Below are positions 1-64,000 of a stretch of 64,000 bases of DNA, piece after piece. The position numbers were made by a program, and so were the translations under genes. The DNA lies in assembly GCA_944380355.1 (NCBI GenBank), contig CALWHJ010000002.1, positions 368-64,367 on the forward strand, given 5' to 3'. Numbering within the stretch: position 1 is the stretch's first letter; each line of letters opens with the position of its first letter. The notes under the pieces are model-generated. The model was not told where the DNA came from, made no database searches, and saw only the letters and a list, made by a program, of their open reading frames with translations. Origin of the DNA: an uncultured Christensenellaceae bacterium. GTDB lineage: Bacteria > Bacillota > Clostridia > Christensenellales > UBA3700.

Positions 1-311
1 TGTCGAGGTGAGCGAAAGCGAGCGCGGAGAGTGGTGCGATTTTGCGAATTTTAAGAGAGTTCGCGAGCGGAGTATATATATTTTATCCGCTTGAAGACAG
101 TACCGACAAAGGGTTATATTCGCTTTAGCTAATATACACCCTTTCGTTTGGTCGGTATAGAGCGAACCCGACGTCTTGCCTTACGCTTTCGATACTTCGG
201 AAGCGTGGGTATTTTGTCGAGGTGAGCGAACCGTAACTGAGCGCAAGCGTCGCAGATAAAGGCAAAATATGCGCCGCTAATTTACACACTTCGTGCGAGA
301 GTAAAATTAAC
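1..311. repeat. degenerate partial copies of the modular intergenic repeat family
   Basis: TGTCGAGGTGAGCGAA at 1-16 and 215-230; GTCGCAGATAAA at 249-260 and 412-423; 20-75 is the reverse complement of the 5675-5725 module. Confidence 0.6.
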
Positions 312-454
312 TATTATTAACTTCGTGAGACCTTGGAGAAGGGTGTGATTTTTTCTTTTTCAAGACCGACTACGACAGGAGCGTACTTGCCGTACGTGAC
401 TGAGTAGGAGCGTCGCAGATAAAAGGAAAAGGCGCGCCCTTATACAAGGTCGCC
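312..454 (-). repeat. modular hairpin repeat, full copy A
   Basis: Reverse complement of 22502-22635 with 2 mismatches in 134 nt (hand alignment); ends on the mnmE stop codon. Confidence 0.9.
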
Positions 455-1779
455 TATTTGCCTAAGCAAAACTTGGAAAATATTCTGTCTACTATCTCTT
501 CCGTCGCAGTCGTTCCCGTTATCTCTCCTAAAGCTACGTAGGCATCTCTCAAATCTATAAGCACGCATTCAGTAGGGAGAGTATCTATATTCAAAGAGGC
601 GTTGATGACGCTTTCTAGCGCGCGGGCTATTGCTTGTGCGTGTCGCTCGTTGGTGATGACGTCGCCGGAAGAATCTAATGTGCCTATGACGGTATCGACG
701 ATTTTTTCTTTTAATTCGTCTATTCCTTGACCTTTTTTCGCGCTTATGCGTACGCCGTCGCGGGTATCGGAATAGAGGTCGCATTTGTTTATTACGAGAA
801 GTATTTTCTTATCCTTGTCAAAACGGGAGATAAGGTCTTTTTCGTAGTCGTTTAAATCTCGTCCCGCTTCTGTCAGAAAGAGTATTATATCGCTGCCTTT
901 CGCCGCCTCTATACTTCTCTCCACGCCTATAGCCTCAACTACGTCGCTGGTTTCGCGTATGCCGGCTGTGTCGATAAGACGCAAAAGCACGCCCTTGACC
1001 TCTAGCGTTTCTTCGAGACTGTCGCGCGTAGTGCCTGCTATCTCGGTAACTATGGCGCGCTGTTTTCCTAAAAGCGCGTTGAGAAGAGAGGATTTTCCTA
1101 CGTTGGCCTGACCGATTATCGCTACGTTGATTCCCTGTCTGATATATCCACCCGTGCGTGAGGTATTGAGCAATTTTTTCAGCTCGTCGGTTATATCCTT
1201 GCTTACTGCCTTGCCGTCCGCGCGCGCCTCTTCCTCCATCTCCTCGGGATAATCCAGACTTGCTTCAAGATGCGAAACGCAGTCGAGTAGTCTGTCCTGC
1301 AAAGAGGTGATTTTACGGGCTATGTCTCCGCTTGACAGACGATAACCCGCATTGAGTGCGGCACTGCTTTCGCCGTTTATCATATCAATTATACCTTCGG
1401 CATCGCTCAGGGCAATTTTGCCGTTGAGAAAAGCACGCTTGGTAAATTCTCCCTTGTCTGCTACGTCGCAGCCTAAGTCGATACAGCGTCTTAAAAGCTC
1501 ACTCACGAGCCTTACTCCGCCGTGACATTGAAATTCCACGAGGTCTTCTCCCGTATACGAATGAGGTGCTTTGAAATAAACGGCTAATATATTGTCTTTA
1601 AACTTTCCTATATCCGCCGTGCCGTAATACATATAATTAGGGGAAGCGTCCTTAAAACTAGCGAGTTTTTTAGTAGAAAAAATGTGGGAGGCAATTTCCA
1701 AAGCCTTGTCTCCGCTCATTCTGACTACGGCTATCGCGCCTTTTCCAACGGGGGTGGATATAGTTGCTATCGTCTTCAT
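454..1779 (-). CDS. mnmE: tRNA modification GTPase MnmE (TrmE)
   Basis: 441-aa ORF; G-domain motifs GQANVGKSSLLN (G1), DTAGIRET (G3), NKCD (G4); canonical C-terminal CLGK. Confidence 0.95.
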   Translation of the reverse strand: MKTIATISTPVGKGAIAVVRMSGDKALEIASHIFSTKKLASFKDASPNYMYYGTADIGKFKDNILAVYFKAPHSYTGEDLVEFQCHGGVRLVSELLRRCIDLGCDVADKGEFTKRAFLNGKIALSDAEGIIDMINGESSAALNAGYRLSSGDIARKITSLQDRLLDCVSHLEASLDYPEEMEEEARADGKAVSKDITDELKKLLNTSRTGGYIRQGINVAIIGQANVGKSSLLNALLGKQRAIVTEIAGTTRDSLEETLEVKGVLLRLIDTAGIRETSDVVEAIGVERSIEAAKGSDIILFLTEAGRDLNDYEKDLISRFDKDKKILLVINKCDLYSDTRDGVRISAKKGQGIDELKEKIVDTVIGTLDSSGDVITNERHAQAIARALESVINASLNIDTLPTECVLIDLRDAYVALGEITGTTATEEIVDRIFSKFCLGK

Positions 1780-1863
1780 AATTTAATTATAACACACGCG
1801 GTATGCGTTTGCAAATACAAAGAGCGTGTGATATAATAATCGTAAATTACAAAGGCAAGAAAT

Positions 1864-3732
1864 ATGTTGGACAGTTACGATAAAAATTACGATGCGATAG
1901 TAATAGGCGCGGGACACGCGGGAGTAGAAGCGTGCCTTGCTTTGGCGCGCCTGGGACATAAGACGCTGGTAGTAACTTTGTCTTTGGACGCGATAGCTTT
2001 TATGGCTTGCAATCCCGCTATCGGCGGTACGGCAAAAGGCCACTTAGTAAGAGAAATCGACGCTCTCGGCGGACAGATGGGAATATCAGCCGACCATAAT
2101 CTTTTGCAGATTCGTATGCTCAATATGGGCAAGGGCGCGGCGGTACAGTCTTTGAGAGGACAAGCCGACAAAACTCTCTATCATCACTATATGAAGCGCG
2201 TACTCGAAAACGAGCCTGATTTGGATATTCTGCAAGGAGAAGTCGCGGAAATACTTGTCGAAAACGGCAAAGTCTGCGGTATAAAAACTACTCTCAATCA
2301 AGAGTTTTTCTGCGACGCGATAGTAGTAGCAACGGGCGTATATCTAAACGCTCACATAATAATCGGCGACAACGTAACAAAGACGGGACCCAACGGTTTT
2401 GCGCGCGCTACGCGCCTTACCGACAGCCTTATAAAACTCGGTATTCCCACAAGAAGATTCAAGACGGGTACTCCCGCAAGAGTCGATAAAAAGTCAATCA
2501 ACTTCGACGTAATGCAAGTGCAGAAAGGCGACGATAATATATATCCTTTTTCCTTTATGACAAAGGGATTCGTACCCAACAAGGAAGTGTGTTATCTCAC
2601 TTATACCACTCAAAAAACCAAGGATATCATTATGCAGAATATCGACCGTTCTCCTTTGTACAACGGCTCTATTCACAGCATAGGTCCCAGATACTGCCCG
2701 TCGATTGAAGACAAGGTAATGCGCTTTGCCGACAAGGAAAGACATCAGATATTTATCGAACCCGAAAGCTCGCTTACGGACGAAATGTACGTGCAGGGTA
2801 TGTCTTCCTCACTTCCTTTCGACGTACAGCTCGAAATGTACAGAAGCGTTATAGGTCTTGAAAAGGTAAAAATACTCAGATTTGCTTACGCCATCGAATA
2901 CGACTGCATAGATTCGCTTTGCCTTACTCCTTATCTTATGACAAAGGATATACAGGGACTGTTCCTCGCGGGACAGCTCAACGGAAGCAGCGGATACGAA
3001 GAAGCCGCCGCTCAGGGTATTATGGCGGGCATCAACGCGTCGCGTTATCTTAAAAACGCCGACTACGTAGTACTCAAAAGAGACAGTTCGTATATAGGCG
3101 TACTAATCGACGATTTGGTTACAAAAGGCACCAATGAGCCTTACCGTATGATGACGGCAAGAGCAGAACACAGACTTCTTTTAAGACAAGAAAACGCTGA
3201 CCAAAGACTTACTCCTATCGGAAGAGAAGTAGGACTGGTATCAGACGAAAGATGGCAAAATCTGCAGACTAAAATAAATACAATAAAAGAAATCGACAAA
3301 AAGCTGGACAAAATCATACCTCCCAGAGAATACCGCGCATTTTTCGAGTCGATAGGAGAATCCGTACCAAACAACGGTTTATCCTATAAGGATATGCTAA
3401 AGCGCGCAGGCATTACCTACGATATGCTTACGGATAACTTTGACGAGCTGAAAACTCTGGACAGAAGATGTATGGAAGAAGTCGCGACTACCGTCAAATA
3501 TGCCGGATATCTCGTCAAACAGCAAGCTATGATAGAGGATATCAACAAGCTGGAAAATAAGGTTTTGCCTGAGAATATTGACTATAACGATATAAAGGGA
3601 CTGAGAATAGAAGCAAGGCAAAAACTCGATAAAATCCGTCCTCTCAATCTCTCGCAAGCTTCGAGAATAAGCGGAGTTTCTCCCGCGGATATTACCGTGC
3701 TTTTGGTATATCTTGCAAAAAACAAACTCTGA
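1864..3732 (+). CDS. mnmG: tRNA uridine 5-carboxymethylaminomethyl modification enzyme MnmG (GidA)
   Basis: 622-aa ORF; N-terminal FAD fold YDAIVIGAGHAGVEA; length and collinearity typical of GidA; followed by rsmG. Confidence 0.95.
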   Translation: MLDSYDKNYDAIVIGAGHAGVEACLALARLGHKTLVVTLSLDAIAFMACNPAIGGTAKGHLVREIDALGGQMGISADHNLLQIRMLNMGKGAAVQSLRGQADKTLYHHYMKRVLENEPDLDILQGEVAEILVENGKVCGIKTTLNQEFFCDAIVVATGVYLNAHIIIGDNVTKTGPNGFARATRLTDSLIKLGIPTRRFKTGTPARVDKKSINFDVMQVQKGDDNIYPFSFMTKGFVPNKEVCYLTYTTQKTKDIIMQNIDRSPLYNGSIHSIGPRYCPSIEDKVMRFADKERHQIFIEPESSLTDEMYVQGMSSSLPFDVQLEMYRSVIGLEKVKILRFAYAIEYDCIDSLCLTPYLMTKDIQGLFLAGQLNGSSGYEEAAAQGIMAGINASRYLKNADYVVLKRDSSYIGVLIDDLVTKGTNEPYRMMTARAEHRLLLRQENADQRLTPIGREVGLVSDERWQNLQTKINTIKEIDKKLDKIIPPREYRAFFESIGESVPNNGLSYKDMLKRAGITYDMLTDNFDELKTLDRRCMEEVATTVKYAGYLVKQQAMIEDINKLENKVLPENIDYNDIKGLRIEARQKLDKIRPLNLSQASRISGVSPADITVLLVYLAKNKL

Positions 3733-3778
3733 TATTATACCTCTTATATTATTCGTATAACGGACAGACTCAAAAGCT

Positions 3779-4486
3779 ATGGAAAATTTACCTTTGTTAT
3801 GTGAATTTTTAGAAAACAACGGTTATTCCGCACAAAAATATGCGGATAAGTTTTCACGCTGTTTCGAGCTTCTTATCGAGTGGAACGAAAAATTCAATCT
3901 TACGGCTATTACGGATAGAGAAGGCGTAGAGACAAAGCACTTTATTGACAGTTTTTTAGGAAACGTCATACTCAAAAACATAAATGCAAAAAGCGTATGC
4001 GATATAGGTTGCGGAGCGGGCTTTCCGTCAATTCCTCTTGCTATAATAAATCCCGATATAAATTTTACTCTCGTAGACAGCGTAAATAAAAAAATCACTT
4101 TTATAGAAGAATTGAAAAGACAGCTCGCGCTTGACAACGTAGAATGTTTTCACTCGCGTGCAGAGGACTTTGCGCGTATTAATTTTCAAAAATTCGACTG
4201 TTGCGTTGCAAGGGCTGTAGCGGCTCTTCCTACGCTGGCTGAGTATACTTTGCCTTTGATCAAAAAAGGCGGATACCTTTTGGCTTATAAGGGTATTAAT
4301 TATCAGGAAGAATTAAAAAATTCACAGAAAATACTTAGTATTCTAAACTCCGAAACAGATAATATTTATGAGAGTTCTCTCCCGGACGGTGAAAAAAGAT
4401 ACATACTGACAATAAAAAAAACAGGCGACTGCCCGAAAAAATATCCGAGAGGCGGAAACAAACCCAGAATATCTCCTATTGTTTGA
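3779..4486 (+). CDS. rsmG: 16S rRNA (guanine527-N7)-methyltransferase RsmG (GidB)
   Basis: 235-aa ORF; SAM motif DIGCGAGFPSIPLAI; conserved position after mnmG. Confidence 0.9.
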   Translation: MENLPLLCEFLENNGYSAQKYADKFSRCFELLIEWNEKFNLTAITDREGVETKHFIDSFLGNVILKNINAKSVCDIGCGAGFPSIPLAIINPDINFTLVDSVNKKITFIEELKRQLALDNVECFHSRAEDFARINFQKFDCCVARAVAALPTLAEYTLPLIKKGGYLLAYKGINYQEELKNSQKILSILNSETDNIYESSLPDGEKRYILTIKKTGDCPKKYPRGGNKPRISPIV

Positions 4487-4727
4487 AGCTTTTTTGTATT
4501 TCAATAACAAATAACAAGGTATATACGACGCAAGTATATGCCTTTTTTTATATTGAAAATTCAAAGACGTATATAAGAAAAAACTTTTAAATTTTATATT
4601 TATTGTTCTGTTTTTTATTATTCTGTCAAGTTGTAGGTTAAATTCTTGCATATATTTTTTTTGTTTGGTATAATAATATAAAATATTTTAAGGTTTTACC
4701 TCAAAAAGCGTGTACAGGAGGTTACTT

Positions 4728-5600
4728 ATGAAAAAGGAAAGTAACGGCTCTAATATAGAAAAAATGCTCGATATCGACGAGCAGATTACTTCTTACGATA
4801 AGGACGGCAAACTCACTGAAGGCGTTGAGTTGATGTCGCTTGCAAAGATTATCACTAATCCTAATCAGCCCAGAAAAAAATTCGATGAAAATCTTCTCGA
4901 AGAACTTGCCGCTTCTATCAAAAATTACGGCGTTATTCAGCCTATTATCGTATGCCCCGTCGGAGACGATACCTACGAGATAGTAGCAGGTGAGAGAAGA
5001 TACAGAGCAAGCAAAATAGCGGGCAATACCACCGTACCCGTTATCATCAAAAAACTCAGCTCAAAACAGCGCAAAGAAATTGCCCTTATTGAAAACCTTC
5101 AGCGTCAGGACCTCAATCCTATCGAAGAAGCTCAGGCTTATAAGGCACTTATAGACGAATACGGTTTTACGCAAGAACAGCTTGCCGACAGACTGGGAAA
5201 ATCCCGTCCTGTCATTACCAACTCTTTGAGACTTCTCAATCTCAATCCCGTAGTAATAGATATGGTCATCAACGGCAGACTTTCCGCAGGCCACGCAAGA
5301 TGCCTGTCTTCCATAAAGGACTATATAGTACAGAATACATACGCTATCGCAGCCTGCGATAAGCAACTCAGCGTACGTCAGCTGGAGATAATGGTAAGAA
5401 ATTATCTCAATCCTAAAAAGAGCGATAAAAAACCTACTGAATTGCCCGTAGAACTGAAAGACCTTGCTAATATTATGCAGAAGAAATTCGGTACTAAAGT
5501 AAATGCCGTAGGTACTAATAATAAAGGAAGAATTTTTATAGATTATTATACGGCGGAGGATTTGGACAGAATTTACGATATTCTCGCCAAAATTAAATAG
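4728..5600 (+). CDS. parB: ParB/Spo0J/Noc-family partition or nucleoid-occlusion protein; no parA beside it
   Basis: ParB box GERRYRA and HTH region; AGGAGG 7 nt before the ATG at 4728, so the track start at 4710 is rejected. Confidence 0.85.
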   Translation: MKKESNGSNIEKMLDIDEQITSYDKDGKLTEGVELMSLAKIITNPNQPRKKFDENLLEELAASIKNYGVIQPIIVCPVGDDTYEIVAGERRYRASKIAGNTTVPVIIKKLSSKQRKEIALIENLQRQDLNPIEEAQAYKALIDEYGFTQEQLADRLGKSRPVITNSLRLLNLNPVVIDMVINGRLSAGHARCLSSIKDYIVQNTYAIAACDKQLSVRQLEIMVRNYLNPKKSDKKPTELPVELKDLANIMQKKFGTKVNAVGTNNKGRIFIDYYTAEDLDRIYDILAKIK

Positions 5601-5745
5601 GCAAGCGCGTATAGCGGCGCGCCTTTTATAATTTTGGCGAGCAGTTACGCTCGGTCACGTACATCTAGTACGCTCCGCTCGCGAACTCTCTTAAAATTAA
5701 AAAAATCACACCACTCTCCGTGCTTGCACGAAAGTATGTAATATA
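5600..5745 (+). repeat. modular hairpin repeat, diverged full copy B
   Basis: GGCAAGCGCGTATAGCGGCGCGCCTTTT...CGTAC-atcta-GTACG...AAAAAAATCACACCACTCTCCGTGCTTGCACGAAAGT; starts on the G of the parB TAG. Confidence 0.8.
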
Positions 5746-5782
5746 TAATTATTTTTAGAGCAGTTAAACTCAATTAAATACT

Positions 5783-5932
5783 GCAAGTACGCGCCTTTGC
5801 GGGCGACCTCGAAAAAGCCAACTCTACACCCTTCTCCAAGGTCGCACGAAGTGGGTAATAAATAAGATAAAATCTGAAAAAGATAAACTCTACACACTCT
5901 TCGTGCTTGCAAGAAGTGGGGTAATATAAATT
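5783..5932 (+). repeat. two tandem partial copies (right-half and right-end modules)
   Basis: ...GTACGCGCCTTTGCGGGCGACCTCGAAAAAG...CACCCTTCTCCAAGGTCGCACGAAGTGGGTAATAAA, then ...CACACTCTTCGTGCTTGCAAGAAGTGGGGTAATATAAA. Confidence 0.7.
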
Positions 5933-5953
5933 GTTATAATTATTTTTTAAATT

Positions 5954-6301
5954 ATGAATATAAATTACTTATTGCCTATAATAATTGCCGTGATTTTTTT
6001 GATGATAATTATGTCGTCAAACAAGATATTGACGGCTTATATAGTCAAAAGAAACATAAAAAGAAAAAGGGGACTAAATCAAAATATGAACGAACTTCTT
6101 CAGAGTTTTGTAGAAAAAGACTGTATTATATATTGCATAAACAATACGTCTGTTGACGGAATTATAAAAGACGTAAAAGAAAATGCCGTACTTATAGAAA
6201 CGCGCGACGGACTTCAGCTTATCAATACCGATTTTATCACCCGCGTTAGAGAATATCCTAAAGGCAAAAACGGCAAAAGAAAAGGCTTTTTGATGGATTA
6301 A
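5954..6301 (+). CDS. hypothetical membrane-anchored small protein
   Basis: 115-aa ORF with one N-terminal TM helix (LLPIIIAVIFLMIIM); followed by a hairpin terminator; no recognisable motif. Confidence 0.5.
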   Translation: MNINYLLPIIIAVIFLMIIMSSNKILTAYIVKRNIKRKRGLNQNMNELLQSFVEKDCIIYCINNTSVDGIIKDVKENAVLIETRDGLQLINTDFITRVREYPKGKNGKRKGFLMD

Positions 6302-6317
6302 TCAATAAAAAATAAAT

Positions 6318-6343
6318 ACCGCTCTTAATTGAGCGGTTTTTTT
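6318..6343 (+). terminator. rho-independent terminator
   Basis: ACCGCTC-ttaatt-GAGCGGT followed by a T-run. Confidence 0.7.
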
Positions 6344-6447
6344 ATTTGCCTTTTAAAAAATATTATTTAATTAAACTTATAAAAAACCACCCTCACATTA
6401 GTACGGAGAGTAGTATTATTTTATAAGTTTTAAAATTTATCAAAATT

Positions 6448-6591
6448 TTATTACCCACTCCGTGCGACCTTGTATAAGGGGGTGATTTTTTCTTTTTCTA
6501 GGTCGCCCGCAAAGGCGCGTACTAGATGTACGTAACTGCCACGGGTGTACCGCAGACAAAAGGAAAAGGCGCGCCCTTATACAAGGTCGCC
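6448..6591 (-). repeat. modular hairpin repeat, full copy C
   Basis: Perfect 17-bp terminal inverted repeats GCGACCTTGTATAAGGG (6464-6480) and CCCTTATACAAGGTCGC (6574-6590); ends on the dnaN stop codon. Confidence 0.9.
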
Positions 6592-7697
6592 TATCTACTG
6601 CGTATAGGCAAAATAAGATACAAATACTCATTGCTCTCTATAGGAGTAATTACGATAGGCGAATTGCTGTTTAAAAACTTCATAGAGATATATTCGTCCT
6701 GAGTATTTTTGATGCAGTCAGTGAGATACTTTGCGTTGAGATTTACGCTCATATCCTTACCGCTGGTAAAGGTATTTATTACTTCCTTTATGTTGCTGGT
6801 GGCAGTATTGCAGTAGATGGTCATTTTACCTTCTTTTATGTCCATCTTAATGTAGTTGTTTTTGTCCATACGGGCAATTACGTCTACCTTGTCCATACTG
6901 TACTCGAGACTTGCTCTGTCTACTGTTACTACCGTTTCGAAAGTAGTGGGAATGGTGGACTGATATTTTATAAACTGACCTGCTATCAAAGAAGTGATAA
7001 CCTTTGTGTTGTCAAACTCAACGCACATTTTCTTGTCGTTGATATTTAGGGTAATTTCATTTTCTTCGTCCTCAAAAAGTTTGGATATTTCGCTAAGGCT
7101 CTTAGCGGGTACTATAATCTCTTTTGAAGGATATTCATTGTCAAGCTCTTTGTTGCATACTGCAAGTCTGTAACCGTCAAGACCTACGCTCTTAATTTCT
7201 TTTCCGTTGACGGAGATAAGACAGCCTTTGAGTTGTTGTCTTACTTCCTCGGTGGAAGTAGCAAATATAGTCTTATTGACCAAATCTTTGAAATCCTTCT
7301 GCTTTATAGTAAGCTGCATATCGTACTTTTGCTCTTCAATGGAAGGATATTCGTTTATATTCATAGTAGCAAGGTAAATAAAGCTGTCGCAGTGAGTGAT
7401 GCAAAGCTTATCCTTTTCTATATCGCTGTCAAACTCTATTATGTTTTCCTTGCTTATTTTTCTTATATACTCGCAGATAGTTCTGCCGGGAACGAGTACT
7501 TCTCCTTCGAGAATAATATCCGCTCTTATTTTCATAACTACTACAAAATCAATATCCGTAGCCATAACAGTGAGGGTATCTTTGAACGCGCTGAACTTTA
7601 TGCCTTCGAGAATAGGCATACTCTTTTTAGAAGGCAATGCCTTCATTACTTTTGACAAAGCGTCGGACAAATCCATACCGTTGCAAATAAACTTCAT
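6591..7697 (-). CDS. dnaN: DNA polymerase III beta sliding clamp
   Basis: 368-aa ORF directly downstream of dnaA on the same strand; N-terminus MKFICNGMDLSDALSKV...PILEGIKF is typical of DnaN. Confidence 0.95.
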   Translation of the reverse strand: MKFICNGMDLSDALSKVMKALPSKKSMPILEGIKFSAFKDTLTVMATDIDFVVVMKIRADIILEGEVLVPGRTICEYIRKISKENIIEFDSDIEKDKLCITHCDSFIYLATMNINEYPSIEEQKYDMQLTIKQKDFKDLVNKTIFATSTEEVRQQLKGCLISVNGKEIKSVGLDGYRLAVCNKELDNEYPSKEIIVPAKSLSEISKLFEDEENEITLNINDKKMCVEFDNTKVITSLIAGQFIKYQSTIPTTFETVVTVDRASLEYSMDKVDVIARMDKNNYIKMDIKEGKMTIYCNTATSNIKEVINTFTSGKDMSVNLNAKYLTDCIKNTQDEYISMKFLNSNSPIVITPIESNEYLYLILPIRSR

Positions 7698-7964
7698 AAG
7701 TCACCTCATATTTATGCTAAAGCAATTAATGTATTTATTTATATATTGATAGATAATAATATATCATAATAATGTCTGTGAATATGTTGATAAGTGGTAT
7801 TTACCGCATTATATCCTAAAAATTTATCAACAAACAGGGGTATAAATATGTTGATAAGTTTTTAATGTTATCCACAATATACACAAAAGATTTCAAAAGA
7901 AGGTATTTTATGTCTTTTAATTATAAAAATACTATAAATTTTAAGAATAAAATACTCTTTTATT
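7698..7964. promoter_or_regulatory. candidate oriC element: DnaA-box cluster plus AT-rich unwinding region in the dnaA-dnaN intergenic spacer
   Basis: TTATCCACA at 7868-7876; TTATCAACA-type boxes at 7785-7793(rc), 7824-7832 and 7849-7857(rc); 15-bp repeat AATATGTTGATAAGT at 7781 and 7845; very AT-rich 7700-7780. Confidence 0.7.
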
Positions 7965-9308
7965 TTACTTCTTTTGTATCATATTCTTGATGTCTTTTAT
8001 CTGAGTGGCAATCATATTGTCGGTCTTTGACAATTCTTCTATCTTATCTCTTGCGTAGATAATGGTAGTATGGTCCCTTCCTCCGAAATAACTGCCTATC
8101 GTAGCAAGAGGTACTCCCAAAAGGTCGTTTATGAGATAGATAGCGATTTGTCTTGCCATTACTATCTGTTTGAGTTTTTTCTTTCCGATAACTTCCTGTT
8201 TTTTTATGTTGAAATAAGAGCAGGTAGCGTCTACTATACTGTCGAGCGAAAGTATGTGAGTAGTTACGTCAATATCGTCTTTCAGGGCTTCTTTTATTAT
8301 ATCTATATTGTCGGGTTGCTGACCTTTGAGCTGACAATAGAAAATTACTTTTTGAAGCGCGCCTTCGAGTTCTCTTACGTTTTTATCGAATTTTTCTGCG
8401 ATAAAGTAAACTACGTTTATAGGAAGGTTTACGTTTTTAAAGAAAGCCTTTTTCTGAAGTATTGCTATTCTCGTCTCGAGGTCGGGCAAAGATATGTCTA
8501 CCGTAAGACCGCTTGAGAATCTTGACTGAAGTCTTTCTTCCAGGAAAGTGAGTTCTCTTGGATGACGGTCAGAAGATATTACGATTTGCTTTTTTGACTG
8601 ATACAAGTCGTTGAACGTATGAAACAATGCTTCCTGACTAGTTATCTTGCCTGACAGAAACTGTATATCGTCAAGCATAAGTACGTCGACTCTTCTGTAT
8701 TTTTCCCTGAATTTAATATTTTCAATATTGTCTTTTGAATTTTTAAGACTGTCTATAAAGTCATTTACAAACTGTTCGGTAGTGCAATATAGAATTTTTG
8801 ACTTTTTATTGTTTTTTAAAATCTCGTTGCCGATAGCGTGCATAATGTGAGTTTTACCAAGTCCTACGCCTCCGTATATGAAGAGAGGATTGTGAAGTGT
8901 ACCCGGTTGGCTTGCTACGGCTTTTGCGGCAGCGTAAGCTATTTGGTTAGAAGAGCCTACTACGAATTTATCGAAAGTAAAATTAGGGTCGAAAATAGAA
9001 GAGTAATTAGAATTTTCTTCTTTCTTTTCATCTTCGATTTTTGTCTGATATACCGGTATTTCTTCGGGCGTGATTATAAGATAATCATCAACGTAAGTAT
9101 TGAGCTTTTTAATCTCGTCGAGAATAATATTGCGGTAATTTTTGTTTATAGTGTTTTTAGCCGACTTGAGGTTGGCTACCAGAATGAGTTTATTGTAAGC
9201 GATAGTAAGAGGTTCAAGATTTTTGAACCACATATCGTAACTTACGGTAGATATATTGTTTGATATTCCGAGCAACAATACGTCCCAGATTTTTTTGCTT
9301 TCTTCCAT
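7965..9308 (-). CDS. dnaA: chromosomal replication initiator DnaA
   Basis: 447-aa ORF; AAA+ Walker A GGVGLGKTHIMHAIG; Walker B VLMLDDIQFL; C-terminal DNA-binding domain (GGRDHTTIIYA). Confidence 0.97.
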   Translation of the reverse strand: MEESKKIWDVLLLGISNNISTVSYDMWFKNLEPLTIAYNKLILVANLKSAKNTINKNYRNIILDEIKKLNTYVDDYLIITPEEIPVYQTKIEDEKKEENSNYSSIFDPNFTFDKFVVGSSNQIAYAAAKAVASQPGTLHNPLFIYGGVGLGKTHIMHAIGNEILKNNKKSKILYCTTEQFVNDFIDSLKNSKDNIENIKFREKYRRVDVLMLDDIQFLSGKITSQEALFHTFNDLYQSKKQIVISSDRHPRELTFLEERLQSRFSSGLTVDISLPDLETRIAILQKKAFFKNVNLPINVVYFIAEKFDKNVRELEGALQKVIFYCQLKGQQPDNIDIIKEALKDDIDVTTHILSLDSIVDATCSYFNIKKQEVIGKKKLKQIVMARQIAIYLINDLLGVPLATIGSYFGGRDHTTIIYARDKIEELSKTDNMIATQIKDIKNMIQKK

Positions 9309-9450
9309 ACGTATATTATACTATAGACGGCTTAAAATTTCAATTATATTTATATAAATAGAAAAATTCAAAAAAATATATTTGATTTATAAACAAAAAA
9401 CAAGCAGATTTGATAATAAAATTTTTATTATCAATAAGAATAAACGCTCT

Positions 9451-10521
9451 TTATTGAGGTATTTTGATAAGATTATGATTTAAATTTTCTTCAAACTCGG
9501 TACAGGTGATTAAAGTCTGAAGTCCTGCAGACAGTTTAAGGAGTTTTTCACGTCTTGAAGCGTCGAGTTCGCTGAGTACGTCGTCGAGCAGAAGTACGGG
9601 TTTTTCTCCCGTTTCGCTTTCAAAAAAACTGATTTCTGCAAGTTTTAAAGACAGCGCAACAGTGCGTTGTTGTCCCTGCGAAGCGAATTTTCGGGCGTCT
9701 ACACCGTTTATTTTTATAGATATATCGTCCCTGTGGCATCCGAAAGAAGTGTATTGCAAAGACAAATCTTTTTCAAAGTTTTCGTTGAGTTTTTTCAAAA
9801 ACTCTTCCTTTATAGAGCTTATTTCTCCCTGAGGTATTTCGCATTCGTATTCAAGTTGAAGATTTTCTGAATTATTGCTTATTTCAGAATGAGTATTGCG
9901 TGCAAAAACTTTTATTTTTTCTATAAATTCGTATCTCTTCAAAATTATGGTCGCACCGTAAGAAGCAAGCTGAGAATCCCAGCCGTAGAGCATCTCTTTT
10001 ATTTTATCGGGATTGTGTTCTTCCTTTAAAAGTTTGTTGCGCTGAGCTACGATTGCATTGTATTTTGACAGTGCGTTGAAATAATTTTTATTTTGCTGAG
10101 AAAGACTTATATCCATAAATCTTCTTCTTTCTACGGGACTTTCTTTGACAAGTTTCATCTCGTCGGGAGAGAAAAACACTATATTGAGCATACCCAGTAT
10201 CTCGCTGAGTTTGACAAGAGGTATGCCGTCTATCGCAATACGCTTTTTATCCTGTCGGTCGATAGAGTATTCTATCGTATGAGTGGATTTGTTTTTTTTG
10301 ATTGTTACTTTGATATAGGCGTATTCGCTTCCCCAGCGTATCATATCCTTGTATTTATTAGTACGGGGAGAACGACCTATGCCCGCTACGTAAACGCTCT
10401 CTAACAGATTTGTTTTGCCGCTTGCGTTTTGTCCCACTATAATATTCAGACCGTCTTTGAACAATACGGTCTTGTCTTGGTAGTTTCTGAAATTTTTGAG
10501 AGTAACGCTTTCTAAGTGCAT
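9451..10521 (-). CDS. recF: DNA replication/repair protein RecF
   Basis: 356-aa ORF; Walker A GQNASGKTNLLES; signature FASQGQQRTVALSLKLAE; Walker B LLLDDVLSELD. Confidence 0.93.
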   Translation of the reverse strand: MHLESVTLKNFRNYQDKTVLFKDGLNIIVGQNASGKTNLLESVYVAGIGRSPRTNKYKDMIRWGSEYAYIKVTIKKNKSTHTIEYSIDRQDKKRIAIDGIPLVKLSEILGMLNIVFFSPDEMKLVKESPVERRRFMDISLSQQNKNYFNALSKYNAIVAQRNKLLKEEHNPDKIKEMLYGWDSQLASYGATIILKRYEFIEKIKVFARNTHSEISNNSENLQLEYECEIPQGEISSIKEEFLKKLNENFEKDLSLQYTSFGCHRDDISIKINGVDARKFASQGQQRTVALSLKLAEISFFESETGEKPVLLLDDVLSELDASRREKLLKLSAGLQTLITCTEFEENLNHNLIKIPQ

Positions 10522-10861
10522 ACCTGTATTTTACTACATTTTGCGTTTATACCGCAACTGAATAAAGCAATTCTGAAAATTGCTTTTGTTTTATTATAAT
10601 GATTTAAAAATATTTCATACAGATTAATTGTTTTTTAAAAGGAATATTATTAAAAAATTATTAAATTTTTGAGATGATTAATTGTTTTTCGAAGTGATTA
10701 TTTATAAATTTATTTAAAAATATTATATTTACGGTACTATGTACCGTATCGTTTATAATTTATTAATCGAAAAAAAGTGCAAATTGACTTTTATAATAAG
10801 TTATAGTATTATTAAAGTACTTTAAAAAATAAGGGGCTTTAAAGGGGAAAGGAGATTAATT

Positions 10862-11881
10862 ATGATTTGCGATAATTGCGGAAAAGAGGTAAGCGGACCT
10901 TATTGTCCCAATTGCGGACATCCAACAGGGTTATATTCCAATATGAAAATGGAATACGACCCCGACAACGTAGAACATTTCATATCTGCGAATGAAACAA
11001 ACACGTTCAAAAGCACAGACGAAGTAAAAAAGACCGTAGTCAGAAGAGGGGATAAATTTAGACAGGCGGAAGAAGAAAAGAAGGAACAGAAACTTCAGTC
11101 TGTTCAATCCGAGGAAAACTCAAAAGAGGATAAAAAAGCCAAGGATTCAAAGAAAAAGTCAAAAAAAGAGCAAGAAGTCATACAGCCCGAAGACAGTGAC
11201 AGATGGATTATTGCGCCTGTGGATTTTTTTGAAGAAGAAAAAAAATCCAGATTTACAAGCGGTGCGTTCGGATTGTTTTTTATAAGACTGCTCGTAACGT
11301 TGGTATCGACAATTACTCTTGGGCTTGCATATCCTTCTATGGTGTGTTTCTATTATAAGTGGGTAGCGGCGAATACTGAAATAAACGGCAGAAAAACCTA
11401 CTTTGACGGCAACGGACTTCAGCTTTTCGGCAAATACGTACTGTGGGTTTTTCTCACCGTTATCACGCTGGGAATATATTCTTTCTGGCTGGTAGTAAAA
11501 ATGAAACAATGGATTGTATCGCATACTCACTACGTCGACGAAGCCGGAGAGGATAAAAAATCAGAGTTTACGGGCGGTGCGTTCGGATTGTTTTTTGCGC
11601 GTCTGGGCGCGGTGCTTCTGACGATTGTTACTTTGACGATAGGTTTTGCCTGGGCTAAATGCCGGCTTGAAAGATGGAAGGCAAATCACACCGTAATTGA
11701 CGGATATAAACAACAATTTACAGGAAAGGGCGGAAGCTTGTTCGGTAAGTACGTATTATGGACGCTGCTTACGATAATCACTCTCGGCATATACTCCTTC
11801 TGGTATCAGGCAAACTGGAAAAAATGGATTACTGCCAATACGCAAGGAATAAATAAAGAGAGCATAAATTTGACTATATAA
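10862..11881 (+). CDS. zinc-ribbon membrane protein with two DUF898/YjgN-like repeats
   Basis: N-terminal CDNCG...CPNCG; K/E-rich linker; two homologous about 95-aa TM modules (FTSGAFGLFF... and FTGGAFGLFF...); GGAG RBS. Confidence 0.7.
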   Translation: MICDNCGKEVSGPYCPNCGHPTGLYSNMKMEYDPDNVEHFISANETNTFKSTDEVKKTVVRRGDKFRQAEEEKKEQKLQSVQSEENSKEDKKAKDSKKKSKKEQEVIQPEDSDRWIIAPVDFFEEEKKSRFTSGAFGLFFIRLLVTLVSTITLGLAYPSMVCFYYKWVAANTEINGRKTYFDGNGLQLFGKYVLWVFLTVITLGIYSFWLVVKMKQWIVSHTHYVDEAGEDKKSEFTGGAFGLFFARLGAVLLTIVTLTIGFAWAKCRLERWKANHTVIDGYKQQFTGKGGSLFGKYVLWTLLTIITLGIYSFWYQANWKKWITANTQGINKESINLTI

Positions 11882-11894
11882 AAACCTACCTGAA

Positions 11895-11930
11895 AAGACG
11901 CGTTTTCGTAAAAGAGACGCGTCTTTTTCT
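11895..11930 (+). terminator. rho-independent terminator
   Basis: AAGACGCGT ... ACGCGTCTT hairpin followed by TTTTTCTTTT. Confidence 0.65.
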
Positions 11931-12209
11931 TTTGAAACAATAAAAACCTTTTGGGATTTAAATAATTTCATAATTTTATTATAAAAGAGTTTTATTTTCT
12001 TAAGAGGTATAAAAAATATGTATGTATAAATATTTATACAGACTGTTTTTTATAAAATCGCGTGTGAGGGCTTGCAATATGCCCTGTTTTTAATTTTAAG
12101 CCCGTTTAAAGTAATCTTTCGACAAAGCGGAAATTCCCCGTATTTTCCCTCTCAGGGGCTTTTTTTGACGAAAGCGTAAATTATTTTTTCAAAAAACATT
12201 TTTTTTAGT

Positions 12210-12238
12210 TGAGATTAAGTTTTTTATATGATATAATA
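12210..12238 (+). promoter_or_regulatory. candidate sigma-A promoter of gyrBA
   Basis: TTGAGA (12210-12215), 17-nt spacer, TATAAT (12233-12238) with upstream TG (extended -10). Confidence 0.5.
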
Positions 12239-12250
12239 ATTTTATTATAA

Positions 12251-14236
<1,986 letters not shown>

Positions 14237-14246
14237 GAGGTGAACT

Positions 14247-16808
14247 ATGGAAGAAAAGAAAGATAATATTTTTGAAATGCTCGACAAAACCAACGTCATC
14301 AACGTAGACGCCGAAAACGAAATGAAAACTTCGTTTATCGCGTACGCTATGGCGGTAAACGTTTCGCGTGCAATTCCCGACGTAAGAGACGGTCTTAAGC
14401 CCGTACACAGAAGAATCCTCTTCGATATGAACGAACTCGGTCTGACCTCCGATAAGCCCTACCGTAAGTGTGCGCTTATCGTCGGTGACGTGCTCGGTAA
14501 ATACCATCCTCACGGCGACAGCTCGGTTTACGACGCTTTGGTAAGACTTGCGCAGGACTTCTCCATCAGATGTACTCTCGTAGACGGTCACGGTAACTTC
14601 GGTAGCGTGGACGGCGACCCCGCGGCAGCTTACAGATACACCGAGGCAAGACTTAGCAAAATCGCAGCCGAAATGATAAGAGATATCGACAAAAAGACGG
14701 TAGACTTTTATCCCAACTTCGACGATACCAGAGAACAGCCCGTAGTACTTCCTTCGAGATATCCTAACTTGCTCGTCAACGGCAGTGACGGTATTGCGGT
14801 AGGTATGGCTACGTCCATTCCTCCTCACAACCTCGGAGAGGTTATCGACGGTACCGTTGCGCTTCTCGACAATCCCGATATAGACATCGAAGACCTTATG
14901 AAATACATACCCGCGCCCGACTATCCTACGGGAGCTTACATTCTCGGCAGCTCGGGTATCAAAAACGCTTACCGTACGGGTAAAGGTAACTGCATAATCC
15001 GCGCCAGAGCAGAGATAGAAGAAAACCACAACGGCAAGTCGAGAATAATTATTACCGAAATTCCTTATCAGGTAAACAAGGCAAAGCTCATAGAGAATAT
15101 GGCAGACCTCGTAAAGCAAAAGAGAATAGAGGGTATATCCGATATTCACGAGCAAAGCGACAAGGACGGTATGAGAATAGTCGTAGACGTCAAGAAAGAC
15201 GCCAACGCGCAGGTAGTACTCAATACTCTGTACAAGCATACTCAGCTTCAGATATCTCATTCTATGATTATGCTTGCGCTCGTAGACGGTACGCCTAAGA
15301 TAATCAACCTCAAGCAGATTCTCGAAGAGTACGTCAAGCATCAGAAGTCGGTCATCGTACGCCGTACGCAGTTTGACCTCGACAAGGACCTCGAAAAAGA
15401 ACATATCTTGCTCGGCTTAGTCAAGGCTTTGACCAATATAGACGAGGTTATCGAAACAATCAAGAAGTCGTCTGACAGAGCGGTTGCTATCGAAAACCTT
15501 ACTTCAAAATTCGAGCTTAGCGAAAAACAGGCGGTTGCAATCCTCGAAATGAGATTGCAAAGACTTACCGCTCTCGAGGTAGAGAAAATTCAAAAAGACC
15601 TCGCCGACCTCGAAAAAGAGATTGCTGACCTCAGAGATATTCTCGCTAATCCTCAGAGAGTTATCGCGATTATCAAGGACGAACTTCTCGAAATCAAAGC
15701 TAAATACAACGACCCCCGCCGTTCGGAAATCACTTACGATTACAGCGACCTCGATATCGAAGACCTTATCGAAGAAGAGGACGTTGTACTCTCTATTACC
15801 CACGACGGATATATCAAGCGTATGCCCGTCGACGAGTACAGAACTCAAAGAAGAGGCGGCGTAGGAGTTACCGCGCACAAGACGAAAGAAGAGGACTTTG
15901 TAGAAAACGTTATCGCAACTTCTACTCACAACTTCATTCTCTTCTTCTCCAACTTCGGCAAGGTTTACAGATGCAAGGCTTATCAGGTACCTGAAGCAAG
16001 CAAAAACTCCAAGGGCAGAGCTATCATCAACCTGCTCAACCTCGACCCCGGCGAAGTCATCAACGCATACGTTCCCGTACCCAAGGAAAGCACGGGCTAT
16101 CTGATGATGGCTACCAAGCAAGGCCTCATCAAGAAAACGTCCCTTGACGAATTCGTACGCATACAGACCAACGGTAAGAAGGCTATCACCTTCGCAAGCG
16201 AGGACGACGAACTCATAAGCGTTCATATCACCAGCGGCGAAGACCAGATTATTATGGCTTCCAGCGGCGGTAAGTGTATACGTTTCAACGAGCAGGACGT
16301 AAGAGCTACCGGACGTACGAGTATGGGCGTTAAGTCCATAAGACTCGACAAGGGCGAAGTAGTAGTCGATATGACCGTAGTCAAAGAGGATTGCGAAGTG
16401 CTTACCATTACCGAAAACGGCTACGGCAAGCGTACCGACCTCGAAGAGTACAGAGTACAGGGCAGAGCGGGCAGCGGTATCAAAGTCGGCGTACTCAACG
16501 ATAAGACGGGTAACGTCGTCAACCTCAAGCTCGTCAATCCCGAAACCGACGATATTATGATTATCGCGGACAACGGTATCATTATAAGAGTACGCGCAAG
16601 CGAAATCTCCAAGATAGGCAGAAATACGCAGGGCGTAAGAGTAATGAAGATGAAGGACGAAAACGCTAAGGTAGTAGCCTTCACCGTTGTACCTCATCAG
16701 GAGGAAGAGGAAGAAGCCGCAGAGGGCGCGGAAAACGCTGAAGTCGCAGAGAATACCGAAGGCGCGGCGGAAAGTGCCGTACAGGGCGAAAATCAGCCTC
16801 AGGAATAA
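14247..16808 (+). CDS. gyrA: DNA gyrase subunit A, with acidic C-terminal tail
   Basis: 853-aa ORF; [18 protein letters not shown]; active-site Tyr context [11 protein letters not shown]; C-terminal beta-pinwheel repeats; E/A-rich tail. Confidence 0.97.
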
Positions 16809-16845
16809 TTCTTTCGAATTGGTCTGACCGATTATCAAAAATAAA

Positions 16846-16875
16846 ATACCGCCTCTTAACGGGGCGGTATTTTTG
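16846..16875. terminator. bidirectional hairpin terminator between convergent genes
   Basis: ATACCGCC-N-GGCGGTAT with an A-run upstream and a T-run downstream. Confidence 0.7.
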
Positions 16876-16928
16876 TCGTCATAGTATTTGATTCAAAAGT
16901 TTATTTTATCGTTTATATTTCCTTAAAA

Positions 16929-18482
16929 TTAAAGAGCCGAAGATTGAGAAAACATAACTTTCCCCTCGTTGTTACATGCTTGGAAAAGAATGCTGTCAGC
17001 AGAAAGTGTGATTTTGCTTGCTATGAAAACGCCGTTTTTATGTCCGCCGTCGAGATAGACGCTCAAGCCGTTGTATTCGAAAAATTCGTTAGTGTGAGTA
17101 TGTCCGCTTATAATATATTCCGCACCTAAGTCTTTAAGCGCCGAAAAAGCGCGGCTGCTCAAGTCTTCTTCTATGCAAATCTCGTATGAATGAGAAAGTA
17201 CAACGACTTTTTTATCGCTTTTTTCGAGTGTTTCGAGCCACTGTGTCATATTCTCGCGGTACTGGGCGTAATTGACCATACCGCCGTATTCGGGGTGCGA
17301 ATCTTTCTTGTCTTCGCCGCTGTCAAGCACTATGAATTCGTAGTTGCCGAAAGACGCGGTATAATAAAAACTTTCCATACCGAGATAGTCGGGGAGTTTT
17401 GCGGCGTATTCGCCTCGCGTTTCGTGATTTCCGCGTATGTATACGACAGGAACTTCGCCCTTGCAGAGATTGCCGCCGAATTCGACTATATAATCCTTAA
17501 TCTCCTCTTCGAACATTAGTCCCGGCACGGCGTCGCCTAGCATTATCACGCCGTCGTAATCTCCTGCATAAGACAATGCGTCGTATGCCTTGTCAAGACG
17601 GGTATGCCAGTCAGACACGCAAAGCCATTGTTGCTCCTCGCCGTCGGGCGCGTTGAAAGTATAATTTTGAGATACGACTTCTTTGCCCGTGTAACTTCCG
17701 TAGCTGTATGCCTCCACGACTCTTTTAGAGCCTACGCGGTAGGTATTTCCGTCGAGCTGTTCTTTGGGTACTTCCACGGTGTGAATTTTGCTGTCGCCCT
17801 TAATTCTTCCCATTGCCTCGTCGTAAAGTCTTACGGTTTCGCCTTCGTATTCGTATTCCACGTAGCCCGTGCCTTCGTCGTTTGTGGCGAATACGACTGA
17901 ATAATAGTCTTCGCCGCTATCGATTACGAGGGGAGCGGAAGTGATCTTATAATTGCATACGGGTGCGAGCACCCAGAGTGAAACAATAAACAAACATATA
18001 GCGGTAGATGCTACAGTCACAATTTTTAGAGTTTTGTTTTTGAGGGAGGGAAATACCGAGATAAAGAATACTATCGTGGCGATTGCCGCAAATGCAGGGA
18101 AGTTTTTTGCCGCCATTTTCATGATAACGGGAAAAGTTTCTTCGCCTGCGACTATCATATTTACCATTACACCTATGGCAAATACGATGCAAAGCGCAAA
18201 TCCTATGATCGATAAAGCCGCAAACGTCTTGGTTTCACTGAAGTATCGTTCCTTTATCTTCAAACCGTAAGCTTCTGCGATATATAGGAAAAGAAGCAAA
18301 AGCGTATTGATTATCATCAGACTCAACAACAGATACGATATGCCGTTGAAAACCGTATAGTCTAAAAATACATAATTGGCTCGGCACGAATAAAAGAAAA
18401 ACGCCGTAAAAGCCGAAATTATCGTCAATACCGCGAGCGTTATTTTATTTGTAATAAAATTGAGTAATCTATTTGATTTCAT
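16929..18482 (-). CDS. membrane-anchored calcineurin-like metallophosphoesterase
   Basis: 517-aa ORF; about 6 N-terminal TM helices; phosphoesterase motifs VSDWH, GDAVPG, GNHE, GHTH; AGGGGG RBS. Confidence 0.8.
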   Translation of the reverse strand: MKSNRLLNFITNKITLAVLTIISAFTAFFFYSCRANYVFLDYTVFNGISYLLLSLMIINTLLLLFLYIAEAYGLKIKERYFSETKTFAALSIIGFALCIVFAIGVMVNMIVAGEETFPVIMKMAAKNFPAFAAIATIVFFISVFPSLKNKTLKIVTVASTAICLFIVSLWVLAPVCNYKITSAPLVIDSGEDYYSVVFATNDEGTGYVEYEYEGETVRLYDEAMGRIKGDSKIHTVEVPKEQLDGNTYRVGSKRVVEAYSYGSYTGKEVVSQNYTFNAPDGEEQQWLCVSDWHTRLDKAYDALSYAGDYDGVIMLGDAVPGLMFEEEIKDYIVEFGGNLCKGEVPVVYIRGNHETRGEYAAKLPDYLGMESFYYTASFGNYEFIVLDSGEDKKDSHPEYGGMVNYAQYRENMTQWLETLEKSDKKVVVLSHSYEICIEEDLSSRAFSALKDLGAEYIISGHTHTNEFFEYNGLSVYLDGGHKNGVFIASKITLSADSILFQACNNEGKVMFSQSSAL

Positions 18483-18552
18483 AAGCCCCCTGCAATACTT
18501 TTTTCTATATTATATCACATCGGCAAATCATGTTCAATATCAATTATCGGGT

Positions 18553-18580
18553 AAAAAAAACCGCCTTAATAAAGCGGTTT
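18553..18580 (-). terminator. rho-independent terminator (minus strand)
   Basis: AACCGC/GCGGTT hairpin followed on the minus strand by an 8-nt T-run. Confidence 0.65.
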
Positions 18581-18603
18581 TGATTGTTTAAAATTAATGT
18601 CTT

Positions 18604-18945
18604 TCAGATAAGGAACAATGCCGCAAACAACATTGCCGCGATTAATACGGTAAATCCCAGCGTAACGCTGTGAAGTATCATACTCGTGCGGGTCTGACGG
18701 TCTATATTCTTAAGACGTCTGAGTTTTTGTGCCTTGATTTTGAAAAATACTTCCTCTTGGTCGAGAGGAGCAAGTTTGTAGTACTTGTTGTCTGTCTTAT
18801 CGTTGGCTTTGACAAAGCCTTCGGGAATTGCGCCTATGCTTTTTTCCTTTTCCTCGCACATACGTACTTCTTCTTCGGTTGCTGGTATTAGTCCGTAGCT
18901 GAAGTTTTCTTCAAAGTCGTTGAGCAAATCGAAATTACGTTTCAT
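18604..18945 (-). CDS. hypothetical tail-anchored membrane protein
   Basis: 113-aa ORF; C-terminal TM helix; AGGAGG RBS inside the end of the upstream gene; 4-nt start/stop overlap (translational coupling). Confidence 0.55.
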   Translation of the reverse strand: MKRNFDLLNDFEENFSYGLIPATEEEVRMCEEKEKSIGAIPEGFVKANDKTDNKYYKLAPLDQEEVFFKIKAQKLRRLKNIDRQTRTSMILHSVTLGFTVLIAAMLFAALFLI

Positions 18946-19907
18946 ACTTCCTCCTGAATTACCAAAGCTGCAGCACCGAGAATACCTGCGTCGTTTTTAA
19001 GGCTTGCGGTCTTGACCTCTACATAGGGGTTGAATGCCGCGCCGAAACGCTTTTCGTTGACTGCCGATTGTATAGGTGCGGTAAGATATTCTTTTTCGTA
19101 GCTTATTCCGCCGCCGATAAGTATTGCGTCGGGGCAGAAAATATTTACGAGATTGAGAAGTCCGCAAGTAATGTAACCTATGTATTTATCCACGACTTCC
19201 TGACCCGCCTTGTCGCCTTGTTTAGCTGCTACAAAAGCCGTTTTTCCCGAAACTTTTCCTTCTTCTTTTGCAATCTTGTGCATAAGACTGTCGGGATTTT
19301 TTTGCATAGCTTCAGAGGTCTGTCTGATAAGAGCGGTTGCCGATGCGTATGCTTCCCAGCATCCGCTTCTGCCGCAGTTGCATTTAGGAGCGTCCTCCGA
19401 CGTATTGATTACCATATGTCCGCCTTCCGCGCCTGCGCATTCTCTGCCTTCAAAGAGTTTTCCGTCGATGATAAAGCCCGTGCCTACGCCTGTGCCGAGC
19501 GTAACGAATACGATATCCTTATAGCCTTTGCCTGCGCCGAATACGTACTCGCCTAAAGCTGCGCAGTTGGCGTCATTGTTGAGATATATAGGAACGTCGA
19601 AGTATTTGTGCAGTTCGTCCGCAAGAGGCACGTTTTCGAGAGAAATATTGTTGCTGTATCTGATTACGCCGCGCTTGGAATCTACCGAGCCGGGCTGGCC
19701 GATGCCTATACCTTTGCAGTCCTTGATATCTATCTTTGCGCCTTCGAGCACGAGGTCGATTACCTTTTTGATATCTTCGCTGATACTGTATTCAGCGGTA
19801 TATTTTTCGGTAGTAGGAATAGAGGTCTTGTAGAGTATGTTTCCCGACATATCCACAACGCCGCCCTTAATGGACATACCGCCTACGTCAATACCAATCA
19901 AATACAT
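18942..19907 (-). CDS. glcK: ROK-family glucokinase
   Basis: 321-aa ORF; N-terminal GIDVGGMSIKGG; ROK zinc motif CNCGRSGCWEAY; AAGGAG RBS. Confidence 0.85.
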   Translation of the reverse strand: MYLIGIDVGGMSIKGGVVDMSGNILYKTSIPTTEKYTAEYSISEDIKKVIDLVLEGAKIDIKDCKGIGIGQPGSVDSKRGVIRYSNNISLENVPLADELHKYFDVPIYLNNDANCAALGEYVFGAGKGYKDIVFVTLGTGVGTGFIIDGKLFEGRECAGAEGGHMVINTSEDAPKCNCGRSGCWEAYASATALIRQTSEAMQKNPDSLMHKIAKEEGKVSGKTAFVAAKQGDKAGQEVVDKYIGYITCGLLNLVNIFCPDAILIGGGISYEKEYLTAPIQSAVNEKRFGAAFNPYVEVKTASLKNDAGILGAAALVIQEEV

Positions 19908-19982
19908 AAAATACTCCTTGTCGCTATATGATATGCAAATTACGTGCTAATATTCTTAGCCACCATCATTATAGCGTATTTT

Positions 19983-20470
19983 GTGTAATACCGCAAGCGT
20001 ATTTTGCAAACTTGCCGTAAGCGTATCTTTTGCGTGCTTTTTATTTCGGCGTCCTCGTAATACAGCAAGTATTACTTCGTCCTTCTCAATAAAAATCATT
20101 GCAAAATCTTCAGTTTACGGCTAAGTTTTTAAAATTTACTTGCGGTATTTTTTTGCTAAGTAATTCTCGCCGACTTGCCTATTAAGTACAAGCGGATTAA
20201 TATCATATTTAAATCTGCCTTATTCTTAAAAATGGCGCGGCGCGCAGGCAATACTTGCTGTATTGTCAAGTGAGCAAACAAAACAAAAAAAAGTCTAAAA
20301 ATAAAAAAAGTACCGCAAGACGGCGGTAAGGGCTAGGCTGTAGACAGCGAATTTTCCGGTAATTTGCTTTGAGAAGGACGAAATAATACTGGATGTATTT
20401 TGAGGACGCCGATATGCAAATTACGGAAAAGGTGCGTTTATAGACAGCCCGCACCGCCGCCTTGCGGTAC
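19983..20470. repeat. complex inverted-repeat structure in a 564-bp non-coding gap
   Basis: Arms 20043-20090 and 20368-20416 are about 80% reverse-complementary by eye; each has a GTAATAC-N5-GTATTAC-type hairpin; outer arms 19983-19997 / 20457-20470. Confidence 0.7.
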
Positions 20471-20471
20471 A

Positions 20472-21161
20472 CTATACATGAAAACGTTTTCTGAATTCGT
20501 TTATAAGCGACTTTCTTCCCAGTATTCCGCAGAATATAATCACTACCGACGAAACGCAAGCGCAGGTTATGGACATTGCGGGTTGGGTAATGACGTTGAA
20601 AGCGTAAAGAATTATAGGTATAAAACCTACCGCAGATACGCACATTGCATCGACTATTACGTCATTCCAGAAGCGGAAAGCTATTGCCGTATAAATACCT
20701 ACTACGAGCGTAGAAGACAAAAGTATCGTCGGCAATCCGTAATTCCATACCCACGCGCCCGTAAGCTCTGCCAATTCTTTAGACAGTATGACGTTGACTA
20801 CCAAAAGCACAATTAATGCCCATACGCATTGCCAGAATATTTTTACGCCTATGCTGTTGTTGGAGAGTATGGTGTTGCGCACCAATACAAAACCGTATAC
20901 GCCTAATATTCCCACTATTCCGAACCAGTAAACTTCGGGAGTGGTAAGAAGGTTTATCGGTATGCAAAGGATAAATACGGATATAGCAATCGAAAGATAA
21001 AGACTGCTGGGAGAAAGGTACTTTCGCTCCTTTTTCGTGCTTTTAGAAGGGTATGCCGAGGGGAGTGCATCGGTAGAGTTATCGTCCTCGAGTTTTTCGT
21101 GGCAGAGAGGGCAGACCTTTGCCTTGCATCCTATCTCTACGTTACAGTATTTACAGCGCAT
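20472..21161 (-). CDS. zinc-ribbon polytopic membrane protein
   Basis: 229-aa ORF; N-terminal CKYCN...CPLCH; about 6 TM helices; GGAGG RBS; overlaps the upstream ORF by 11 nt. Confidence 0.65.
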   Translation of the reverse strand: MRCKYCNVEIGCKAKVCPLCHEKLEDDNSTDALPSAYPSKSTKKERKYLSPSSLYLSIAISVFILCIPINLLTTPEVYWFGIVGILGVYGFVLVRNTILSNNSIGVKIFWQCVWALIVLLVVNVILSKELAELTGAWVWNYGLPTILLSSTLVVGIYTAIAFRFWNDVIVDAMCVSAVGFIPIILYAFNVITQPAMSITCACVSSVVIIFCGILGRKSLINEFRKRFHV

Positions 21162-22455
21162 TGTCCACCTCCCAGAAGTTGGACGTAACGGTGAGGTTTA
21201 CGCCGTCCTTCGTAAGATAACTTGCAAAATTTTTCTCTATCTGCGTATCGGTGATACGTCTTGTGAAGGTAATACACAGCTTGCCGTTGCAAGAAATAAT
21301 CGACAGCGAAAGAGGGGTTGTCGCATTTGACGATATAGCAAAGCTTACGCTTTCCACGTGCTTTTTCATACTGTCGGGGATATCCAGCACACCGAAATTA
21401 GACAGCGTTGCCGTCTTTTTTTTCTTGCCGAAAAAGTAGTTGGAGAAATTAAAGAAAAATCTCTTTACGAAAAGCGGTACGAATCTTACGAGGAAAAACT
21501 TTTCCGCCCATACCGTAGTGGAAATTTTGTCTTTCAGCACGTCCTTGTCCATATCGCGCTTGAGGTTGTCGTGCATAATCTTTATGAGTTTATCCATCTC
21601 CATATCTTCATAAGGATTGCAACCTATACGCGAAAACAAAGAGAAGTTTCTCAGCGTTTTTGAGCCGAAAATCTTTCTGAGATTGATAGGCACGAAAAGC
21701 TGTATATTGTTTGCATTTTCTTCCTTGCCTTTTATCTGGCTTTCGTATATTGCCATCATAAACAGCGCGCCGAGATATTCGGTCATAGTACAGCCTTTTG
21801 CGTGACAGATATCCAGCACTTCCTTGACGTCGCAGTACATATGAATTATACCGTTGCCTACGTTGTCAAAGAGTATTCCCTTGATATGGTATGCGTTTTT
21901 GCCCTGCATATCCTTGACCTTGAGGTCTTTGAGGGGAAGCTTCTTGTAGTTGGCAAGAAAAGAGTCTTCAAGCTCTTCGCGCATTACGGGAGAGCCTACG
22001 GTGAGTACCTTCTGGTCAGAGAATACTTCTTTTCCCGATAGATTGAGGTACGTATATACCAGGCTTTTGACAAACTCCGCCGCGCCTGTCGCGTCGCATA
22101 TCGCGTGGAAAAAATCGCATACGATTTGCATATCGAAATAGCTTACTCTGAAGCAGTAACCGTTGCACGACTTATCCGTAATCTTTCTGAAAGACAGCGG
22201 GTCCAACGGATAAACTTTAATCTTTGCGTGGTTGTCGTCGAGATAATACCAAAACGCGCCTTTCATAAGGCGTACCTTGTATACGGGAAAACGCTCTATC
22301 GTCATTTTAAGAGCGTCGAGCAATATATTTTTGTCCACCTTTTCCTTAAGCGTAACGCTCAGTCTGAAGATGTTTTGACTTTTCTTATTAACAAGCATAG
22401 GATAAATTTTAGCCGAATTATCCAGTCTGCTCCAAGTTTGAAGTGATTTAGCCAT
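21151..22455 (-). CDS. HxxxD-motif acyltransferase (condensation/alcohol-acetyltransferase-like superfamily)
   Basis: 434-aa ORF; FFHAICDATG matches the HxxxD catalytic motif of the CAT/condensation/WS-DGAT fold. Confidence 0.65.
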   Translation of the reverse strand: MAKSLQTWSRLDNSAKIYPMLVNKKSQNIFRLSVTLKEKVDKNILLDALKMTIERFPVYKVRLMKGAFWYYLDDNHAKIKVYPLDPLSFRKITDKSCNGYCFRVSYFDMQIVCDFFHAICDATGAAEFVKSLVYTYLNLSGKEVFSDQKVLTVGSPVMREELEDSFLANYKKLPLKDLKVKDMQGKNAYHIKGILFDNVGNGIIHMYCDVKEVLDICHAKGCTMTEYLGALFMMAIYESQIKGKEENANNIQLFVPINLRKIFGSKTLRNFSLFSRIGCNPYEDMEMDKLIKIMHDNLKRDMDKDVLKDKISTTVWAEKFFLVRFVPLFVKRFFFNFSNYFFGKKKKTATLSNFGVLDIPDSMKKHVESVSFAISSNATTPLSLSIISCNGKLCITFTRRITDTQIEKNFASYLTKDGVNLTVTSNFWEVDNAL

Positions 22456-22461
22456 ACAGTT

Positions 22462-22490
22462 ATTATAGCACTTAGATTATATAAATACAA
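22462..22490 (-). promoter_or_regulatory. candidate promoter giving a leaderless mRNA for 21151-22455
   Basis: Minus strand reads TTGTAT, 17 nt, TGCTATAAT, 6 nt, ATG; no Shine-Dalgarno sequence. Confidence 0.45.
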
Positions 22491-22501
22491 CCCCTTTTTT
22501 T

Positions 22502-22645
22502 GGCGACCTTGTATAAGGGCGCGCCTTTTCCTTTTGTCTGCGACGCTCCTACTCAGTCACGTACGGCAAGTACGCTCCTGTCGTAGTCGGTCTTGAAAAA
22601 GAAAAAATCACACCCTTCTCCAAGGTCGCACGAAGTTAGTAATAA
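22502..22645 (+). repeat. modular hairpin repeat, full copy E
   Basis: GGCGACCTTGTATAAGGGCGCGCCTTTTCCTTTT...CGTAC-ggcaa-GTACG (22560-22574)...GAAAAAGAAAAAATCACACCCTTCTCCAAGGTCGCACGAAGTTAGTAATAA. Confidence 0.9.
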
Positions 22646-22932
22646 GGCAAGGCGGCACGCCTTTTGTCAAATATCTGCTCGGCATAATTTTATCCGCATA
22701 CAGGGATTTCGAAGAACGTCTCGATATAGTAGCGGGAGAGAAGAGTGCGAAAGAGATGGTAAAAGAAGTTTTTGACAAAAAGTTAGGCAAGGTAACGAAA
22801 AGCGATATTATGGAGTATTGTTCTACGCTAAGCCGTTCGGCAGTCGAAAAGGCTTTGAGAGAATTGGTTGGCGAGAATATTATATTCAAAAGAGAAAAAG
22901 GACCTGCGACTTACTATATACTCAACATATAG
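22597..22932 (+). pseudogene. 3' remnant of a Fic/DOC-family-like gene (C-terminal winged-helix part)
   Basis: Open frame with no proper start reads ...FVKYLLGIILSAYRDFEERLDIV...SDIMEYCSTLSRSAVEKALRELVGENIIFKREKGPATYYIL*; its 5' end runs into repeat copy 22502-22645. Confidence 0.4.
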
Positions 22933-22973
22933 ATTTATTGCATTACGGTATAGGTTTGTTGTCAAGCGGCGGT

Positions 22974-23225
22974 TTATACCGCGGTGCATAAAAGCCTGCA
23001 AATCAAGTAAAGGCTTTCTCCGACAATGCCGCCTATGCCGCTGATGAAAATCTGCATATAAGTTACACCGCCCGTAAAGGCGCAGACAATACAGCCTATG
23101 CCGCCTGTCAGGAGATTGCAAGCGACGTAAGGATAAAGCTGTTTTTTGTAGCCCGCTATATAGCGGACTATAAGTCCCGGCGCGACTCCCGTGATAAAGA
23201 TGAATATATATTCGTAAAGGTACAT
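22974..23225 (-). CDS. hypothetical small membrane protein
   Basis: 83-aa hydrophobic Gly-rich ORF; no clear RBS. Confidence 0.35.
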   Translation of the reverse strand: MYLYEYIFIFITGVAPGLIVRYIAGYKKQLYPYVACNLLTGGIGCIVCAFTGGVTYMQIFISGIGGIVGESLYLICRLLCTAV

Positions 23226-23371
23226 ACTAAATTGTATTTTGCTTTTACCGCGATTATGCGCGTATAAGATTTTTACGGAGTGCGTACGAAAGGTTTATTT
23301 GCAAGTCGAAAAGGGGAAAACAGTTAATCAATCCGGCTAATAAATATATATATTTTTATTTAAAAAAAGAG

Positions 23372-23491
23372 TTATCCACCTTGAAAAGCGATTTTTGTGG
23401 ATAACTTTTTTATATTGTATATATTATATATATCAATATGTATACTCCGAAAAGGCGGTAAAACGCTATAAAATAAGGGTAGTTATCCACA
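23372..23491. promoter_or_regulatory. second DnaA-box cluster with an AT-rich core
   Basis: TTATCCACC 23372-23380, TGTGGATAA 23396-23404, TTATCCACA 23483-23491, flanking the AT-rich TATATTGTATATATTATATATATCAATATGTATAC. Confidence 0.6.
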
Positions 23492-23633
23492 TCGCAGAAA
23501 GCCTTTCGACATAATGCGCGTGCATGTCAATTATAGGGCATAAATCAAAAGTTTTTTACACTGCTTTTGCCCAATACGGAAAAACGGCGGTATAATGTAA
23601 TTGCGTTTACTCCTTCCCCTTTTCGGAGAAATT

Positions 23634-25085
23634 ATGATTTTGAAATTCAAGTACCACAGCGATACGGGCTTGCTCGAAGCGTATCAGAGTTACACTCTCG
23701 CGCAAAACTCCTCTAATTCCGACAGCGTTGTGATTACGTCGACCGCAAGCGATGCCGACAGGTACGATTACTGTCTGGAGTTTGTGTGTTACAACAGTAA
23801 GAATATTCCCAAAGCTCAATACATAACTCCTATACTTCACTACAACGAGGGCATAACTTTTACTCTTCCCAACAATATTACCGAATACAAGGGACACGTG
23901 GATATGCAGCTTACGGGATACCTTCCCGAGGACAATTCCGTAGTATTCAAGAGTATAGCCAAAAACTGCAAGGCTTTTGACGTGGAAGGCTCGCTTAACG
24001 TACTCGAAAGCGACCTCGGCGAAACTCCCAACGTGCTTACCGAGGTAATGAAAGAGCTGGACGCGCTTAACAACATACACGAAGAAATCGTACAAAACGC
24101 GCGCGACGAATTTGAGGAGATATGCGAGAGCCAACTTGCCAATGCGACTTATCGCAGAGTAAGATTTTTCGTAACGGATACGCTTGTCAAAAGCTGTTAC
24201 GTAATAGAAGGGGATACTGTGTCCGCGCCCGAAGCGCAACAAAGCGAGGACTTGCAAAGCGACGGAAAATGGTATGACGTGTTTGACGACGACGAATACT
24301 CTCCCGATAAGCCGATTTTGGCGGACAGGGATTACTGTCTTAACGTTTACAGCAAGGGCATACAGGTCGACGAGAGAGGTTATCTTACGGGATTTACGCC
24401 CCAACCGACTGTCGAAAGGATAGTCTTTCCTCAGTACGTCGCAGGTGTAAGATTTGCAGGCTTTGACAAGGACGGAGCCGATATTGCCGTAGACGGCATA
24501 AAAGAGGTATACGTATCCGCTACTATGACTGAAGAGTGTTGTCTTTATAAGTTCAAGAGCGCGGTAGAAACCGTCCGCGTGCATCCTTGCAACCGCAATT
24601 TGTACAGCGAAGAAAACGTACTCTATTCGCAAAAGAGTTTTGTGTATTATCCTTGTGCAAAAGACGCGACCAGATATTATATAAAGCCGGGTATATCCGT
24701 AATAAAGACGGGCGCGCTGATAAACAATCCTTACATAAGCACGCTTATTCTTTCCCGCGGATTAAAAATTATCGAGGCTAACGCCGTCGAAGGCAACGCT
24801 ATGCTAGAGAGGATATATCTTTCTTGTACGCTCGAGGTTTTGGCGATAGGCTGTATGCAGAACAACGGAGCGTCGACGGCAAACGCACAGACTAAAATTT
24901 TTGTCGAGGGAGATATCTGCGACGCGATGGAGGTAAATACGTTCGGCACCGATAACAATTCGTACATGCTTTATCTCGAGTTTGAAGACGCGCTTAAATA
25001 TACGCAAAAACTCGGCACCTACGGCGTTAAATGCAATATGATAGGCGCGGAAACTATGAGCCTCTTCTTCCAGACCAAGTTCTGA
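23634..25085 (+). CDS. hypothetical protein with C-terminal BspA-type leucine-rich repeats
   Basis: GGAGA RBS before ATG 23634; C-terminal repeats (IKPGISVIKTGALINN..., LKIIEANAVEGNAMLERIYL...) resemble LRR_5; N-terminal part unassigned. Confidence 0.65.
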   Translation: MILKFKYHSDTGLLEAYQSYTLAQNSSNSDSVVITSTASDADRYDYCLEFVCYNSKNIPKAQYITPILHYNEGITFTLPNNITEYKGHVDMQLTGYLPEDNSVVFKSIAKNCKAFDVEGSLNVLESDLGETPNVLTEVMKELDALNNIHEEIVQNARDEFEEICESQLANATYRRVRFFVTDTLVKSCYVIEGDTVSAPEAQQSEDLQSDGKWYDVFDDDEYSPDKPILADRDYCLNVYSKGIQVDERGYLTGFTPQPTVERIVFPQYVAGVRFAGFDKDGADIAVDGIKEVYVSATMTEECCLYKFKSAVETVRVHPCNRNLYSEENVLYSQKSFVYYPCAKDATRYYIKPGISVIKTGALINNPYISTLILSRGLKIIEANAVEGNAMLERIYLSCTLEVLAIGCMQNNGASTANAQTKIFVEGDICDAMEVNTFGTDNNSYMLYLEFEDALKYTQKLGTYGVKCNMIGAETMSLFFQTKF

Positions 25086-25086
25086 T

Positions 25087-25317
25087 ATGGCAAAACGTAC
25101 CCCTTATATGAAAGTCGCGTCTTTGGGAAAGATACTCGTAAGGACGGACAGAGGCAAGACCTTTTATGCACATAAGGTAAGCACGAATTATCCTCCCGCT
25201 CTCGACGAATGGCAGGAGATAGACGAGCCTGAAGGCATTGTCAAGGTCAAAATTATACCGCCTTCTTTTCTGTCGGCAGAAGCAGTAGCGCGTTACTTCC
25301 CCGTTGACGCGGATTAA
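25087..25317 (+). CDS. hypothetical small protein
   Basis: 76-aa ORF starting 1 nt after the upstream stop (TGAtATG), so coupled; no motif recognised. Confidence 0.4.
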   Translation: MAKRTPYMKVASLGKILVRTDRGKTFYAHKVSTNYPPALDEWQEIDEPEGIVKVKIIPPSFLSAEAVARYFPVDAD

Positions 25318-25394
25318 AAATCCTGAATATTGCCGACAAAGCAAATTGCTATGATAAAACTTGTCTTCTTGCTCATACTATGCTCGGAGGAGTT

Positions 25395-25916
25395 ATGAAA
25401 GAGACAGGTATTGTAAGAAGAATAGACGAGTTGGGAAGAGTGGTAATTCCCAAAGAACTCCGTAAAGTGCTCAAACTCAAAGAGGGAGAGCTTCTCGAGA
25501 TTTACACCAACGACAAGCAAGAATTGGTACTCAAAAAGTACAACGAAGTCGGCGCGGACAGCGACCAGCTTCAGGCTATGTGCAAAATACTGTACAAGAC
25601 TACGGGTAAGGAAACCTTTATCTGCGATACGGGCGCCATTCTCGCGCATTGCGGAGGCAGCGAGCCTCTCGAAGGAGAAGAGATAAGCGATGAGCTTTAC
25701 AAGCTTCTCGTCAACCGTCGCAGCCGTCACCTTACCGACAATCCCGTCAAGCCGACAGAGACGTCTTCCGACGAGGGCGGCGAACAGTATATCGTGCCGT
25801 TGGTATCGAGGGGGGATTTGTACGGGGGTATAGTGTTGTCCGCGCAAAAACTCGACGGAAGCGACTTTGTAGTCTGCGACGCTATGGCGCAGTATCTCTC
25901 GTACAACATAGGATGA
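25395..25916 (+). CDS. spoVT: stage V sporulation regulator SpoVT (AbrB-family)
   Basis: GIVRRIDELGRVVIPKELRKVLKLKEGELLEIY is the SpoVT/AbrB swapped-hairpin domain; GAF-like C-terminus; GGAGGA RBS supports ATG 25395; spoVT-yabM-yabN synteny. Confidence 0.85.
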   Translation: MKETGIVRRIDELGRVVIPKELRKVLKLKEGELLEIYTNDKQELVLKKYNEVGADSDQLQAMCKILYKTTGKETFICDTGAILAHCGGSEPLEGEEISDELYKLLVNRRSRHLTDNPVKPTETSSDEGGEQYIVPLVSRGDLYGGIVLSAQKLDGSDFVVCDAMAQYLSYNIG

Positions 25917-27481
25917 AAAAGCAGACTTTCGCAAAAGGCGCGCTCGCTCTGGCTGTTTGCAGTATTATCGCAAAGGGCTTGGGCGGAGTGTACCGCATAT
26001 CGCTTACTTCCGTTTTGGGTGCGGAGGGGATAGGCTACTATCAGCTCGTCTTTCCCTTCTTTTCGCTCGTACTGGCACTACTCGCAAGCGGCGTCCCCGT
26101 TACCGTATCGCGGCTTGTGTCGGGCGAGCTTTCCGCAGATAACACAGGCGGAGTGAGAACGCTTTTGCAAAGAAGTCTTGCCTACGCGTTAGCGGCGGGA
26201 CTTCTGGGCGGCGTTATGACGATAGCACTCTCTCGTCTGTTGGCAGGTATACAGTCGACGGACGGAGTATATATATGTTATGTTGCAATCGCGCCCGCGA
26301 TAGTCTTTGTCACGCTTGCAGGCGTGTACAAAGGCTGGTTTTTGGGCAACGGCAATATGACGACGGTCGGCGTGAGTCAGGTAGCCGAAGTGACTGTAAA
26401 ACTCGCTTTCGGTCTGTTTGCCGCGACTTATTTTTCGAGATACGGCATTATGCAGTCCGTAGCGGGGGCTTTGCTTGCGGTGAGCCTCGGGGAATTCGTA
26501 GGATTTCTCTACGTGTTCGTGAGATACCTTTTCGCAAGCAAGGATTTTCGCAGGGTAATGCCTACTCCCGTCGACCGCAGATTTTTCAAATCGCTTTTAC
26601 CCGTTACGTTAAGCGGGCTTGTTTTTCCCGTAGTGGCGTTTATCGACAGCGTCAGTATCGTGAATCTTCTCGAATACGGCGGGGACGTCAGGGCGGTAAC
26701 GCATTACGGACTTTTGACGGGGCCCGTAAATTCGCTTATCAATATGCCTATAGTATTCGCTATGTCGGTAGCCGTGGCAATAGTACCCGCACTCGCCGGC
26801 TTGCTTGCCAACTACGAAGTAGTGTCGATAAAGCGCAGGACGGCTACGTCGGTAAAGGTATGTTTTATCATTGCGTTTCCTTTTTTTGCGGGCTGCGCGT
26901 TTCTCGCGCCTAAGATAGTTTCTCTGCTGTATCCCGCGCTTTCTTCTTCTGACAAAAGTCTTACCGCTACGCTTATGGCAATCAGCGCAATCGACATTCT
27001 GCTTTTGTCCTTGCTCGAGGTTTTCAATGCCGTACTCACGGGATTGGGAAGAAGCAAGCCCGTACTCGTCAACGTAGCTACGGCAGGCAGTATAAAAATA
27101 CTCCTGCAAGTGCTGTTTGCTCCCCGTTTCGGAATAGTTGCGTGCGCATTTGCTACTATAGTGTTTTATTCCGTTGCGATGTTTGCCAACGCATACGTAT
27201 ACAATAATCTCGTAGGCAAAAACACAATTCTTGCCAAAAGTATTGCCAAAGTACTCTTTGCGGGTGTTATAATGTGTGTGACGGTTTTTGCGTGCAGCTT
27301 TATATCGGACCCTCTTATAGCCGTCATAGCGGGCGCGCTTGCGGGCGGGGCGGTTTATATCGCGGCAATAATCTTTTTACGTACTCTGGACAGCGACGAG
27401 CTGAGGCTTTTGCCTTTCTGCAAAAAACTCGCCGCGAGAGTTGACAGAGGCATACACGGCAAGGAGAAAAACACAATATGA
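25913..27481 (+). CDS. MOP-superfamily flippase (SpoVB/YabM/MurJ-like)
   Basis: 522-aa ORF with about 14 TM helices; 4-nt overlap with spoVT; same position as B. subtilis yabM. Confidence 0.85.
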   Translation: MKKQTFAKGALALAVCSIIAKGLGGVYRISLTSVLGAEGIGYYQLVFPFFSLVLALLASGVPVTVSRLVSGELSADNTGGVRTLLQRSLAYALAAGLLGGVMTIALSRLLAGIQSTDGVYICYVAIAPAIVFVTLAGVYKGWFLGNGNMTTVGVSQVAEVTVKLAFGLFAATYFSRYGIMQSVAGALLAVSLGEFVGFLYVFVRYLFASKDFRRVMPTPVDRRFFKSLLPVTLSGLVFPVVAFIDSVSIVNLLEYGGDVRAVTHYGLLTGPVNSLINMPIVFAMSVAVAIVPALAGLLANYEVVSIKRRTATSVKVCFIIAFPFFAGCAFLAPKIVSLLYPALSSSDKSLTATLMAISAIDILLLSLLEVFNAVLTGLGRSKPVLVNVATAGSIKILLQVLFAPRFGIVACAFATIVFYSVAMFANAYVYNNLVGKNTILAKSIAKVLFAGVIMCVTVFACSFISDPLIAVIAGALAGGAVYIAAIIFLRTLDSDELRLLPFCKKLAARVDRGIHGKEKNTI

Positions 27482-28857
27482 TTACGGTAGTTGGATTAGG
27501 TTGTAAAAAAGGTCAGCTCACCCTCGAGGGAGCCGAGGCTATAAAACAAGCAGACAAGGTGTTCGTCAAAACTCGGCTGACGGATACCTATACATACTTT
27601 ACCGACCAAAGCATAGATGCTCAAAGTCTTGATTTTATTTACGAGCAGTCGGGAGATTTCGACAATCTCGACAGGGCAATCGTCCGATACGTTATAGAAA
27701 ATTCTTCAGATAAAAATACCGTCTATTGCGTCAACGGAAGCGGACTCGACGACCGCTCGGTAATAGCATTGTCTAAAGAGTGCGAAGTGAAGATAATACC
27801 TTCCGTATCGCGCGGCATAGCTTGCGCAAAACCTTGCGTGGGAGTGCTTACAATCAGTGCTTACGAGCTGACGTCGCTCAAGGGTTTCAACTACGATACC
27901 AGACTCTCGCTCACCGTAACCGACGTTGACAACGCTTTTATCGCGGGCGAAGTCAAGCTTGTGCTCGAAAACATTCTCGGTGACGAAGAAAAGATTTTCT
28001 TCTCAGGCAAGGAGATTATGGTCTACGAACTCGACAGACAAAAGACTTACGATTATTCATCCGTCGTATTCGTACCCGCAAAAGAACTCGTTGATAAAAA
28101 GCGTTTCAACTTCATTGACTTATATCTCATTATGCGCATACTTCGCGGAGAAAACGGCTGCCAATGGGACAAGGCGCAGACGCACGAAAGCATACGCGAG
28201 AATGCAATCGAAGAGGCTTACGAGCTTGTCGAAGCCATCAACAACGAGGACATCGACAATATGATTGAGGAGAGCGGAGATTTGTTTTTGCAGAGCATTT
28301 TCCATTGCGTTATCGGAGAGGATAACGGAGAATTCAACGTCGAGGACAGTCTCAGCGGTATTTGTTCCAAGCTTATTTCCAGACATACTCACATATTCGG
28401 AGACGTAGTTGCCAACAATGCCGAGGAAGCTTTGAAAGCGTGGGACGCCGCTAAAGCCAAGGAGAAAAAATACAAGAGCCAGTCGGACAAAATGCAGCAC
28501 GTTGCGCGTGCATTGCCCGCGCTTATGCGTGCAGAAAAAGTGCAGAAAGCCGCCGCTAAGGGAGATTTCGAATTCAATGAATACTCTCAGGTACTCGACA
28601 AGATAAAAGAAGAGTACGGCGAGTTTGTCGAGGCTCAGGGCGCAGACGTAGAAAAAGAGGGCGGAGATTTGCTCTTTGCGTGCGTCAACGCTTTGAGATG
28701 GAAGGGTGTGGACAGCGAAGTCGCGCTTCAGGGCACTATCGACAAATTTGTGAGAAGATACTCTTACGTAGAGGAAAAGTGCGGAGGCTCGACGGCAGGC
28801 AGACCTCTGGAGGAGCTGGACAAACTGTGGGAGGAAGCCAAGAAAAGTGAAGGTTGA
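27478..28857 (+). CDS. yabN: YabN-like fusion: tetrapyrrole-methylase-like domain plus MazG NTP pyrophosphohydrolase
   Basis: 459-aa ORF; C-terminal MazG repeats (ENAIEEAYELVEAI..., IKEEYGEFVEA...GDLLF); 4-nt overlap upstream. Confidence 0.85.
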   Translation: MITVVGLGCKKGQLTLEGAEAIKQADKVFVKTRLTDTYTYFTDQSIDAQSLDFIYEQSGDFDNLDRAIVRYVIENSSDKNTVYCVNGSGLDDRSVIALSKECEVKIIPSVSRGIACAKPCVGVLTISAYELTSLKGFNYDTRLSLTVTDVDNAFIAGEVKLVLENILGDEEKIFFSGKEIMVYELDRQKTYDYSSVVFVPAKELVDKKRFNFIDLYLIMRILRGENGCQWDKAQTHESIRENAIEEAYELVEAINNEDIDNMIEESGDLFLQSIFHCVIGEDNGEFNVEDSLSGICSKLISRHTHIFGDVVANNAEEALKAWDAAKAKEKKYKSQSDKMQHVARALPALMRAEKVQKAAAKGDFEFNEYSQVLDKIKEEYGEFVEAQGADVEKEGGDLLFACVNALRWKGVDSEVALQGTIDKFVRRYSYVEEKCGGSTAGRPLEELDKLWEEAKKSEG

Positions 28858-29767
28858 TTTTCGCGGTAAAACAGTGCTCGCGCCAATAGCGGGTTACAGT
28901 GACGTAGGATTGAGAAGAGTATGTGCCGAGAGGGGCGCGGATATGACTTATACGGAGATGATATCCGCAAAAGGTCTTGTCTACGGAAGTGACAAGACGG
29001 AAGATTTGTTGCATACCACCGACAGCGAGAAAGTAAAATGCGTGCAGATTTTCGGGAGCGAACCCGATTTCATACGCCGTGCAGTCGAGCACAAAGCCCT
29101 TGCAAAATTCGACGTGATAGACATAAATATGGGCTGTCCCGTACCTAAAATCGTCAAAAACGGAGAGGGAAGCGCATTGCTTGAAAACATACCCCTTGCA
29201 CAACTAGTCGTAAAAGCGGCTATGGAGGGCGGACGTCCCGTAACGGTAAAATTCCGCATAGGCGTAAGCGAGGAAAATATCATTGCCGAAGATTTTGCAA
29301 AAGCGATGCAAGACGCCGGCGCAAGCGCGGTTACCGTGCACGGTCGCACGCGCAAACAACTTTACGCGGGCAAAGCCGACTGGTCGGTGATTGCAAAAGT
29401 AAAGCAAGCCGTTGCTATTCCCGTATACGTCAACGGGGATATAGTCGACAAATCCGGCTACGAAGAAGCTATGCGCGTGACGGGAGCGGACGGTGCGATG
29501 ATAGCACGAGGCGCGCTCGGCAATCCCTTACTTTTCAGCGAGATAAAGGATTGCGTGCCCGAGAGATATTCTCTTAAAAAAGATATACTCACGCACTTCG
29601 ATACGCTTTTAGAATTTCATCATCCCGCTTACGTGCTTGCCAATTTCAAAAAGCATATCGCGTATTATTGCAGGGGAATGCAAGGACAAAAACAAATCAA
29701 ACTCGCGGGTTTCAACGCAAAAAGTATTGACGAGATGCGCGACGTAATAGAAAAGTTTTTCGTATAG
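28847..29767 (+). CDS. dus: tRNA-dihydrouridine synthase
   Basis: 306-aa ORF; N-terminal LAPIAGYSDVGLRR; FMN/TIM-barrel motifs DINMGCPVPKIV and VTVHGRTR; GTG start overlapping the yabN end. Confidence 0.88.
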   Translation: MKVDFRGKTVLAPIAGYSDVGLRRVCAERGADMTYTEMISAKGLVYGSDKTEDLLHTTDSEKVKCVQIFGSEPDFIRRAVEHKALAKFDVIDINMGCPVPKIVKNGEGSALLENIPLAQLVVKAAMEGGRPVTVKFRIGVSEENIIAEDFAKAMQDAGASAVTVHGRTRKQLYAGKADWSVIAKVKQAVAIPVYVNGDIVDKSGYEEAMRVTGADGAMIARGALGNPLLFSEIKDCVPERYSLKKDILTHFDTLLEFHHPAYVLANFKKHIAYYCRGMQGQKQIKLAGFNAKSIDEMRDVIEKFFV

Positions 29768-29836
29768 CCAAGACTTGCAATAACGTCCTTTAAGAAACGA
29801 TAAGCACAAAAAACAAAAAGAAAACGATAAAGACAA

Positions 29837-29861
29837 AAGACGGACTTTGCCCGTCTTTTTT
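29837..29861. terminator. bidirectional hairpin terminator
   Basis: GACGG-actttgc-CCGTC with flanking A-run and T-run, between convergent dus and trmL. Confidence 0.7.
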
Positions 29862-29907
29862 ACTTGATAAATATTTTTTAACCAATAATATACCGTTTAA
29901 TAAAATC

Positions 29908-30456
29908 TCAATACTTGGTAAGCTTGCCCTGCTCTTTAAGTCCCGCATAGCCGTGCTGACGGTGATACTCGTATATAAACAGTGCGACGCTGTTGGCAAG
30001 ATTGAGCGAACGTGCCTCTGCGCGCATAGGTATTCTCACGCAGTTTTCGTAGTTTTCGTGCAAAAGTTCCTCGTCAAGTCCTTTTGTTTCTCTGCCGAAA
30101 AATACCCAGCAATCCTCCTCGTATTCCACTTCCGTAAAATTGTGCGCCGACTTTGTAGAAGCAAAGAAAAACTGTGCCTTACCGTTCTCTTTGGTCTTTC
30201 TCACGGCAATAGCTACGTTGTCATCCGTGTCGGCTTTTTCACCGAAGTTGGCTTTTAAAAAAGCCTGCATATTTTCGTATCTCTTTACCGTCGCCAAATC
30301 CCAGTAGTCCAAACCGCTTCTCTTCAGATATTTGTCCTCCCAACTGAATCCGCACGGCTCGATTACGTGCAATTGCGCGCCCGTTGCCGCGCACGTTCTG
30401 ACTATATTTCCCGTGTTGTTGGGGATTTCGGGGTAGACCAGTACTACGTTTATCAT
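29908..30456 (-). CDS. trmL: SpoU-family tRNA 2'-O-methyltransferase TrmL
   Basis: 182-aa ORF; N-terminus VVLVYPEIPNNTGNIVRTCAATGAQLHVIEPCGF is typical of TrmL; carries an internal insertion of about 25 aa. Confidence 0.8.
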   Translation of the reverse strand: MINVVLVYPEIPNNTGNIVRTCAATGAQLHVIEPCGFSWEDKYLKRSGLDYWDLATVKRYENMQAFLKANFGEKADTDDNVAIAVRKTKENGKAQFFFASTKSAHNFTEVEYEEDCWVFFGRETKGLDEELLHENYENCVRIPMRAEARSLNLANSVALFIYEYHRQHGYAGLKEQGKLTKY

Positions 30457-30465
30457 ATTCTATCG

Positions 30466-30600
30466 CGCCCTTGTATATCGGCACGCCTTTCGTTTTTCCT
30501 GCGACGCTCCCGCTCAGTCACGTACGGCTAGTACGCTCCTGTCGCGCTCGGTTTGGAAAAAGCAAAAATCACGCTAATCTCTAAGGGCTTTACTCTCCTA
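30466..30600 (+). repeat. modular hairpin repeat, diverged copy F; more related modules up to about 30790
   Basis: GCGCCCTTGTATATCGGCACGCCTTTCGTTTTTCCTGCGACGCTCCCGCTCAGTCACGTAC-ggcta-GTACGCTCCTGTCGCGCTCGG...AAAAATCACGC. Confidence 0.75.
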
Positions 30601-30918
30601 TTAATTCTATTGCGCGCCTTCGCCGTAATATATGACAGGTTCGCTCGCTCGCGAACTTTCTTCAAAATCGCAACTCTGCACCAAGCTCTGACGGCTTTAC
30701 TTCCTTTATGGTGTTTGCGCTCTCGCATTGCTATTTTACCCTCTCAGCCTTCGGCTTGTCAACCTTTAGAATATGGCTTGCAAAGCGTCTGACAATCTTT
30801 ATGTATTGTATTTATATTAATTTTTGAATAATTATTTTTTAAATATCCCGCATTGTTTCTCAACTTATTGACACAGACGCGCGCTGTTAATATAATTGAA
30901 TTGTACGTATTTAATTAA

Positions 30919-33972
<3,054 letters not shown>

Positions 33973-34008
33973 GAGTAAAAGCAATACACCGACAACAAAT
34001 AAAGAAAA

Positions 34009-34031
34009 AACGACCGCAAGGTCGTTTTTTT
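34009..34031 (+). terminator. rho-independent terminator of lacZ
   Basis: AACGACC-GCAA-GGTCGTT followed by a T-run. Confidence 0.8.
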
Positions 34032-34109
34032 GTTTTCGTAAATTTGATTGCACGCTTTTTATAATGAAAATGCAGTCGGTAATATATCCGATAATCGTAA
34101 CGGGGATTA

Positions 34110-34865
34110 TCACATACGGAATTTATCCATAGCGGTAGCGAATTTGACGTAGTCGCGATAGACGTCTTTATATTGTTTGAGGTCGCCGTGCTCGTTGAAT
34201 GAATAGTAGCCTTCGTCGGCTATGACGATATGGTCGACAAGCTTTAGTCCCATAATCTCGCAGAGCGATACCAGCCATCTCGTGAAATCGTAATCCGCCA
34301 TAGAGGGGGAGGGGTCGCCCGAGGGGTGATTATGCGCTATGAAAATATTGTCGGCACCCGAATTCGTGGTGCGTGCAATAAAACTCTTGACGTTGAGAGT
34401 ACATTCCTGAGAGGTGCTGTCGCCTATCTCGCATTTGTCGACGAGTTTTCCTTTGGAGTTGACTATGACGAGATACATCTTCTCTTGCGTGAGGTCGGAC
34501 AGCAGTATGCGGAAATAATCCACGGCGTGCGCGATTGTATCGAGCATAGGTTTTTCGCCGAGTTTTCTGAGCTGATAAGTCTTTAAAATCTGAGGCATAG
34601 AGGTGAGGAAGAGCGCGGCGTTGCGCGTCATATTCTTTACGCTCATAAGCAGGGCGATAGAGGAGTCGAATACCTTATCTAAACTTCCGCCCGCCCTTTC
34701 TATCAGTTCGTGCGCAATGGCATTCGTATCTTTGAGCGGTATAAAAGGATATAGCAAAAACTCCAGTACCTCGTGGTCGGGGAGATTTTCTATACCCAGT
34801 TTTTGCACGCGTTCGCGCATACGCTGTCTGTGTCCCGCGTGAATATTGTTGTCTTTTGTATCCAT
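34110..34865 (-). CDS. radC: RadC-like JAB/MPN domain protein
   Basis: 251-aa ORF; JAMM motif HNHPSGDPSPS; N-terminal HhH-like region. Confidence 0.85.
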   Translation of the reverse strand: MDTKDNNIHAGHRQRMRERVQKLGIENLPDHEVLEFLLYPFIPLKDTNAIAHELIERAGGSLDKVFDSSIALLMSVKNMTRNAALFLTSMPQILKTYQLRKLGEKPMLDTIAHAVDYFRILLSDLTQEKMYLVIVNSKGKLVDKCEIGDSTSQECTLNVKSFIARTTNSGADNIFIAHNHPSGDPSPSMADYDFTRWLVSLCEIMGLKLVDHIVIADEGYYSFNEHGDLKQYKDVYRDYVKFATAMDKFRM

Positions 34866-34907
34866 AAACTTATCCCGTATTCCCTTGTATACTCAGATTT
34901 AAAATCG

Positions 34908-35741
34908 TTATTCCGCGCTTTGGTCTGCTGCGACGGTATATTTTATACGCGCTTCGTCGAGGAACTCTTTGAGAGTATCGAGAGGAATTGCGCAACCTAT
35001 GCCGTAAGCGTCGCTGTTGGAGCCTTCGATACGCGCATAAACTACGCCTACGACGTTGCCGTACTTGTCAAAGAGCGCGCCGCCGCTGTTGCCGTGATTT
35101 ATAGTGCCGTCGAGGATAATGGAGCTGAAGCTGTCATCCGATGAAATCTTGATTGCGGGAGAAGAAACCATAAGCTCGGTGAGTATAAGTCCCAAATCTT
35201 CGGGATTGCCTATGGTGTAAACTTTGTCGCCGTAAAACAAGTCCGAAGAGCTCGAAAGTTTGACGGGCTCGAAAGATGCGCTTCCCGTGAAATCCGCATA
35301 ATTTCTTATTTTCAAAAGAGCCAGGTCGGCATCGTTGCTGTAACCTATCAAGTCGGCGGAAAGAGCTTTGTTATCTGCAAAAACTACTTTGTAAGTAGCG
35401 TTTAGGGGCGTTTCGAGAGGGTTGTAGGGAGTGTCGCTTCCCGTAGAGGAGTACATAAGCACGCAGTGTCTGTTGGTGACTACGTATCCGTCGGAGGTTA
35501 CGACGAAACCGCTTCCCGCGCTGGTCTTTCCGTTGGAGAAAGAAGCGATTATTCTCGTGCACGAGAGCAAGTTGTTGTTTGCGACGATATTAGCCGCGTT
35601 AGGGTCTTCGACTTCTGCTACGTCAATATAGTAAGGCGTGCGGTCGGTATAGAATGCGCCGAGAAAATTGCAACCTGCGAGCATTACGAGGCAGGAAAGA
35701 AGCACAACGGCAGTGGATATAATCAAAAGCTTTTTTTTCAT
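34908..35741 (-). CDS. trypsin-like serine peptidase lipoprotein (S1 family)
   Basis: Lipobox LAGC; catalytic contexts TNRHC (His), DLALLK (Asp), GNSGGAL (Ser). Confidence 0.8.
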   Translation of the reverse strand: MKKKLLIISTAVVLLSCLVMLAGCNFLGAFYTDRTPYYIDVAEVEDPNAANIVANNNLLSCTRIIASFSNGKTSAGSGFVVTSDGYVVTNRHCVLMYSSTGSDTPYNPLETPLNATYKVVFADNKALSADLIGYSNDADLALLKIRNYADFTGSASFEPVKLSSSSDLFYGDKVYTIGNPEDLGLILTELMVSSPAIKISSDDSFSSIILDGTINHGNSGGALFDKYGNVVGVVYARIEGSNSDAYGIGCAIPLDTLKEFLDEARIKYTVAADQSAE

Positions 35742-35933
35742 AATTTTTACCGCCTTTTATTAGCTGAATAAAAAACAATCCGACGCGTGTATTTATTGGT
35801 TTTTTATTATAATACGCGTCAAACCGTAAGATAATTCTATCACAAAATATTATTTTTAACAATACTAAAATAATATATTCTCTTCAGCAAAGCGTAAAAT
35901 TACACCGTTTATACCCAACTTTTACAAATCGTG

Positions 35934-35958
35934 AAAAAATACCGCCCGAAGGCGGTAT
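35934..35958 (-). terminator. rho-independent terminator (minus strand)
   Basis: ATACCGCC-cgaa-GGCGGTAT followed on the minus strand by a T-run. Confidence 0.7.
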
Positions 35959-35966
35959 TGAGGTTG

Positions 35967-36593
35967 TTATTTTTTTGTAGTTTTCTCGGCTTTTGTCTGA
36001 GCGCGCTTTTCTTTAATCTTCTGCATCTTTTTTCTTAATCTGTATTTGATAATCTCTTTTATAAGGAGTTTTATAAGAGAGATAACAAACAGCAACAAGG
36101 ACAGTCCCGCTACTACGATGGATATAATGTCCAAAATACCTATTTCCGAATAAGCCGCGCCTACGATAATCAATACGGACGTAACTAAAGTAGTGATTTT
36201 AAGCGAAAGTTTCTTGATTTTTTTGACCCACTTGAGAGTATTCTTGCGGTTTTTTGCGTCCTGCTTGTCCTTAGAAGCAATTGCCGTAAATACTACAAAG
36301 AGTATTATCTGCAAAGCGAGAAAAGCCGTCGTAATTATGTTGACGGCAGTCCAGCCGTTTTCTCTTATTTGCATTACGTCCTTGAAGATATAAAAGCCGA
36401 ACATAAATACCGTCCATATTATGGACAATATCTGCAGTTTGCTTTTTTTCTTCTCGGGCTGTTTGGCTTGTTGCGCTTGCGCTACGGCGGGTTGGCCGTC
36501 TGCAGGCTGAGCAGCATTGGCGGATTGGGTTTGTTCCTTTGCCTCGTCGGGCGTTTGAGCGGGTTGTTGTTTTCCCTTAAAAATGTTTTTCAT
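35967..36593 (-). CDS. hypothetical membrane protein with Q/A/P-rich N-terminus
   Basis: 208-aa ORF; about 4 TM helices; GGGGAG RBS; K-rich C-terminus. Confidence 0.55.
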   Translation of the reverse strand: MKNIFKGKQQPAQTPDEAKEQTQSANAAQPADGQPAVAQAQQAKQPEKKKSKLQILSIIWTVFMFGFYIFKDVMQIRENGWTAVNIITTAFLALQIILFVVFTAIASKDKQDAKNRKNTLKWVKKIKKLSLKITTLVTSVLIIVGAAYSEIGILDIISIVVAGLSLLLFVISLIKLLIKEIIKYRLRKKMQKIKEKRAQTKAEKTTKK

Positions 36594-36669
36594 AGCATCT
36601 CCCCTGATATGTTTTTCCTAATCCCTGGTTTTTTGTTGCCGCATATAAATCCGCAAAAGCGGTATTTAC

Positions 36670-37935
36670 TTATTTTTTGTCCTTTTCGAAAGGAGTAAAG
36701 TCGAGCGTAGCGAAGTAGTCCTCGGGAGTTTCCGCACGGCGTATGAGTTGTACCGAGCCGTCCTCTTTGAGGAGAAGTTCCGCAGAGCGGAGTTTGCCGT
36801 TGTAATTGTAACCCATAGCAAAGCCGTGTGCGCCCGCATCGTGGATATTGACGTAGTCGCCTATCTCTACCTGAGGGAGCATTCTGTCGACTGCGAATTT
36901 GTCGTTGTTTTCGCACAATCCGCCCGTAACGTCGCACTTATAAGTGAGGGGCTCGTTTTCCTTGCCGAGCACGGTGATATGGTGATATGCACCGTACATA
37001 GCGGGACGCATAAGGTTAGCCGCGCACGCGTCGAGACCTACGTACTCCTTCCAGATATGTTTTTTGTGGATAACTTTCGCGATGAGCGCGCCGTAGGGAG
37101 CGAGCATAAATCTGCCGAGCTCCGTATAGATAGCTACGTCGTCCATACCTGCGGGTACGAGTATCTTTTCGTATGCCTGACGTACGCCCTCGCCGATAGC
37201 GATAATATCGTTGCCCTCTTTGTCGGGACGGTATTGCACGCCTACGCCGCCCGAGAGGTTGATAAACGCGAAGTGTATGCCTACTTCCTGCTGTATCTCG
37301 ACAGCAAGCTTGAAGAGTATCTCAGCAAGCTTGGGATAGTAGCCCGTGCCTACGGTATTGCTTGCCAGAAAAGCGTGTATGCCGAAGTGCTTTACGCCGT
37401 ACTCCTTGAGCTTTTTGTAAGCGATTTTTATCTGCTCTTTGGTCATACCGTATTTTGCGTCCTTGGGGGTATCCATTATCTCGTTGTTGAGAGTAAAGTC
37501 ACCGCCGGGGTTATAACGGCAGCACATAGTCTCCTGAAAAGGCGCGATTTGCTTATAGTAATCTATGTGGGTGAGGTCGTCGAAGTTGATGATTGCGCCG
37601 AGTTTAGCGGCAAGCGCGAAGTCCTCTTTGGGGGTAACGTTGGAAGAAAACATAATTTCCTTGCCCTTAAAGCCTACCTTTTCGGACATCATAAGTTCGG
37701 TAAGAGAAGAGCAGTCGACGCCCGCGCCTTCCTCTTTGAGTATCTGAAGAATATAGGGGTTGGGCGTAGCCTTAACCGCAAAAAATTCTTTGAATCCTTT
37801 ATTCCATGAGAAAGCTTTTTTGAGCAGTCTTGCGTTTTCTCTTATGCCTTTTTCGTCGTAGATATGAAAAGGCGTAGGGTATTTTTTGACAATCTCTTTG
37901 ATTTGTTCGAGTGTTACGAAAGGTTTTTTATCCAT
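36670..37935 (-). CDS. PLP-dependent group IV decarboxylase, diaminopimelate-decarboxylase-like
   Basis: FAVKATPNP (PLP-lysine context) and C-terminal beta-barrel region; AGGAG RBS supports ATG at 37935 rather than GTG at 37950. Confidence 0.8.
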   Translation of the reverse strand: MDKKPFVTLEQIKEIVKKYPTPFHIYDEKGIRENARLLKKAFSWNKGFKEFFAVKATPNPYILQILKEEGAGVDCSSLTELMMSEKVGFKGKEIMFSSNVTPKEDFALAAKLGAIINFDDLTHIDYYKQIAPFQETMCCRYNPGGDFTLNNEIMDTPKDAKYGMTKEQIKIAYKKLKEYGVKHFGIHAFLASNTVGTGYYPKLAEILFKLAVEIQQEVGIHFAFINLSGGVGVQYRPDKEGNDIIAIGEGVRQAYEKILVPAGMDDVAIYTELGRFMLAPYGALIAKVIHKKHIWKEYVGLDACAANLMRPAMYGAYHHITVLGKENEPLTYKCDVTGGLCENNDKFAVDRMLPQVEIGDYVNIHDAGAHGFAMGYNYNGKLRSAELLLKEDGSVQLIRRAETPEDYFATLDFTPFEKDKK

Positions 37936-38264
37936 AAAGTCTCCTATCACTGATGTGATAAATTAAAAATTTTACACATTTAGTATAATATAAACGTGCA
38001 TATTCTGTCAAACGGGCGGGAGCAATAAGGCTCTTAATATTTATAAATAAGTAGTATGCCTTATAAACAAATACGGTATAAATAACAATGACAATTCGCT
38101 GTATCAATAGTTTGCCAAATTTATAAAGGTATTTTCGGAAGCATTATATTACAATCTTTATGCAAAATTTCCCAAGACAAATCAACCGATTATTTACAGA
38201 AGCTAAAATATGCATAAAAAAAAGAGAGGTTTGATACCTCTCTTTTTTATTAACCCCGATTAGA

Positions 38265-38603
38265 TCAGATAATCTTCTTGAAGAGGTCGATTGCGCCTTC
38301 GGTACCGAATGCGATTGCCTTGCCTCTCTTGCAAAGATTCTTCTTGCTGTCGTCGCTCTTGAGCTCGTCGTAAGCTTCTTTTGCGTCTTCGCTGTTTTCA
38401 AACCAGAAAACGGTTATGGTCTCGGTGAGTTTGGTGTATACAGAACCCTTGTATTCACCCAAAGAAGTTGCAATGCCGACATAGCCCTCTTCTTTGAACT
38501 TCTCGTCAACCTTTTCCTGACTGGGAGTACAAGCAACGAATACCGATACGAGCATTACTGCAAGCACTACGATTGCAACGGAAAGAAATACCTTCTTCTT
38601 CAT
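38265..38603 (-). CDS. hypothetical small lipoprotein
   Basis: 112-aa ORF; signal peptide with lipobox (VFVAC); AGGAGG RBS. Confidence 0.6.
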   Translation of the reverse strand: MKKKVFLSVAIVVLAVMLVSVFVACTPSQEKVDEKFKEEGYVGIATSLGEYKGSVYTKLTETITVFWFENSEDAKEAYDELKSDDSKKNLCKRGKAIAFGTEGAIDLFKKII

Positions 38604-38969
38604 AAAAACCTCCTGATGTTTTGTGAATTTTTATTGTCTATATTATAGCATTGTCAAAGCGTAATTACAAGAACTTTACATAAAAAAAATGAGCAAAATT
38701 AAAAATAACTTAAAAATTTTATGGATAAAACGGTTTTCGACCATGGATGAAATAAGGGTAAATTAATAAAAAAACACAAATAGTAAAAAAATCGTTATAT
38801 ACAAAACGGATATAAAAAAGTAAAAAAATTTTTTGATATATCCAAAATTTAATGGAAAAACTGCCTTTGATTGCTCAAAGATTGACAATTATCAGGCAAT
38901 ACGTTTGTCTTATCGCGGGCAATATGATATAATCGTAATACTTTTATCAGGCGCACAAGCGAGGTCAGA

Positions 38970-40529
38970 GTGGAGACTTTATCAAAGATAATCGGTTTTA
39001 TCAACGACAATATTCTTTGGGGTATCCCTATGGTAGTGCTCATTCTGGGAGTGGGCATATATCTCACCGTGCGCAACAGATTTTTACAGGTTACGAAATT
39101 TCCCTATGCGGTCAAAAACACTATCGGCGCGCTCGGCAAAAAACAGGCTTTGAAAGGCAAGGGAAAGAGTCTTTCTCAATTCGAGGCTTTCTCTACGGCG
39201 ATTGCAGGTACTGTCGGTACGGGCAATATCGTAGGCGTTGCTACCGCGCTCGTAGCGGGCGGACCGGGGGCGATATTCTGGATGTGGGCGTCGGCTTTCG
39301 TGGGTATGTTTACAAATTACGCCGAAAACGTACTCGGCATTTACTACCGCAAGAAAAACAATCAGGGGCACTACGTAGGCGGACCTATGTACTATATCGA
39401 AGAGGGGCTGGGGCTCAAGTGGCTTGCGGTACTTTTTGCGGTATTCTGCATGCTTGCGTCTTTCGGTATGAATATGGTGCAAGTAAATACGATAGCTACC
39501 ACGCTCGACGGAGGTTTTTCCATGCCTGCGTGGGCTACGGGACTAATAGTAGCCGTGCTTATCGCGCTGATTATCATAGGCGGGGTAAAGAGAATAGGTA
39601 AAATCGCGTCGATGATAGTGCCTTTTATGTGTCTGTCTTTCATAATAATGGCGCTTATAATCATATTTATCAACGTAAAGCAAGTTCCCGCGGCGCTCGG
39701 TATGATTTTCTCCAACGCTTTCAGTATTAAAGCCGTAGGCGGCGGCGTTTTGGGATATGCGTTTATGCGCGCGATGCGTTACGGTCTGGCAAGAGGTATT
39801 TTCTCCAACGAGGCGGGTCTGGGCAGTTCGGTTATTGCGCACAGCGCATCGGATACCCGCGAGCCTGTCAAACAAGGATTGTGGGGAATTTTCGGAGTAT
39901 TTCTCGATACCATAATCATTTGTACTCTTACCGCTCTAGTACTCATCACGTCGGGTGTTTACGACGTAAACTCGGTCATCGACAGCGGGTCAAATCTAAC
40001 GCAAATAGCTTTTACCGAGAGTTTCGGTACTTTCGGCAACGTGGTATTCTGCATTATACTTCCTTTGTTTGCCTTTACGACTATACTTTCGTGGGCATAT
40101 TACGGCGAAAAGAGTTTTGAATACATATTCGGCGGCAAGTATGCTATAATTTACAAAATCATTTACGTCGCACTGATAGTAGTCGGTGCAATTTCGGGCG
40201 TAACTCTTGTTTGGGATTTGGCAGACTTGTTCAACGGCCTCATGGCTATTCCCAACCTTATCGCGCTTTTCGTCTTGGGCGGTGTGGTAACGCGTATCAC
40301 GCGCAACTATTTCGACCGCAAGAAGAATAAAAACTTAATGCCCATGCTCTCGGCGTATCCTCTCGAAAACGCGGCGAATACGCAAGAATATATTGCCGAC
40401 GGCGGCGAGGAAGGCGAATGCGGCGCTGCATTGTGCGAAGATACGGATGACGAAAAAATCGACAATTCCGACGAACAAAATCAAGACGCAGACAATCAAC
40501 CGACAGACGAAAACAATAAAACCGGCTGA
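38970..40529 (+). CDS. alanine/glycine:cation symporter (AGCS family)
   Basis: FSTAIAGTVGTGNIVGVATALVAGGPGAIFWMW is the AGCS signature region; about 11 TM helices; acidic C-terminal tail. Confidence 0.9.
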   Translation: METLSKIIGFINDNILWGIPMVVLILGVGIYLTVRNRFLQVTKFPYAVKNTIGALGKKQALKGKGKSLSQFEAFSTAIAGTVGTGNIVGVATALVAGGPGAIFWMWASAFVGMFTNYAENVLGIYYRKKNNQGHYVGGPMYYIEEGLGLKWLAVLFAVFCMLASFGMNMVQVNTIATTLDGGFSMPAWATGLIVAVLIALIIIGGVKRIGKIASMIVPFMCLSFIIMALIIIFINVKQVPAALGMIFSNAFSIKAVGGGVLGYAFMRAMRYGLARGIFSNEAGLGSSVIAHSASDTREPVKQGLWGIFGVFLDTIIICTLTALVLITSGVYDVNSVIDSGSNLTQIAFTESFGTFGNVVFCIILPLFAFTTILSWAYYGEKSFEYIFGGKYAIIYKIIYVALIVVGAISGVTLVWDLADLFNGLMAIPNLIALFVLGGVVTRITRNYFDRKKNKNLMPMLSAYPLENAANTQEYIADGGEEGECGAALCEDTDDEKIDNSDEQNQDADNQPTDENNKTG

Positions 40530-40567
40530 GAAAAAAGCAAACTTATCAAGACAGTTTTTTCACATTT

Positions 40568-40590
40568 GACGGCGACAGCCGTCTTTTTTT
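40568..40590 (+). terminator. rho-independent terminator
   Basis: GACGGC-gaca-GCCGTC plus a T-run; a consensus DnaA box TGTGGATAA (40590-40598) follows. Confidence 0.75.
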
Positions 40591-40792
40591 GTGGATAATC
40601 GTGTTTACATTTTTCGCTTAAAGTTTTGCGTGGCAAATAAATGCCTATCGGGAAAAGCGAGAGGCTTTGTTTTAAAGCGATTGAATTAAGAAGGCAGTTT
40701 AAAACAGAAGAAAAATAAGAGCCGCGAAAAAGGTAGTTAAGTTATTGAATACAGACAAAATAAATGGTATAATGTCACAAGAGGGAAAAGAT

Positions 40793-42202
40793 ATGAAACT
40801 GAATAAAATTATAATTGTATGCACTTTGATTGCGGTAATGCTTTGCGTGTCTTTATTTACGCTTGCAGGTTGTTCCGATTCCACGCCCGACGCAATCAAA
40901 GACAATTTTACAAACCTTGCAAAGAGCGGCAGTTTTGACAAAACTTCAGGCGGACAGGGCGACAGCGTTGTGTTTGACTTCGGAAAAGAAGTAACGCTCA
41001 ATACTCTTGTGTTAAAAGAAAAAAGCGGCACAGTTACTTCCTTCCGTCTATATGCCGACGATTCCGATGAGGCTTTTTACGGCAACGATTTTATAGACGG
41101 CTACAGATATTGTTCATTTGACGAAATCACGCTTTCTTCCGTGCGTATAGAGGTATTGCAATGTGACGGCGAATGGAAAATCGACGCTTTGGAAGCATAT
41201 GACATAAAGTCTACGGATAAGGACGACAACTTCAGAATAATGTCATACCTGACCGTGGACAGCGCATTGTATCTCGGAGAGGAATGCGCTCAAAATCTGG
41301 CGGTTGTTACCCAGTTCAACGTGTTCGGCACTCTCTATCTCGACAAGGACGGCAATATCGTCTTTCGGGATTATGAAAAAGACGGGCAGACAATAGACGG
41401 AAAGCAGGCTTTGAATTACGCCTTGCAACTCGTGCGCAAATATAATCCCCAAGCAAAGATTGTGGCTACAATTCTGGGTAATAAGGATTTTTATCAAGAC
41501 GGAATGGATGTCGAACAGCGCCATACGTCGGCAATGGACGACAACAAAGACAAACTGATTTCCAACGTTCTTAAAATAATCGAGGAATTTTCGCTAGACG
41601 GAATTTCTTTTGACTACGAGTATCCTCACAAATTAAAGTCATACATCGTTTACAAGTCCTTCCTTAAGGACCTTGACGCGGCTTTGCCCGAGGGCAAACT
41701 TTTGACGGCGGCAATTTCCGATTGGCAGTTGGGCGTAACCATGTTTACTAAAAACGATTTGAAAATTCTCGACCAGATAGAAGTAATGGCTTATGACTCG
41801 TTTGACGAAAGAGGTAATCATTCGACGTTCTATAAGTCATGTTACGAGATTCTTGACAAGTTCCGCTCCAAAGGCGTGGATATGTCCAAGATAAATCTCG
41901 GAATACCTTTTTATTCCCGCCCCGTTGACGGAGCAACCTTCTGGGGTACTTATAAGGATGTGGCAGAACAAATTTCGCCTTGGGAAAATTCTTATACTCA
42001 GCCTTATACCGACCTTGACGGAAAGGAATATCCTCCTCTTTCCAACTACTACAACGGTATTCAGCTTGTCAAAGACAAGACTTGTTATGCCGTTGACAGC
42101 GGTGTTGGAGGAGTTTTGATATGGCACTTTGCCTGCGATTCTCCCGACCCCGATTTGTCGCTTATGCAGACGATAGCAAAAGTCGTTCAATCCAGAAAAT
42201 AA
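40793..42202 (+). CDS. GH18-like (chitinase-fold) lipoprotein
   Basis: Lipobox LAGC after the start at 40793; LDGISFDYEYP aligns with the GH18 DGxDxDxE motif, with the middle Asp replaced by Ser. Confidence 0.75.
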   Translation: MKLNKIIIVCTLIAVMLCVSLFTLAGCSDSTPDAIKDNFTNLAKSGSFDKTSGGQGDSVVFDFGKEVTLNTLVLKEKSGTVTSFRLYADDSDEAFYGNDFIDGYRYCSFDEITLSSVRIEVLQCDGEWKIDALEAYDIKSTDKDDNFRIMSYLTVDSALYLGEECAQNLAVVTQFNVFGTLYLDKDGNIVFRDYEKDGQTIDGKQALNYALQLVRKYNPQAKIVATILGNKDFYQDGMDVEQRHTSAMDDNKDKLISNVLKIIEEFSLDGISFDYEYPHKLKSYIVYKSFLKDLDAALPEGKLLTAAISDWQLGVTMFTKNDLKILDQIEVMAYDSFDERGNHSTFYKSCYEILDKFRSKGVDMSKINLGIPFYSRPVDGATFWGTYKDVAEQISPWENSYTQPYTDLDGKEYPPLSNYYNGIQLVKDKTCYAVDSGVGGVLIWHFACDSPDPDLSLMQTIAKVVQSRK

Positions 42203-42216
42203 AAGAGTTTATAATA

Positions 42217-42252
42217 AAAGCACTTTGCGAATCGCAAAGTGCTTTTTCTTTT
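42217..42252 (+). terminator. hairpin terminator between convergent genes
   Basis: AAAGCACTTTGCG-aat-CGCAAAGTGCTTT plus a T-run. Confidence 0.8.
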
Positions 42253-42305
42253 TTACGAAATTGCATGAAAACTTTAAAAGCGAGCATCCTAGTAATTTTT
42301 GCTAT

Positions 42306-43769
42306 TTAAAAACCGTTTTTGTCTTCGCTTTTTGACGCTGTTTCGTTTATATTTGAGTTTTCTTCACTTGCCGCATTGTCTTTATTCGTTATATCCAAAG
42401 AGCTTACGGCAGGAGTTTGCAGACTGCGCTTTTTAAGTATTTTAGGGAAGAAAATCAAAAAGACCGTAGTAGACAAAATCGCCGCTCCTATGTCCGCGAT
42501 AGGTTCTGCGTAAAATACCGCGTGCGCTCCGAGCAACTTAGGCAGCAGCAGAGTAGCGCCGAGATATAGCACGAGTTTTCTCGTCAGAGAAAGCACTATC
42601 GCAAATTGCGGCTGACCGAGCGCCGTCATTCCGTCCACGAAAGCGTATTGGAAGGCGAGAGGAATTATGCCTATCATAAATATCCTTATGCCCCATACGC
42701 TGTTTTCGATTACCTCGGGGTTTTCGGTAAACAGCGACGCGAAAGGTTTTGCTACGGCAAATGAAAGCGCAAACATTATCGTCGTGAAAGCAATACACAT
42801 ACCGAGTATACATTTCTCGCCGCGCTTTATAAGATTGACGTTACGCGCGCCGTAATTGAAACTTATTACGGGTTGACTTCCCGTGCTTATTCCCATCATA
42901 GGCATGGTAATAATAGACAAAAACGCCTGCACGACAGTGAGGGAGCTAATCCACATGTCGGCTTGCTCGCCGCCGTACGCCTTGAGGCATATATTGCTTG
43001 CTATGATTATCACGCTGTCCGTAGCGCAGATGATAAAAGGGGAGATGCCCATTTTGAGTATTTTAAGAATTGTCTTCGCGTCGTATCCGCCGATTGAAAG
43101 ACGGCATTTCGTACCTTTGAGTACGAGAAAAATTATTACGAACAAAAATGACAAAAACTGCGATAAAATCGTCGCCAAAGCCGCGCCGGCAACGTTCATG
43201 TCGAATACGAAAATAAACAGCGGGTCGAGCGCAATGTTAGCTACCGCGCCTATCAGGGTAGTCGCCATGCCTATTCCGGAATAGCCTTGCGCTATTATGA
43301 ATTGATTGAGTCCTGTAGACACTATGCTGAACAGTGCTCCCGCCGTGTAAATCAATAGGTATTGTCTTGCGTATCCGTAAGTCGTTTGGCTTGCGCCGAA
43401 TGCGTTGAGCAGAGGCTTTGCAAGCGCAAAAGTCAAAGCCATCGTTACCGCTGAAAGACACACGAGCATGGCAAGTGCGTTGGCAAGAATTTTCTTTGCC
43501 TTTGCTTCGTCGCCTTCGCCGAGCGCCATAGCGAATAAAGGCGCGCCGCCCAAGCCCACAAGATAGCCGAACGACGTCAATAGCGTTGCCACGGGAGCGC
43601 ATACGCCCAGCGCCGTCAACGCTACGTCGCCTATACCTTCTATGTTGCCCACATACATTCTGTCCACAATGGAGTAAAGCACGCTCACGAACTGTGCGAG
43701 CATAGCGGGCAGTGTGAGTTTGAGTACTGTGGAAAAGACCTTTTCGTTTGCTAGATTAAGTGCTTTCAT
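42306..43769 (-). CDS. MATE-family efflux transporter
   Basis: About 12 TM helices with MATE-like N-terminus (VFSTVLKLTLPAMLAQF); start uncertain: ATG 43769 or TTG 43790. Confidence 0.85.
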   Translation of the reverse strand: MKALNLANEKVFSTVLKLTLPAMLAQFVSVLYSIVDRMYVGNIEGIGDVALTALGVCAPVATLLTSFGYLVGLGGAPLFAMALGEGDEAKAKKILANALAMLVCLSAVTMALTFALAKPLLNAFGASQTTYGYARQYLLIYTAGALFSIVSTGLNQFIIAQGYSGIGMATTLIGAVANIALDPLFIFVFDMNVAGAALATILSQFLSFLFVIIFLVLKGTKCRLSIGGYDAKTILKILKMGISPFIICATDSVIIIASNICLKAYGGEQADMWISSLTVVQAFLSIITMPMMGISTGSQPVISFNYGARNVNLIKRGEKCILGMCIAFTTIMFALSFAVAKPFASLFTENPEVIENSVWGIRIFMIGIIPLAFQYAFVDGMTALGQPQFAIVLSLTRKLVLYLGATLLLPKLLGAHAVFYAEPIADIGAAILSTTVFLIFFPKILKKRSLQTPAVSSLDITNKDNAASEENSNINETASKSEDKNGF

Positions 43770-43987
43770 TTTTTTCTTACCCGCCCACAATCATACAGCC
43801 CGTACGCGCTATTGTCAAACGTTTAAATGATAAAAAATTCCCTTAAACCCAATTGTGCAAAGTCAGTATTAAAGAGCTACATTTTTGACTTAAAAATATT
43901 TGCATACGGCAATCGGTCGTGTAGGATTTAAACTGAGAAAAAATAAAAGATTTTCCTTAATTAAGGACGCAACAGACTGACTAAAAC

Positions 43988-44016
43988 AAAAAAAGAATAC
44001 GGCTTGCGCCGTATTC
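43988..44016 (-). terminator. rho-independent terminator (minus strand)
   Basis: GAATACGGC-ttgc-GCCGTATTC followed on the minus strand by a T-run. Confidence 0.7.
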
Positions 44017-44065
44017 CTTTTAGCTGATTGTCATATTAAGGGGAGAATGACAATAAGGGGCTTAG

Positions 44066-44581
44066 TTAATCTTTCGTCCTCTCTACCCACGCTTTGAGTT
44101 GAGAGTCGCAATTCTGTACGTCCGCGCCGTGCAAAGGAAGTCCTTCTTTGAGTATGGCGTCGGGGCAGGTGTTCCTTATATCCCTTTCGCTCTTGCCCAT
44201 TCCGCTTCCTTCGTTTGTACAGAAGGGAAGTATCGTTTTGCCCGCAAATTTGTACTTTTCCAAAAATGCAAATACCGCCACGGGCATTGTCCCGCAATAA
44301 TTGGGATAGCCGAGATATATCCTGCCGTACTTTTCTATATTTTCGGGATAGGCTTTAAGTTTGGGGCGCATTCCTTCGAGATAGTCTTTTTTTGCCTCGG
44401 CTACGCATTCGCGGTAATCGTCGGAATAATCGTTTTCCTGCGCTATTTCGAATAAATCTCCGCCTACGATTGCATGCAGTTTTTCGGCGGCAACTTTCGT
44501 GTTGCCTTTCTTTAGCGGAATAATATCGCCGTTGACGTAATTGTAACCGGCTCTCGAAAAATACGCTATGAGTGTAGCCAT
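44066..44581 (-). CDS. flavodoxin-like protein
   Basis: 171-aa ORF; N-terminal TLIAYFSRAGYNY; flavodoxin-like fold motifs; GGAGG RBS. Confidence 0.8.
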   Translation of the reverse strand: MATLIAYFSRAGYNYVNGDIIPLKKGNTKVAAEKLHAIVGGDLFEIAQENDYSDDYRECVAEAKKDYLEGMRPKLKAYPENIEKYGRIYLGYPNYCGTMPVAVFAFLEKYKFAGKTILPFCTNEGSGMGKSERDIRNTCPDAILKEGLPLHGADVQNCDSQLKAWVERTKD

Positions 44582-44752
44582 AAAGCCTCCGTTTCTTTCC
44601 GTTTACGATTATAGCACACATTTTCCGCTTGTGCGCTTTTCTAATGAAATCTTTATCCACAATTTACCTTTTCTATACAATCGTCTATCTTCAAAAATAT
44701 TCAATTTTTGTATCGTCTGCATCTTTTTGGCAATAATTACATATTATTAATC

Positions 44753-44781
44753 TTGACAAAATCTCTTGCAATCAATATAAT
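44753..44781 (+). promoter_or_regulatory. consensus sigma-A promoter upstream of tmRNA
   Basis: TTGACA (44753-44758), exactly 17 nt, TATAAT (44776-44781). Confidence 0.7.
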
Positions 44782-44870
44782 AATTACACCGACCCAAACG
44801 CGTATCTTCAGGTTGTTAGCGCGCGACGGTATCTCCCAGTACGCTTCGTGCCTTAGGGAAGTCTAAGTAC

Positions 44871-45215
44871 GGGGCTGTCCCGGATTCGATGGGGAAGAGA
44901 GTAAGGTATAAGCACGTCGAAGGCTCGGCTTCGTAAAAACGGAAACTTAAAATTAAACGCAAATAACAACAAACAATTGGCTTTCGCTGCCTAACAGCAA
45001 GCCTGTCGACCTAAGACTCCACGGCTTAGTCATCGGCATCAGTTAGTGGACCAGGGTCGGGCGCCCACGCCTTTAACGTCCGACGCCATCTAAAGGCTCG
45101 CCAAACTACCCTCCGCGGATAGAGAGTATAAGGGACAAATATATGTCCGATAAACGTGTAGAAAGTGTCTTATGAACTTTTTCAGACAGGGGTTCAACTC
45201 CCCTCAGCTCCACCA
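44871..45215 (+). ncRNA. ssrA: transfer-messenger RNA (tmRNA)
   Basis: 5' GGGGCTG pairs with 3' CAGCTCC-ACCA (G3:U pair); GGATTCGA and T-arm GGTTCAACTCC; tag reading frame 44959-44994 = ANNNKQLAFAA*. Confidence 0.92.
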
Positions 45216-45430
45216 ATCGCAAACAAAATCGAACCTGATTTTGTTTGCTTTTTTATTTGCTATTGCAAGAGAGCAGCAGTATTAAAGGCAATCCGATTGT
45301 TAGTTGGGTTGCCTTTTGCCTATATAGATATTGATACATTTAATAAAGTTAAAGAGTTATTTAAGTGTGTGCTTGTTGGCTGAGCGAAGCGAAGCCTCTC
45401 GTATTATACAAGTGGACGTCGTGGTGCCAT
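45213..45430 (+). repeat. about 218-bp repeat unit U1 (tmRNA 3' flank), candidate att region
   Basis: Recurs as 55110-55254 plus 59342-59425 (copy U2, split by an inserted element); both copies end in GTCGTGGTGCCAT. Confidence 0.85.
45219..45254 (+). terminator. tmRNA terminator (copy T1 of a triplicated hairpin)
   Basis: GCAAACAAAATC-gaacct-GATTTTGTTTGC plus T6. Confidence 0.85.
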
Positions 45431-45873
45431 ATTTGTGTTGTTTTCTTAATTGGTTAGTTAAATTACCATAAAAATATTGACTCTTATATTAAAACCATTT
45501 ATAATATTATTAAAAGGGATAGAAGTTGTGGTAATAGTTTGGTGACGATGATAGAACAATTCACGATACAATTAAATTATATCTTGAGCAATATTCTAAA
45601 GAAAACACATTAGAAAAATAAATATGCATTGTTAAGAAGTCGGCAAAAGTTGCATGTTTTTGGTGGTTTAATCAACCCAAAATGCTAGAGGAGTAAAAAA
45701 GGGGAAAAATAAGTAATTGGAAAATATTCAATGTATAGAGTTAGATATTGAACAGGTTACTTGTTTATTGTATAATTTTTCATTTTATAAAATCATATAA
45801 TAAAACAGTATAAAAAATTTTACAGTGTAAATCAATAAAAAAATAATGTGGTCATTTTAGATATGGAGGGTAT

Positions 45874-46380
45874 ATGTATAAAGCAAAAAGAATAAGCAAA
45901 AGAATAAACATTAGTTTAATAATTGTTTCTATAATATTGCTAATATTAGTAATGTTTTTTTCTCAGGCAGATTTGGCATACGCTCAAACTGCATCCTATA
46001 AATTGGGGGCTGTGAATTATGAAGGTAGCCGTAATTATTGCAGATATGATCTAATGATTCAAGCGACAGGAATTGAAGATGGTGTTATTACTGATACGCG
46101 AGATTTCAAAATTTATCTAGAAGGTGAGAGTTGCAAAAGAAACATTTTTACAACTTTTACATATGATTTAAAGTTTACTCTTTATAAAGATGGTGTTTAT
46201 AATAACGAAGTTTCTATTTATTTTAAAATAGACGATAAAGATGATGTGCCGGGTAGCATTAAGGTTATATTTAGTGGACCTTTTGATAATGGTGATTATA
46301 AATTAAAAGTTAAAGGAATAATATATTCAAATGATGATGAAAATATAAATGGAGAATATTATTTCACAATAGATAAGTAA
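45874..46380 (+). CDS. hypothetical secreted or membrane-anchored protein, first gene of the ABC cluster
   Basis: 168-aa ORF; signal anchor then AYAQT; GGAGGG RBS. Confidence 0.55.
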   Translation: MYKAKRISKRINISLIIVSIILLILVMFFSQADLAYAQTASYKLGAVNYEGSRNYCRYDLMIQATGIEDGVITDTRDFKIYLEGESCKRNIFTTFTYDLKFTLYKDGVYNNEVSIYFKIDDKDDVPGSIKVIFSGPFDNGDYKLKVKGIIYSNDDENINGEYYFTIDK

Positions 46381-46437
46381 AGTTAAATAAAGATGGCCAC
46401 ATTATTTTTATTTTAGGGAGTAAATCATTTAATATCG

Positions 46438-47598
46438 ATGTCAAGCATATTTTTATTATCATTAAAAAAGCTAAAAGAAAATATTAATCATTCGATAGTT
46501 TTCGTAATATGCATAGTTTTACTATGCATATTGATTATATTGCTTGGTAATATATGTATATATATGCAATTTAATGTAAGGTGCATAGTATTGGAAGATG
46601 TTGCGGAAAATGGTCTAGATATAGAAATAAGGGTAACTAAAAACACAAAAAAACTGTCAACTGAACATATTGAGTACGCAATTGATAGAATTGAGGAAAT
46701 AAGTGATGAGTTTGTATTTTCTGCGCGTACAAATTCTGAAGTACAGCTAAATGGTAAAATAATTGATTGCAAGCCATATTTCTCTTATGGAATGTATGAT
46801 GTGCAGGTATTACGCACCGCTGATACAAGCAAAACAAACAATGGTAAAGATTATATATGGTTGGCAGAATCAATCGAAGGATATGAAGTAGGGCAACAAA
46901 TTAATGTGACCATAGATGGTGTCGAAGAGAAATTGACGATAAAGGGAATAGTCGTCGGGGATATATCCTATGTGGATTATGTCCATATGAACATACAAAG
47001 TATTTGTGGCAACAATCTTTCAAAAGATATGGATTGGAGTAAAGTTAAAGAGTTATATGCTACAATTGACGATATATCAAAAAATTTGAGAATAGACGAT
47101 GGATATACAGAATATATCATATCATCCTCAATAATAGGTTCTTACAATTATCTCAATGTTCTAAACATATTTTGTAGTGGCGTTTGCATCTGCCTTATTG
47201 CGATTGTAATGGCATTATCCGTTACAGGATTAATTAATACTGTAAAAATAAATACAAACATAAATCAAAAATTTTTTGCTATGTTGAAGACTCAGGGAGC
47301 AGATAATAAGGCAATTATGTTGTATTATTTTTATCAATATCTAATTTATATTATCATAGGGGTGACGATTGCAAGCATAGTTTCTGCTATTATATTGCAA
47401 TTATCATTACAAAATATATTGCAAATATTTTTCGGATTGCTAGGATATACTAATGAAAGTTTTATTATAGGTTTCTGTTGGTGGCTTCCGCTTATATGTA
47501 TTGCTGTGATGGTTTTGGTGTGTTTGTTGGTGGCAGCAAAAGAAACAAAAAGAATTTCCAAGACTGAAATAGCGACGCTATTAAAGGAGGATGTATGA
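46438..47598 (+). CDS. FtsX/MacB-type ABC permease
   Basis: 386-aa ORF; TM1, large extracytoplasmic domain, C-terminal FtsX region (FAMLKTQGADNKAIM plus 3 TM). Confidence 0.75.
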   Translation: MSSIFLLSLKKLKENINHSIVFVICIVLLCILIILLGNICIYMQFNVRCIVLEDVAENGLDIEIRVTKNTKKLSTEHIEYAIDRIEEISDEFVFSARTNSEVQLNGKIIDCKPYFSYGMYDVQVLRTADTSKTNNGKDYIWLAESIEGYEVGQQINVTIDGVEEKLTIKGIVVGDISYVDYVHMNIQSICGNNLSKDMDWSKVKELYATIDDISKNLRIDDGYTEYIISSSIIGSYNYLNVLNIFCSGVCICLIAIVMALSVTGLINTVKINTNINQKFFAMLKTQGADNKAIMLYYFYQYLIYIIIGVTIASIVSAIILQLSLQNILQIFFGLLGYTNESFIIGFCWWLPLICIAVMVLVCLLVAAKETKRISKTEIATLLKEDV

Positions 47599-49025
47599 AA
47601 ACAAAAGAAGCATTATTTTTGGCAAAACTTAACTTGACTACGTCAAAAAAAATAAATCGCATTATAGTTTTCATGCTATCCGTAAGCATGATAATAATTA
47701 TACCTGTTTTTGTATTATGGATAAGCGTAAATGTATCCATAAACAACAAAATAAATTCAGTTCCGTATATGTTGTATTCTCAAGTGCAGATGAAAGATTA
47801 CAGAATAGAAACGGCAAATGAAGATAGGAAAATTTCAGGTTTTGAAAATATAAACAAATTTGAAAATATAGACTCTAAAATTGTATATGAAAGATATAAT
47901 TTACCGTGTTCCCCTCAATATTATAATGTCACTATGAGTGTGGATGGAAAAAAATATGATTTGAGTGAAAGTGTTTTTTCTTATAATATAATTGATATAG
48001 ACAAAAGCTCATATAATTTCCCTTATAATTTAAATACAATAGGCGATATATTTGTTGATAGTTGCGACGCTTCTTTTGACGAAACAGGGAAAAAGCAAGT
48101 TGTATTATCTCAAATAGTATTGGATGCGTTCAATCTTACCTCAACTGATGTATACGGCAATACGATAAGCATTTATATTTCATCTTCGCACATAGAAGGA
48201 TATTTATGTTATGAATACAAAGTCGTGGGCATAATCAAAAGAGAAATCAGTGAATTATATGACGAAAGCGGGAGTTATATGGATAGCGAAATTTTCTTTT
48301 GCAGTAGCAATGTCTATAAAGACGGAAATGCTGTATTAAAACCCACCATGACGGGGCAAGGGTATGAATATAAATATTTGAATATAGAGGATAAAGAAAT
48401 GCTTAACGAAGAGTATATGATGCTCGGCATAGGAAGCGATATTTATGCAAAAGATAGTTATGCTTCTACCTGCATATATCTTGAAGAAAGTAATTATGCT
48501 ATCCTGTCCTCTCTTATCACCTCTTTGCAGAATAGAGGTATATACACAGAAAATTCTACTATTTATAATAATTATAAAAAGTTGTATGATGTATCAAATA
48601 TATTAACTTTTATCCTTGGAATAGTCGGGGGAGTCTCTTTTATAATAACATTACTATATTACTATCTAAATCTTAAATTCAGTATTTATAAAAGAAGGCA
48701 TTTTTTAACTATAATAAGAGCGTTGGGAGGCCAAGATTGCGATATTCCCAAAATTCATATGTTGCAATCAAATATTCTTTGCGCTAAAGCAGCACTTATA
48801 TTTGCAGTAATAGGTGGTGCATTATGTTGGTTGATTAAATATGTGATAAATGCAATGATATCTATTAATCAAATTCCAATTTCTATTACGATTTCGCCGT
48901 GGATAATCTTAGCCAGTATAATAACAATGATTGTAATTATGTTTGCTATTACGAATTTGATTGCTTTAATTTGTTCTCGAAAGCTATCCAAACAGCCTAT
49001 AATGAGTATTCTCAAAACACAGTAA
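47595..49025 (+). CDS. FtsX/MacB-type ABC permease (second)
   Basis: 476-aa ORF; same topology; FtsX region IIRALGGQDCDI; AGGAGG RBS; 4-nt overlap upstream. Confidence 0.75.
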   Translation: MKTKEALFLAKLNLTTSKKINRIIVFMLSVSMIIIIPVFVLWISVNVSINNKINSVPYMLYSQVQMKDYRIETANEDRKISGFENINKFENIDSKIVYERYNLPCSPQYYNVTMSVDGKKYDLSESVFSYNIIDIDKSSYNFPYNLNTIGDIFVDSCDASFDETGKKQVVLSQIVLDAFNLTSTDVYGNTISIYISSSHIEGYLCYEYKVVGIIKREISELYDESGSYMDSEIFFCSSNVYKDGNAVLKPTMTGQGYEYKYLNIEDKEMLNEEYMMLGIGSDIYAKDSYASTCIYLEESNYAILSSLITSLQNRGIYTENSTIYNNYKKLYDVSNILTFILGIVGGVSFIITLLYYYLNLKFSIYKRRHFLTIIRALGGQDCDIPKIHMLQSNILCAKAALIFAVIGGALCWLIKYVINAMISINQIPISITISPWIILASIITMIVIMFAITNLIALICSRKLSKQPIMSILKTQ

Positions 49026-49035
49026 GGAGTTTAAC

Positions 49036-49701
49036 ATGATAAAAATTGAAAATTTAAGTAAAGTATATGGCGAAGGAGAAAGTAAGGTAATTGCTTTGGA
49101 TAACATTTCATTTGAGCAAAAAGAGCAAGAGAAATTTATTGCTATTATAGGCAAATCGGGGAGCGGGAAATCAACTTTGTTGAATATAATAGGAGCATTG
49201 GAAAAAGCTACTTCTGGAGATGTCCAAATTGATAGTGTAAATATATTAGCACTAAATGAAAAAGAGCGAGCGGTTTTTCGTAGTAAAAAAATAGGATATA
49301 TTTTTCAGGCTTTCTATTTGGAGTCGGAATTTAGTGTCCTTGAAAATGTTGAATTGCCGTTATTGATTGCAGGTGTAAACAAAAAAGACAGAGAGATAAA
49401 AGCAAAAGAATATATTACAAAACTAGGACTCGAAAGTAAGATTTACGAAAAAGTAAAAAATTTGTCTGGCGGACAAAAACAGAGAGTTGCGATAGCCAGA
49501 GCTCTTGTTAAAGAGCCTTCTGTCTTGTTGGCAGATGAGCCTACGGGTAATTTGGATAGCGCTAACGGTCAAGAAGTAATGCAAATATTGAAAAAAATAG
49601 CTGAAAGCGGTAGGACAGTATTGCTTGTAACGCACAATATACAAGATGCGCAAATTGCTGATAAGATAATAGAATTGCAAGACGGTAAAATATCTAATTG
49701 A
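49036..49701 (+). CDS. ABC transporter ATP-binding protein (MacB/LolD-like)
   Basis: Walker [10 protein letters not shown]; signature [15 protein letters not shown]; Walker B LLADEPT. Confidence 0.92.
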
Positions 49702-49786
49702 ATATGATTGCGATGAACAATATATGTGGTTTGCATCATATTTTAAAAACTAAGGATATACTGCCGACTAATAAAAGAGGTAGATT

Positions 49787-50575
49787 ATGAAAAAGAAAAC
49801 ATTGTTAATTATAAGTCTGATATGTATAGCAGTATTAATATTTGCGTTAGCGTTTGTGAGCTGTAAAGACGATTTTGAGCCGCATTATTTTACCGAATAC
49901 GAAAGCGGGTACTTTAGATATGCTGCATATTCATTGATGGACGGAAAAAGATGTGCCGTTATTGTAGGGTTGACGGAAAGCGGGCTTGAACAAGAAGCTT
50001 TGATTTTCCCTATTGAACTTGACGGAAGAGAAGTATACGGAATAGGGTATGAAACACAAGCTAATACCATTTCCCCTTGGGCACCTATTATCGAGGTAGG
50101 AAGCCTTGAAAGCAAAAATCTGAAAAAACTGTTTTTCTTGAAAAATCCTATAATAGATATTGGAACTAATGTTGATTTTTCAAGCAAAATAAAGGCAGTC
50201 TATTGGAATTTAGAAGAACAGTATCAAGGATGGGGATATAATCCTTTGATTACTACGCGAAGCTATTATAAAAAATTCAATAATGAAGTTTTTAAAAACG
50301 TAATCTTTGCAAACGTAATGTATATGTACAATTACGAAAACAGCCCCAATGAAGGGTGCTACTGGATAGACAGTTACGACGAAGGACTTATCACCTTTAT
50401 GCCGCCTATGCCACAACGAGAGGGATATTATTTCGTGGGTTGGTATAAAGAACCAGAATGTATAAACAAATGGGACTTTGATGTAGACAAAACGGGAAAA
50501 GAAATTAAAATGGATAACAATCTCGACTCGGAATACGAAGGGATTTACCTATATGCAAAGTGGGTAGAGATTTAA
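49787..50575 (+). CDS. lipoprotein with a C-terminal Listeria-Bacteroides-type repeat
   Basis: Lipobox FVSC; C-terminal REGYYFVGWYKEPECINKWDFDVD...LYAKW. Confidence 0.6.
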   Translation: MKKKTLLIISLICIAVLIFALAFVSCKDDFEPHYFTEYESGYFRYAAYSLMDGKRCAVIVGLTESGLEQEALIFPIELDGREVYGIGYETQANTISPWAPIIEVGSLESKNLKKLFFLKNPIIDIGTNVDFSSKIKAVYWNLEEQYQGWGYNPLITTRSYYKKFNNEVFKNVIFANVMYMYNYENSPNEGCYWIDSYDEGLITFMPPMPQREGYYFVGWYKEPECINKWDFDVDKTGKEIKMDNNLDSEYEGIYLYAKWVEI

Positions 50576-50602
50576 CATCAATAACTAAAGGGGGAACAAA
50601 AG

Positions 50603-50797
50603 ATGAAAAGTAAAGTGCAAAAGATATTTATAGCATTTTTATCAAGTGTATTTGCTTTTGTGTTGGTATTGAGCGCATTCGTTGTGTTCGATACGACTTT
50701 GACGGCGTATGCGTCGGTAGAAGAAGATGGATTAGTAGTATCGGAATTAGACGCGGGAAGTATGTTGCGGGCGGAGATTTGTCGCACAATACGGTAA
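50603..50797 (+). CDS. small signal-peptide-bearing ORF (secreted peptide candidate)
   Basis: 64 aa; GGGGGA RBS; signal peptide ending AYA then SVEEDGLVVSELDAGSMLRAEICRTIR. Confidence 0.4.
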   Translation: MKSKVQKIFIAFLSSVFAFVLVLSAFVVFDTTLTAYASVEEDGLVVSELDAGSMLRAEICRTIR

Positions 50798-50954
50798 TCA
50801 ACGCATTGAGAAGATTTAACAAAAATGTTGCTAAGTGGTGCAGATAAAAATAAATAAGCCAAAAAGCATTTCAAAAAAGCCTTATGTGACGAATAGTGTC
50901 GTGACTTTTTCTTGTAGAGCGGATATAATTGAGTTGTAATCAGGGAGGTGCAAT

Positions 50955-51446
50955 ATGACTTTCGGAGAGAAACTCAAAAAATTAAGAACAGATAAGAATC
51001 TTACTCAGGAAGAATTGGCTGACGCGATTTTCGTAACGAGAACGGCTATATCAAAATGGGAGACAGATAAAGGTTATCCCAGCATAGACAGTTTGAAGGT
51101 ATTGTCTAACTATTTCGATGTCAGTATAGACGAATTAATTTCAGATGCAGACGTCGAAAATAAAAAACAACTGGAAAATAAGAAAAGCAAAAAGTTTTAC
51201 GCAACAGCCATTTGTTTTCTTATCGCGACAGTAGTTTTTACATTGCTGGCATATATACTGGAAATAAAATATCTTACCGTGGGAAGTTGCTTGTGTATGA
51301 TAGGATATGTAATATTTGCAATTCTTACAAAGCCTAAAGATAAAAGGCTGCAGATGCGTAAAGTAATCGTTCCCTATATCATAACGAGGGCAGTGTTGTT
51401 TGTAATTGTAGTAAGTATTACGATATATACCCTAGTTACTTTATAA
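50955..51446 (+). CDS. XRE-family HTH regulator with C-terminal TM helices
   Basis: FGEKLKKLRTDKNLTQEELADAIFVTRTAISKWE; three predicted TM helices; GGGAGG RBS. Confidence 0.8.
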   Translation: MTFGEKLKKLRTDKNLTQEELADAIFVTRTAISKWETDKGYPSIDSLKVLSNYFDVSIDELISDADVENKKQLENKKSKKFYATAICFLIATVVFTLLAYILEIKYLTVGSCLCMIGYVIFAILTKPKDKRLQMRKVIVPYIITRAVLFVIVVSITIYTLVTL

Positions 51447-51478
51447 TAAGACAGAGGGAAAGTAACTCTGAAAGATAA

Positions 51479-51505
51479 AGAAAGCAGCGTGTCCCGCTGC
51501 TTTCT
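51479..51505. terminator. hairpin between convergent genes
   Basis: AGAAAGCAGCG-tgtcc-CGCTGCTTTCT; T-rich flank mainly on the minus strand. Confidence 0.5.
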
Positions 51506-51514
51506 TAGTCAGGC

Positions 51515-52378
51515 TCAGTTTTTCAACGCTCGCCAATCTTTTATGTGGTGGATAGCTATGCCGAAGCAGTCAGGGATTTTGCCCCTTAAGAGGTCTAGCT
51601 GTCGGTACATATAATCTGCGCCCTCTTCATAAAACGTAACAATATCTTTGTTCTCTCCGGTTTCAACGCTGAAGTTAAAAGGTTTATCTACAGTAGCGGC
51701 ATAGTTTGCTTCGTTTTGGGCTACGTCGTATATCGCCTCGGCGCTGTCGCGGTAGCTCATTACCGTTACGCGCGAAGAATTGTCTATTATAAATTGGTAG
51801 GCAGGTTTTGTAGTGCCTTTATAAGTAACCTCGTCTTCTAGCCAAAAGGGAATATCGTATTCTATCCACAGGTCGGGGTAGCTTTCTTTAATCTGAGCAC
51901 TCAGGCAGACGAAGGAAGTGATAAGCTCGTTACGTCTATCGCTGAATTGAGGATTCTGATGCGGCTCTATATCGAGGTGTATGCCGTCAAACGGGTACTC
52001 GTTTTGGCTTTGGTAATCGAGATATTCATCTATTCGGTTTTTTAGCGACGGTATGTCTTCTATCCACTCGTAGTTGCCCTGTAACCAGAATACTTTGATG
52101 TCTCGCGAATTTGCGTCTTTGATGAAGTCGCTTGTTTTTTGAGAAAAGGACGAAGTATAATAATATATTTCGTTAACGCCTTGGTCTTCGGCAAAGTCGA
52201 GATAAGTCGAGTCTATACGGTTGTCCCACCACCATACGCCCAAAGTCGGAGCGGGCTGAGAATTTGAAGGAGGGGAGGTAACCGTCTTTTTGTAGATAAC
52301 TATACCGAGTGCCGTTCCTAATATTGCAAGAGCGACAATTCCTGCTACTATAGAAAAGGTTAAGACGCTTTTTTTCAT
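51515..52378 (-). CDS. membrane-anchored hypothetical protein (possible TIM-barrel glycoside-hydrolase-like)
   Basis: 287-aa ORF; N-terminal TM anchor; AGGAG RBS; functional assignment is weak. Confidence 0.55.
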   Translation of the reverse strand: MKKSVLTFSIVAGIVALAILGTALGIVIYKKTVTSPPSNSQPAPTLGVWWWDNRIDSTYLDFAEDQGVNEIYYYTSSFSQKTSDFIKDANSRDIKVFWLQGNYEWIEDIPSLKNRIDEYLDYQSQNEYPFDGIHLDIEPHQNPQFSDRRNELITSFVCLSAQIKESYPDLWIEYDIPFWLEDEVTYKGTTKPAYQFIIDNSSRVTVMSYRDSAEAIYDVAQNEANYAATVDKPFNFSVETGENKDIVTFYEEGADYMYRQLDLLRGKIPDCFGIAIHHIKDWRALKN

Positions 52379-52525
52379 TTTTCATCTCCTGTATGTTTTA
52401 TTATAGACGTACAGATACGGATAGTCAATAACCACATTTGACGCAACACAGTGCGTTAGGTATGAAAGCCTTGAAAATTCTGCGTATTTGCGCTATAATA
52501 TCAATGCGTTTTTAATGGAGATTGT

Positions 52526-52936
52526 ATGGAAATAAAATTGTTTGACAAGTTACCCGACGAGGCAAAAGATATAAGAGTTACCGTTTTTGTGGAAGAGCAG
52601 GGTTTCAACGAGGAATTCGACAGCGTAGACGACATTGCTACGCATATTGTTATGTATAACCGTGAAAGGCCTGTCGCAACGTGTAGGTTTTATATTAAGG
52701 ACGGTAGTTACCTTTTGGGCAGAATTGCCGTAATAAAAGAATACCGAGGCAAACACATAGGGGCATTGCTTATAAGCAAGGCTGAGGAAGAAATAAAGAA
52801 AAATGGCGGCAGAAAAGCAGTAATTCACGCGCAGACAAGAGCAAAGGACTTTTATCTCAAACAAGGATATATCGACAGCGGCAAAGAAGATATGGAAGAA
52901 GGTTGTCCTCACGTATGGCTATTCAAAAATCTCTGA
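52526..52936 (+). CDS. GNAT-family N-acetyltransferase
   Basis: 136-aa ORF; motif A IAVIKEYRGKHIGALLISKAEE. Confidence 0.85.
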   Translation: MEIKLFDKLPDEAKDIRVTVFVEEQGFNEEFDSVDDIATHIVMYNRERPVATCRFYIKDGSYLLGRIAVIKEYRGKHIGALLISKAEEEIKKNGGRKAVIHAQTRAKDFYLKQGYIDSGKEDMEEGCPHVWLFKNL

Positions 52937-53026
52937 CGACATAGTAGAAATAATATAAAAAGCCATGTTACTTACGAAAAAATATTTACAACACGATAAA
53001 TATATGCTAATATATTAAAGCAACAC

Positions 53027-53103
53027 GGAGGCATAGCCCAGCTGGTTAGAGCGCTACGTTGACATCGTAGAGGTCATAGGTTCGAGTCCCATTGTCTCCA
53101 CCA
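53027..53103 (+). tRNA. tRNA-Val (anticodon GAC)
   Basis: Hand-folded cloverleaf: acceptor GGAGGCA/TGTCTCC, anticodon arm CTACG-TTGACAT-CGTAG, T-loop TTCGAGT, encoded CCA; one non-canonical pair in each of the D and T stems. Confidence 0.8.
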
Positions 53104-53142
53104 ATAGCAAACAAAGTCGAACCTGATTTTGTTTGCTTTTTT
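53101..53142 (+). repeat. terminator-hairpin repeat copy T2 (left direct repeat of the cassette)
   Basis: CCAATAGCAAACAAAGTCGAACCTGATTTTGTTTGCTTTTTT; 41/42 identical to 55110-55151. Confidence 0.85.
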
Positions 53143-53163
53143 TCGTTTAAGCAATCAAAGCAG

Positions 53164-53192
53164 TTGTAACAATTAGTGATAAATGCTATAAT
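53164..53192 (+). promoter_or_regulatory. candidate promoter of the cyclase-SIR2 cassette
   Basis: TTGTAA (53164-53169), 17 nt, TGC-TATAAT (53187-53192, extended -10); it lies inside the track ORF 5' extension. Confidence 0.55.
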
Positions 53193-53223
53193 TAAGCAAA
53201 TATCGAATAGGAAAGAGAATAAC

Positions 53224-53961
53224 ATGTTTGAAGAAAGATTTATAGCATTTGTAGATATATTAGGATTTAAGGAAATAGTAAAGAAAGCAAAAAATGATAT
53301 TAATTTTCAAAATGACATTTCTGCCGTATTAAATTATATTGCAAAAATTAGAAATGATAATTATCACGGGTACCTATCAAAATATGGGATTTATAACGAT
53401 GTTTCTGTTTTTTCGGACAGTATTGTAATTTCATACCCCTGTAACTGCTCTGATGGAGCTGGCTTATTTCATTTGCTTATGGATTTAATTTTCATGTGTT
53501 TTGACCTAATAAATCATGGTATTTATGTTCGTGGTGGCATTACAGTTGGAGAGATTATACATGATCAAAATATAAGTTGGGGACCCGCATTTATTGCTGC
53601 ATATGAATTGGAAGAAAATCAAGCTGTTTATCCGCGAATTATTGTGGATAAGAATGCGATTGAAATAGCGAAAGCGATATATAAGCGAAAATTTCCTTAT
53701 GATAAAGATGGCGATTATTTAGATAAACTTATTGCGCTTGATGAGGACGGAATCTATTATTTAGATTATCTTTCACAATACAGCGAATTTGATGATATTT
53801 CTGATTATATTATTTGTTTAAAGCTTATTCGAGAAAATATTGTGTATAATATACAAAATTCTTCAATTACAAAAATAAAAGATAAATATGATTGGTTTGC
53901 AAAATATTTTAATAGAACTATTGCAAACTTACCATTTACACATAATTTAAAAAATATATAA
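53224..53961 (+). CDS. minimal class III nucleotidyl-cyclase / GGDEF-like palm-domain protein (candidate signal synthase or sensor)
   Basis: Collinear with the cyclase core: FIAFVDILGFKE (first metal Asp), VSVFSDSIVISY (second Asp), YVRGGITVGEII, SWGPAFIAAYELEENQAVYPRIIV; uncharacterised C-terminal about 100 aa. Confidence 0.6.
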   Translation: MFEERFIAFVDILGFKEIVKKAKNDINFQNDISAVLNYIAKIRNDNYHGYLSKYGIYNDVSVFSDSIVISYPCNCSDGAGLFHLLMDLIFMCFDLINHGIYVRGGITVGEIIHDQNISWGPAFIAAYELEENQAVYPRIIVDKNAIEIAKAIYKRKFPYDKDGDYLDKLIALDEDGIYYLDYLSQYSEFDDISDYIICLKLIRENIVYNIQNSSITKIKDKYDWFAKYFNRTIANLPFTHNLKNI

Positions 53962-53982
53962 AAATTTAAAAAGGTTCTGTTT

Positions 53983-55020
53983 ATGAATAATAATTTAGAA
54001 GAAATAATGAAAAAGCGCCCTCATGTGGTTATTTTGGGTGCAGGGGCAAGTTGCGCAGCTATACCGAATGGCGATAAAAATGGGCGAAAAATTTCTGCAA
54101 TGAATGGTTTTATTAAAAAACTTGGATTATCTGATTTATTGTCACGAGTAAATCTTGAAACGAAGTCAGACAATCTCGAAGATATATACATGGAATTGGA
54201 AGGAAGAAGTGGTCAAGAATTAGATTGTGCAGTTGTCAAAAAAGAGTTAGAACAAAAGATATTTGATTACATGAAAGAATATGAGATTCCAGATGAACCA
54301 ACCATATATGATTATCTTATATTAAGTTTGACAAATAAAGATTTAATTGCGACATTTAATTGGGATCCTCTTTTAGTGCAAGCGTATTTGAGAGTTGGAA
54401 AATATACTAGAAATCTGCCGTTTTTAGCGTATTTGCACGGGAATGTTGCTGTTGGTTATTGTGAACAAGATAATATAATTGGAATTGCATCTGGGAGATG
54501 CAAGTGTGGGAAATTGCTTAGGCCGATTCAATTGCTTTATCCCATAAAGAAGAAAAATTACCAGGCTGATATTGCGATTGAAAAATTCTGGAAAGAATTG
54601 CAGAATAATTTTGAAAGGGCATATATGGTTACAATTTTTGGATATAGTGCTCCGCAAAGTGATATTGAAGCATTGTCTATGTTAAAGGTGGCATGGGGAG
54701 AACCTGAACAGCGCTCCCTTGAGGAGATAGAAATAATTGATATACGAGATGAGAGTGAAGTGATAGAATCGTGGAAAGATTTTATTCATACACATCATTA
54801 CTCTTATCATACGGATTTTTTTACATCTACACTCGGGAAATTCCCGCGAAGAAGTTGCGAGGCAACCTATGATAGATTGATGAAATGTAGATTTTTAGAT
54901 GGCAGTAAAGGATTTAAAAAGGGGATGACATTTGATGAAATAATAAAGAAACTAATTCCTTTGCTTAATGAAGAAATTGAAAAGAAAGAAACGGGCGAAA
55001 TGCTTAGTCAACTTTATTAA
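53983..55020 (+). CDS. SIR2-like (SIR2_2/DHS-like NAD-binding) protein, candidate NADase effector
   Basis: VVILGAGASCAAIP (Rossmann loop), IATFNWDPLL (TTNYD-like, Asn126), YLHGNV (His152), TIFGYSAPQSDIEA; 21 nt downstream of the cyclase-like gene. Confidence 0.7.
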   Translation: MNNNLEEIMKKRPHVVILGAGASCAAIPNGDKNGRKISAMNGFIKKLGLSDLLSRVNLETKSDNLEDIYMELEGRSGQELDCAVVKKELEQKIFDYMKEYEIPDEPTIYDYLILSLTNKDLIATFNWDPLLVQAYLRVGKYTRNLPFLAYLHGNVAVGYCEQDNIIGIASGRCKCGKLLRPIQLLYPIKKKNYQADIAIEKFWKELQNNFERAYMVTIFGYSAPQSDIEALSMLKVAWGEPEQRSLEEIEIIDIRDESEVIESWKDFIHTHHYSYHTDFFTSTLGKFPRRSCEATYDRLMKCRFLDGSKGFKKGMTFDEIIKKLIPLLNEEIEKKETGEMLSQLY

Positions 55021-55109
55021 GAATATGGCATTTAATGGTGATTGATTAAGACTTCCAGTAGTTGTACATTATGATTTTAGGGTGATTTAGAGCCCTTTTG
55101 TAGCTTGTG

Positions 55110-55254
55110 CCAATCGCAAACAAAGTCGAACCTGATTTTGTTTGCTTTTTTATTTGCTATTGCAAGAGAGCAACATTAATAAAGGCAATCCGATTGTTAG
55201 TCGGGTTGCCTTTTGCTTATATGGATATTAGCACATTTAATTAAGTCAAAGAGT
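55110..55254 (+). repeat. repeat unit U2, left part (includes terminator copy T3 at 55116-55151)
   Basis: About 90% identical by eye to 45213-45357; interrupted at GTCAAAGAGT. Confidence 0.85.
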
Positions 55255-55866
55255 ATCTACAATAGATAAATACTTATTTTGCATACTTTTTCTTCTTCTC
55301 CATATAGTAGACGGATTAAGAGAAAGCATATTAGCTTGTTGTACAAAGCCTATACCTTGCATATAGCAGTTTAGTGTTTCTTTTTCGCCTTTATTTAGTT
55401 TTAGCTTTCTCATTATCTTATCGTATTTTGTATAATCTCCTTTGTATTCTTGCTCAAATTCTGTATAGGGTTCTTCACTTTTATTCAAGTCTTCTATACT
55501 ACCTGTATATCTTTTTAGTTTCCATTCTTCATATAGTAAATGGCAAAGGTGTTTATAACACAATCTCTTTATTGCAAATATCTTATTACTCTTTTTATCT
55601 ATACAGGTATCGTATACGGATTTACCCATATAGTCTAATAAGAATAATGCAGCACTTTGTGCTAAGTCATAGCTATCTGTAAGAATATATCCGGGTATAT
55701 CTTTGTAATCTATATCTCTAGCAAGATTAGCATACATTCTATGTAGATGTTTATGCCCACACATAAACTTTAACGATTGCAGAGCAAGTAATTCTCCCAT
55801 ACGCATAACATTGTCAGGTGAGATTATTTCCTCAAATACTTCATAACCTTTTTTGTTGTTTTTCAT
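55246..55866 (-). CDS. sigma-70 region-4-like / HTH protein of the element
   Basis: GGAGG RBS before ATG 55866; C-terminal HTH EKETLNCYMQGIGFVQQANMLSLNPSTIWRRRKS; stop codon lies in the att core. Confidence 0.6.
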   Translation of the reverse strand: MKNNKKGYEVFEEIISPDNVMRMGELLALQSLKFMCGHKHLHRMYANLARDIDYKDIPGYILTDSYDLAQSAALFLLDYMGKSVYDTCIDKKSNKIFAIKRLCYKHLCHLLYEEWKLKRYTGSIEDLNKSEEPYTEFEQEYKGDYTKYDKIMRKLKLNKGEKETLNCYMQGIGFVQQANMLSLNPSTIWRRRKSMQNKYLSIVDTL

Positions 55867-56092
55867 TTTCTTTACCTCCGAAGTTAATTTGCCTTTCGGC
55901 AGGCAGAGAAGGAGCATAAGACGATGAATAGAAAACAACAATAAAAGTTAATATCCAAAAGTCAACGGGACAAAGAAAAATCCTTGCTTAATACCCAATA
56001 TACATTGAATACCAAACAAGGATATTTCGACCGTTTACTTTTGAGAGGCATATGCGACAATGCCAAACGAAAAGGCAAAGACTACGGAGGAA

Positions 56093-57613
56093 TTATATCC
56101 GCATTATCATATACAAAGGCAGGGAAATTGTTTGTCCGCTTTGAGGAACCGTATATGGAAGGAAAACCATTTTTTCATAAAAAGAAAAGCCCCGATTTTC
56201 ATCGGGACCTTCGTTTAATGGATTGTTGTAAGTAATAATTATTTTGTCGTCGAAAAGCGTTATTTCTTTTATAAAGTAATTTATTAGCAGTTGAGATTCT
56301 TGTTCGATAGCGGCAGTATAATAACGTCGGATTTCGTTTTCAGACAACATAAATGACGCTTTGTTTTGTTCTATTGCTATTTTCTCATCAAGGTCTTTTA
56401 TTAGCGATTCGAGTTCGTTAAGACGTTTGTTTGTAGCTAAAGACACAATACCTCGTTCAATGGCTTTTACGAGATTATTCAAGGATGTTTCAGCTTGTTT
56501 CTTCTCTTTTTGCAACAATTTCAAAATCGTTTGTTCCTTTGAGTTTTGTTCTTGCAACTTCATAATTCCTTTGACTATTTTGTTGACTGTTTGAGGATTG
56601 TTCATTGCATCTTTTAAGTTATCCAATACGAGTTTTTCAAGAGTTTCTTTTCTCACAGGTTGTTTTTTACAGCCGTTGCGATGTTTCTTCCTTCCTATAC
56701 ACTTATAATATCTTACGACGTATCCGTTCTTTGCCGTTCCGCATTCTGCGCTTATAGGACAACCGCAATATCCGCATTTAATTTTGTTTCTTAACAAGTA
56801 TACTGCTTTTACGCTTCGAGAACCTATTTTGTTGCATAAGAGTTTTTTCCTTACTTTCTCGTATAAATCCGTCGGAATTATTTGAGGGTAGATATTTGTG
56901 TATACTTCGTCTCGGACTCTGCTTATACCAATGTATCTTTCGTTTCTCAATATGGCATATACCGTATTCAAAGCAAAAGGTTTGCCGTTATGGAGTATTC
57001 CTTTTTCATTAAGTTTGCATATAATATCCGGCACATAAACTCCGGCTGAATATTGTTCATAAATAAAACTAACTACTTTTGCATTTTCTTCATCAACATA
57101 CACCTTCTTGTCTTTGACAAAATATCCGTAGGGTACTTTGCCTCCGCAGAACTGCCCCTTTTTACGGCTTTCTGTAAGACCTCGTAATATTTTTTGAGAA
57201 AGTTCGGCAGAGTAGTATTCTGCAATGCCGATATATACATTTTCCAAGAGAATGCCGTCGAGGTTTTTCGTTCCGTCAAGATTTTCCGATGTGCGTTGAG
57301 TTGCGGATATAAGTATCTTTTTGTTGTTTTTGAGTTTTTGTTTGTTGAGTGCTACTTCTATCGAGTTTCTTCCGAATCTGTCTATCGCATATACCAAAAC
57401 TACTTCCCAGGTTGCATTTTCGCTGTCTTTGAGCATTTGTTGAAAGGCGGCTCTGTTATCGTTTGTACCTGTTGTAGCTCTGTCGATATAAGTATCCACT
57501 ATTATAAGGTCGTTAGCCTTTGCATATTGATTGCAGACGTGAAGTTGACCTTCGATAGACTGTTCAGTCTGACTTGCACTGCTGTAACGGGCATAAATTG
57601 CTGCACATTTCAT
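56093..57613 (-). CDS. large serine recombinase
   Basis: 506-aa ORF; N-terminal catalytic AAIYARYSSASQ; recombinase and zinc-ribbon domains (CGYCGCP...YYKC); coiled-coil. Confidence 0.93.
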   Translation of the reverse strand: MKCAAIYARYSSASQTEQSIEGQLHVCNQYAKANDLIIVDTYIDRATTGTNDNRAAFQQMLKDSENATWEVVLVYAIDRFGRNSIEVALNKQKLKNNKKILISATQRTSENLDGTKNLDGILLENVYIGIAEYYSAELSQKILRGLTESRKKGQFCGGKVPYGYFVKDKKVYVDEENAKVVSFIYEQYSAGVYVPDIICKLNEKGILHNGKPFALNTVYAILRNERYIGISRVRDEVYTNIYPQIIPTDLYEKVRKKLLCNKIGSRSVKAVYLLRNKIKCGYCGCPISAECGTAKNGYVVRYYKCIGRKKHRNGCKKQPVRKETLEKLVLDNLKDAMNNPQTVNKIVKGIMKLQEQNSKEQTILKLLQKEKKQAETSLNNLVKAIERGIVSLATNKRLNELESLIKDLDEKIAIEQNKASFMLSENEIRRYYTAAIEQESQLLINYFIKEITLFDDKIIITYNNPLNEGPDENRGFSFYEKMVFLPYTVPQSGQTISLPLYMIMRI

Positions 57614-57800
57614 TAATATATTACCTCCTAATATTTTTATTTAGATTTGTCTTTCGACGGGAGCGACAAAAACGGAAAAGGGATTTATGTATTGTTTTTA
57701 TTTAGTTAGGATATTTGCCGTCAAGGGTTGCTGAGCAATGCACCTTGCCCTTGACGACAAAACCTTTTCCGTTTAAGCTCCTAAGTAAGAAAGATAATAT

Positions 57801-58580
57801 TTAATTACACTTCGGCATCTGCCTTATTACTTCGGGACTTACTTGTCCAATAAGACATCCGTCTTCCCAGCAAGTAAAGTTGTCTGCTAAAAGAAGTTTC
57901 CTATCTTCCTGTCCTATGGTACACAGCACATCTTCGTCCATAATATCTGACTTAAAAAAGGTCGGTATGTTCCTAGAATAGATGAGCTTCTCTCCGCTTT
58001 TCTCTATGTACTTCATAAGATAATTTGCACAATCTCTCAACTCGTGTATTACATTTATAGGGTTAAAATCGTTTCTGCCGAATTTTTCATAAAAGTAACT
58101 ATTTTGATTTATGATTTGCCGTGTATGAGTATTAAAGCTGTAATCGCTTTTACTCTTGAGTATTCCCAGCATAGAGTTTTCGGGGATATAGAAGATACCG
58201 TGGAAGTGTAATCTCTTCTTTTCAGGAGAGCGTTCCCATACTCCTATATATCTCCAACCTCTTCTGTATACCACTTTCTTTAATACATTGCTTAATGTCT
58301 TGCGAAAACTGTCTTCCGTATGTTTTTCATTTGAGTAAGTAAAAGTACAAAACCAGTTCCATTCGTTGAGATACAACTTTCTTACCAGCCTTGTTTTCCT
58401 TACTATCTTGTTGCGTGTTATCCTTTCCATATTTCTTAATACAAATTCTTTAGCTTTATCTTTATCCTTAAATTCCTTTTCCATTTCCTTTGTAATATTC
58501 TTTATCTTCTCGGTCTTTTTCTTTCCGTTGTTTTCCTTATATAATCTCTCAAAGCGTTCCTTGGGAGTGAGAGCCTCCAT
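57801..58580 (-). CDS. HUH-family rolling-circle replication initiator (Rep)
   Basis: Motif 1 FCTFTY, motif 2 LHFHGIFY (HUH), motif 3 YLMKYIEK (catalytic Tyr). Confidence 0.8.
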   Translation of the reverse strand: MEALTPKERFERLYKENNGKKKTEKIKNITKEMEKEFKDKDKAKEFVLRNMERITRNKIVRKTRLVRKLYLNEWNWFCTFTYSNEKHTEDSFRKTLSNVLKKVVYRRGWRYIGVWERSPEKKRLHFHGIFYIPENSMLGILKSKSDYSFNTHTRQIINQNSYFYEKFGRNDFNPINVIHELRDCANYLMKYIEKSGEKLIYSRNIPTFFKSDIMDEDVLCTIGQEDRKLLLADNFTCWEDGCLIGQVSPEVIRQMPKCN

Positions 58581-58732
58581 AGCCGATTTTTATTCTCGGT
58601 CTTATCTGTTAATGTCTCTGTCAATTGTTTGTTAATCTTAGTGTTTTTCTTTCTTCTGTAAGGATTAAATGTTTGAGGTATGGCTATATAATGACTCCCG
58701 TCAAAATATATCTTTGCTTGACTGTATGGCAT
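58502..58732 (-). CDS. small ORF overlapping the rep start (separate gene or frameshifted Rep N-terminus)
   Basis: 76-aa ORF (MPYSQAKIYFDGSHYIAIP...) overlapping rep by 79 nt in another frame. Confidence 0.35.
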   Translation of the reverse strand: MPYSQAKIYFDGSHYIAIPQTFNPYRRKKNTKINKQLTETLTDKTENKNRLWRLSLPRNALRDYIRKTTERKRPRR

Positions 58733-58734
58733 AG

Positions 58735-58890
58735 CTACCCCCTTTGAACGGAAAGCTCCGTTCTTTGCTTGTTGGAAAGCGAAATAATGCGTGATACTAC
58801 AGCAGATAGAACAGAATCTTTCTCGCTCTCACTGATCGCATCAATCTCAGGCTTTCCGATGTTTACTACATTGATTTTGCTTTTGTTCAA
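58735..58890 (-). CDS. small ORF (51 aa) at the head of the element operon
   Basis: AGGAGG (58900-58905 rc), 9 nt, TTG start; stop 2 nt before the next ATG; below the track threshold; translated by hand. Confidence 0.3.
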   Translation of the reverse strand: MNKSKINVVNIGKPEIDAISESEKDSVLSAVVSRIISLSNKQRTELSVQRG

Positions 58891-59341
58891 TAGGCTGTTC
58901 CTCCTTTGTGTTTTTTATTGTTATATCTCTTGAACTCGCAAGGTATTTGCGACTTCAAAAAACTTTTTAATGATTATATCTTTCAAACTGGACACCTAAT
59001 GTCCGGTTTAGAAAAAAAGTCCTCCACTTATAAGGGAATGAGAATGGCAAAAGTTAACCCCCTTATGCCAAAATATTGCTTAGATTTTACATTGGTAAAA
59101 ATGGACCCCCTAAAATAAAACTCTCTACTTAAAAGGCACGAAAATAGCAAAAGTCAAGTCAGAATTAGAAAAAAAATTAAAAAAATGAGTAAAAAAACGA
59201 CAAAGAAAATCGGTAAATAACGGAAACAGAATTTAATGTGCATTGCTATATAAATGAAAAATAGCGAGAAGGCAAAAAGCGAAAGATTGCCCAAGCGGAT
59301 TAGCGGGCAACTTCGCTTGCCTCTCGCTTTCATTTTAGCAA

Positions 59342-59425
59342 GTCAAAGCGTTATTCAGACGTGTGCTTGTCTGGCGGAGCGAAGCGACGCCACTTGTCTA
59401 TGACAAGCACACGTCGTGGTGCCAT
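59342..59425 (+). repeat. repeat unit U2, right part
   Basis: Matches 45351-45430; contains the nested hairpin GTGTGCTTGTC-TGGCG...CGCCA-...GACAAGCACAC. Confidence 0.8.
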
Positions 59426-59469
59426 TTGAAGTTTAATTATTTAAATTAACGCTTTACATTGTGGTAGTT

Positions 59470-59500
59470 GTGACTTATAGTCCGTTGTGAAATAAGTCAC
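59470..59500 (+). promoter_or_regulatory. C-box-like operator over the C/R promoter
   Basis: GTGACTTAT...ATAAGTCAC 9-bp inverted repeat; GACTTATAGTC (59472-59482); TATAAT at 59508-59513. Confidence 0.65.
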
Positions 59501-59538
59501 TTAATGTTATAATTTGTTCAAATTTAAGGAGTTGCTAT

Positions 59539-59745
59539 ATGGATATTAAACTTTTAGTCGGGAAGAGAGTTCGAGAATTAAGAAATGACATTGGAATTAG
59601 CCAAGAGGAACTTGCTGATTTGGCTGATTTGGATAGAACGTACATAACAAGCGTTGAATGTGGTAAAAGAAATATTTCAATTGTGAATATTGAAAAACTT
59701 GCAAATGCATTACAAGTTTCATTGAAAGAGTTTTTTAGTTTTTAA
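59539..59745 (+). CDS. restriction-modification controller (C) protein, XRE HTH
   Basis: 68-aa HTH (ISQEELADLADLDRTYITSVECGKRN) directly upstream of the endonuclease; AAGGAG RBS. Confidence 0.85.
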   Translation: MDIKLLVGKRVRELRNDIGISQEELADLADLDRTYITSVECGKRNISIVNIEKLANALQVSLKEFFSF

Positions 59746-59763
59746 AACATAGGGGATAACATA

Positions 59764-60591
59764 ATGAATACACCTTTACTTGATAAATTATATCAGAAAT
59801 ACGATATTAAAAACTTGGAATATGGAAAAGTGCACGATAAACTCGGTGATGCTTATGAGGAATACTGCATTCTGATTTTGAGCAACAAAGAACATCTTGA
59901 TGCTTTTCAGAAAAATGAACAAATTGATAGTGTTGAGTTTGAGATTTTTAAGAGTCTTTTAACAAAAGCAGAAATCAATAACATTACAGAGATTGCTGAA
60001 ATTAAAGCTACGAATATTGTTCCTCATAGAAAAACTCACGGTAACGCCAAAACAGACGTTATTGCTACTATTAAATATAAAGACGGAACTGAAATTAAAC
60101 TTCCAATAAGCAGCAAACAATCCTATGTTGCCAAAGTTGCAGTTTCTGAGTTTGATATTGACACAATTTGCGATGAAGCAGAAATTGACAATGATAGAGT
60201 TAGAGAATTGATGCGAAAGTTTCAAACTGCAAAATCAGCTAAAGGCTTAAATATTGCGGAACAATCGGAATTAAGAGAAGCGTTAGTTCCATATGCGAAA
60301 AAATTAGTTCGTTGGGCAATAACTGGAAGTCCAGACGAGAATCCAAATGATGTAATTTTCCCTAAACTTTTAGTTAAATTTAAGATTTTTAAACCAAAAG
60401 ATAGGTATAATATTAAGGTTAGCAACGGAGAATTGCATTATATCAGCCATTCAATCTACACCATTGATGAATATGTAGATTTAACAATCTATGATAAAAA
60501 TGGCAATATCAAAAGAGGTGGCTTTGGAACTGGATTATCTTGGACATATGCTTCTGGCTCTGGTGGAAGAAAAATTCAATTTAAGGCATAA
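59764..60591 (+). CDS. type II restriction endonuclease, possibly MspI-family
   Basis: Operon position between C and M genes; KTD...(17 aa)...SSK spacing resembles my recollection of the MspI D99/N117/K119 site; C-terminal GFGTGLSWTYASGS; family call unverified. Confidence 0.6.
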   Translation: MNTPLLDKLYQKYDIKNLEYGKVHDKLGDAYEEYCILILSNKEHLDAFQKNEQIDSVEFEIFKSLLTKAEINNITEIAEIKATNIVPHRKTHGNAKTDVIATIKYKDGTEIKLPISSKQSYVAKVAVSEFDIDTICDEAEIDNDRVRELMRKFQTAKSAKGLNIAEQSELREALVPYAKKLVRWAITGSPDENPNDVIFPKLLVKFKIFKPKDRYNIKVSNGELHYISHSIYTIDEYVDLTIYDKNGNIKRGGFGTGLSWTYASGSGGRKIQFKA

Positions 60592-60595
60592 GTTG

Positions 60596-60625
60596 TTGAC
60601 TTTAAGTCACTTATCGAGGTATAAT
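60596..60625 (+). promoter_or_regulatory. methyltransferase promoter with embedded C-box-like site
   Basis: TTGACT (60596-60601), 18 nt, TATAAT (60620-60625); GACTTTAAGTC at 60598-60608; shares AAGTCACTTA with 59494-59503; ATG only 10 nt after the -10. Confidence 0.55.
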
Positions 60626-60635
60626 ACTAATTATT

Positions 60636-61397
60636 ATGAACAAAGTATATTTTCAGGAAGAAAATGCGACTATATTATGTGCAGATACGTTAACGACACG
60701 TTTGATAGAAGATAACAGCATAGATTTAATTGTCACTTCGCCGCCGTATAACCTTGATATAGACTATAAGTCTCACGATGATGCAAAGCCTTATGATGAA
60801 TATTTAAAATTTACTAAATCATGGTTACGAAAATGCTTAAAATGGCTAAAAAAAGATGGTAGAATGTGCTTAAATATTCCGCTAGATAAAAATAAGGGCG
60901 GACACCAAAGCGTTGGTGCAGATTTAATAGAAATTGCTAAAAGTGTTGGCTATAAATATCATTCCACAATCATTTGGAACGAAGGCAATATTTCAAAAAG
61001 TTCTGCATGGGGTTCTTGGATGAGCGCATCTTGTCCATATGTGATTGCGCCTGTTGAACTAATAGTATTGTTATATAAAGATTCATGGAAGAAAACTAGT
61101 GGTACAAAAAAATCCGATATAACAAGAGATGAATTTGTAGCGTGGACTAATGGGGTATGGACTTTTCGAGGTGAAAGTAAACGTAAAATAGGACACCCTG
61201 CACCATTTCCAGTGGAATTGCCAAAGAGGTGTATTAAACTGTTTAGTTTTGTTGAGGATACGATATTAGATCCTTTTATGGGGAGTGGCTCTACCGTAAT
61301 TGCAGCAAAACAAAATAATCGAAAAGGAATCGGAATCGATAAGGATCTTGAGTATTGTGAACTGGCAATGCACAGGGTTCTTAAGGAGACAAAATAA
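60636..61397 (+). CDS. beta-class amino DNA methyltransferase (likely N4-cytosine)
   Basis: Motif IV TSPPYN near the N-terminus and motif I DPFMGSGST near the C-terminus; SPPY favours m4C. Confidence 0.88.
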   Translation: MNKVYFQEENATILCADTLTTRLIEDNSIDLIVTSPPYNLDIDYKSHDDAKPYDEYLKFTKSWLRKCLKWLKKDGRMCLNIPLDKNKGGHQSVGADLIEIAKSVGYKYHSTIIWNEGNISKSSAWGSWMSASCPYVIAPVELIVLLYKDSWKKTSGTKKSDITRDEFVAWTNGVWTFRGESKRKIGHPAPFPVELPKRCIKLFSFVEDTILDPFMGSGSTVIAAKQNNRKGIGIDKDLEYCELAMHRVLKETK

Positions 61398-62731
61398 TGA
61401 AAGAGTATACATACATAGATTTATTTTCTGGACCTGGTGGACTCTGCACTGGTTTTATTAGTGAGGGATTTATTCCACGAATCGCAGTGGAATGGAGTGA
61501 CACTACGGTTATAACTTATGCAAAATCTCACAATGCAGAAATATACGAATTAAAGACATTATTGGATAATCTAGGGCATCTTGAGGATGTTTTAGTAAAA
61601 AATAAGCGTACATGTTTGATTCATGGCGATATAAATCAAGTTTCAAATAACATGATTTGTGAAATTTTGAAAAAGAAATTTGGCGAAAATACTGTCGATG
61701 TTGTCACGGGAGGTGCACCATGTGAGAGTTTTTCTATGGCAGGAAAACGGCTTGAAGATGATGACCGAAACGACTTATTTTCTAACATTCTGCGTATTGC
61801 CCATGCAGTGCAAGCAAAGTTTACATTGTTTGAGAATGTGCCGGGATTATTAACAAAAAAACGCGACGGCAAAAAAGGTGGTCAAATTGAATATGTCTTT
61901 CATGAGTTTGAGCGCGTAAACCCTGAAACTGGTGTGTTCTATCGTCTTGCAAGCAAAAATATTTCCGATTTCAAATGTGTAGCTGCAGATTATGGCACAC
62001 CTCAAAAGAGAGAAAGGATATTCATTGTCGGTTGCAGTAGTAAATATTCGAGAAATCCATTTGTTTATCCCGAAAAAACGCACGGACCGGGTAGAAAATA
62101 TGATTATGTAACAGTGGAAGACGCTTTTAGATACTTGCCTATAATAAAAAGTGGAGAAGGCTATGAAATGATGCCCTATACTCCGAATTACGAAGAAGAT
62201 TATATAAACGGAATTATAACTGAAGCTGCTTACAATTATTATAGATTCATTTTTGATCCAACGCACTGTGGAAATGCGGGTTATTCTCCAAATGTTGTTA
62301 CATTCCATAAGGCATTGAATCACAATCCTAAAATGGTTAGAAGATTGCACGAAATTCGTCCTGGAGAGGGTATGCAATCCGCAGTTGAACGTTTGATTGC
62401 AGAAGGCAAAGAAGATTTGGTTAAGGAAGTATTTCCTAAAAAGATATATTCTTCACGCAATCGTAGATTAAGGTTAAATGAGCCTAGTTATACAGTAACA
62501 TCGCACTGCTTGGATGAAATGATTCATCCGATTTATGATAGGCAACCTACACCGAGAGAAGTTGCGAGATTGCAAGCGTTTCCTGATTGGTACTATATAA
62601 ATGGACCTTATGTAAAATTTCATAGCGACCCGGAACAAGATAAATATGAACAAGTTGGAGACGCTATCCCCGTTTTAATGGCTAAGGCATTAGCTAAAAG
62701 CATGAGAAAAGCATTAGATATTTTAAAATGA
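61397..62731 (+). CDS. dcm: DNA (cytosine-5)-methyltransferase
   Basis: Motifs FSGPGGL (I), PCESFS (IV), ENVPGL (VI), QKRERIFIVG (VIII), GDAIPV (X). Confidence 0.93.
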   Translation: MKEYTYIDLFSGPGGLCTGFISEGFIPRIAVEWSDTTVITYAKSHNAEIYELKTLLDNLGHLEDVLVKNKRTCLIHGDINQVSNNMICEILKKKFGENTVDVVTGGAPCESFSMAGKRLEDDDRNDLFSNILRIAHAVQAKFTLFENVPGLLTKKRDGKKGGQIEYVFHEFERVNPETGVFYRLASKNISDFKCVAADYGTPQKRERIFIVGCSSKYSRNPFVYPEKTHGPGRKYDYVTVEDAFRYLPIIKSGEGYEMMPYTPNYEEDYINGIITEAAYNYYRFIFDPTHCGNAGYSPNVVTFHKALNHNPKMVRRLHEIRPGEGMQSAVERLIAEGKEDLVKEVFPKKIYSSRNRRLRLNEPSYTVTSHCLDEMIHPIYDRQPTPREVARLQAFPDWYYINGPYVKFHSDPEQDKYEQVGDAIPVLMAKALAKSMRKALDILK

Positions 62732-62745
62732 AAGGAGTTTATTAT

Positions 62746-63936
62746 ATGGAACATAACGGTATTATTTTATCGGAAGAAGAAAAAGAAATTATCGAGATAG
62801 AAAATCAAGAGGAAGAAGAGAGCATTAGTTTGGAAAGATATGCCTTCAACTCCTTTAGAATCGAACGAAGCATTAGAGACATTTTGAATTGGGTAGAAAA
62901 AGGCAAAATTATTATTCCTGAATTCCAAAGGGATTTTGTATGGAACTATAATCAATCAAGCCGTTTTGTTGAATCCGTACTTTTGGGATTACCTATACCA
63001 GACTTTTTTATGTTTAGGTTAATTGATAATAAAGGACAGTTCGAGAGATATATCTTAATTGATGGATTACAAAGATATACAACTATTAAACAATTTGTAG
63101 AAGGTAGATTTGTGCAAGGTGCCACAAATAGAAACTTCAAGATAAATAATAAATCGAGTCAATGGTACAATAAAACTTATGCAAAATTAGATACCAATGA
63201 CCAAGATTTTTTTCAAGACTATTCTTTAAAGATAAATGTTTTCGATTCAGTAGAAGATTCAGAGCGAATGCAAAAATTATATATGACAACTATTTTTGAA
63301 AGAATAAATACTGGCTCCACCAAATTAAGTGCACAAGAAGTCAGGAATGCCATTTTTACTGGAGATGTAGTACGAGAAATACGTGAAAATGTAAAAAATA
63401 AAGAATTTTCTCTTTTGCTACAAGCTGATTTAAATAAATATTCTCAACGTTGCAAAAATGAAGAGTTTTATTTAAGATTATTAGCGTATTATCATGTGTA
63501 TTTACAGATAACTAAAAAATCAAGTTTTTATATTGATGATGACAAAGAATCAAAGATTTCATCATCTAAAGATTTAATGCTTTGCAATTTCTTGTTCTAT
63601 TGCAATAAAAAAGATATTGACTTTGCTGATTACAATAAAAAACTTTTATATGCAATAAGTGTGATAGTTAAATTTGATAACACAGCTTTTTGTACAGTAA
63701 AACGTGATGAAGATATCATTTCTAATCATATACACGAGGTGTTTTCTGAAGCACTTGTTATAGCTTTAATGACAGGCAGTGAAATTAATATTACAAAAGA
63801 ACAATTTGAAAAAGCTAAGATAAAAATTTGGAGGGATCAGGAAAAATACATAGAGTTTTTTCATACAACAACTGAATTATTACATGTCCAAAAAAGAATT
63901 GATACTATAAAAAAAGTTCTTACTGGGGAAATATGA
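62746..63936 (+). CDS. DUF262 (ParB-like nuclease / GmrSD N-terminal-type) protein
   Basis: IIIPEFQRDFVW and LIDGLQRYTTI motifs; AGGAG RBS supports ATG 62746. Confidence 0.85.
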   Translation: MEHNGIILSEEEKEIIEIENQEEEESISLERYAFNSFRIERSIRDILNWVEKGKIIIPEFQRDFVWNYNQSSRFVESVLLGLPIPDFFMFRLIDNKGQFERYILIDGLQRYTTIKQFVEGRFVQGATNRNFKINNKSSQWYNKTYAKLDTNDQDFFQDYSLKINVFDSVEDSERMQKLYMTTIFERINTGSTKLSAQEVRNAIFTGDVVREIRENVKNKEFSLLLQADLNKYSQRCKNEEFYLRLLAYYHVYLQITKKSSFYIDDDKESKISSSKDLMLCNFLFYCNKKDIDFADYNKKLLYAISVIVKFDNTAFCTVKRDEDIISNHIHEVFSEALVIALMTGSEINITKEQFEKAKIKIWRDQEKYIEFFHTTTELLHVQKRIDTIKKVLTGEI

Positions 63937-63937
63937 T

Positions 63938-64000
63938 ATGACTGTTTTACAAATGACTCCAGACGATATATATAAGATATTTATTACGCGAATAACAAAA
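63938..64000 (+). CDS. 5' end of a downstream coupled gene (truncated by the window edge)
   Basis: ATG 1 nt after the DUF262 stop; MTVLQMTPDDIYKIFITRITK... Confidence 0.35.
   Translation, partial: MTVLQMTPDDIYKIFITRITK

Follow-up and report, generated by a model that had tools for sequence, protein, structure and literature searches.

Element copies and neighbouring genes

The window, meaning the whole 64,000-nucleotide stretch of Christensenellaceae DNA analysed here, contains mnmE (454-1779, minus strand), a parB/noc-like gene (4710-5600, plus strand) and dnaN (6591-7697, minus strand), the names given in the first-pass annotation being correct according to NCBIfam. Spread over the window are copies of a non-coding, imperfectly palindromic element of 143-148 nt. 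The five full copies described earlier were recovered close to the positions given, with covariance-model (CM) bounds, and fragments are present as well. Copy A (310-456, minus strand; apex 378-400) scores 138.8 bits with CM R1 and is also supported by alignment. Copy B (5598-5745, plus strand; apex 5654-5676; 127.2 bits) represents a diverged subfamily, followed by copy C (6447-6593, minus strand; apex 6514-6536; 128.6 bits), copy D (22500-22646, plus strand; apex 22556-22578; 141.5 bits) and copy E (30462-30604, plus strand; apex 30517-30539; 101.8 bits), the most diverged of the five.

Several partial copies accompany them. In tandem 3' of copy B lie the right two-thirds of an element (5754-5863, plus strand; nhmmer model positions 38-148, E 4.8e-17; repeat D10). 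A right-end fragment of the B-type subfamily, ending in CACACTCTTCGTGCTTGCAAGAAGTGGGGTAATATA (5866-5932, plus strand), was recognised by direct reading against the right end of copy B. A left-arm fragment occupies 232-279 (minus strand; model positions 15-62, E 5.6e-5; repeat D16). The inner right half is represented by a B-type fragment at 18-72 (minus strand; model positions 76-130), whose inverted repeat I6 is 89% complementary to 5673-5727, and by a fragment 3' of copy E at 30646-30688 (plus strand; I10, 79% complementary to 27-69).

The centre pattern has six matches in the window, with 0.06 expected, and these matches confirm that the loops GGCAA, ATCTA and GGCTA are carried by a constant CGTAC/GTACG stem. 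Alignment likewise confirms that both termini of copy B are altered in a complementary manner (GCAAGC...GCTTGC), and the 17-bp terminal inverted repeat of copy C is indeed perfect (inverted repeat I14). The arms contain T-rich and A-rich segments. The earlier boundaries required one correction, in that the conserved unpaired sequence ACGAAGTnnGTAATA at the right end is part of the element; it forms a tail of 16-18 nt past the foot of the hairpin, and no such tail exists on the left.

The TAG stop codon forms the first three bases of the element in all three cases where this had been claimed, namely at mnmE (copy A, 454-456), parB (copy B, 5598-5600) and dnaN (copy C, 6591-6593). Copy D is not at a stop codon; 47 nt separate its left end from the start codon of an opposite-strand gene (21151-22455). 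The left end of copy E is ~8 nt from the start codon of trmL (30456, opposite strand; trmL by NCBIfam). Copy D begins with TTG in the window and its orthologous copy in L050 with TAG, and a copy located 3' of a 5S rRNA gene (L067) is preceded by AAATAG; therefore, TAG travels with the element or with its TA target.

A wider set of apex-sharing hairpins

The window element belongs to a wider set of ~130-150 nt hairpin elements with the apex GTCACGTAC-N5-GTACGCTCC. The same apex crowns ~130-nt hairpins in Clostridia, Bacteroidales, Selenomonadales, Gamma- and Deltaproteobacteria, Opitutales and a phage contig. An HMM from whose construction both the window family and the enterobacterial copies were left out recovers each of the five window copies, with E values from 1e-7 to 1.6e-4 for a search size of 10 Mb. 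Full-length matches to CM R1 reach 65 bits in Muribaculaceae, 61 in Bacteroidales, 60-72 in Selenomonadales, 54 in Acidaminobacter and 43 in Deltaproteobacteria, where the other-phyla loci were gathered via the exact apex and scores at or below ~35 bits derive mostly from it.

Placement at stop codons

The link to stop codons in a single orientation extends far past the window. In 52 of 75 CM-defined elements a co-oriented gene ends near one and the same end of the element, at a distance running from 17 nt within it to 8 nt ahead of it, and in only one does a gene end at the other end. A co-oriented stop lies near the left arm in 51/69 elements, while stops of the opposite strand are located to the right in 6/69 (p 5.7e-10). 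With CM-defined ends, the most common placement makes the stop codon the first 3 nt of the element. All 20 upstream reading frames tested are real genes, with Pfam domains reaching near the C-terminus in most. One particular end of the elements lies on, or a few bases from, the native stop codon of a gene. Copies found by CM that lack the exact apex are placed likewise in 7 of 14 cases, and two copies on the phage contig obey the same rule. Relatives sharing the central motif show this stop-codon placement in several bacterial phyla. Such precise placement could reflect either targeting or selection.

Gain, loss and insertion site

Copies are gained, lost and swapped among close relatives, in which filled and empty sites are both present; the parB site of copy B is empty in L124 and L125. 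The same stop codons are held by different subfamilies at offsets of 0, +3 and +5. Turnover is rapid, and tandem and nested copies occur. Comparison of the filled parB site in L122 with the empty one in L124 fits the arrangement AAA-TA/element/TA-A, suggesting that insertion may take place at TA with TA duplication, as in ERIC. The earlier proposal that the TA of stop codons is targeted agrees with this filled/empty pair, but it falls short of a full account, given that 18 of the 52 stop-adjacent relatives sit on TGA (the others on TAA, 20, and TAG, 14). The duplication is seen at one site only and leaves 35% of the stop-adjacent relatives, those on TGA, unexplained. Comparison of neighbouring genes revealed no transposase or other protein recurring beside the elements, and an autonomous parent element was not found.

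Covariation and strand asymmetry of folding

An alignment of 26 family copies displays double changes in 23 of 32 base pairs, and its covariation score of 0.579 (0.226 in shuffles) was reached by none of 500 shuffles. The compensatory changes that pointed to selection on structure are therefore real, but the selected fold appears to lie on the strand opposite to the upstream mRNA. The strand antisense to the upstream gene is more stable in 64 of 67 elements, with mean energies of -63.6 vs -49.1 kcal/mol for the mRNA strand, and the same asymmetry appears under DNA energy parameters in 66 of the 67. For the consensus structure of the same 26 copies, the antisense and sense values are -38.4 and -11.0 kcal/mol, respectively. 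Within the window, the minimum free energies of the sense and antisense strands are -37.5 and -60.5 for copy A, -59.5 and -74.3 for copy C, and -33.4 and -43.9 for copy E; the corresponding folds have -46.0 (z -4.0) and -59.4 (z -5.6) for copy B, and -44.4 (z -2.8) and -65.9 (z -7.6) for copy D.

The antisense strand folds far better by means of G.U pairs and purine-purine oppositions (tandem G.A), while the hairpin of the mRNA strand, whose first pair lies 1-4 nt past the stop codon, is weakened by A.C and pyrimidine-pyrimidine mismatches. Mismatched positions in the sense strand comprise 666 pyrimidine-pyrimidine and 44 purine-purine oppositions, and A.C outnumbers G.U by 247 to 139. This asymmetry hints that selection acts on the antisense strand in a single-stranded form, which might be either the mobilisation form of the element or an antisense RNA. 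Were function to reside in the mRNA strand, selection for a better fold on its complement would not be expected, which counts against the reading favoured below.

Relation to ERIC and V_AS5

The first-pass annotation did not recognise the element as a named family, but it does relate to one, ERIC (also called IRU or RU-1). The window apex is identical to that of genuine Serratia and Citrobacter ERIC copies. The Serratia copy (L061), which has the exact window apex, can be aligned to E. coli ERIC over its length. The Citrobacter copy combines this apex with an ERIC architecture, as judged by eye. The apex of E. coli ERIC, whose core was found in all 5426 E. coli genomes, is GTCACTTAC-TTAT-GTAAGCTCC; relative to the window apex, a single base pair is exchanged in a compensated manner and a single loop base is changed. 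An E. coli copy (L120) begins directly after the ybhI stop codon with its GTCAC side first. The strand asymmetry is also alike, with sense and antisense values of -44.4 vs -54.4 in E. coli and -49.4 vs -63.5 in Serratia.

Both families are long imperfect palindromes of similar size without coding capacity, and short blocks common to their arms can be discerned by eye (GCAT.TGCTGCGT on the left, GCC..CTGCAAC on the right). In contrast to the 143-148 nt of the window element, ERIC measures ~127 bp; it has a CCCC/GGGG helix adjoining the apex that the window family lacks, whereas the T-rich and A-rich arm segments and the conserved 3' tail are specific to the latter. The hosts differ as well, a Clostridia lineage for the window family as opposed to the Enterobacteriaceae and Vibrionaceae reported for ERIC. 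Whole-length similarity to E. coli ERIC was not detected by nhmmer, and the CM score of 17.5 bits, with E 0.008 for a search space as small as 25 kb, is not significant.

V_AS5 (Vibrio RNA AS5) was defined from RNAs cloned from Vibrio. This Rfam family (RF02818) matches ERIC on the antisense, best-folding strand with 46.9 bits for the E. coli copy L120 and 40.7 bits for the Serratia copy L061, both below the gathering score of 96. The window copies matched no Rfam family, V_AS5 included, and the tested elements from other phyla gave no match to V_AS5.

Position in the transcript and possible roles

Downstream of copy C there is an ordinary intrinsic-terminator candidate (6380-6414, minus strand; hairpin followed by UUUUUU, -12.9 kcal/mol, z -3.15), and the element therefore lies between stop codon and terminator. 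This layout recurs at L068a and at the dnaN copy of L124. Being upstream of the gene's own terminator, the element would make up the start of the transcribed 3' UTR. The earlier reading of the element as a portable terminator, or as a 3'-end stabiliser of the upstream mRNA, agrees with its location directly past stop codons in one orientation, and A- and T-runs border the outer helix in some other families, such as L065, L081 and L102. The short GC hairpin with a T-run on which it was based is present in copy B, whose left arm is flagged as terminator-like (5605-5622), but a terminator scan of positions 1-7000, a range that takes in only copies A to C, flags neither A nor C. Direct reading reveals no T-run 3' of the hairpin in the window family, ordinary terminators follow the element, and the mRNA strand is the weaker-folding one, making such a role very improbable.

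The element is probably a non-coding, non-autonomous mobile hairpin repeat, a MITE of an ERIC superfamily and a distant gut-Firmicute (Christensenellaceae) relative of ERIC/IRU, with a place in the 3' UTR past the stop codon and ahead of the terminator. The view of the repeat as a MITE-like hairpin tied to stop codons in one orientation is thereby upheld. A ribosome terminating at the stop codon would have to open the outer helix. By analogy with the proposal for Yersinia ERIC, in which an RNase site is exposed in the right arm, this opening might link what becomes of the upstream mRNA to its translation.

The strand asymmetry can also be read in two other ways. The functional product might be a ~145 nt structured RNA antisense to the upstream gene, with a single-stranded 5' leader (UUAUUACnnACUUCGU), a long tandem-G.A hairpin and an end opposite the stop codon of the neighbouring gene; the stop position would then reflect a tail-to-tail arrangement, with the hairpin possibly blocking antisense transcription from entering the gene. 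The antisense advantage in 64/67 elements (-63.6 vs -49.1 kcal/mol), copy D included, and in the consensus (-38.4 vs -11.0 kcal/mol), the mismatch bias of the sense strand and the V_AS5 match to the antisense strand of ERIC favour such a product, and at copies D and E this strand falls in the leader of a gene on the opposite strand. However, a conserved promoter was not found, the tail being weakly -10-like (TATTAC) with a promoter-like match at copies B and C only; CUAUUU, the tract past the antisense hairpin, makes a weak terminator signal; and a single-stranded DNA transposition intermediate could give the same asymmetry. Altogether, we consider an antisense RNA unlikely as the functional product.

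Transposition as single-stranded DNA of one polarity would account for both the asymmetry and the fixed orientation with no host function. A mismatched hairpin would be handled by a hairpin-recognising transposase, as in REP/RAYT or IS200/IS605, and insert where DNA becomes single-stranded immediately downstream of stop codons. The persistence of the asymmetry with DNA parameters (66/67) is consistent with this, as are the conserved mismatches and apex, typical of protein-recognised hairpins, the tail present on the right end only, and the rapid turnover with tandem and nested copies. Nevertheless, no gene for such a transposase turned up in the vicinity of any copy. From fork and R-loop geometry, replication or transcription of co-directional genes would expose the sense strand rather than the best-folding one, and the filled/empty pair fits a TA duplication, which IS200/IS605-type insertion does not produce. 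This route appears quite unlikely.

Comparison with known repeat systems

Returning to the favoured ERIC-related MITE, ERIC itself is reported in reviews to have TA termini and a TA duplication and to exert an RNase E-mediated, orientation-dependent effect on upstream mRNA (PMC2229807, PMC2759123, PMC10969869). Similar to the window element, the pneumococcal terminator-like repeat SPRITE and intrinsic terminators place a hairpin downstream of genes, but the window family lacks a T-run past the hairpin, only part of copy B is flagged by the scan, and real terminators follow. REP, BIME and REPIN sequences resemble the window element as extragenic palindromes at gene 3' ends that act as single-stranded hairpins. 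REPs near stop codons affect translation. They are 20-40 nt long with a GTAG or CGTC head (PMC3733652) and are linked to a RAYT gene, in contrast to the window element of ~145 nt, which has no such head and for which no linked gene was found.

Correia/NEMIS of Neisseria and RUP of pneumococcus are likewise small hairpin MITEs of ~100-160 bp with TA termini and a TA duplication. They have no sequence relation to the window element, and their conserved parts are the termini and not the apex. RUP has IS630-Spn1 as its parent, while the window element has no known one. Unlike for the window element, a lock to stop codons is not reported for these families in the texts examined; for Correia/NEMIS, co-transcription with adjacent genes and cleavage by RNase III have been reported.

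Copies of the Element and Their Architecture

Repeat search, alignment and a covariance model (CM) place five full copies of a palindromic repeat in the window, with boundaries from the CM and alignment at 310-456 (copy A, minus strand), 5598-5745 (copy B, plus), 6447-6593 (copy C, minus), 22500-22646 (copy D, plus) and 30462-30604 (copy E, plus). Fragments lie at 18-72, 232-279, 5754-5863, about 5866-5932 and 30646-30688, so that the set of full and partial copies proposed in the first-pass annotation is present. The centre pattern GTYACGTAC-N5-GTACGCKCC has six matches in the window against 0.06 expected. Full copies are imperfect palindromes of 143-148 nt, compared with about 127 bp for ERIC, and each folds into one single long hairpin. 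Alignment of the copies shows that the unit starts with GGCGACC or GGCAAGC and that a conserved unpaired 3' tail, ACGAAGTnnGTAATA, belongs to the element and follows the hairpin. The family is indeed modular: its copies combine, in mosaic fashion, at least three types of inner module with at least three types of outer module. It displays features of a MITE: it is small and non-coding, has terminal inverted repeats and occurs in many copies.

The genes flanking the elements are mnmE, a ParB/Noc-type gene and dnaN (NCBIfam). Copies A, B and C were said to start on the TAG stops of mnmE, parB and dnaN, respectively, and in all three cases this TAG makes up bases 1-3 of the element. Direct reading of the sequence gives FCLGK as the MnmE C-terminus, which we take to be the usual end of this family, indicating that MnmE is not truncated. 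Copies without an ORF in front of them are likewise preceded by TAG or AATAG, for example the orthologue of copy D in locus L050 and a copy after a 5S rRNA gene in locus L067; TAG is therefore part of the element or of its target.

The window holds further repeats. Downstream of the tmRNA gene (44871-45215), G+C drops to 31-36% in a stretch enclosed by 145-nt direct repeats at 45213-45357 and 55110-55254. The two repeats share 92% identity, and the arrangement resembles a ~9.9 kb island that has integrated at ssrA. The 145-nt repeat recurs once more, as a partial copy (53027-53142) after a tRNA gene. A 49-nt direct repeat (11233-11281 and 11548-11596) has a terminator-like end, GCGGTGCGTTCGGATTGTTTTTT, and a 104-nt inverted repeat (20018-20121 and 20337-20440) shows 74% complementarity.

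Placement at Stop Codons

Orientation of the elements was set by the asymmetric apex, the central stem-loop with its flanks. In 51 of 69 elements, a co-oriented ORF (100 aa or longer) ends 20-80 nt before the apex, while an opposite-strand ORF ends at that distance on the other side of the apex in 6 of 69 (p 5.7e-10). At loci below 55% G+C the corresponding counts are 29 and 3. When the ends are defined by the CM, 52/75 elements have a stop codon that ends within a span from 17 nt inside the left end to 8 nt ahead of it, against 1/75 at the right end, so that tabulating orientation and distance to stops reveals a one-sided placement of ~50 to 1. Most commonly, the stop codon coincides with the first three bases of the element. 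The same placement is found in 7/14 copies detected by the CM that lack the exact apex. The stops used are TAA (20), TGA (18) and TAG (14; n = 52), and since all three types occur, a TA target alone is insufficient as explanation. With three of the five window copies and the one-sided set of relatives, the elements occupy presumably transcribed intergenic DNA, where they adjoin or overlap stop codons and favour one orientation. De Gregorio and colleagues are said to have described in 2005 the same preference, in one orientation, for ERIC in Yersinia.

Each of the 20 upstream ORFs that were tested proved to be a genuine gene, among them those for LysRS, GluRS, Obg, L1, ThiC and iPGM, and in most of them Pfam domains extend near the final residues, indicating that the native C-termini are kept. 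Ordinary terminators are located downstream of the element, which places it in the 3' UTR and argues that it is not itself the terminator.

Two copies on the IMG/VR phage contig L129 (5920-6065 and 9972-10111) likewise begin on or overlap the stop of a co-oriented ORF (3794-5920 and 8505-9977, respectively). Related elements also occur beside RNA genes (L067, 66-310; L033, 401-792; L087; L114), one of them abutting the 3' end of a 5S rRNA gene and another ~80-130 nt ahead of a 16S rRNA gene; the other RNA-gene neighbours are presumably tRNA genes, tentatively for Ile and Ala. GC skew across the window was too weak to locate an origin.

Occupied and Empty Sites in Relatives

The window at 21317-28253 is syntenic with the Christensenella MAG contig L050 at 92-94% identity, and gene order is the same in loci whose MnmE homologues are 98%, 87% and 78% identical. 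The stop codons of mnmE, parB and dnaN are reused in these relatives, each time differently, with one stop site taken by different subfamilies. Locus L126 carries a tandem pair of elements as opposed to the single one in the window. The parB site of L124 and L125 is without an element (AAATAA TATTAATATAGTT ATG), and the mnmE site of L122 and L123 lacks the full element and displays a short hairpin, maybe a remnant. L122 and L123 encode identical MnmE, yet the outer arms at their parB sites differ, by complementary changes. Offsets of insertion relative to the stop are 0, +3 (GATAG TAG GCAAGC) and +5 (AAATAA AATAG CCGTTG). Such occupied and empty sites establish that the element is mobile, and show that the mnmE, parB and dnaN gene ends of this lineage are hot spots, repeatedly occupied by different subfamilies.

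The occupied parB site of L122, which reads AAA-TA, then the element (GGCGACC...GAAAA), then TA-AAATATT, can be compared with the empty site of L124, AAATAATATT; this single pair agrees with duplication of a TA target, as described for ERIC, which also has TA at both ends. Copies A and C could have arisen in this way too, and the remaining junctions are ambiguous. Among the genes within 3 kb of 68 elements, we found neither a recurring protein family nor a parent insertion sequence with matching ends.

At the mnmE stop of the 98% relative (L126, 11326-11352), a 14-nt tandem duplication, AAATAGGCGACCGC, precedes the two tandem elements. Beside copy D, the window (22646-22932) retains only the 3' remnant of a ~1.4 kb stretch of the MAG (L050, 5275-6673), which suggests a deletion next to this copy in the window. 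Three genomes carry a second, unrelated hairpin repeat (TACCGACAAAGGGT...ACCCTTTCGTTTGGTCGGTA) beside their ERIC-like elements, with 85-96% identity among its copies (window, 84-246; L050, 6558-6656; L068, 7696-7857).

Covariation and Strand Asymmetry of the Fold

Alignment of all 67 elements across phyla with MAFFT and RNAalifold recovered the apex alone, as the arms are not alignable by sequence. For this reason, we used per-element palindrome alignment, an alignment of 26 family copies and the CM; boundaries from the MFE of 200-nt folds were dropped as too noisy. Read antisense to the upstream gene, the 26 copies adopt a consensus fold of -38.4 kcal/mol with 32 pairs, in which pairing covers 94.4% of alignment cells. 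Covariation scores 0.579 compared with 0.226 for shuffled alignments, none of 500 shuffles reaching it, and slid controls score 0.04-0.14. Together with compensatory changes at 23 of the 32 pairs, this sustains the earlier proposal of selection on structure.

That proposal had seen in the element a possible 3'-end structure of the mRNA, and as to the strand the data point the other way. The sense consensus of the same 26 copies reaches -11.0 kcal/mol, and the antisense strand is the stabler one in 64 of 67 elements from all phyla (mean -63.6 vs -49.1 kcal/mol for sense, p 1.5e-12). DNA energy parameters give an asymmetry in the same direction over the 67 elements. In the window, copies A to E fold at -37.5, -46.0, -59.5, -44.4 and -33.4 kcal/mol in sense and at -60.5, -59.4, -74.3, -65.9 and -43.9 kcal/mol in antisense orientation, respectively. 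Sense-strand mismatches are more often A.C than G.U (247 vs 139) and far more often pyrimidine-pyrimidine than purine-purine (666 vs 44). Direct reading of the antisense apex gives, in order, a G-C pair, tandem G.A/A.G, a G.U pair and the five-pair stem; many families contain a second tandem G.A, from GCAGAUGC in both arms. Across loci, apex positions 3 and 21 of GTYAC...GCKCC co-vary (C with T, T with G, with a few mixed cases); these two bases form no Watson-Crick pair on either strand.

Identity of the Element

A role as portable terminator had been proposed on the basis of a short GC hairpin followed by a T-run. A terminator scan of 1-7000 flagged such a structure in copy B (5605-5622) and in none of the other copies there. 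The hairpin of the element is followed by the tail and not directly by a T-run, which, with the terminators lying after the element, speaks against both an intrinsic terminator and a SPRITE-like repeat. Insertion into pre-existing terminator loops could account for copy-specific outer helices; it is unneeded, as these helices are subfamily-specific. An integron attC site was rejected because housekeeping genes lie upstream and conservation falls on the apex instead of the ends, and a conserved peptide at the centre because the loop of 5 nt, compared with 4 nt in E. coli ERIC, changes the reading frame. REP/REPIN repeats have a 20-40 nt unit that is headed by GTAG or CGTC and accompanied by a RAYT gene; the present element measures ~145 nt and has neither head, and no linked gene turned up within 3 kb of 68 elements. 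What stands of the initial interpretation is a MITE-like, stop-codon-linked and structurally constrained element; the strand and the terminator role do not.

The analysis shows a hairpin repeat that is mobile and non-coding. One of its ends is anchored at native stop codons, ahead of the terminator; the foot of the hairpin comes 1-4 nt past the stop codon, and its mRNA-strand fold is weakened. A terminating ribosome might then melt the 8-pair outer helix and free the right arm and tail, which could couple translation to decay of the upstream mRNA, by analogy with ERIC in Yersinia, where an RNase E site has been proposed in the right arm. The stronger antisense fold may reflect selection on a single-stranded form of the antisense strand, which could be either the mobile form of the element or an antisense RNA.

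Relationship to ERIC

Rfam matches in the window at gathering score are confined to the tmRNA and one tRNA, leaving the copies without a match, and a search of 1-7000 at E up to 10 gave nothing relevant, V_AS5 included. Genuine ERICs match this Rfam family on the antisense strand. A centre-pattern scan with one genome per species returned 119 loci, and the exact apex sits atop many long palindromes in Clostridia, Selenomonadales, Bacteroidales, Opitutales, Myxococcota, Gamma- and Deltaproteobacteria, Alicyclobacillus and enterobacteria. Matches in Streptomyces, located inside coding sequence without a surrounding long palindrome, were left out. Scanning metagenomes for the left-end pattern gave a single locus. 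A literature search for the apex sequence yielded primers only.

The E. coli ERIC between ybhI and ybhJ starts directly after the ybhI stop codon. The ERIC core, where the ERIC-PCR primers bind (...CCCCAGTCACTTACTTATGTAAGCTCCTGGGG...), occurs with 100% identity in 5426 of 5426 E. coli genomes. It shares 16 of the 18 innermost fixed apex bases with the window, the two differences being one compensated pair (T-A for G-C); one loop base differs as well. The CCCC/GGGG helix flanking the ERIC apex is absent from the window family. An ERIC copy in Serratia (L061) aligns to E. coli ERIC end to end and has exactly the apex of the window, and a Citrobacter ERIC copy combines the window's apex with what is, by eye, ERIC architecture. 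Short blocks common to ERIC and the window element can also be seen by eye in both arms, and genuine ERICs display the same strand asymmetry.

In formal searches, the link to ERIC is weaker. An nhmmer search of the window with E. coli ERIC gave no match, and the family HMM did not find the E. coli copy (L120). When the window family and the enterobacterial copies were both left out of its training set, an HMM still recovered all five window copies as well as the Serratia and Citrobacter ERICs and missed that of E. coli. The CM of the element (R1) scores E. coli ERIC at 17.5 bits (E 0.008 in 25 kb) on the predicted strand. Full-length R1 matches of 54-72 bits come from Muribaculaceae, Bacteroidales, Selenomonadales, Acidaminobacter and other Clostridia; several proteobacterial and Opitutales elements reach about 27-43 bits, mostly contributed by the apex. 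Similarity to the ERIC consensus does not extend over the whole element. Given these weak formal scores and the likeness of the apex, we class the element as ERIC-like at the level of a superfamily and do not count it as ERIC itself.

ERIC has served as a typing tool for decades, and we know of no mobiliser or purpose for it. To our knowledge, no transposition mechanism with such stop-codon target choice has been reported either. One speculative extension, which we regard as possible and rather doubtful, is that ERIC would be only the enterobacterial tip of a stop-codon-anchored hairpin family spanning Firmicutes, Bacteroidota, Proteobacteria, Verrucomicrobiota and phages. The antisense apex, GGAGCGUAC-N5-GUACGUGAC with tandem G.A, would then be kept because its single-stranded form is recognised by a widely conserved factor or mobilisation machinery, the latter delivering the element to TAA, TAG and TGA in one orientation.

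The element represents a new form that is distantly related to ERIC, and the wider pattern of a cross-phyla apex, an orientation lock to stop codons and a strand-asymmetric fold is observed by computation. Reviews confine ERIC to Enterobacteriaceae and Vibrionaceae (PMC10969869), and the window host, a relative of Christensenella, lies outside this range. Compared with that picture, the apex and its behaviour in distant phyla, the ~50-to-1 lock to native stop codons and the conserved fold on the strand opposite the neighbouring mRNA are new, and together they offer handles on how such elements choose their sites and what their hairpins are for.

Follow-up and report, generated by a model that had tools for sequence, protein, structure and literature searches.

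The stretch of DNA analysed here, 64 kb in all and called the window below, carries two adjacent open reading frames, A and B, which the initial annotation had singled out as a candidate defence pair; both frames exist. The features of this cassette and of its left border are as follows.

53027..53103, + strand: tRNA-Val (GAC) gene (ARAGORN; Rfam RF00005, 59.8 bits)
53101..53142, + strand: left copy of a 42-nt direct repeat (repeat search, family D2)
53164..53192, + strand: extended -10 promoter-like site TTGTAA-17-TG-n-TATAAT (consensus scan, 10/12 matches with TG)
53224..53961, + strand: gene A, 245 aa (open reading frame; AF2 and Foldseek cyclase fold; phrog_23933 match)
53983..55020, + strand: gene B, 345 aa, SIR2/sirtuin fold (open reading frame; AF2 and Foldseek; invariant motifs)
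55110..55151, + strand: right copy of the 42-nt direct repeat (repeat search)

The cassette directly abuts the tRNA-Val gene, which lies immediately upstream. It had been described as part of a tmRNA island beside a restriction-modification (R-M) system and a DUF262 gene; the latter two are indeed present, as an MspI-like R-M system and a DUF262/GmrSD_N gene to the right of the cassette, but the tmRNA gene (44871-45215) is 8 kb upstream and it is tRNA-Val that adjoins the cassette. The 3′ end of tRNA-Val and its downstream flank are similar to those of the tmRNA gene (64-nt repeat family D2). The 42-bp direct repeats said to bracket the pair are real, with the two copies 41/42 identical; a third copy lies at the 3′ end of the tmRNA gene, and the right copy is also the start of a 145-nt repeat, D1 (55110-55254), that duplicates the tmRNA downstream flank. 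The pair is also AT-rich as claimed, with a cassette G+C content of 31.5% (27.8% in gene A) compared to 43.5% left of the tmRNA gene, which places it among the lowest 4% of 2-kb windows. A serine-recombinase element, the MspI-like R-M system and GmrSD_N flank the cassette in the window, and its setting is a mobile, AT-rich, foreign-DNA defence island.

Each repeat copy holds a terminator-like hairpin in the terminator scan. That of the left copy (53106-53137) resembles an intrinsic terminator and is followed by a T run, and that of the right copy (55116-55145) belongs to the A-B operon; three such hairpins were found in the region scan where 0.8 were expected. The extended -10 site that the initial annotation called the pair's own promoter is present, but the region has no more promoter-like sites than shuffled sequence does (11 against 13.2 expected), and so the site at 53164-53192 is a plausible rather than a certain promoter of the operon. 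Gene B starts 21 nt past the gene A stop, and the two form a bicistron that runs from the promoter-like site to the terminator. A longer gene A frame is possible from a GTG at 53176, but the 245-aa frame from the ATG at 53224 is preferable, since this ATG is preceded by a ribosome-binding site, AGGAAAGAG, the GTG falls upstream of the predicted -10 box (53187-53192), and the alignment of homologues begins at residue 1-2.

In the AF2 model of A (pLDDT 91.6), residues 1-180 adopt a divergent cyclase-homology (palm) fold of class III, and at residues 190-240 there is a conserved C-terminal extension, helical in structure, that includes K221 and W224. The cyclase/palm fold, which the initial annotation had left to HHpred, AlphaFold and Foldseek, is thus borne out, since AF2 and Foldseek give class III cyclase domains only. 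Every one of the top 50 Foldseek matches in the PDB is the catalytic domain of an adenylyl or guanylyl cyclase, with a best E of 5e-5 and a TM reaching 0.65 on the target; viral structures gave weak cyclase-domain matches, none of them at E <= 0.001. Profile searches of A against Pfam, PADLOC (2023) and NCBIfam gave noise-level matches only, with no match to Pfam Guanylate_cyc at E <= 1, and the A-family profile found no cyclase among PDB sequences, its one weak match being to YvfG in the C-terminal helices (E 0.048). A does match phrog_23933 (7e-39), and its family comprises 13,257 clusters at 50% identity. Variants in this family include tandem A-A proteins, a TPR-repeat fusion and a rare 4-TM-domain fusion. 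In one tandem protein (P0241) the second Asp is missing from one of the two copies, which suggests that A acts as a dimer. An identity of A with the 251-aa AbiB was considered and rejected, because the fold predicted for AbiB is HEPN.

The positions conserved among 134 A-family sequences are F9-x-D11-I-L-G-F15, F63-S64-D65, R103-G104, G120, Y127, E130 and P137-R138; D11 is kept in 96% of members, D65 in 98% and R103 in 100%. A canonical cyclase domain was sought as an alignment reference in 1.86 Mb of scanned loci and none was found, so VC1 and IIC2, whose sequences were verified against the PDB, were taken as references. D11, D65 and R103 of A align by hhalign with D396, D440 and R484 of VC1, the residues that bind metal and triphosphate; this alignment is collinear, with E 0.039 and a probability of 1.3%, and that with IIC2 covers 32 columns and no more. 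In canonical class III cyclases an Asn and an Arg of helix alpha4 (N1025 and R1029 of IIC2) stabilise the transition state. A lacks this pair and has I124 and E128 at those positions in an alignment of low probability, and the family consensus there is GPAMxxAYELE.

The AF2 model of B has a Rossmann-type SIR2 fold (pLDDT 80.4), and its top 50 Foldseek matches in the PDB are all sirtuins or defence SIR2 proteins (E down to 1e-8), in agreement with the fold first proposed. The best TM-score is with the SIR2 subunit of SIR2-HerA (8wld, TM 0.50) and ThsA (EcThsA) is also matched, but by E-value the best matches are bona fide protein-deacylating sirtuins. B retains its NAD-binding and catalytic motifs in full, with G19-A-G21-x-S23, N126-W-D128, H152-G-N and G220-Y-S222...D227 invariant in 41 sequences, and an insert in the small domain has three invariant Cys (C160, C173 and C175). 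The motifs initially quoted for A and for B are all present and are conserved positions in the 134 and 41 sequences, respectively. B is a single-domain protein of 345 aa. As the initial annotation had noted for SLOG, SAVED and CARF sensors, no such domain was found in B by Pfam, PADLOC and NCBIfam profiles or by structure search, nor was a cNMP-binding domain. Those profile searches gave noise-level matches only (PADLOC models of 2023), without a match to the Pfam SIR2, SIR2_2 or AbiH models at E <= 1, and the B-family profile matched no PDB sequence, although some database sources label B homologues ‘SIR2 family’ or ‘SIR2-like domain’. Searches by tblastn found B-like proteins on plasmids, 64% identical in Stenotrophomonas and 44-52% identical in Vibrio and Legionella; all plasmid matches of A and B are annotated ‘hypothetical protein’, and GenBank phages gave no match to either.

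Neither protein matches a PADLOC (2023) model, as the initial annotation had expected, and so it is the neighbourhoods that point to a role in defence. In qualitative neighbour scans, made without a genome-wide background, the genes right beside A include those for type I R-M S and M subunits, GmrSD_N, AbiEii, AbiH, AAA_21 and KAP, and right beside B there are HEPN_LA2681 (6), type I S (4), RVT_1 (4), TIR_2, SEFIR and integrases. Both families thus sit among R-M, Abi, HEPN, TIR and retron-type genes, with some copies inserted within type I R-M operons. Repeated R-M, Abi, HEPN, TIR and retron-type RT neighbours are the classic signature of defence genes, and by this guilt by association both A and B are candidate defence genes.

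A and B are adjacent, 9-35 nt apart, in four lineages of one narrow clade, in which A is at least 59% and B at least 74% identical. Among these lineages the A proteins are 57-87% identical and the B proteins 74-89%, the distance matrices and trees of the two are congruent, and both gene orders occur, so adjacency has been kept through an order swap. The short gaps, the single promoter-like site, the single terminator and the congruent trees indicate that A and B are co-transcribed and co-inherited where they are paired. Besides these four paired lineages the close clade has two with B only and two with A only (L189 and L277), as judged from crude longest-ORF gene calls in the related loci. In one B-only lineage (L180-187; 176 collection blocks) B is 83% identical to paired B and adjoins Bro-N/Fic; in the other (L278-281) it is 87% identical and is flanked by AbiH and UCP028583.

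Elsewhere the two families are nearly always apart. B is present in 1/80 genome loci with an A homologue, where it lies 4.3 kb away and is not adjacent; A is present in 0/80 metagenome loci with a B homologue; and 0/85 IMG/VR loci (69 with A, 16 with B) have both. Reciprocal hmmsearch for a diverged, hidden partner (the B profile against ORFs of A loci and the reverse) gave nothing beyond locus L043. Many copies stand alone: 41/78 B loci and 33/77 A loci lack any gene of 100 aa or more on the same strand within 100 nt. Neighbour clustering in 77 loci found no conserved operon partner of A; the largest cluster had five members (377-447 aa). No A neighbour, AbiH included, was matched significantly by the B profile in hhalign. 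Some A or B homologues are followed by genes of 210-213 aa, which have no kinship to each other. Two loci (L007 and L009) do have an A homologue, 42% identical, 39-51 nt downstream of a sirtuin-like AbiH gene, and this adjacency is a second, independent link of A to a SIR2-type protein. The initial annotation had named a lack of co-occurrence in other genomes as evidence against its two-gene system, and such a lack is what was found for nearly all of both families; what stands of the claim is adjacency and congruence in four lineages, beside A-only and B-only relatives in the same clade.

Because the two families are nearly always apart, we read A and B as independent modules travelling together, and we give about an even chance to the explanation that they are two autonomous single-gene defence modules co-transcribed on a mobile cassette of ~2 kb in one narrow clade. 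We infer an anti-phage role for both. B would most likely be a SIR2 effector that needs no partner to consume NAD+, whether as an NADase or as an ADP-ribosyltransferase, and that becomes active upon infection, which it then aborts; AbiH has been proposed to act in this way, and DSR proteins have been shown to. A would most likely be an enzyme of divergent cyclase/palm fold that works as a dimer, binds NTP-Mg2+ and acts alone by nucleotidyl transfer or cyclisation. Their pairing would then give layered and possibly synergistic protection rather than an obligate sensor-effector circuit. The tight, congruent pairing in four lineages counts against such independence, since unlinked neighbours usually separate faster, and so does the AbiH-A adjacency, as a second link between A and a SIR2-type protein.

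These same observations fit the proposal of the initial annotation that a nucleotide signal from A activates B. In a two-component form restricted to the clade, infection would lead A to make a nucleotide product that allosterically activates B as a SIR2 NADase, and the resulting NAD+ depletion would abort the infection. Tight spacing, co-inheritance in four lineages, congruent divergence and the occurrence of both gene orders would be expected of such a pair; A has a cyclase fold with an intact pair of metal-binding Asp residues, the SIR2 catalytic residues of B are intact, and the 4-TM and TPR fusions of the A family resemble cyclase-effector and sensor-cyclase architectures. However, B has no identifiable ligand-sensor domain, close relatives of paired B (83-87% identical) live without A and clade members of A live without B, there is essentially no A-B co-occurrence elsewhere, and A lacks the transition-state Asn/Arg of canonical class III cyclases. 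The signalling link is thus possible but unsupported, and we consider the two-component model unlikely. We are equally doubtful that an unannotated cyclase-fold family of defence islands has here been wired to a stand-alone SIR2 NADase as a new kind of nucleotide-signalling abortive infection; if it has, the AbiH-A adjacency would be a second instance of the same logic, from cyclase-like enzyme to SIR2 protein.

Tight operonic spacing and co-divergence could also reflect direct contact between the two proteins with no diffusible signal, in which A would sense phage or gate B, or B would modify A (by ADP-ribosylation, for example), and there are precedents in SIR2-HerA and DSR2, which are under the control of protein partners. 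The same data on A/B independence weigh against this idea, the conserved catalytic-type residues of A argue for an enzyme and not a mere scaffold, and we give it only a slim chance. We find it just as improbable that the cassette is non-immune cargo of a mobile element, such as a protein deacylase and a nucleotide cyclase that serve host physiology or element maintenance. The deacylating sirtuins among the best structural matches of B, its Cys residues at the positions of the sirtuin Zn module, its conservation across phyla (the Stenotrophomonas, Vibrio and Legionella plasmids), which is unusual for a defence gene, and the absence of PADLOC model matches to A and B would suit this role, but the recurrent R-M, Abi, HEPN, TIR and retron-type RT neighbours and the copies inside type I R-M operons would not.

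The A-B pair therefore looks like two independent defence genes travelling together, and not like an established two-part system of a new kind. Genes that lie close together in a single genome do not by that alone make a system, and here the co-occurrence data for the whole families overturn what adjacency had first suggested. Bacterial immunity draws repeatedly on both SIR2 NADases and nucleotide cyclases, and if A and B were functionally coupled, the two would be connected in a new way. Should they be independent, they still represent two sizeable families that Pfam, NCBIfam and PADLOC lack and that are found in defence islands, one a divergent class III cyclase-fold family of >13,000 clusters at 50% identity and the other a highly conserved 345-aa sirtuin-fold family, and both are single-gene defence candidates that are cheap to test. 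In agreement with the novelty first claimed for the pair, no description of it or of either family was found in the literature searched, and the pair is absent from a domain-centric screen (NAR 2026).

Comparison with known systems is informative for both proteins. The SIR2 systems DSR, Thoeris, SIR2-HerA, pAgo-type and Kongming abort infection through NAD+ depletion, and their proteins DSR1/DSR2, ThsA, SIR2-HerA, SIR2-APAZ/pAgo and KomC share the SIR2 fold and the Asn/His pair with B. Unlike these effectors, B is mostly a solo gene of ~345 aa, without a SLOG, APAZ or long C-terminal sensor domain, and no HerA, TIR, pAgo or KomA/B partner gene adjoins it in the window. Closer in form is AbiH of Lactococcus (PF14253), likewise a stand-alone protein of ~300-350 aa with a predicted sirtuin-like fold, and AbiH genes adjoin homologues of both A and B. 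B differs from AbiH in sequence, as it does not match the AbiH model at E <= 1 and hhalign of the B profile with AbiH is not significant; the mechanism of AbiH is itself an unproven proposal. AbiH is a single-gene abortive-infection protein of mobile elements and defence islands (PMC13064643).

A has in common with PycC of Pycsar the class III cyclase fold and two metal-binding Asp residues, and the rare 4-TM fusion of its family is a further likeness. In Pycsar, the pyrimidine cyclase PycC is paired with an effector, TM or TIR, that carries a cNMP-binding domain. Unlike PycC, A has no Guanylate_cyc or PADLOC match and no canonical Asn/Arg; B has no cNMP-binding domain, and the A family has no conserved cyclase-effector pairing. 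Panoptes (PMC12657218, PMC12657230) combines mCpol, a minimal Cas10-palm cyclase, with a 2TM or CARF-TM effector. Like A, mCpol is a small enzyme of palm/cyclase fold that stands alone and is encoded in a defence locus. The structural matches of A, however, are class III cyclase domains and not Cas10/mCpol, no Pfam family matches it above noise, and instead of a membrane or CARF effector it has a SIR2 protein as its partner, which is not obligatory. Mammalian adenylyl cyclase VC1 (1CJK; 1AZS chain A) is collinear with A, but sequence similarity is marginal and A has the additional conserved helical C-terminal domain. The Asn/Arg pair of adenylyl cyclase resides in C2, so that C1, like A, is without it; A differs in having no known C2-like complementary partner, and the A-A tandem with one degenerate copy mirrors the C1-C2 pseudo-heterodimer.

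The cyclase-like gene A and the SIR2-like gene B lie 21 nt apart, and the features of the window nearest to them are as follows:

44871-45215, tmRNA gene, 8 kb upstream of the A-B cassette
53027-53103, tRNA-Val, directly upstream of the cassette
53106-53137 and 55116-55145, terminator-like hairpins (terminator scan)
53164-53192, promoter-like site, extended -10, TTGTAA-17-TGnTATAAT (consensus match)
53224-53961, gene A, ORF of 245 aa, same strand as B
53983-55020, gene B, ORF of 345 aa, same strand as A
55246-55941, minus strand, ORF of 231 aa between the cassette and a serine recombinase gene

No terminator was found in the interval between A and B, and this, together with the promoter-like site and the outer hairpins, indicates that the two genes form one bicistronic unit. 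The initial annotation had given the pair its own extended -10 promoter; the site is present, but it is a consensus match only, of a kind that is not enriched in this region. The 42-nt repeat said to bracket the cassette is real (53101-53142 and 55110-55151); it contains the terminator hairpin, and its third copy is the 3′ flank of the tmRNA gene. At L169, a locus of an independent lineage with A then B, the cassette likewise lies between two copies of a terminator-like hairpin (1030-1062 and 3165-3197; 33 nt, 97% identical) whose sequence is unrelated to the window's repeat, which suggests that intrinsic terminators are either the insertion sites of the cassette or are duplicated by it. No such bracketing repeat was seen at the B-then-A loci.

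Neither protein matches Pfam, NCBIfam or PADLOC models above noise, and profile searches of PDB sequences returned no relevant match for either. Structure comparison of the AlphaFold2 model of A (pLDDT 91.6, pTM 0.90) with the PDB gives a class III adenylyl/guanylyl cyclase catalytic domain for each of the best 50 matches (E down to 5e-5; TM up to 0.65, normalised on target). For B (model pLDDT 80.4) the matches are confined to sirtuins and defence SIR2 proteins (best E 1e-8), ThsA among them, and the best TM-score, 0.50, is to the SIR2 subunit of SIR2-HerA. Thus, the cyclase and SIR2 folds that the initial annotation had assigned from motifs alone were both correctly called.

The A family is large, with 1,051 matches in a word-indexed search and 13,257 50%-identity clusters at E ≤ 0.001 in an exhaustive profile search; protein A also matches a PHROG annotated as of unknown function (7e-39). 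Near-invariant among 134 members are F9-x-D11-I-L-G-F15, F63-S64-D65, R103-G104, G109, H113, G120, Y127, E130 and P137-R138, as well as K221 and W224 in a helical C-terminal extension of ~60 residues. The A profile is collinear over 131 columns with VC1, the mammalian adenylyl cyclase C1 domain (reference sequence verified against PDB 1CJK/1AZS), at an E of 0.039, a marginal score that makes the residue equivalences indicative only. In this alignment D11, D65 and R103 fall on VC1 D396, D440 and R484, the metal and triphosphate ligands, and I124 and E128 stand at the positions of the C2-domain transition-state residues N1025 and R1029. Taken together, this makes A a divergent protein of the cyclase/palm fold, similar to the "C1 half" of a cyclase and distinct from a canonical class III cyclase. 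Rare fused or extended family members (P0241, P0301, P0324 and P0354) include a tandem A-A protein, a fusion with TPR repeats, a fusion with a four-helix membrane domain and, in P0354, an N-terminal extension of ~90 residues. The second Asp is gone from the N-terminal copy of the tandem protein, which suggests a dimer with an asymmetric active site.

The B family gave 4,170 matches in the word-indexed search. Its NAD-binding and catalytic motifs (GAGxS, N126-x-D128, H152 and G220-x-S222) are all invariant among homologues, as are three Cys residues in a small-domain insert. No separate sensor domain was found in B.

Adjacency of A and B is real in a close clade (A at least 59% and B at least 74% identical), where it occurs in four lineages (identities are to the window proteins):

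Window lineage, A then B, gap 21 nt, reference for the identities
L169-172, A then B, gap 35 nt, A 62%, B 75%
L081-084, B then A, gap 9-18 nt, A 67%, B 81%
L085-088, B then A, gap 18 nt, A 64%, B 77%

The surroundings differ among the four, and the adjacency has outlasted one swap of gene order. Pairwise identities of A and of B group the paired lineages alike (L081 and L085 nearest each other, the window next and L169 last); neighbour-joining trees of the two proteins disagree on the position of the window lineage once unpaired relatives are included. Such relatives include two lineages with B and no A. In L180-187, the most abundant close-clade member (176 collection blocks), B is 83% identical to that of L169 and has HNH_5 and a Bro-N/Fic gene at its flanks; in L278-281, B is 87% identical to that of L081 and shares a tight array with a protein kinase, AbiH and UCP028583, lying between the last two. 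A occurs without B in L189 and in L277, the latter beside HEPN_Cthe2314 and RES. From these lineages, an intact and widespread B nearly identical to the paired B would appear to work without A, and A likewise without B.

Overall, A and B mostly do not qualify as a two-gene system. Outside the close clade, a B homologue is present in one of 80 genome loci with A homologues (tblastn identity 24-50%, from many phyla, ±8 kb), 4.3 kb away with intervening genes, and A was found in none of 80 metagenome loci with B homologues (47-67% identical, ±5 kb). None of 85 IMG/VR viral loci (69 with A, 16 with B) carries both, and relatives lying just beyond the clade (A 50-54%, B 68% identical) are unpaired as well. 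The headline claim of the initial annotation, a new two-gene signalling system, is thus without support from co-occurrence. A same-strand neighbour of 100 aa or more within 100 nt is lacking in 33 of the 77 A loci and in 41 of the 78 B loci, and clustering of close same-strand neighbours of A revealed no recurrent partner.

Members of both families are found directly beside genes of the kinds usual in defence islands. For A these encode type I R-M S and M subunits, GmrSD_N, AbiEii, AbiH, AAA_21 and KAP NTPases, and for B HEPN_LA2681-TPR proteins, type I S subunits, reverse transcriptases, TIR and SEFIR proteins and integrases. In six metagenome loci (within L129-L136; e.g., L130 4998-7488) a B homologue (~52% identical) overlaps by 20 nt a downstream gene for a 495-aa protein with TPR and HEPN_LA2681 domains (7.8e-52), a recurrent pairing that is tighter than that of B with A. 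At L128 and L139 B homologues directly follow type I R-M specificity subunits. In L007 (2907-4607) and L009 (4121-5788) an A homologue is preceded, at a distance of 39-51 nt, by an AbiH-family gene (7e-52). AbiH is predicted to be sirtuin-like (2026 review, PMC13064643), and AbiH-A is a suggestive second adjacency of A with a sirtuin-like gene, in one lineage and not statistically compelling. An AbiH-family gene also directly precedes the B homologue at L278 (2050-4712), where the UCP028583 gene follows B and a Ser/Thr kinase gene lies further upstream.

We give about an even chance to the reading that each gene is a single-gene defence module that acts autonomously, and that the close clade carries the two on a small mobile cassette from which they are co-transcribed. 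B, judged from its fold, invariant catalytic residues and neighbourhood, would be a self-contained SIR2 effector that consumes NAD+ in abortive infection, the mode of action of DSR proteins and the predicted one of AbiH; A, judged from its fold, D11/D65/R103 and the tandem fusion, would be a dimeric divergent cyclase-fold enzyme binding NTP and metal. The likeliest rival, that a product of A activates B, is kept alive by A-B co-inheritance and the AbiH-A adjacency, but B has no sensor domain and the B-only and A-only lineages contradict it, so we regard it as unlikely. Next in order of likelihood, direct protein-protein gating between A and B and then a non-defence role both seem improbable.

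Pycsar, Thoeris, SIR2-HerA, pAgo-SIR2, DSR, Kongming and Panoptes were each considered for the pair and rejected, as no tested defining feature fits. The closest analogue of A is a class III cyclase C1-type domain, and that of B is AbiH or a solo defence SIR2. A full-text literature search turned up no account of the pair or of the A or B family. With the lack of fit to known systems, this makes A and B two unannotated families that use known defence folds and whose combination is restricted to a clade; both the fold predictions and the large size of the unannotated A family merit follow-up.

The initial annotation had placed the cassette in a tmRNA island beside a restriction-modification system and a DUF262 gene. 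There is indeed an array at this tmRNA/tRNA site, although the cassette itself adjoins tRNA-Val, and both neighbours lie to its right, where there are a large serine recombinase, a Rep protein, an MspI-like R-M system with two methyltransferases and GmrSD_N (DUF262). G+C content drops from 43.5% left of the tmRNA gene to about 33% (31-34%) everywhere right of it, and the cassette, at 31.5%, is AT-rich as had been stated. The tmRNA 3′ end and flank are repeated in the window (44871-45430, 53079-53142, 55088-55254 and 59372-59425): a 64-nt unit has three copies (tmRNA, tRNA-Val and right of B), a 145-nt unit two (45213-45357 and 55110-55254, 92% identical), and a 54-nt unit recurs at 45377-45430 and 59372-59425 (80% identical). 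The repeats, the G+C drop and the right-hand genes place the cassette in a series of horizontally acquired elements that have built up at the tmRNA/tRNA site. The repeat pattern looks as if integrative elements had accumulated in tandem at a single attachment site, and the second flank copy appears to be split by a 4.1-kb insertion with the recombinase and Rep genes.

The 231-aa ORF has no Pfam match. Between tmRNA and tRNA-Val, the AT-rich segment 45874-52936 is predicted from translations alone to encode two large membrane proteins and an ABC-type ATPase. It also encodes an HTH membrane protein (Pfam HTH matches on the identical gene in L190) and a GNAT acetyltransferase. The segment looks like a separately acquired island, in which no defence role is obvious. 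The R-M module is compact (59539-63936), comprising an HTH controller protein, the MspI-like endonuclease, an N4/N6 methyltransferase and a C5 methyltransferase, and the GmrSD_N gene follows with a 4-nt overlap.
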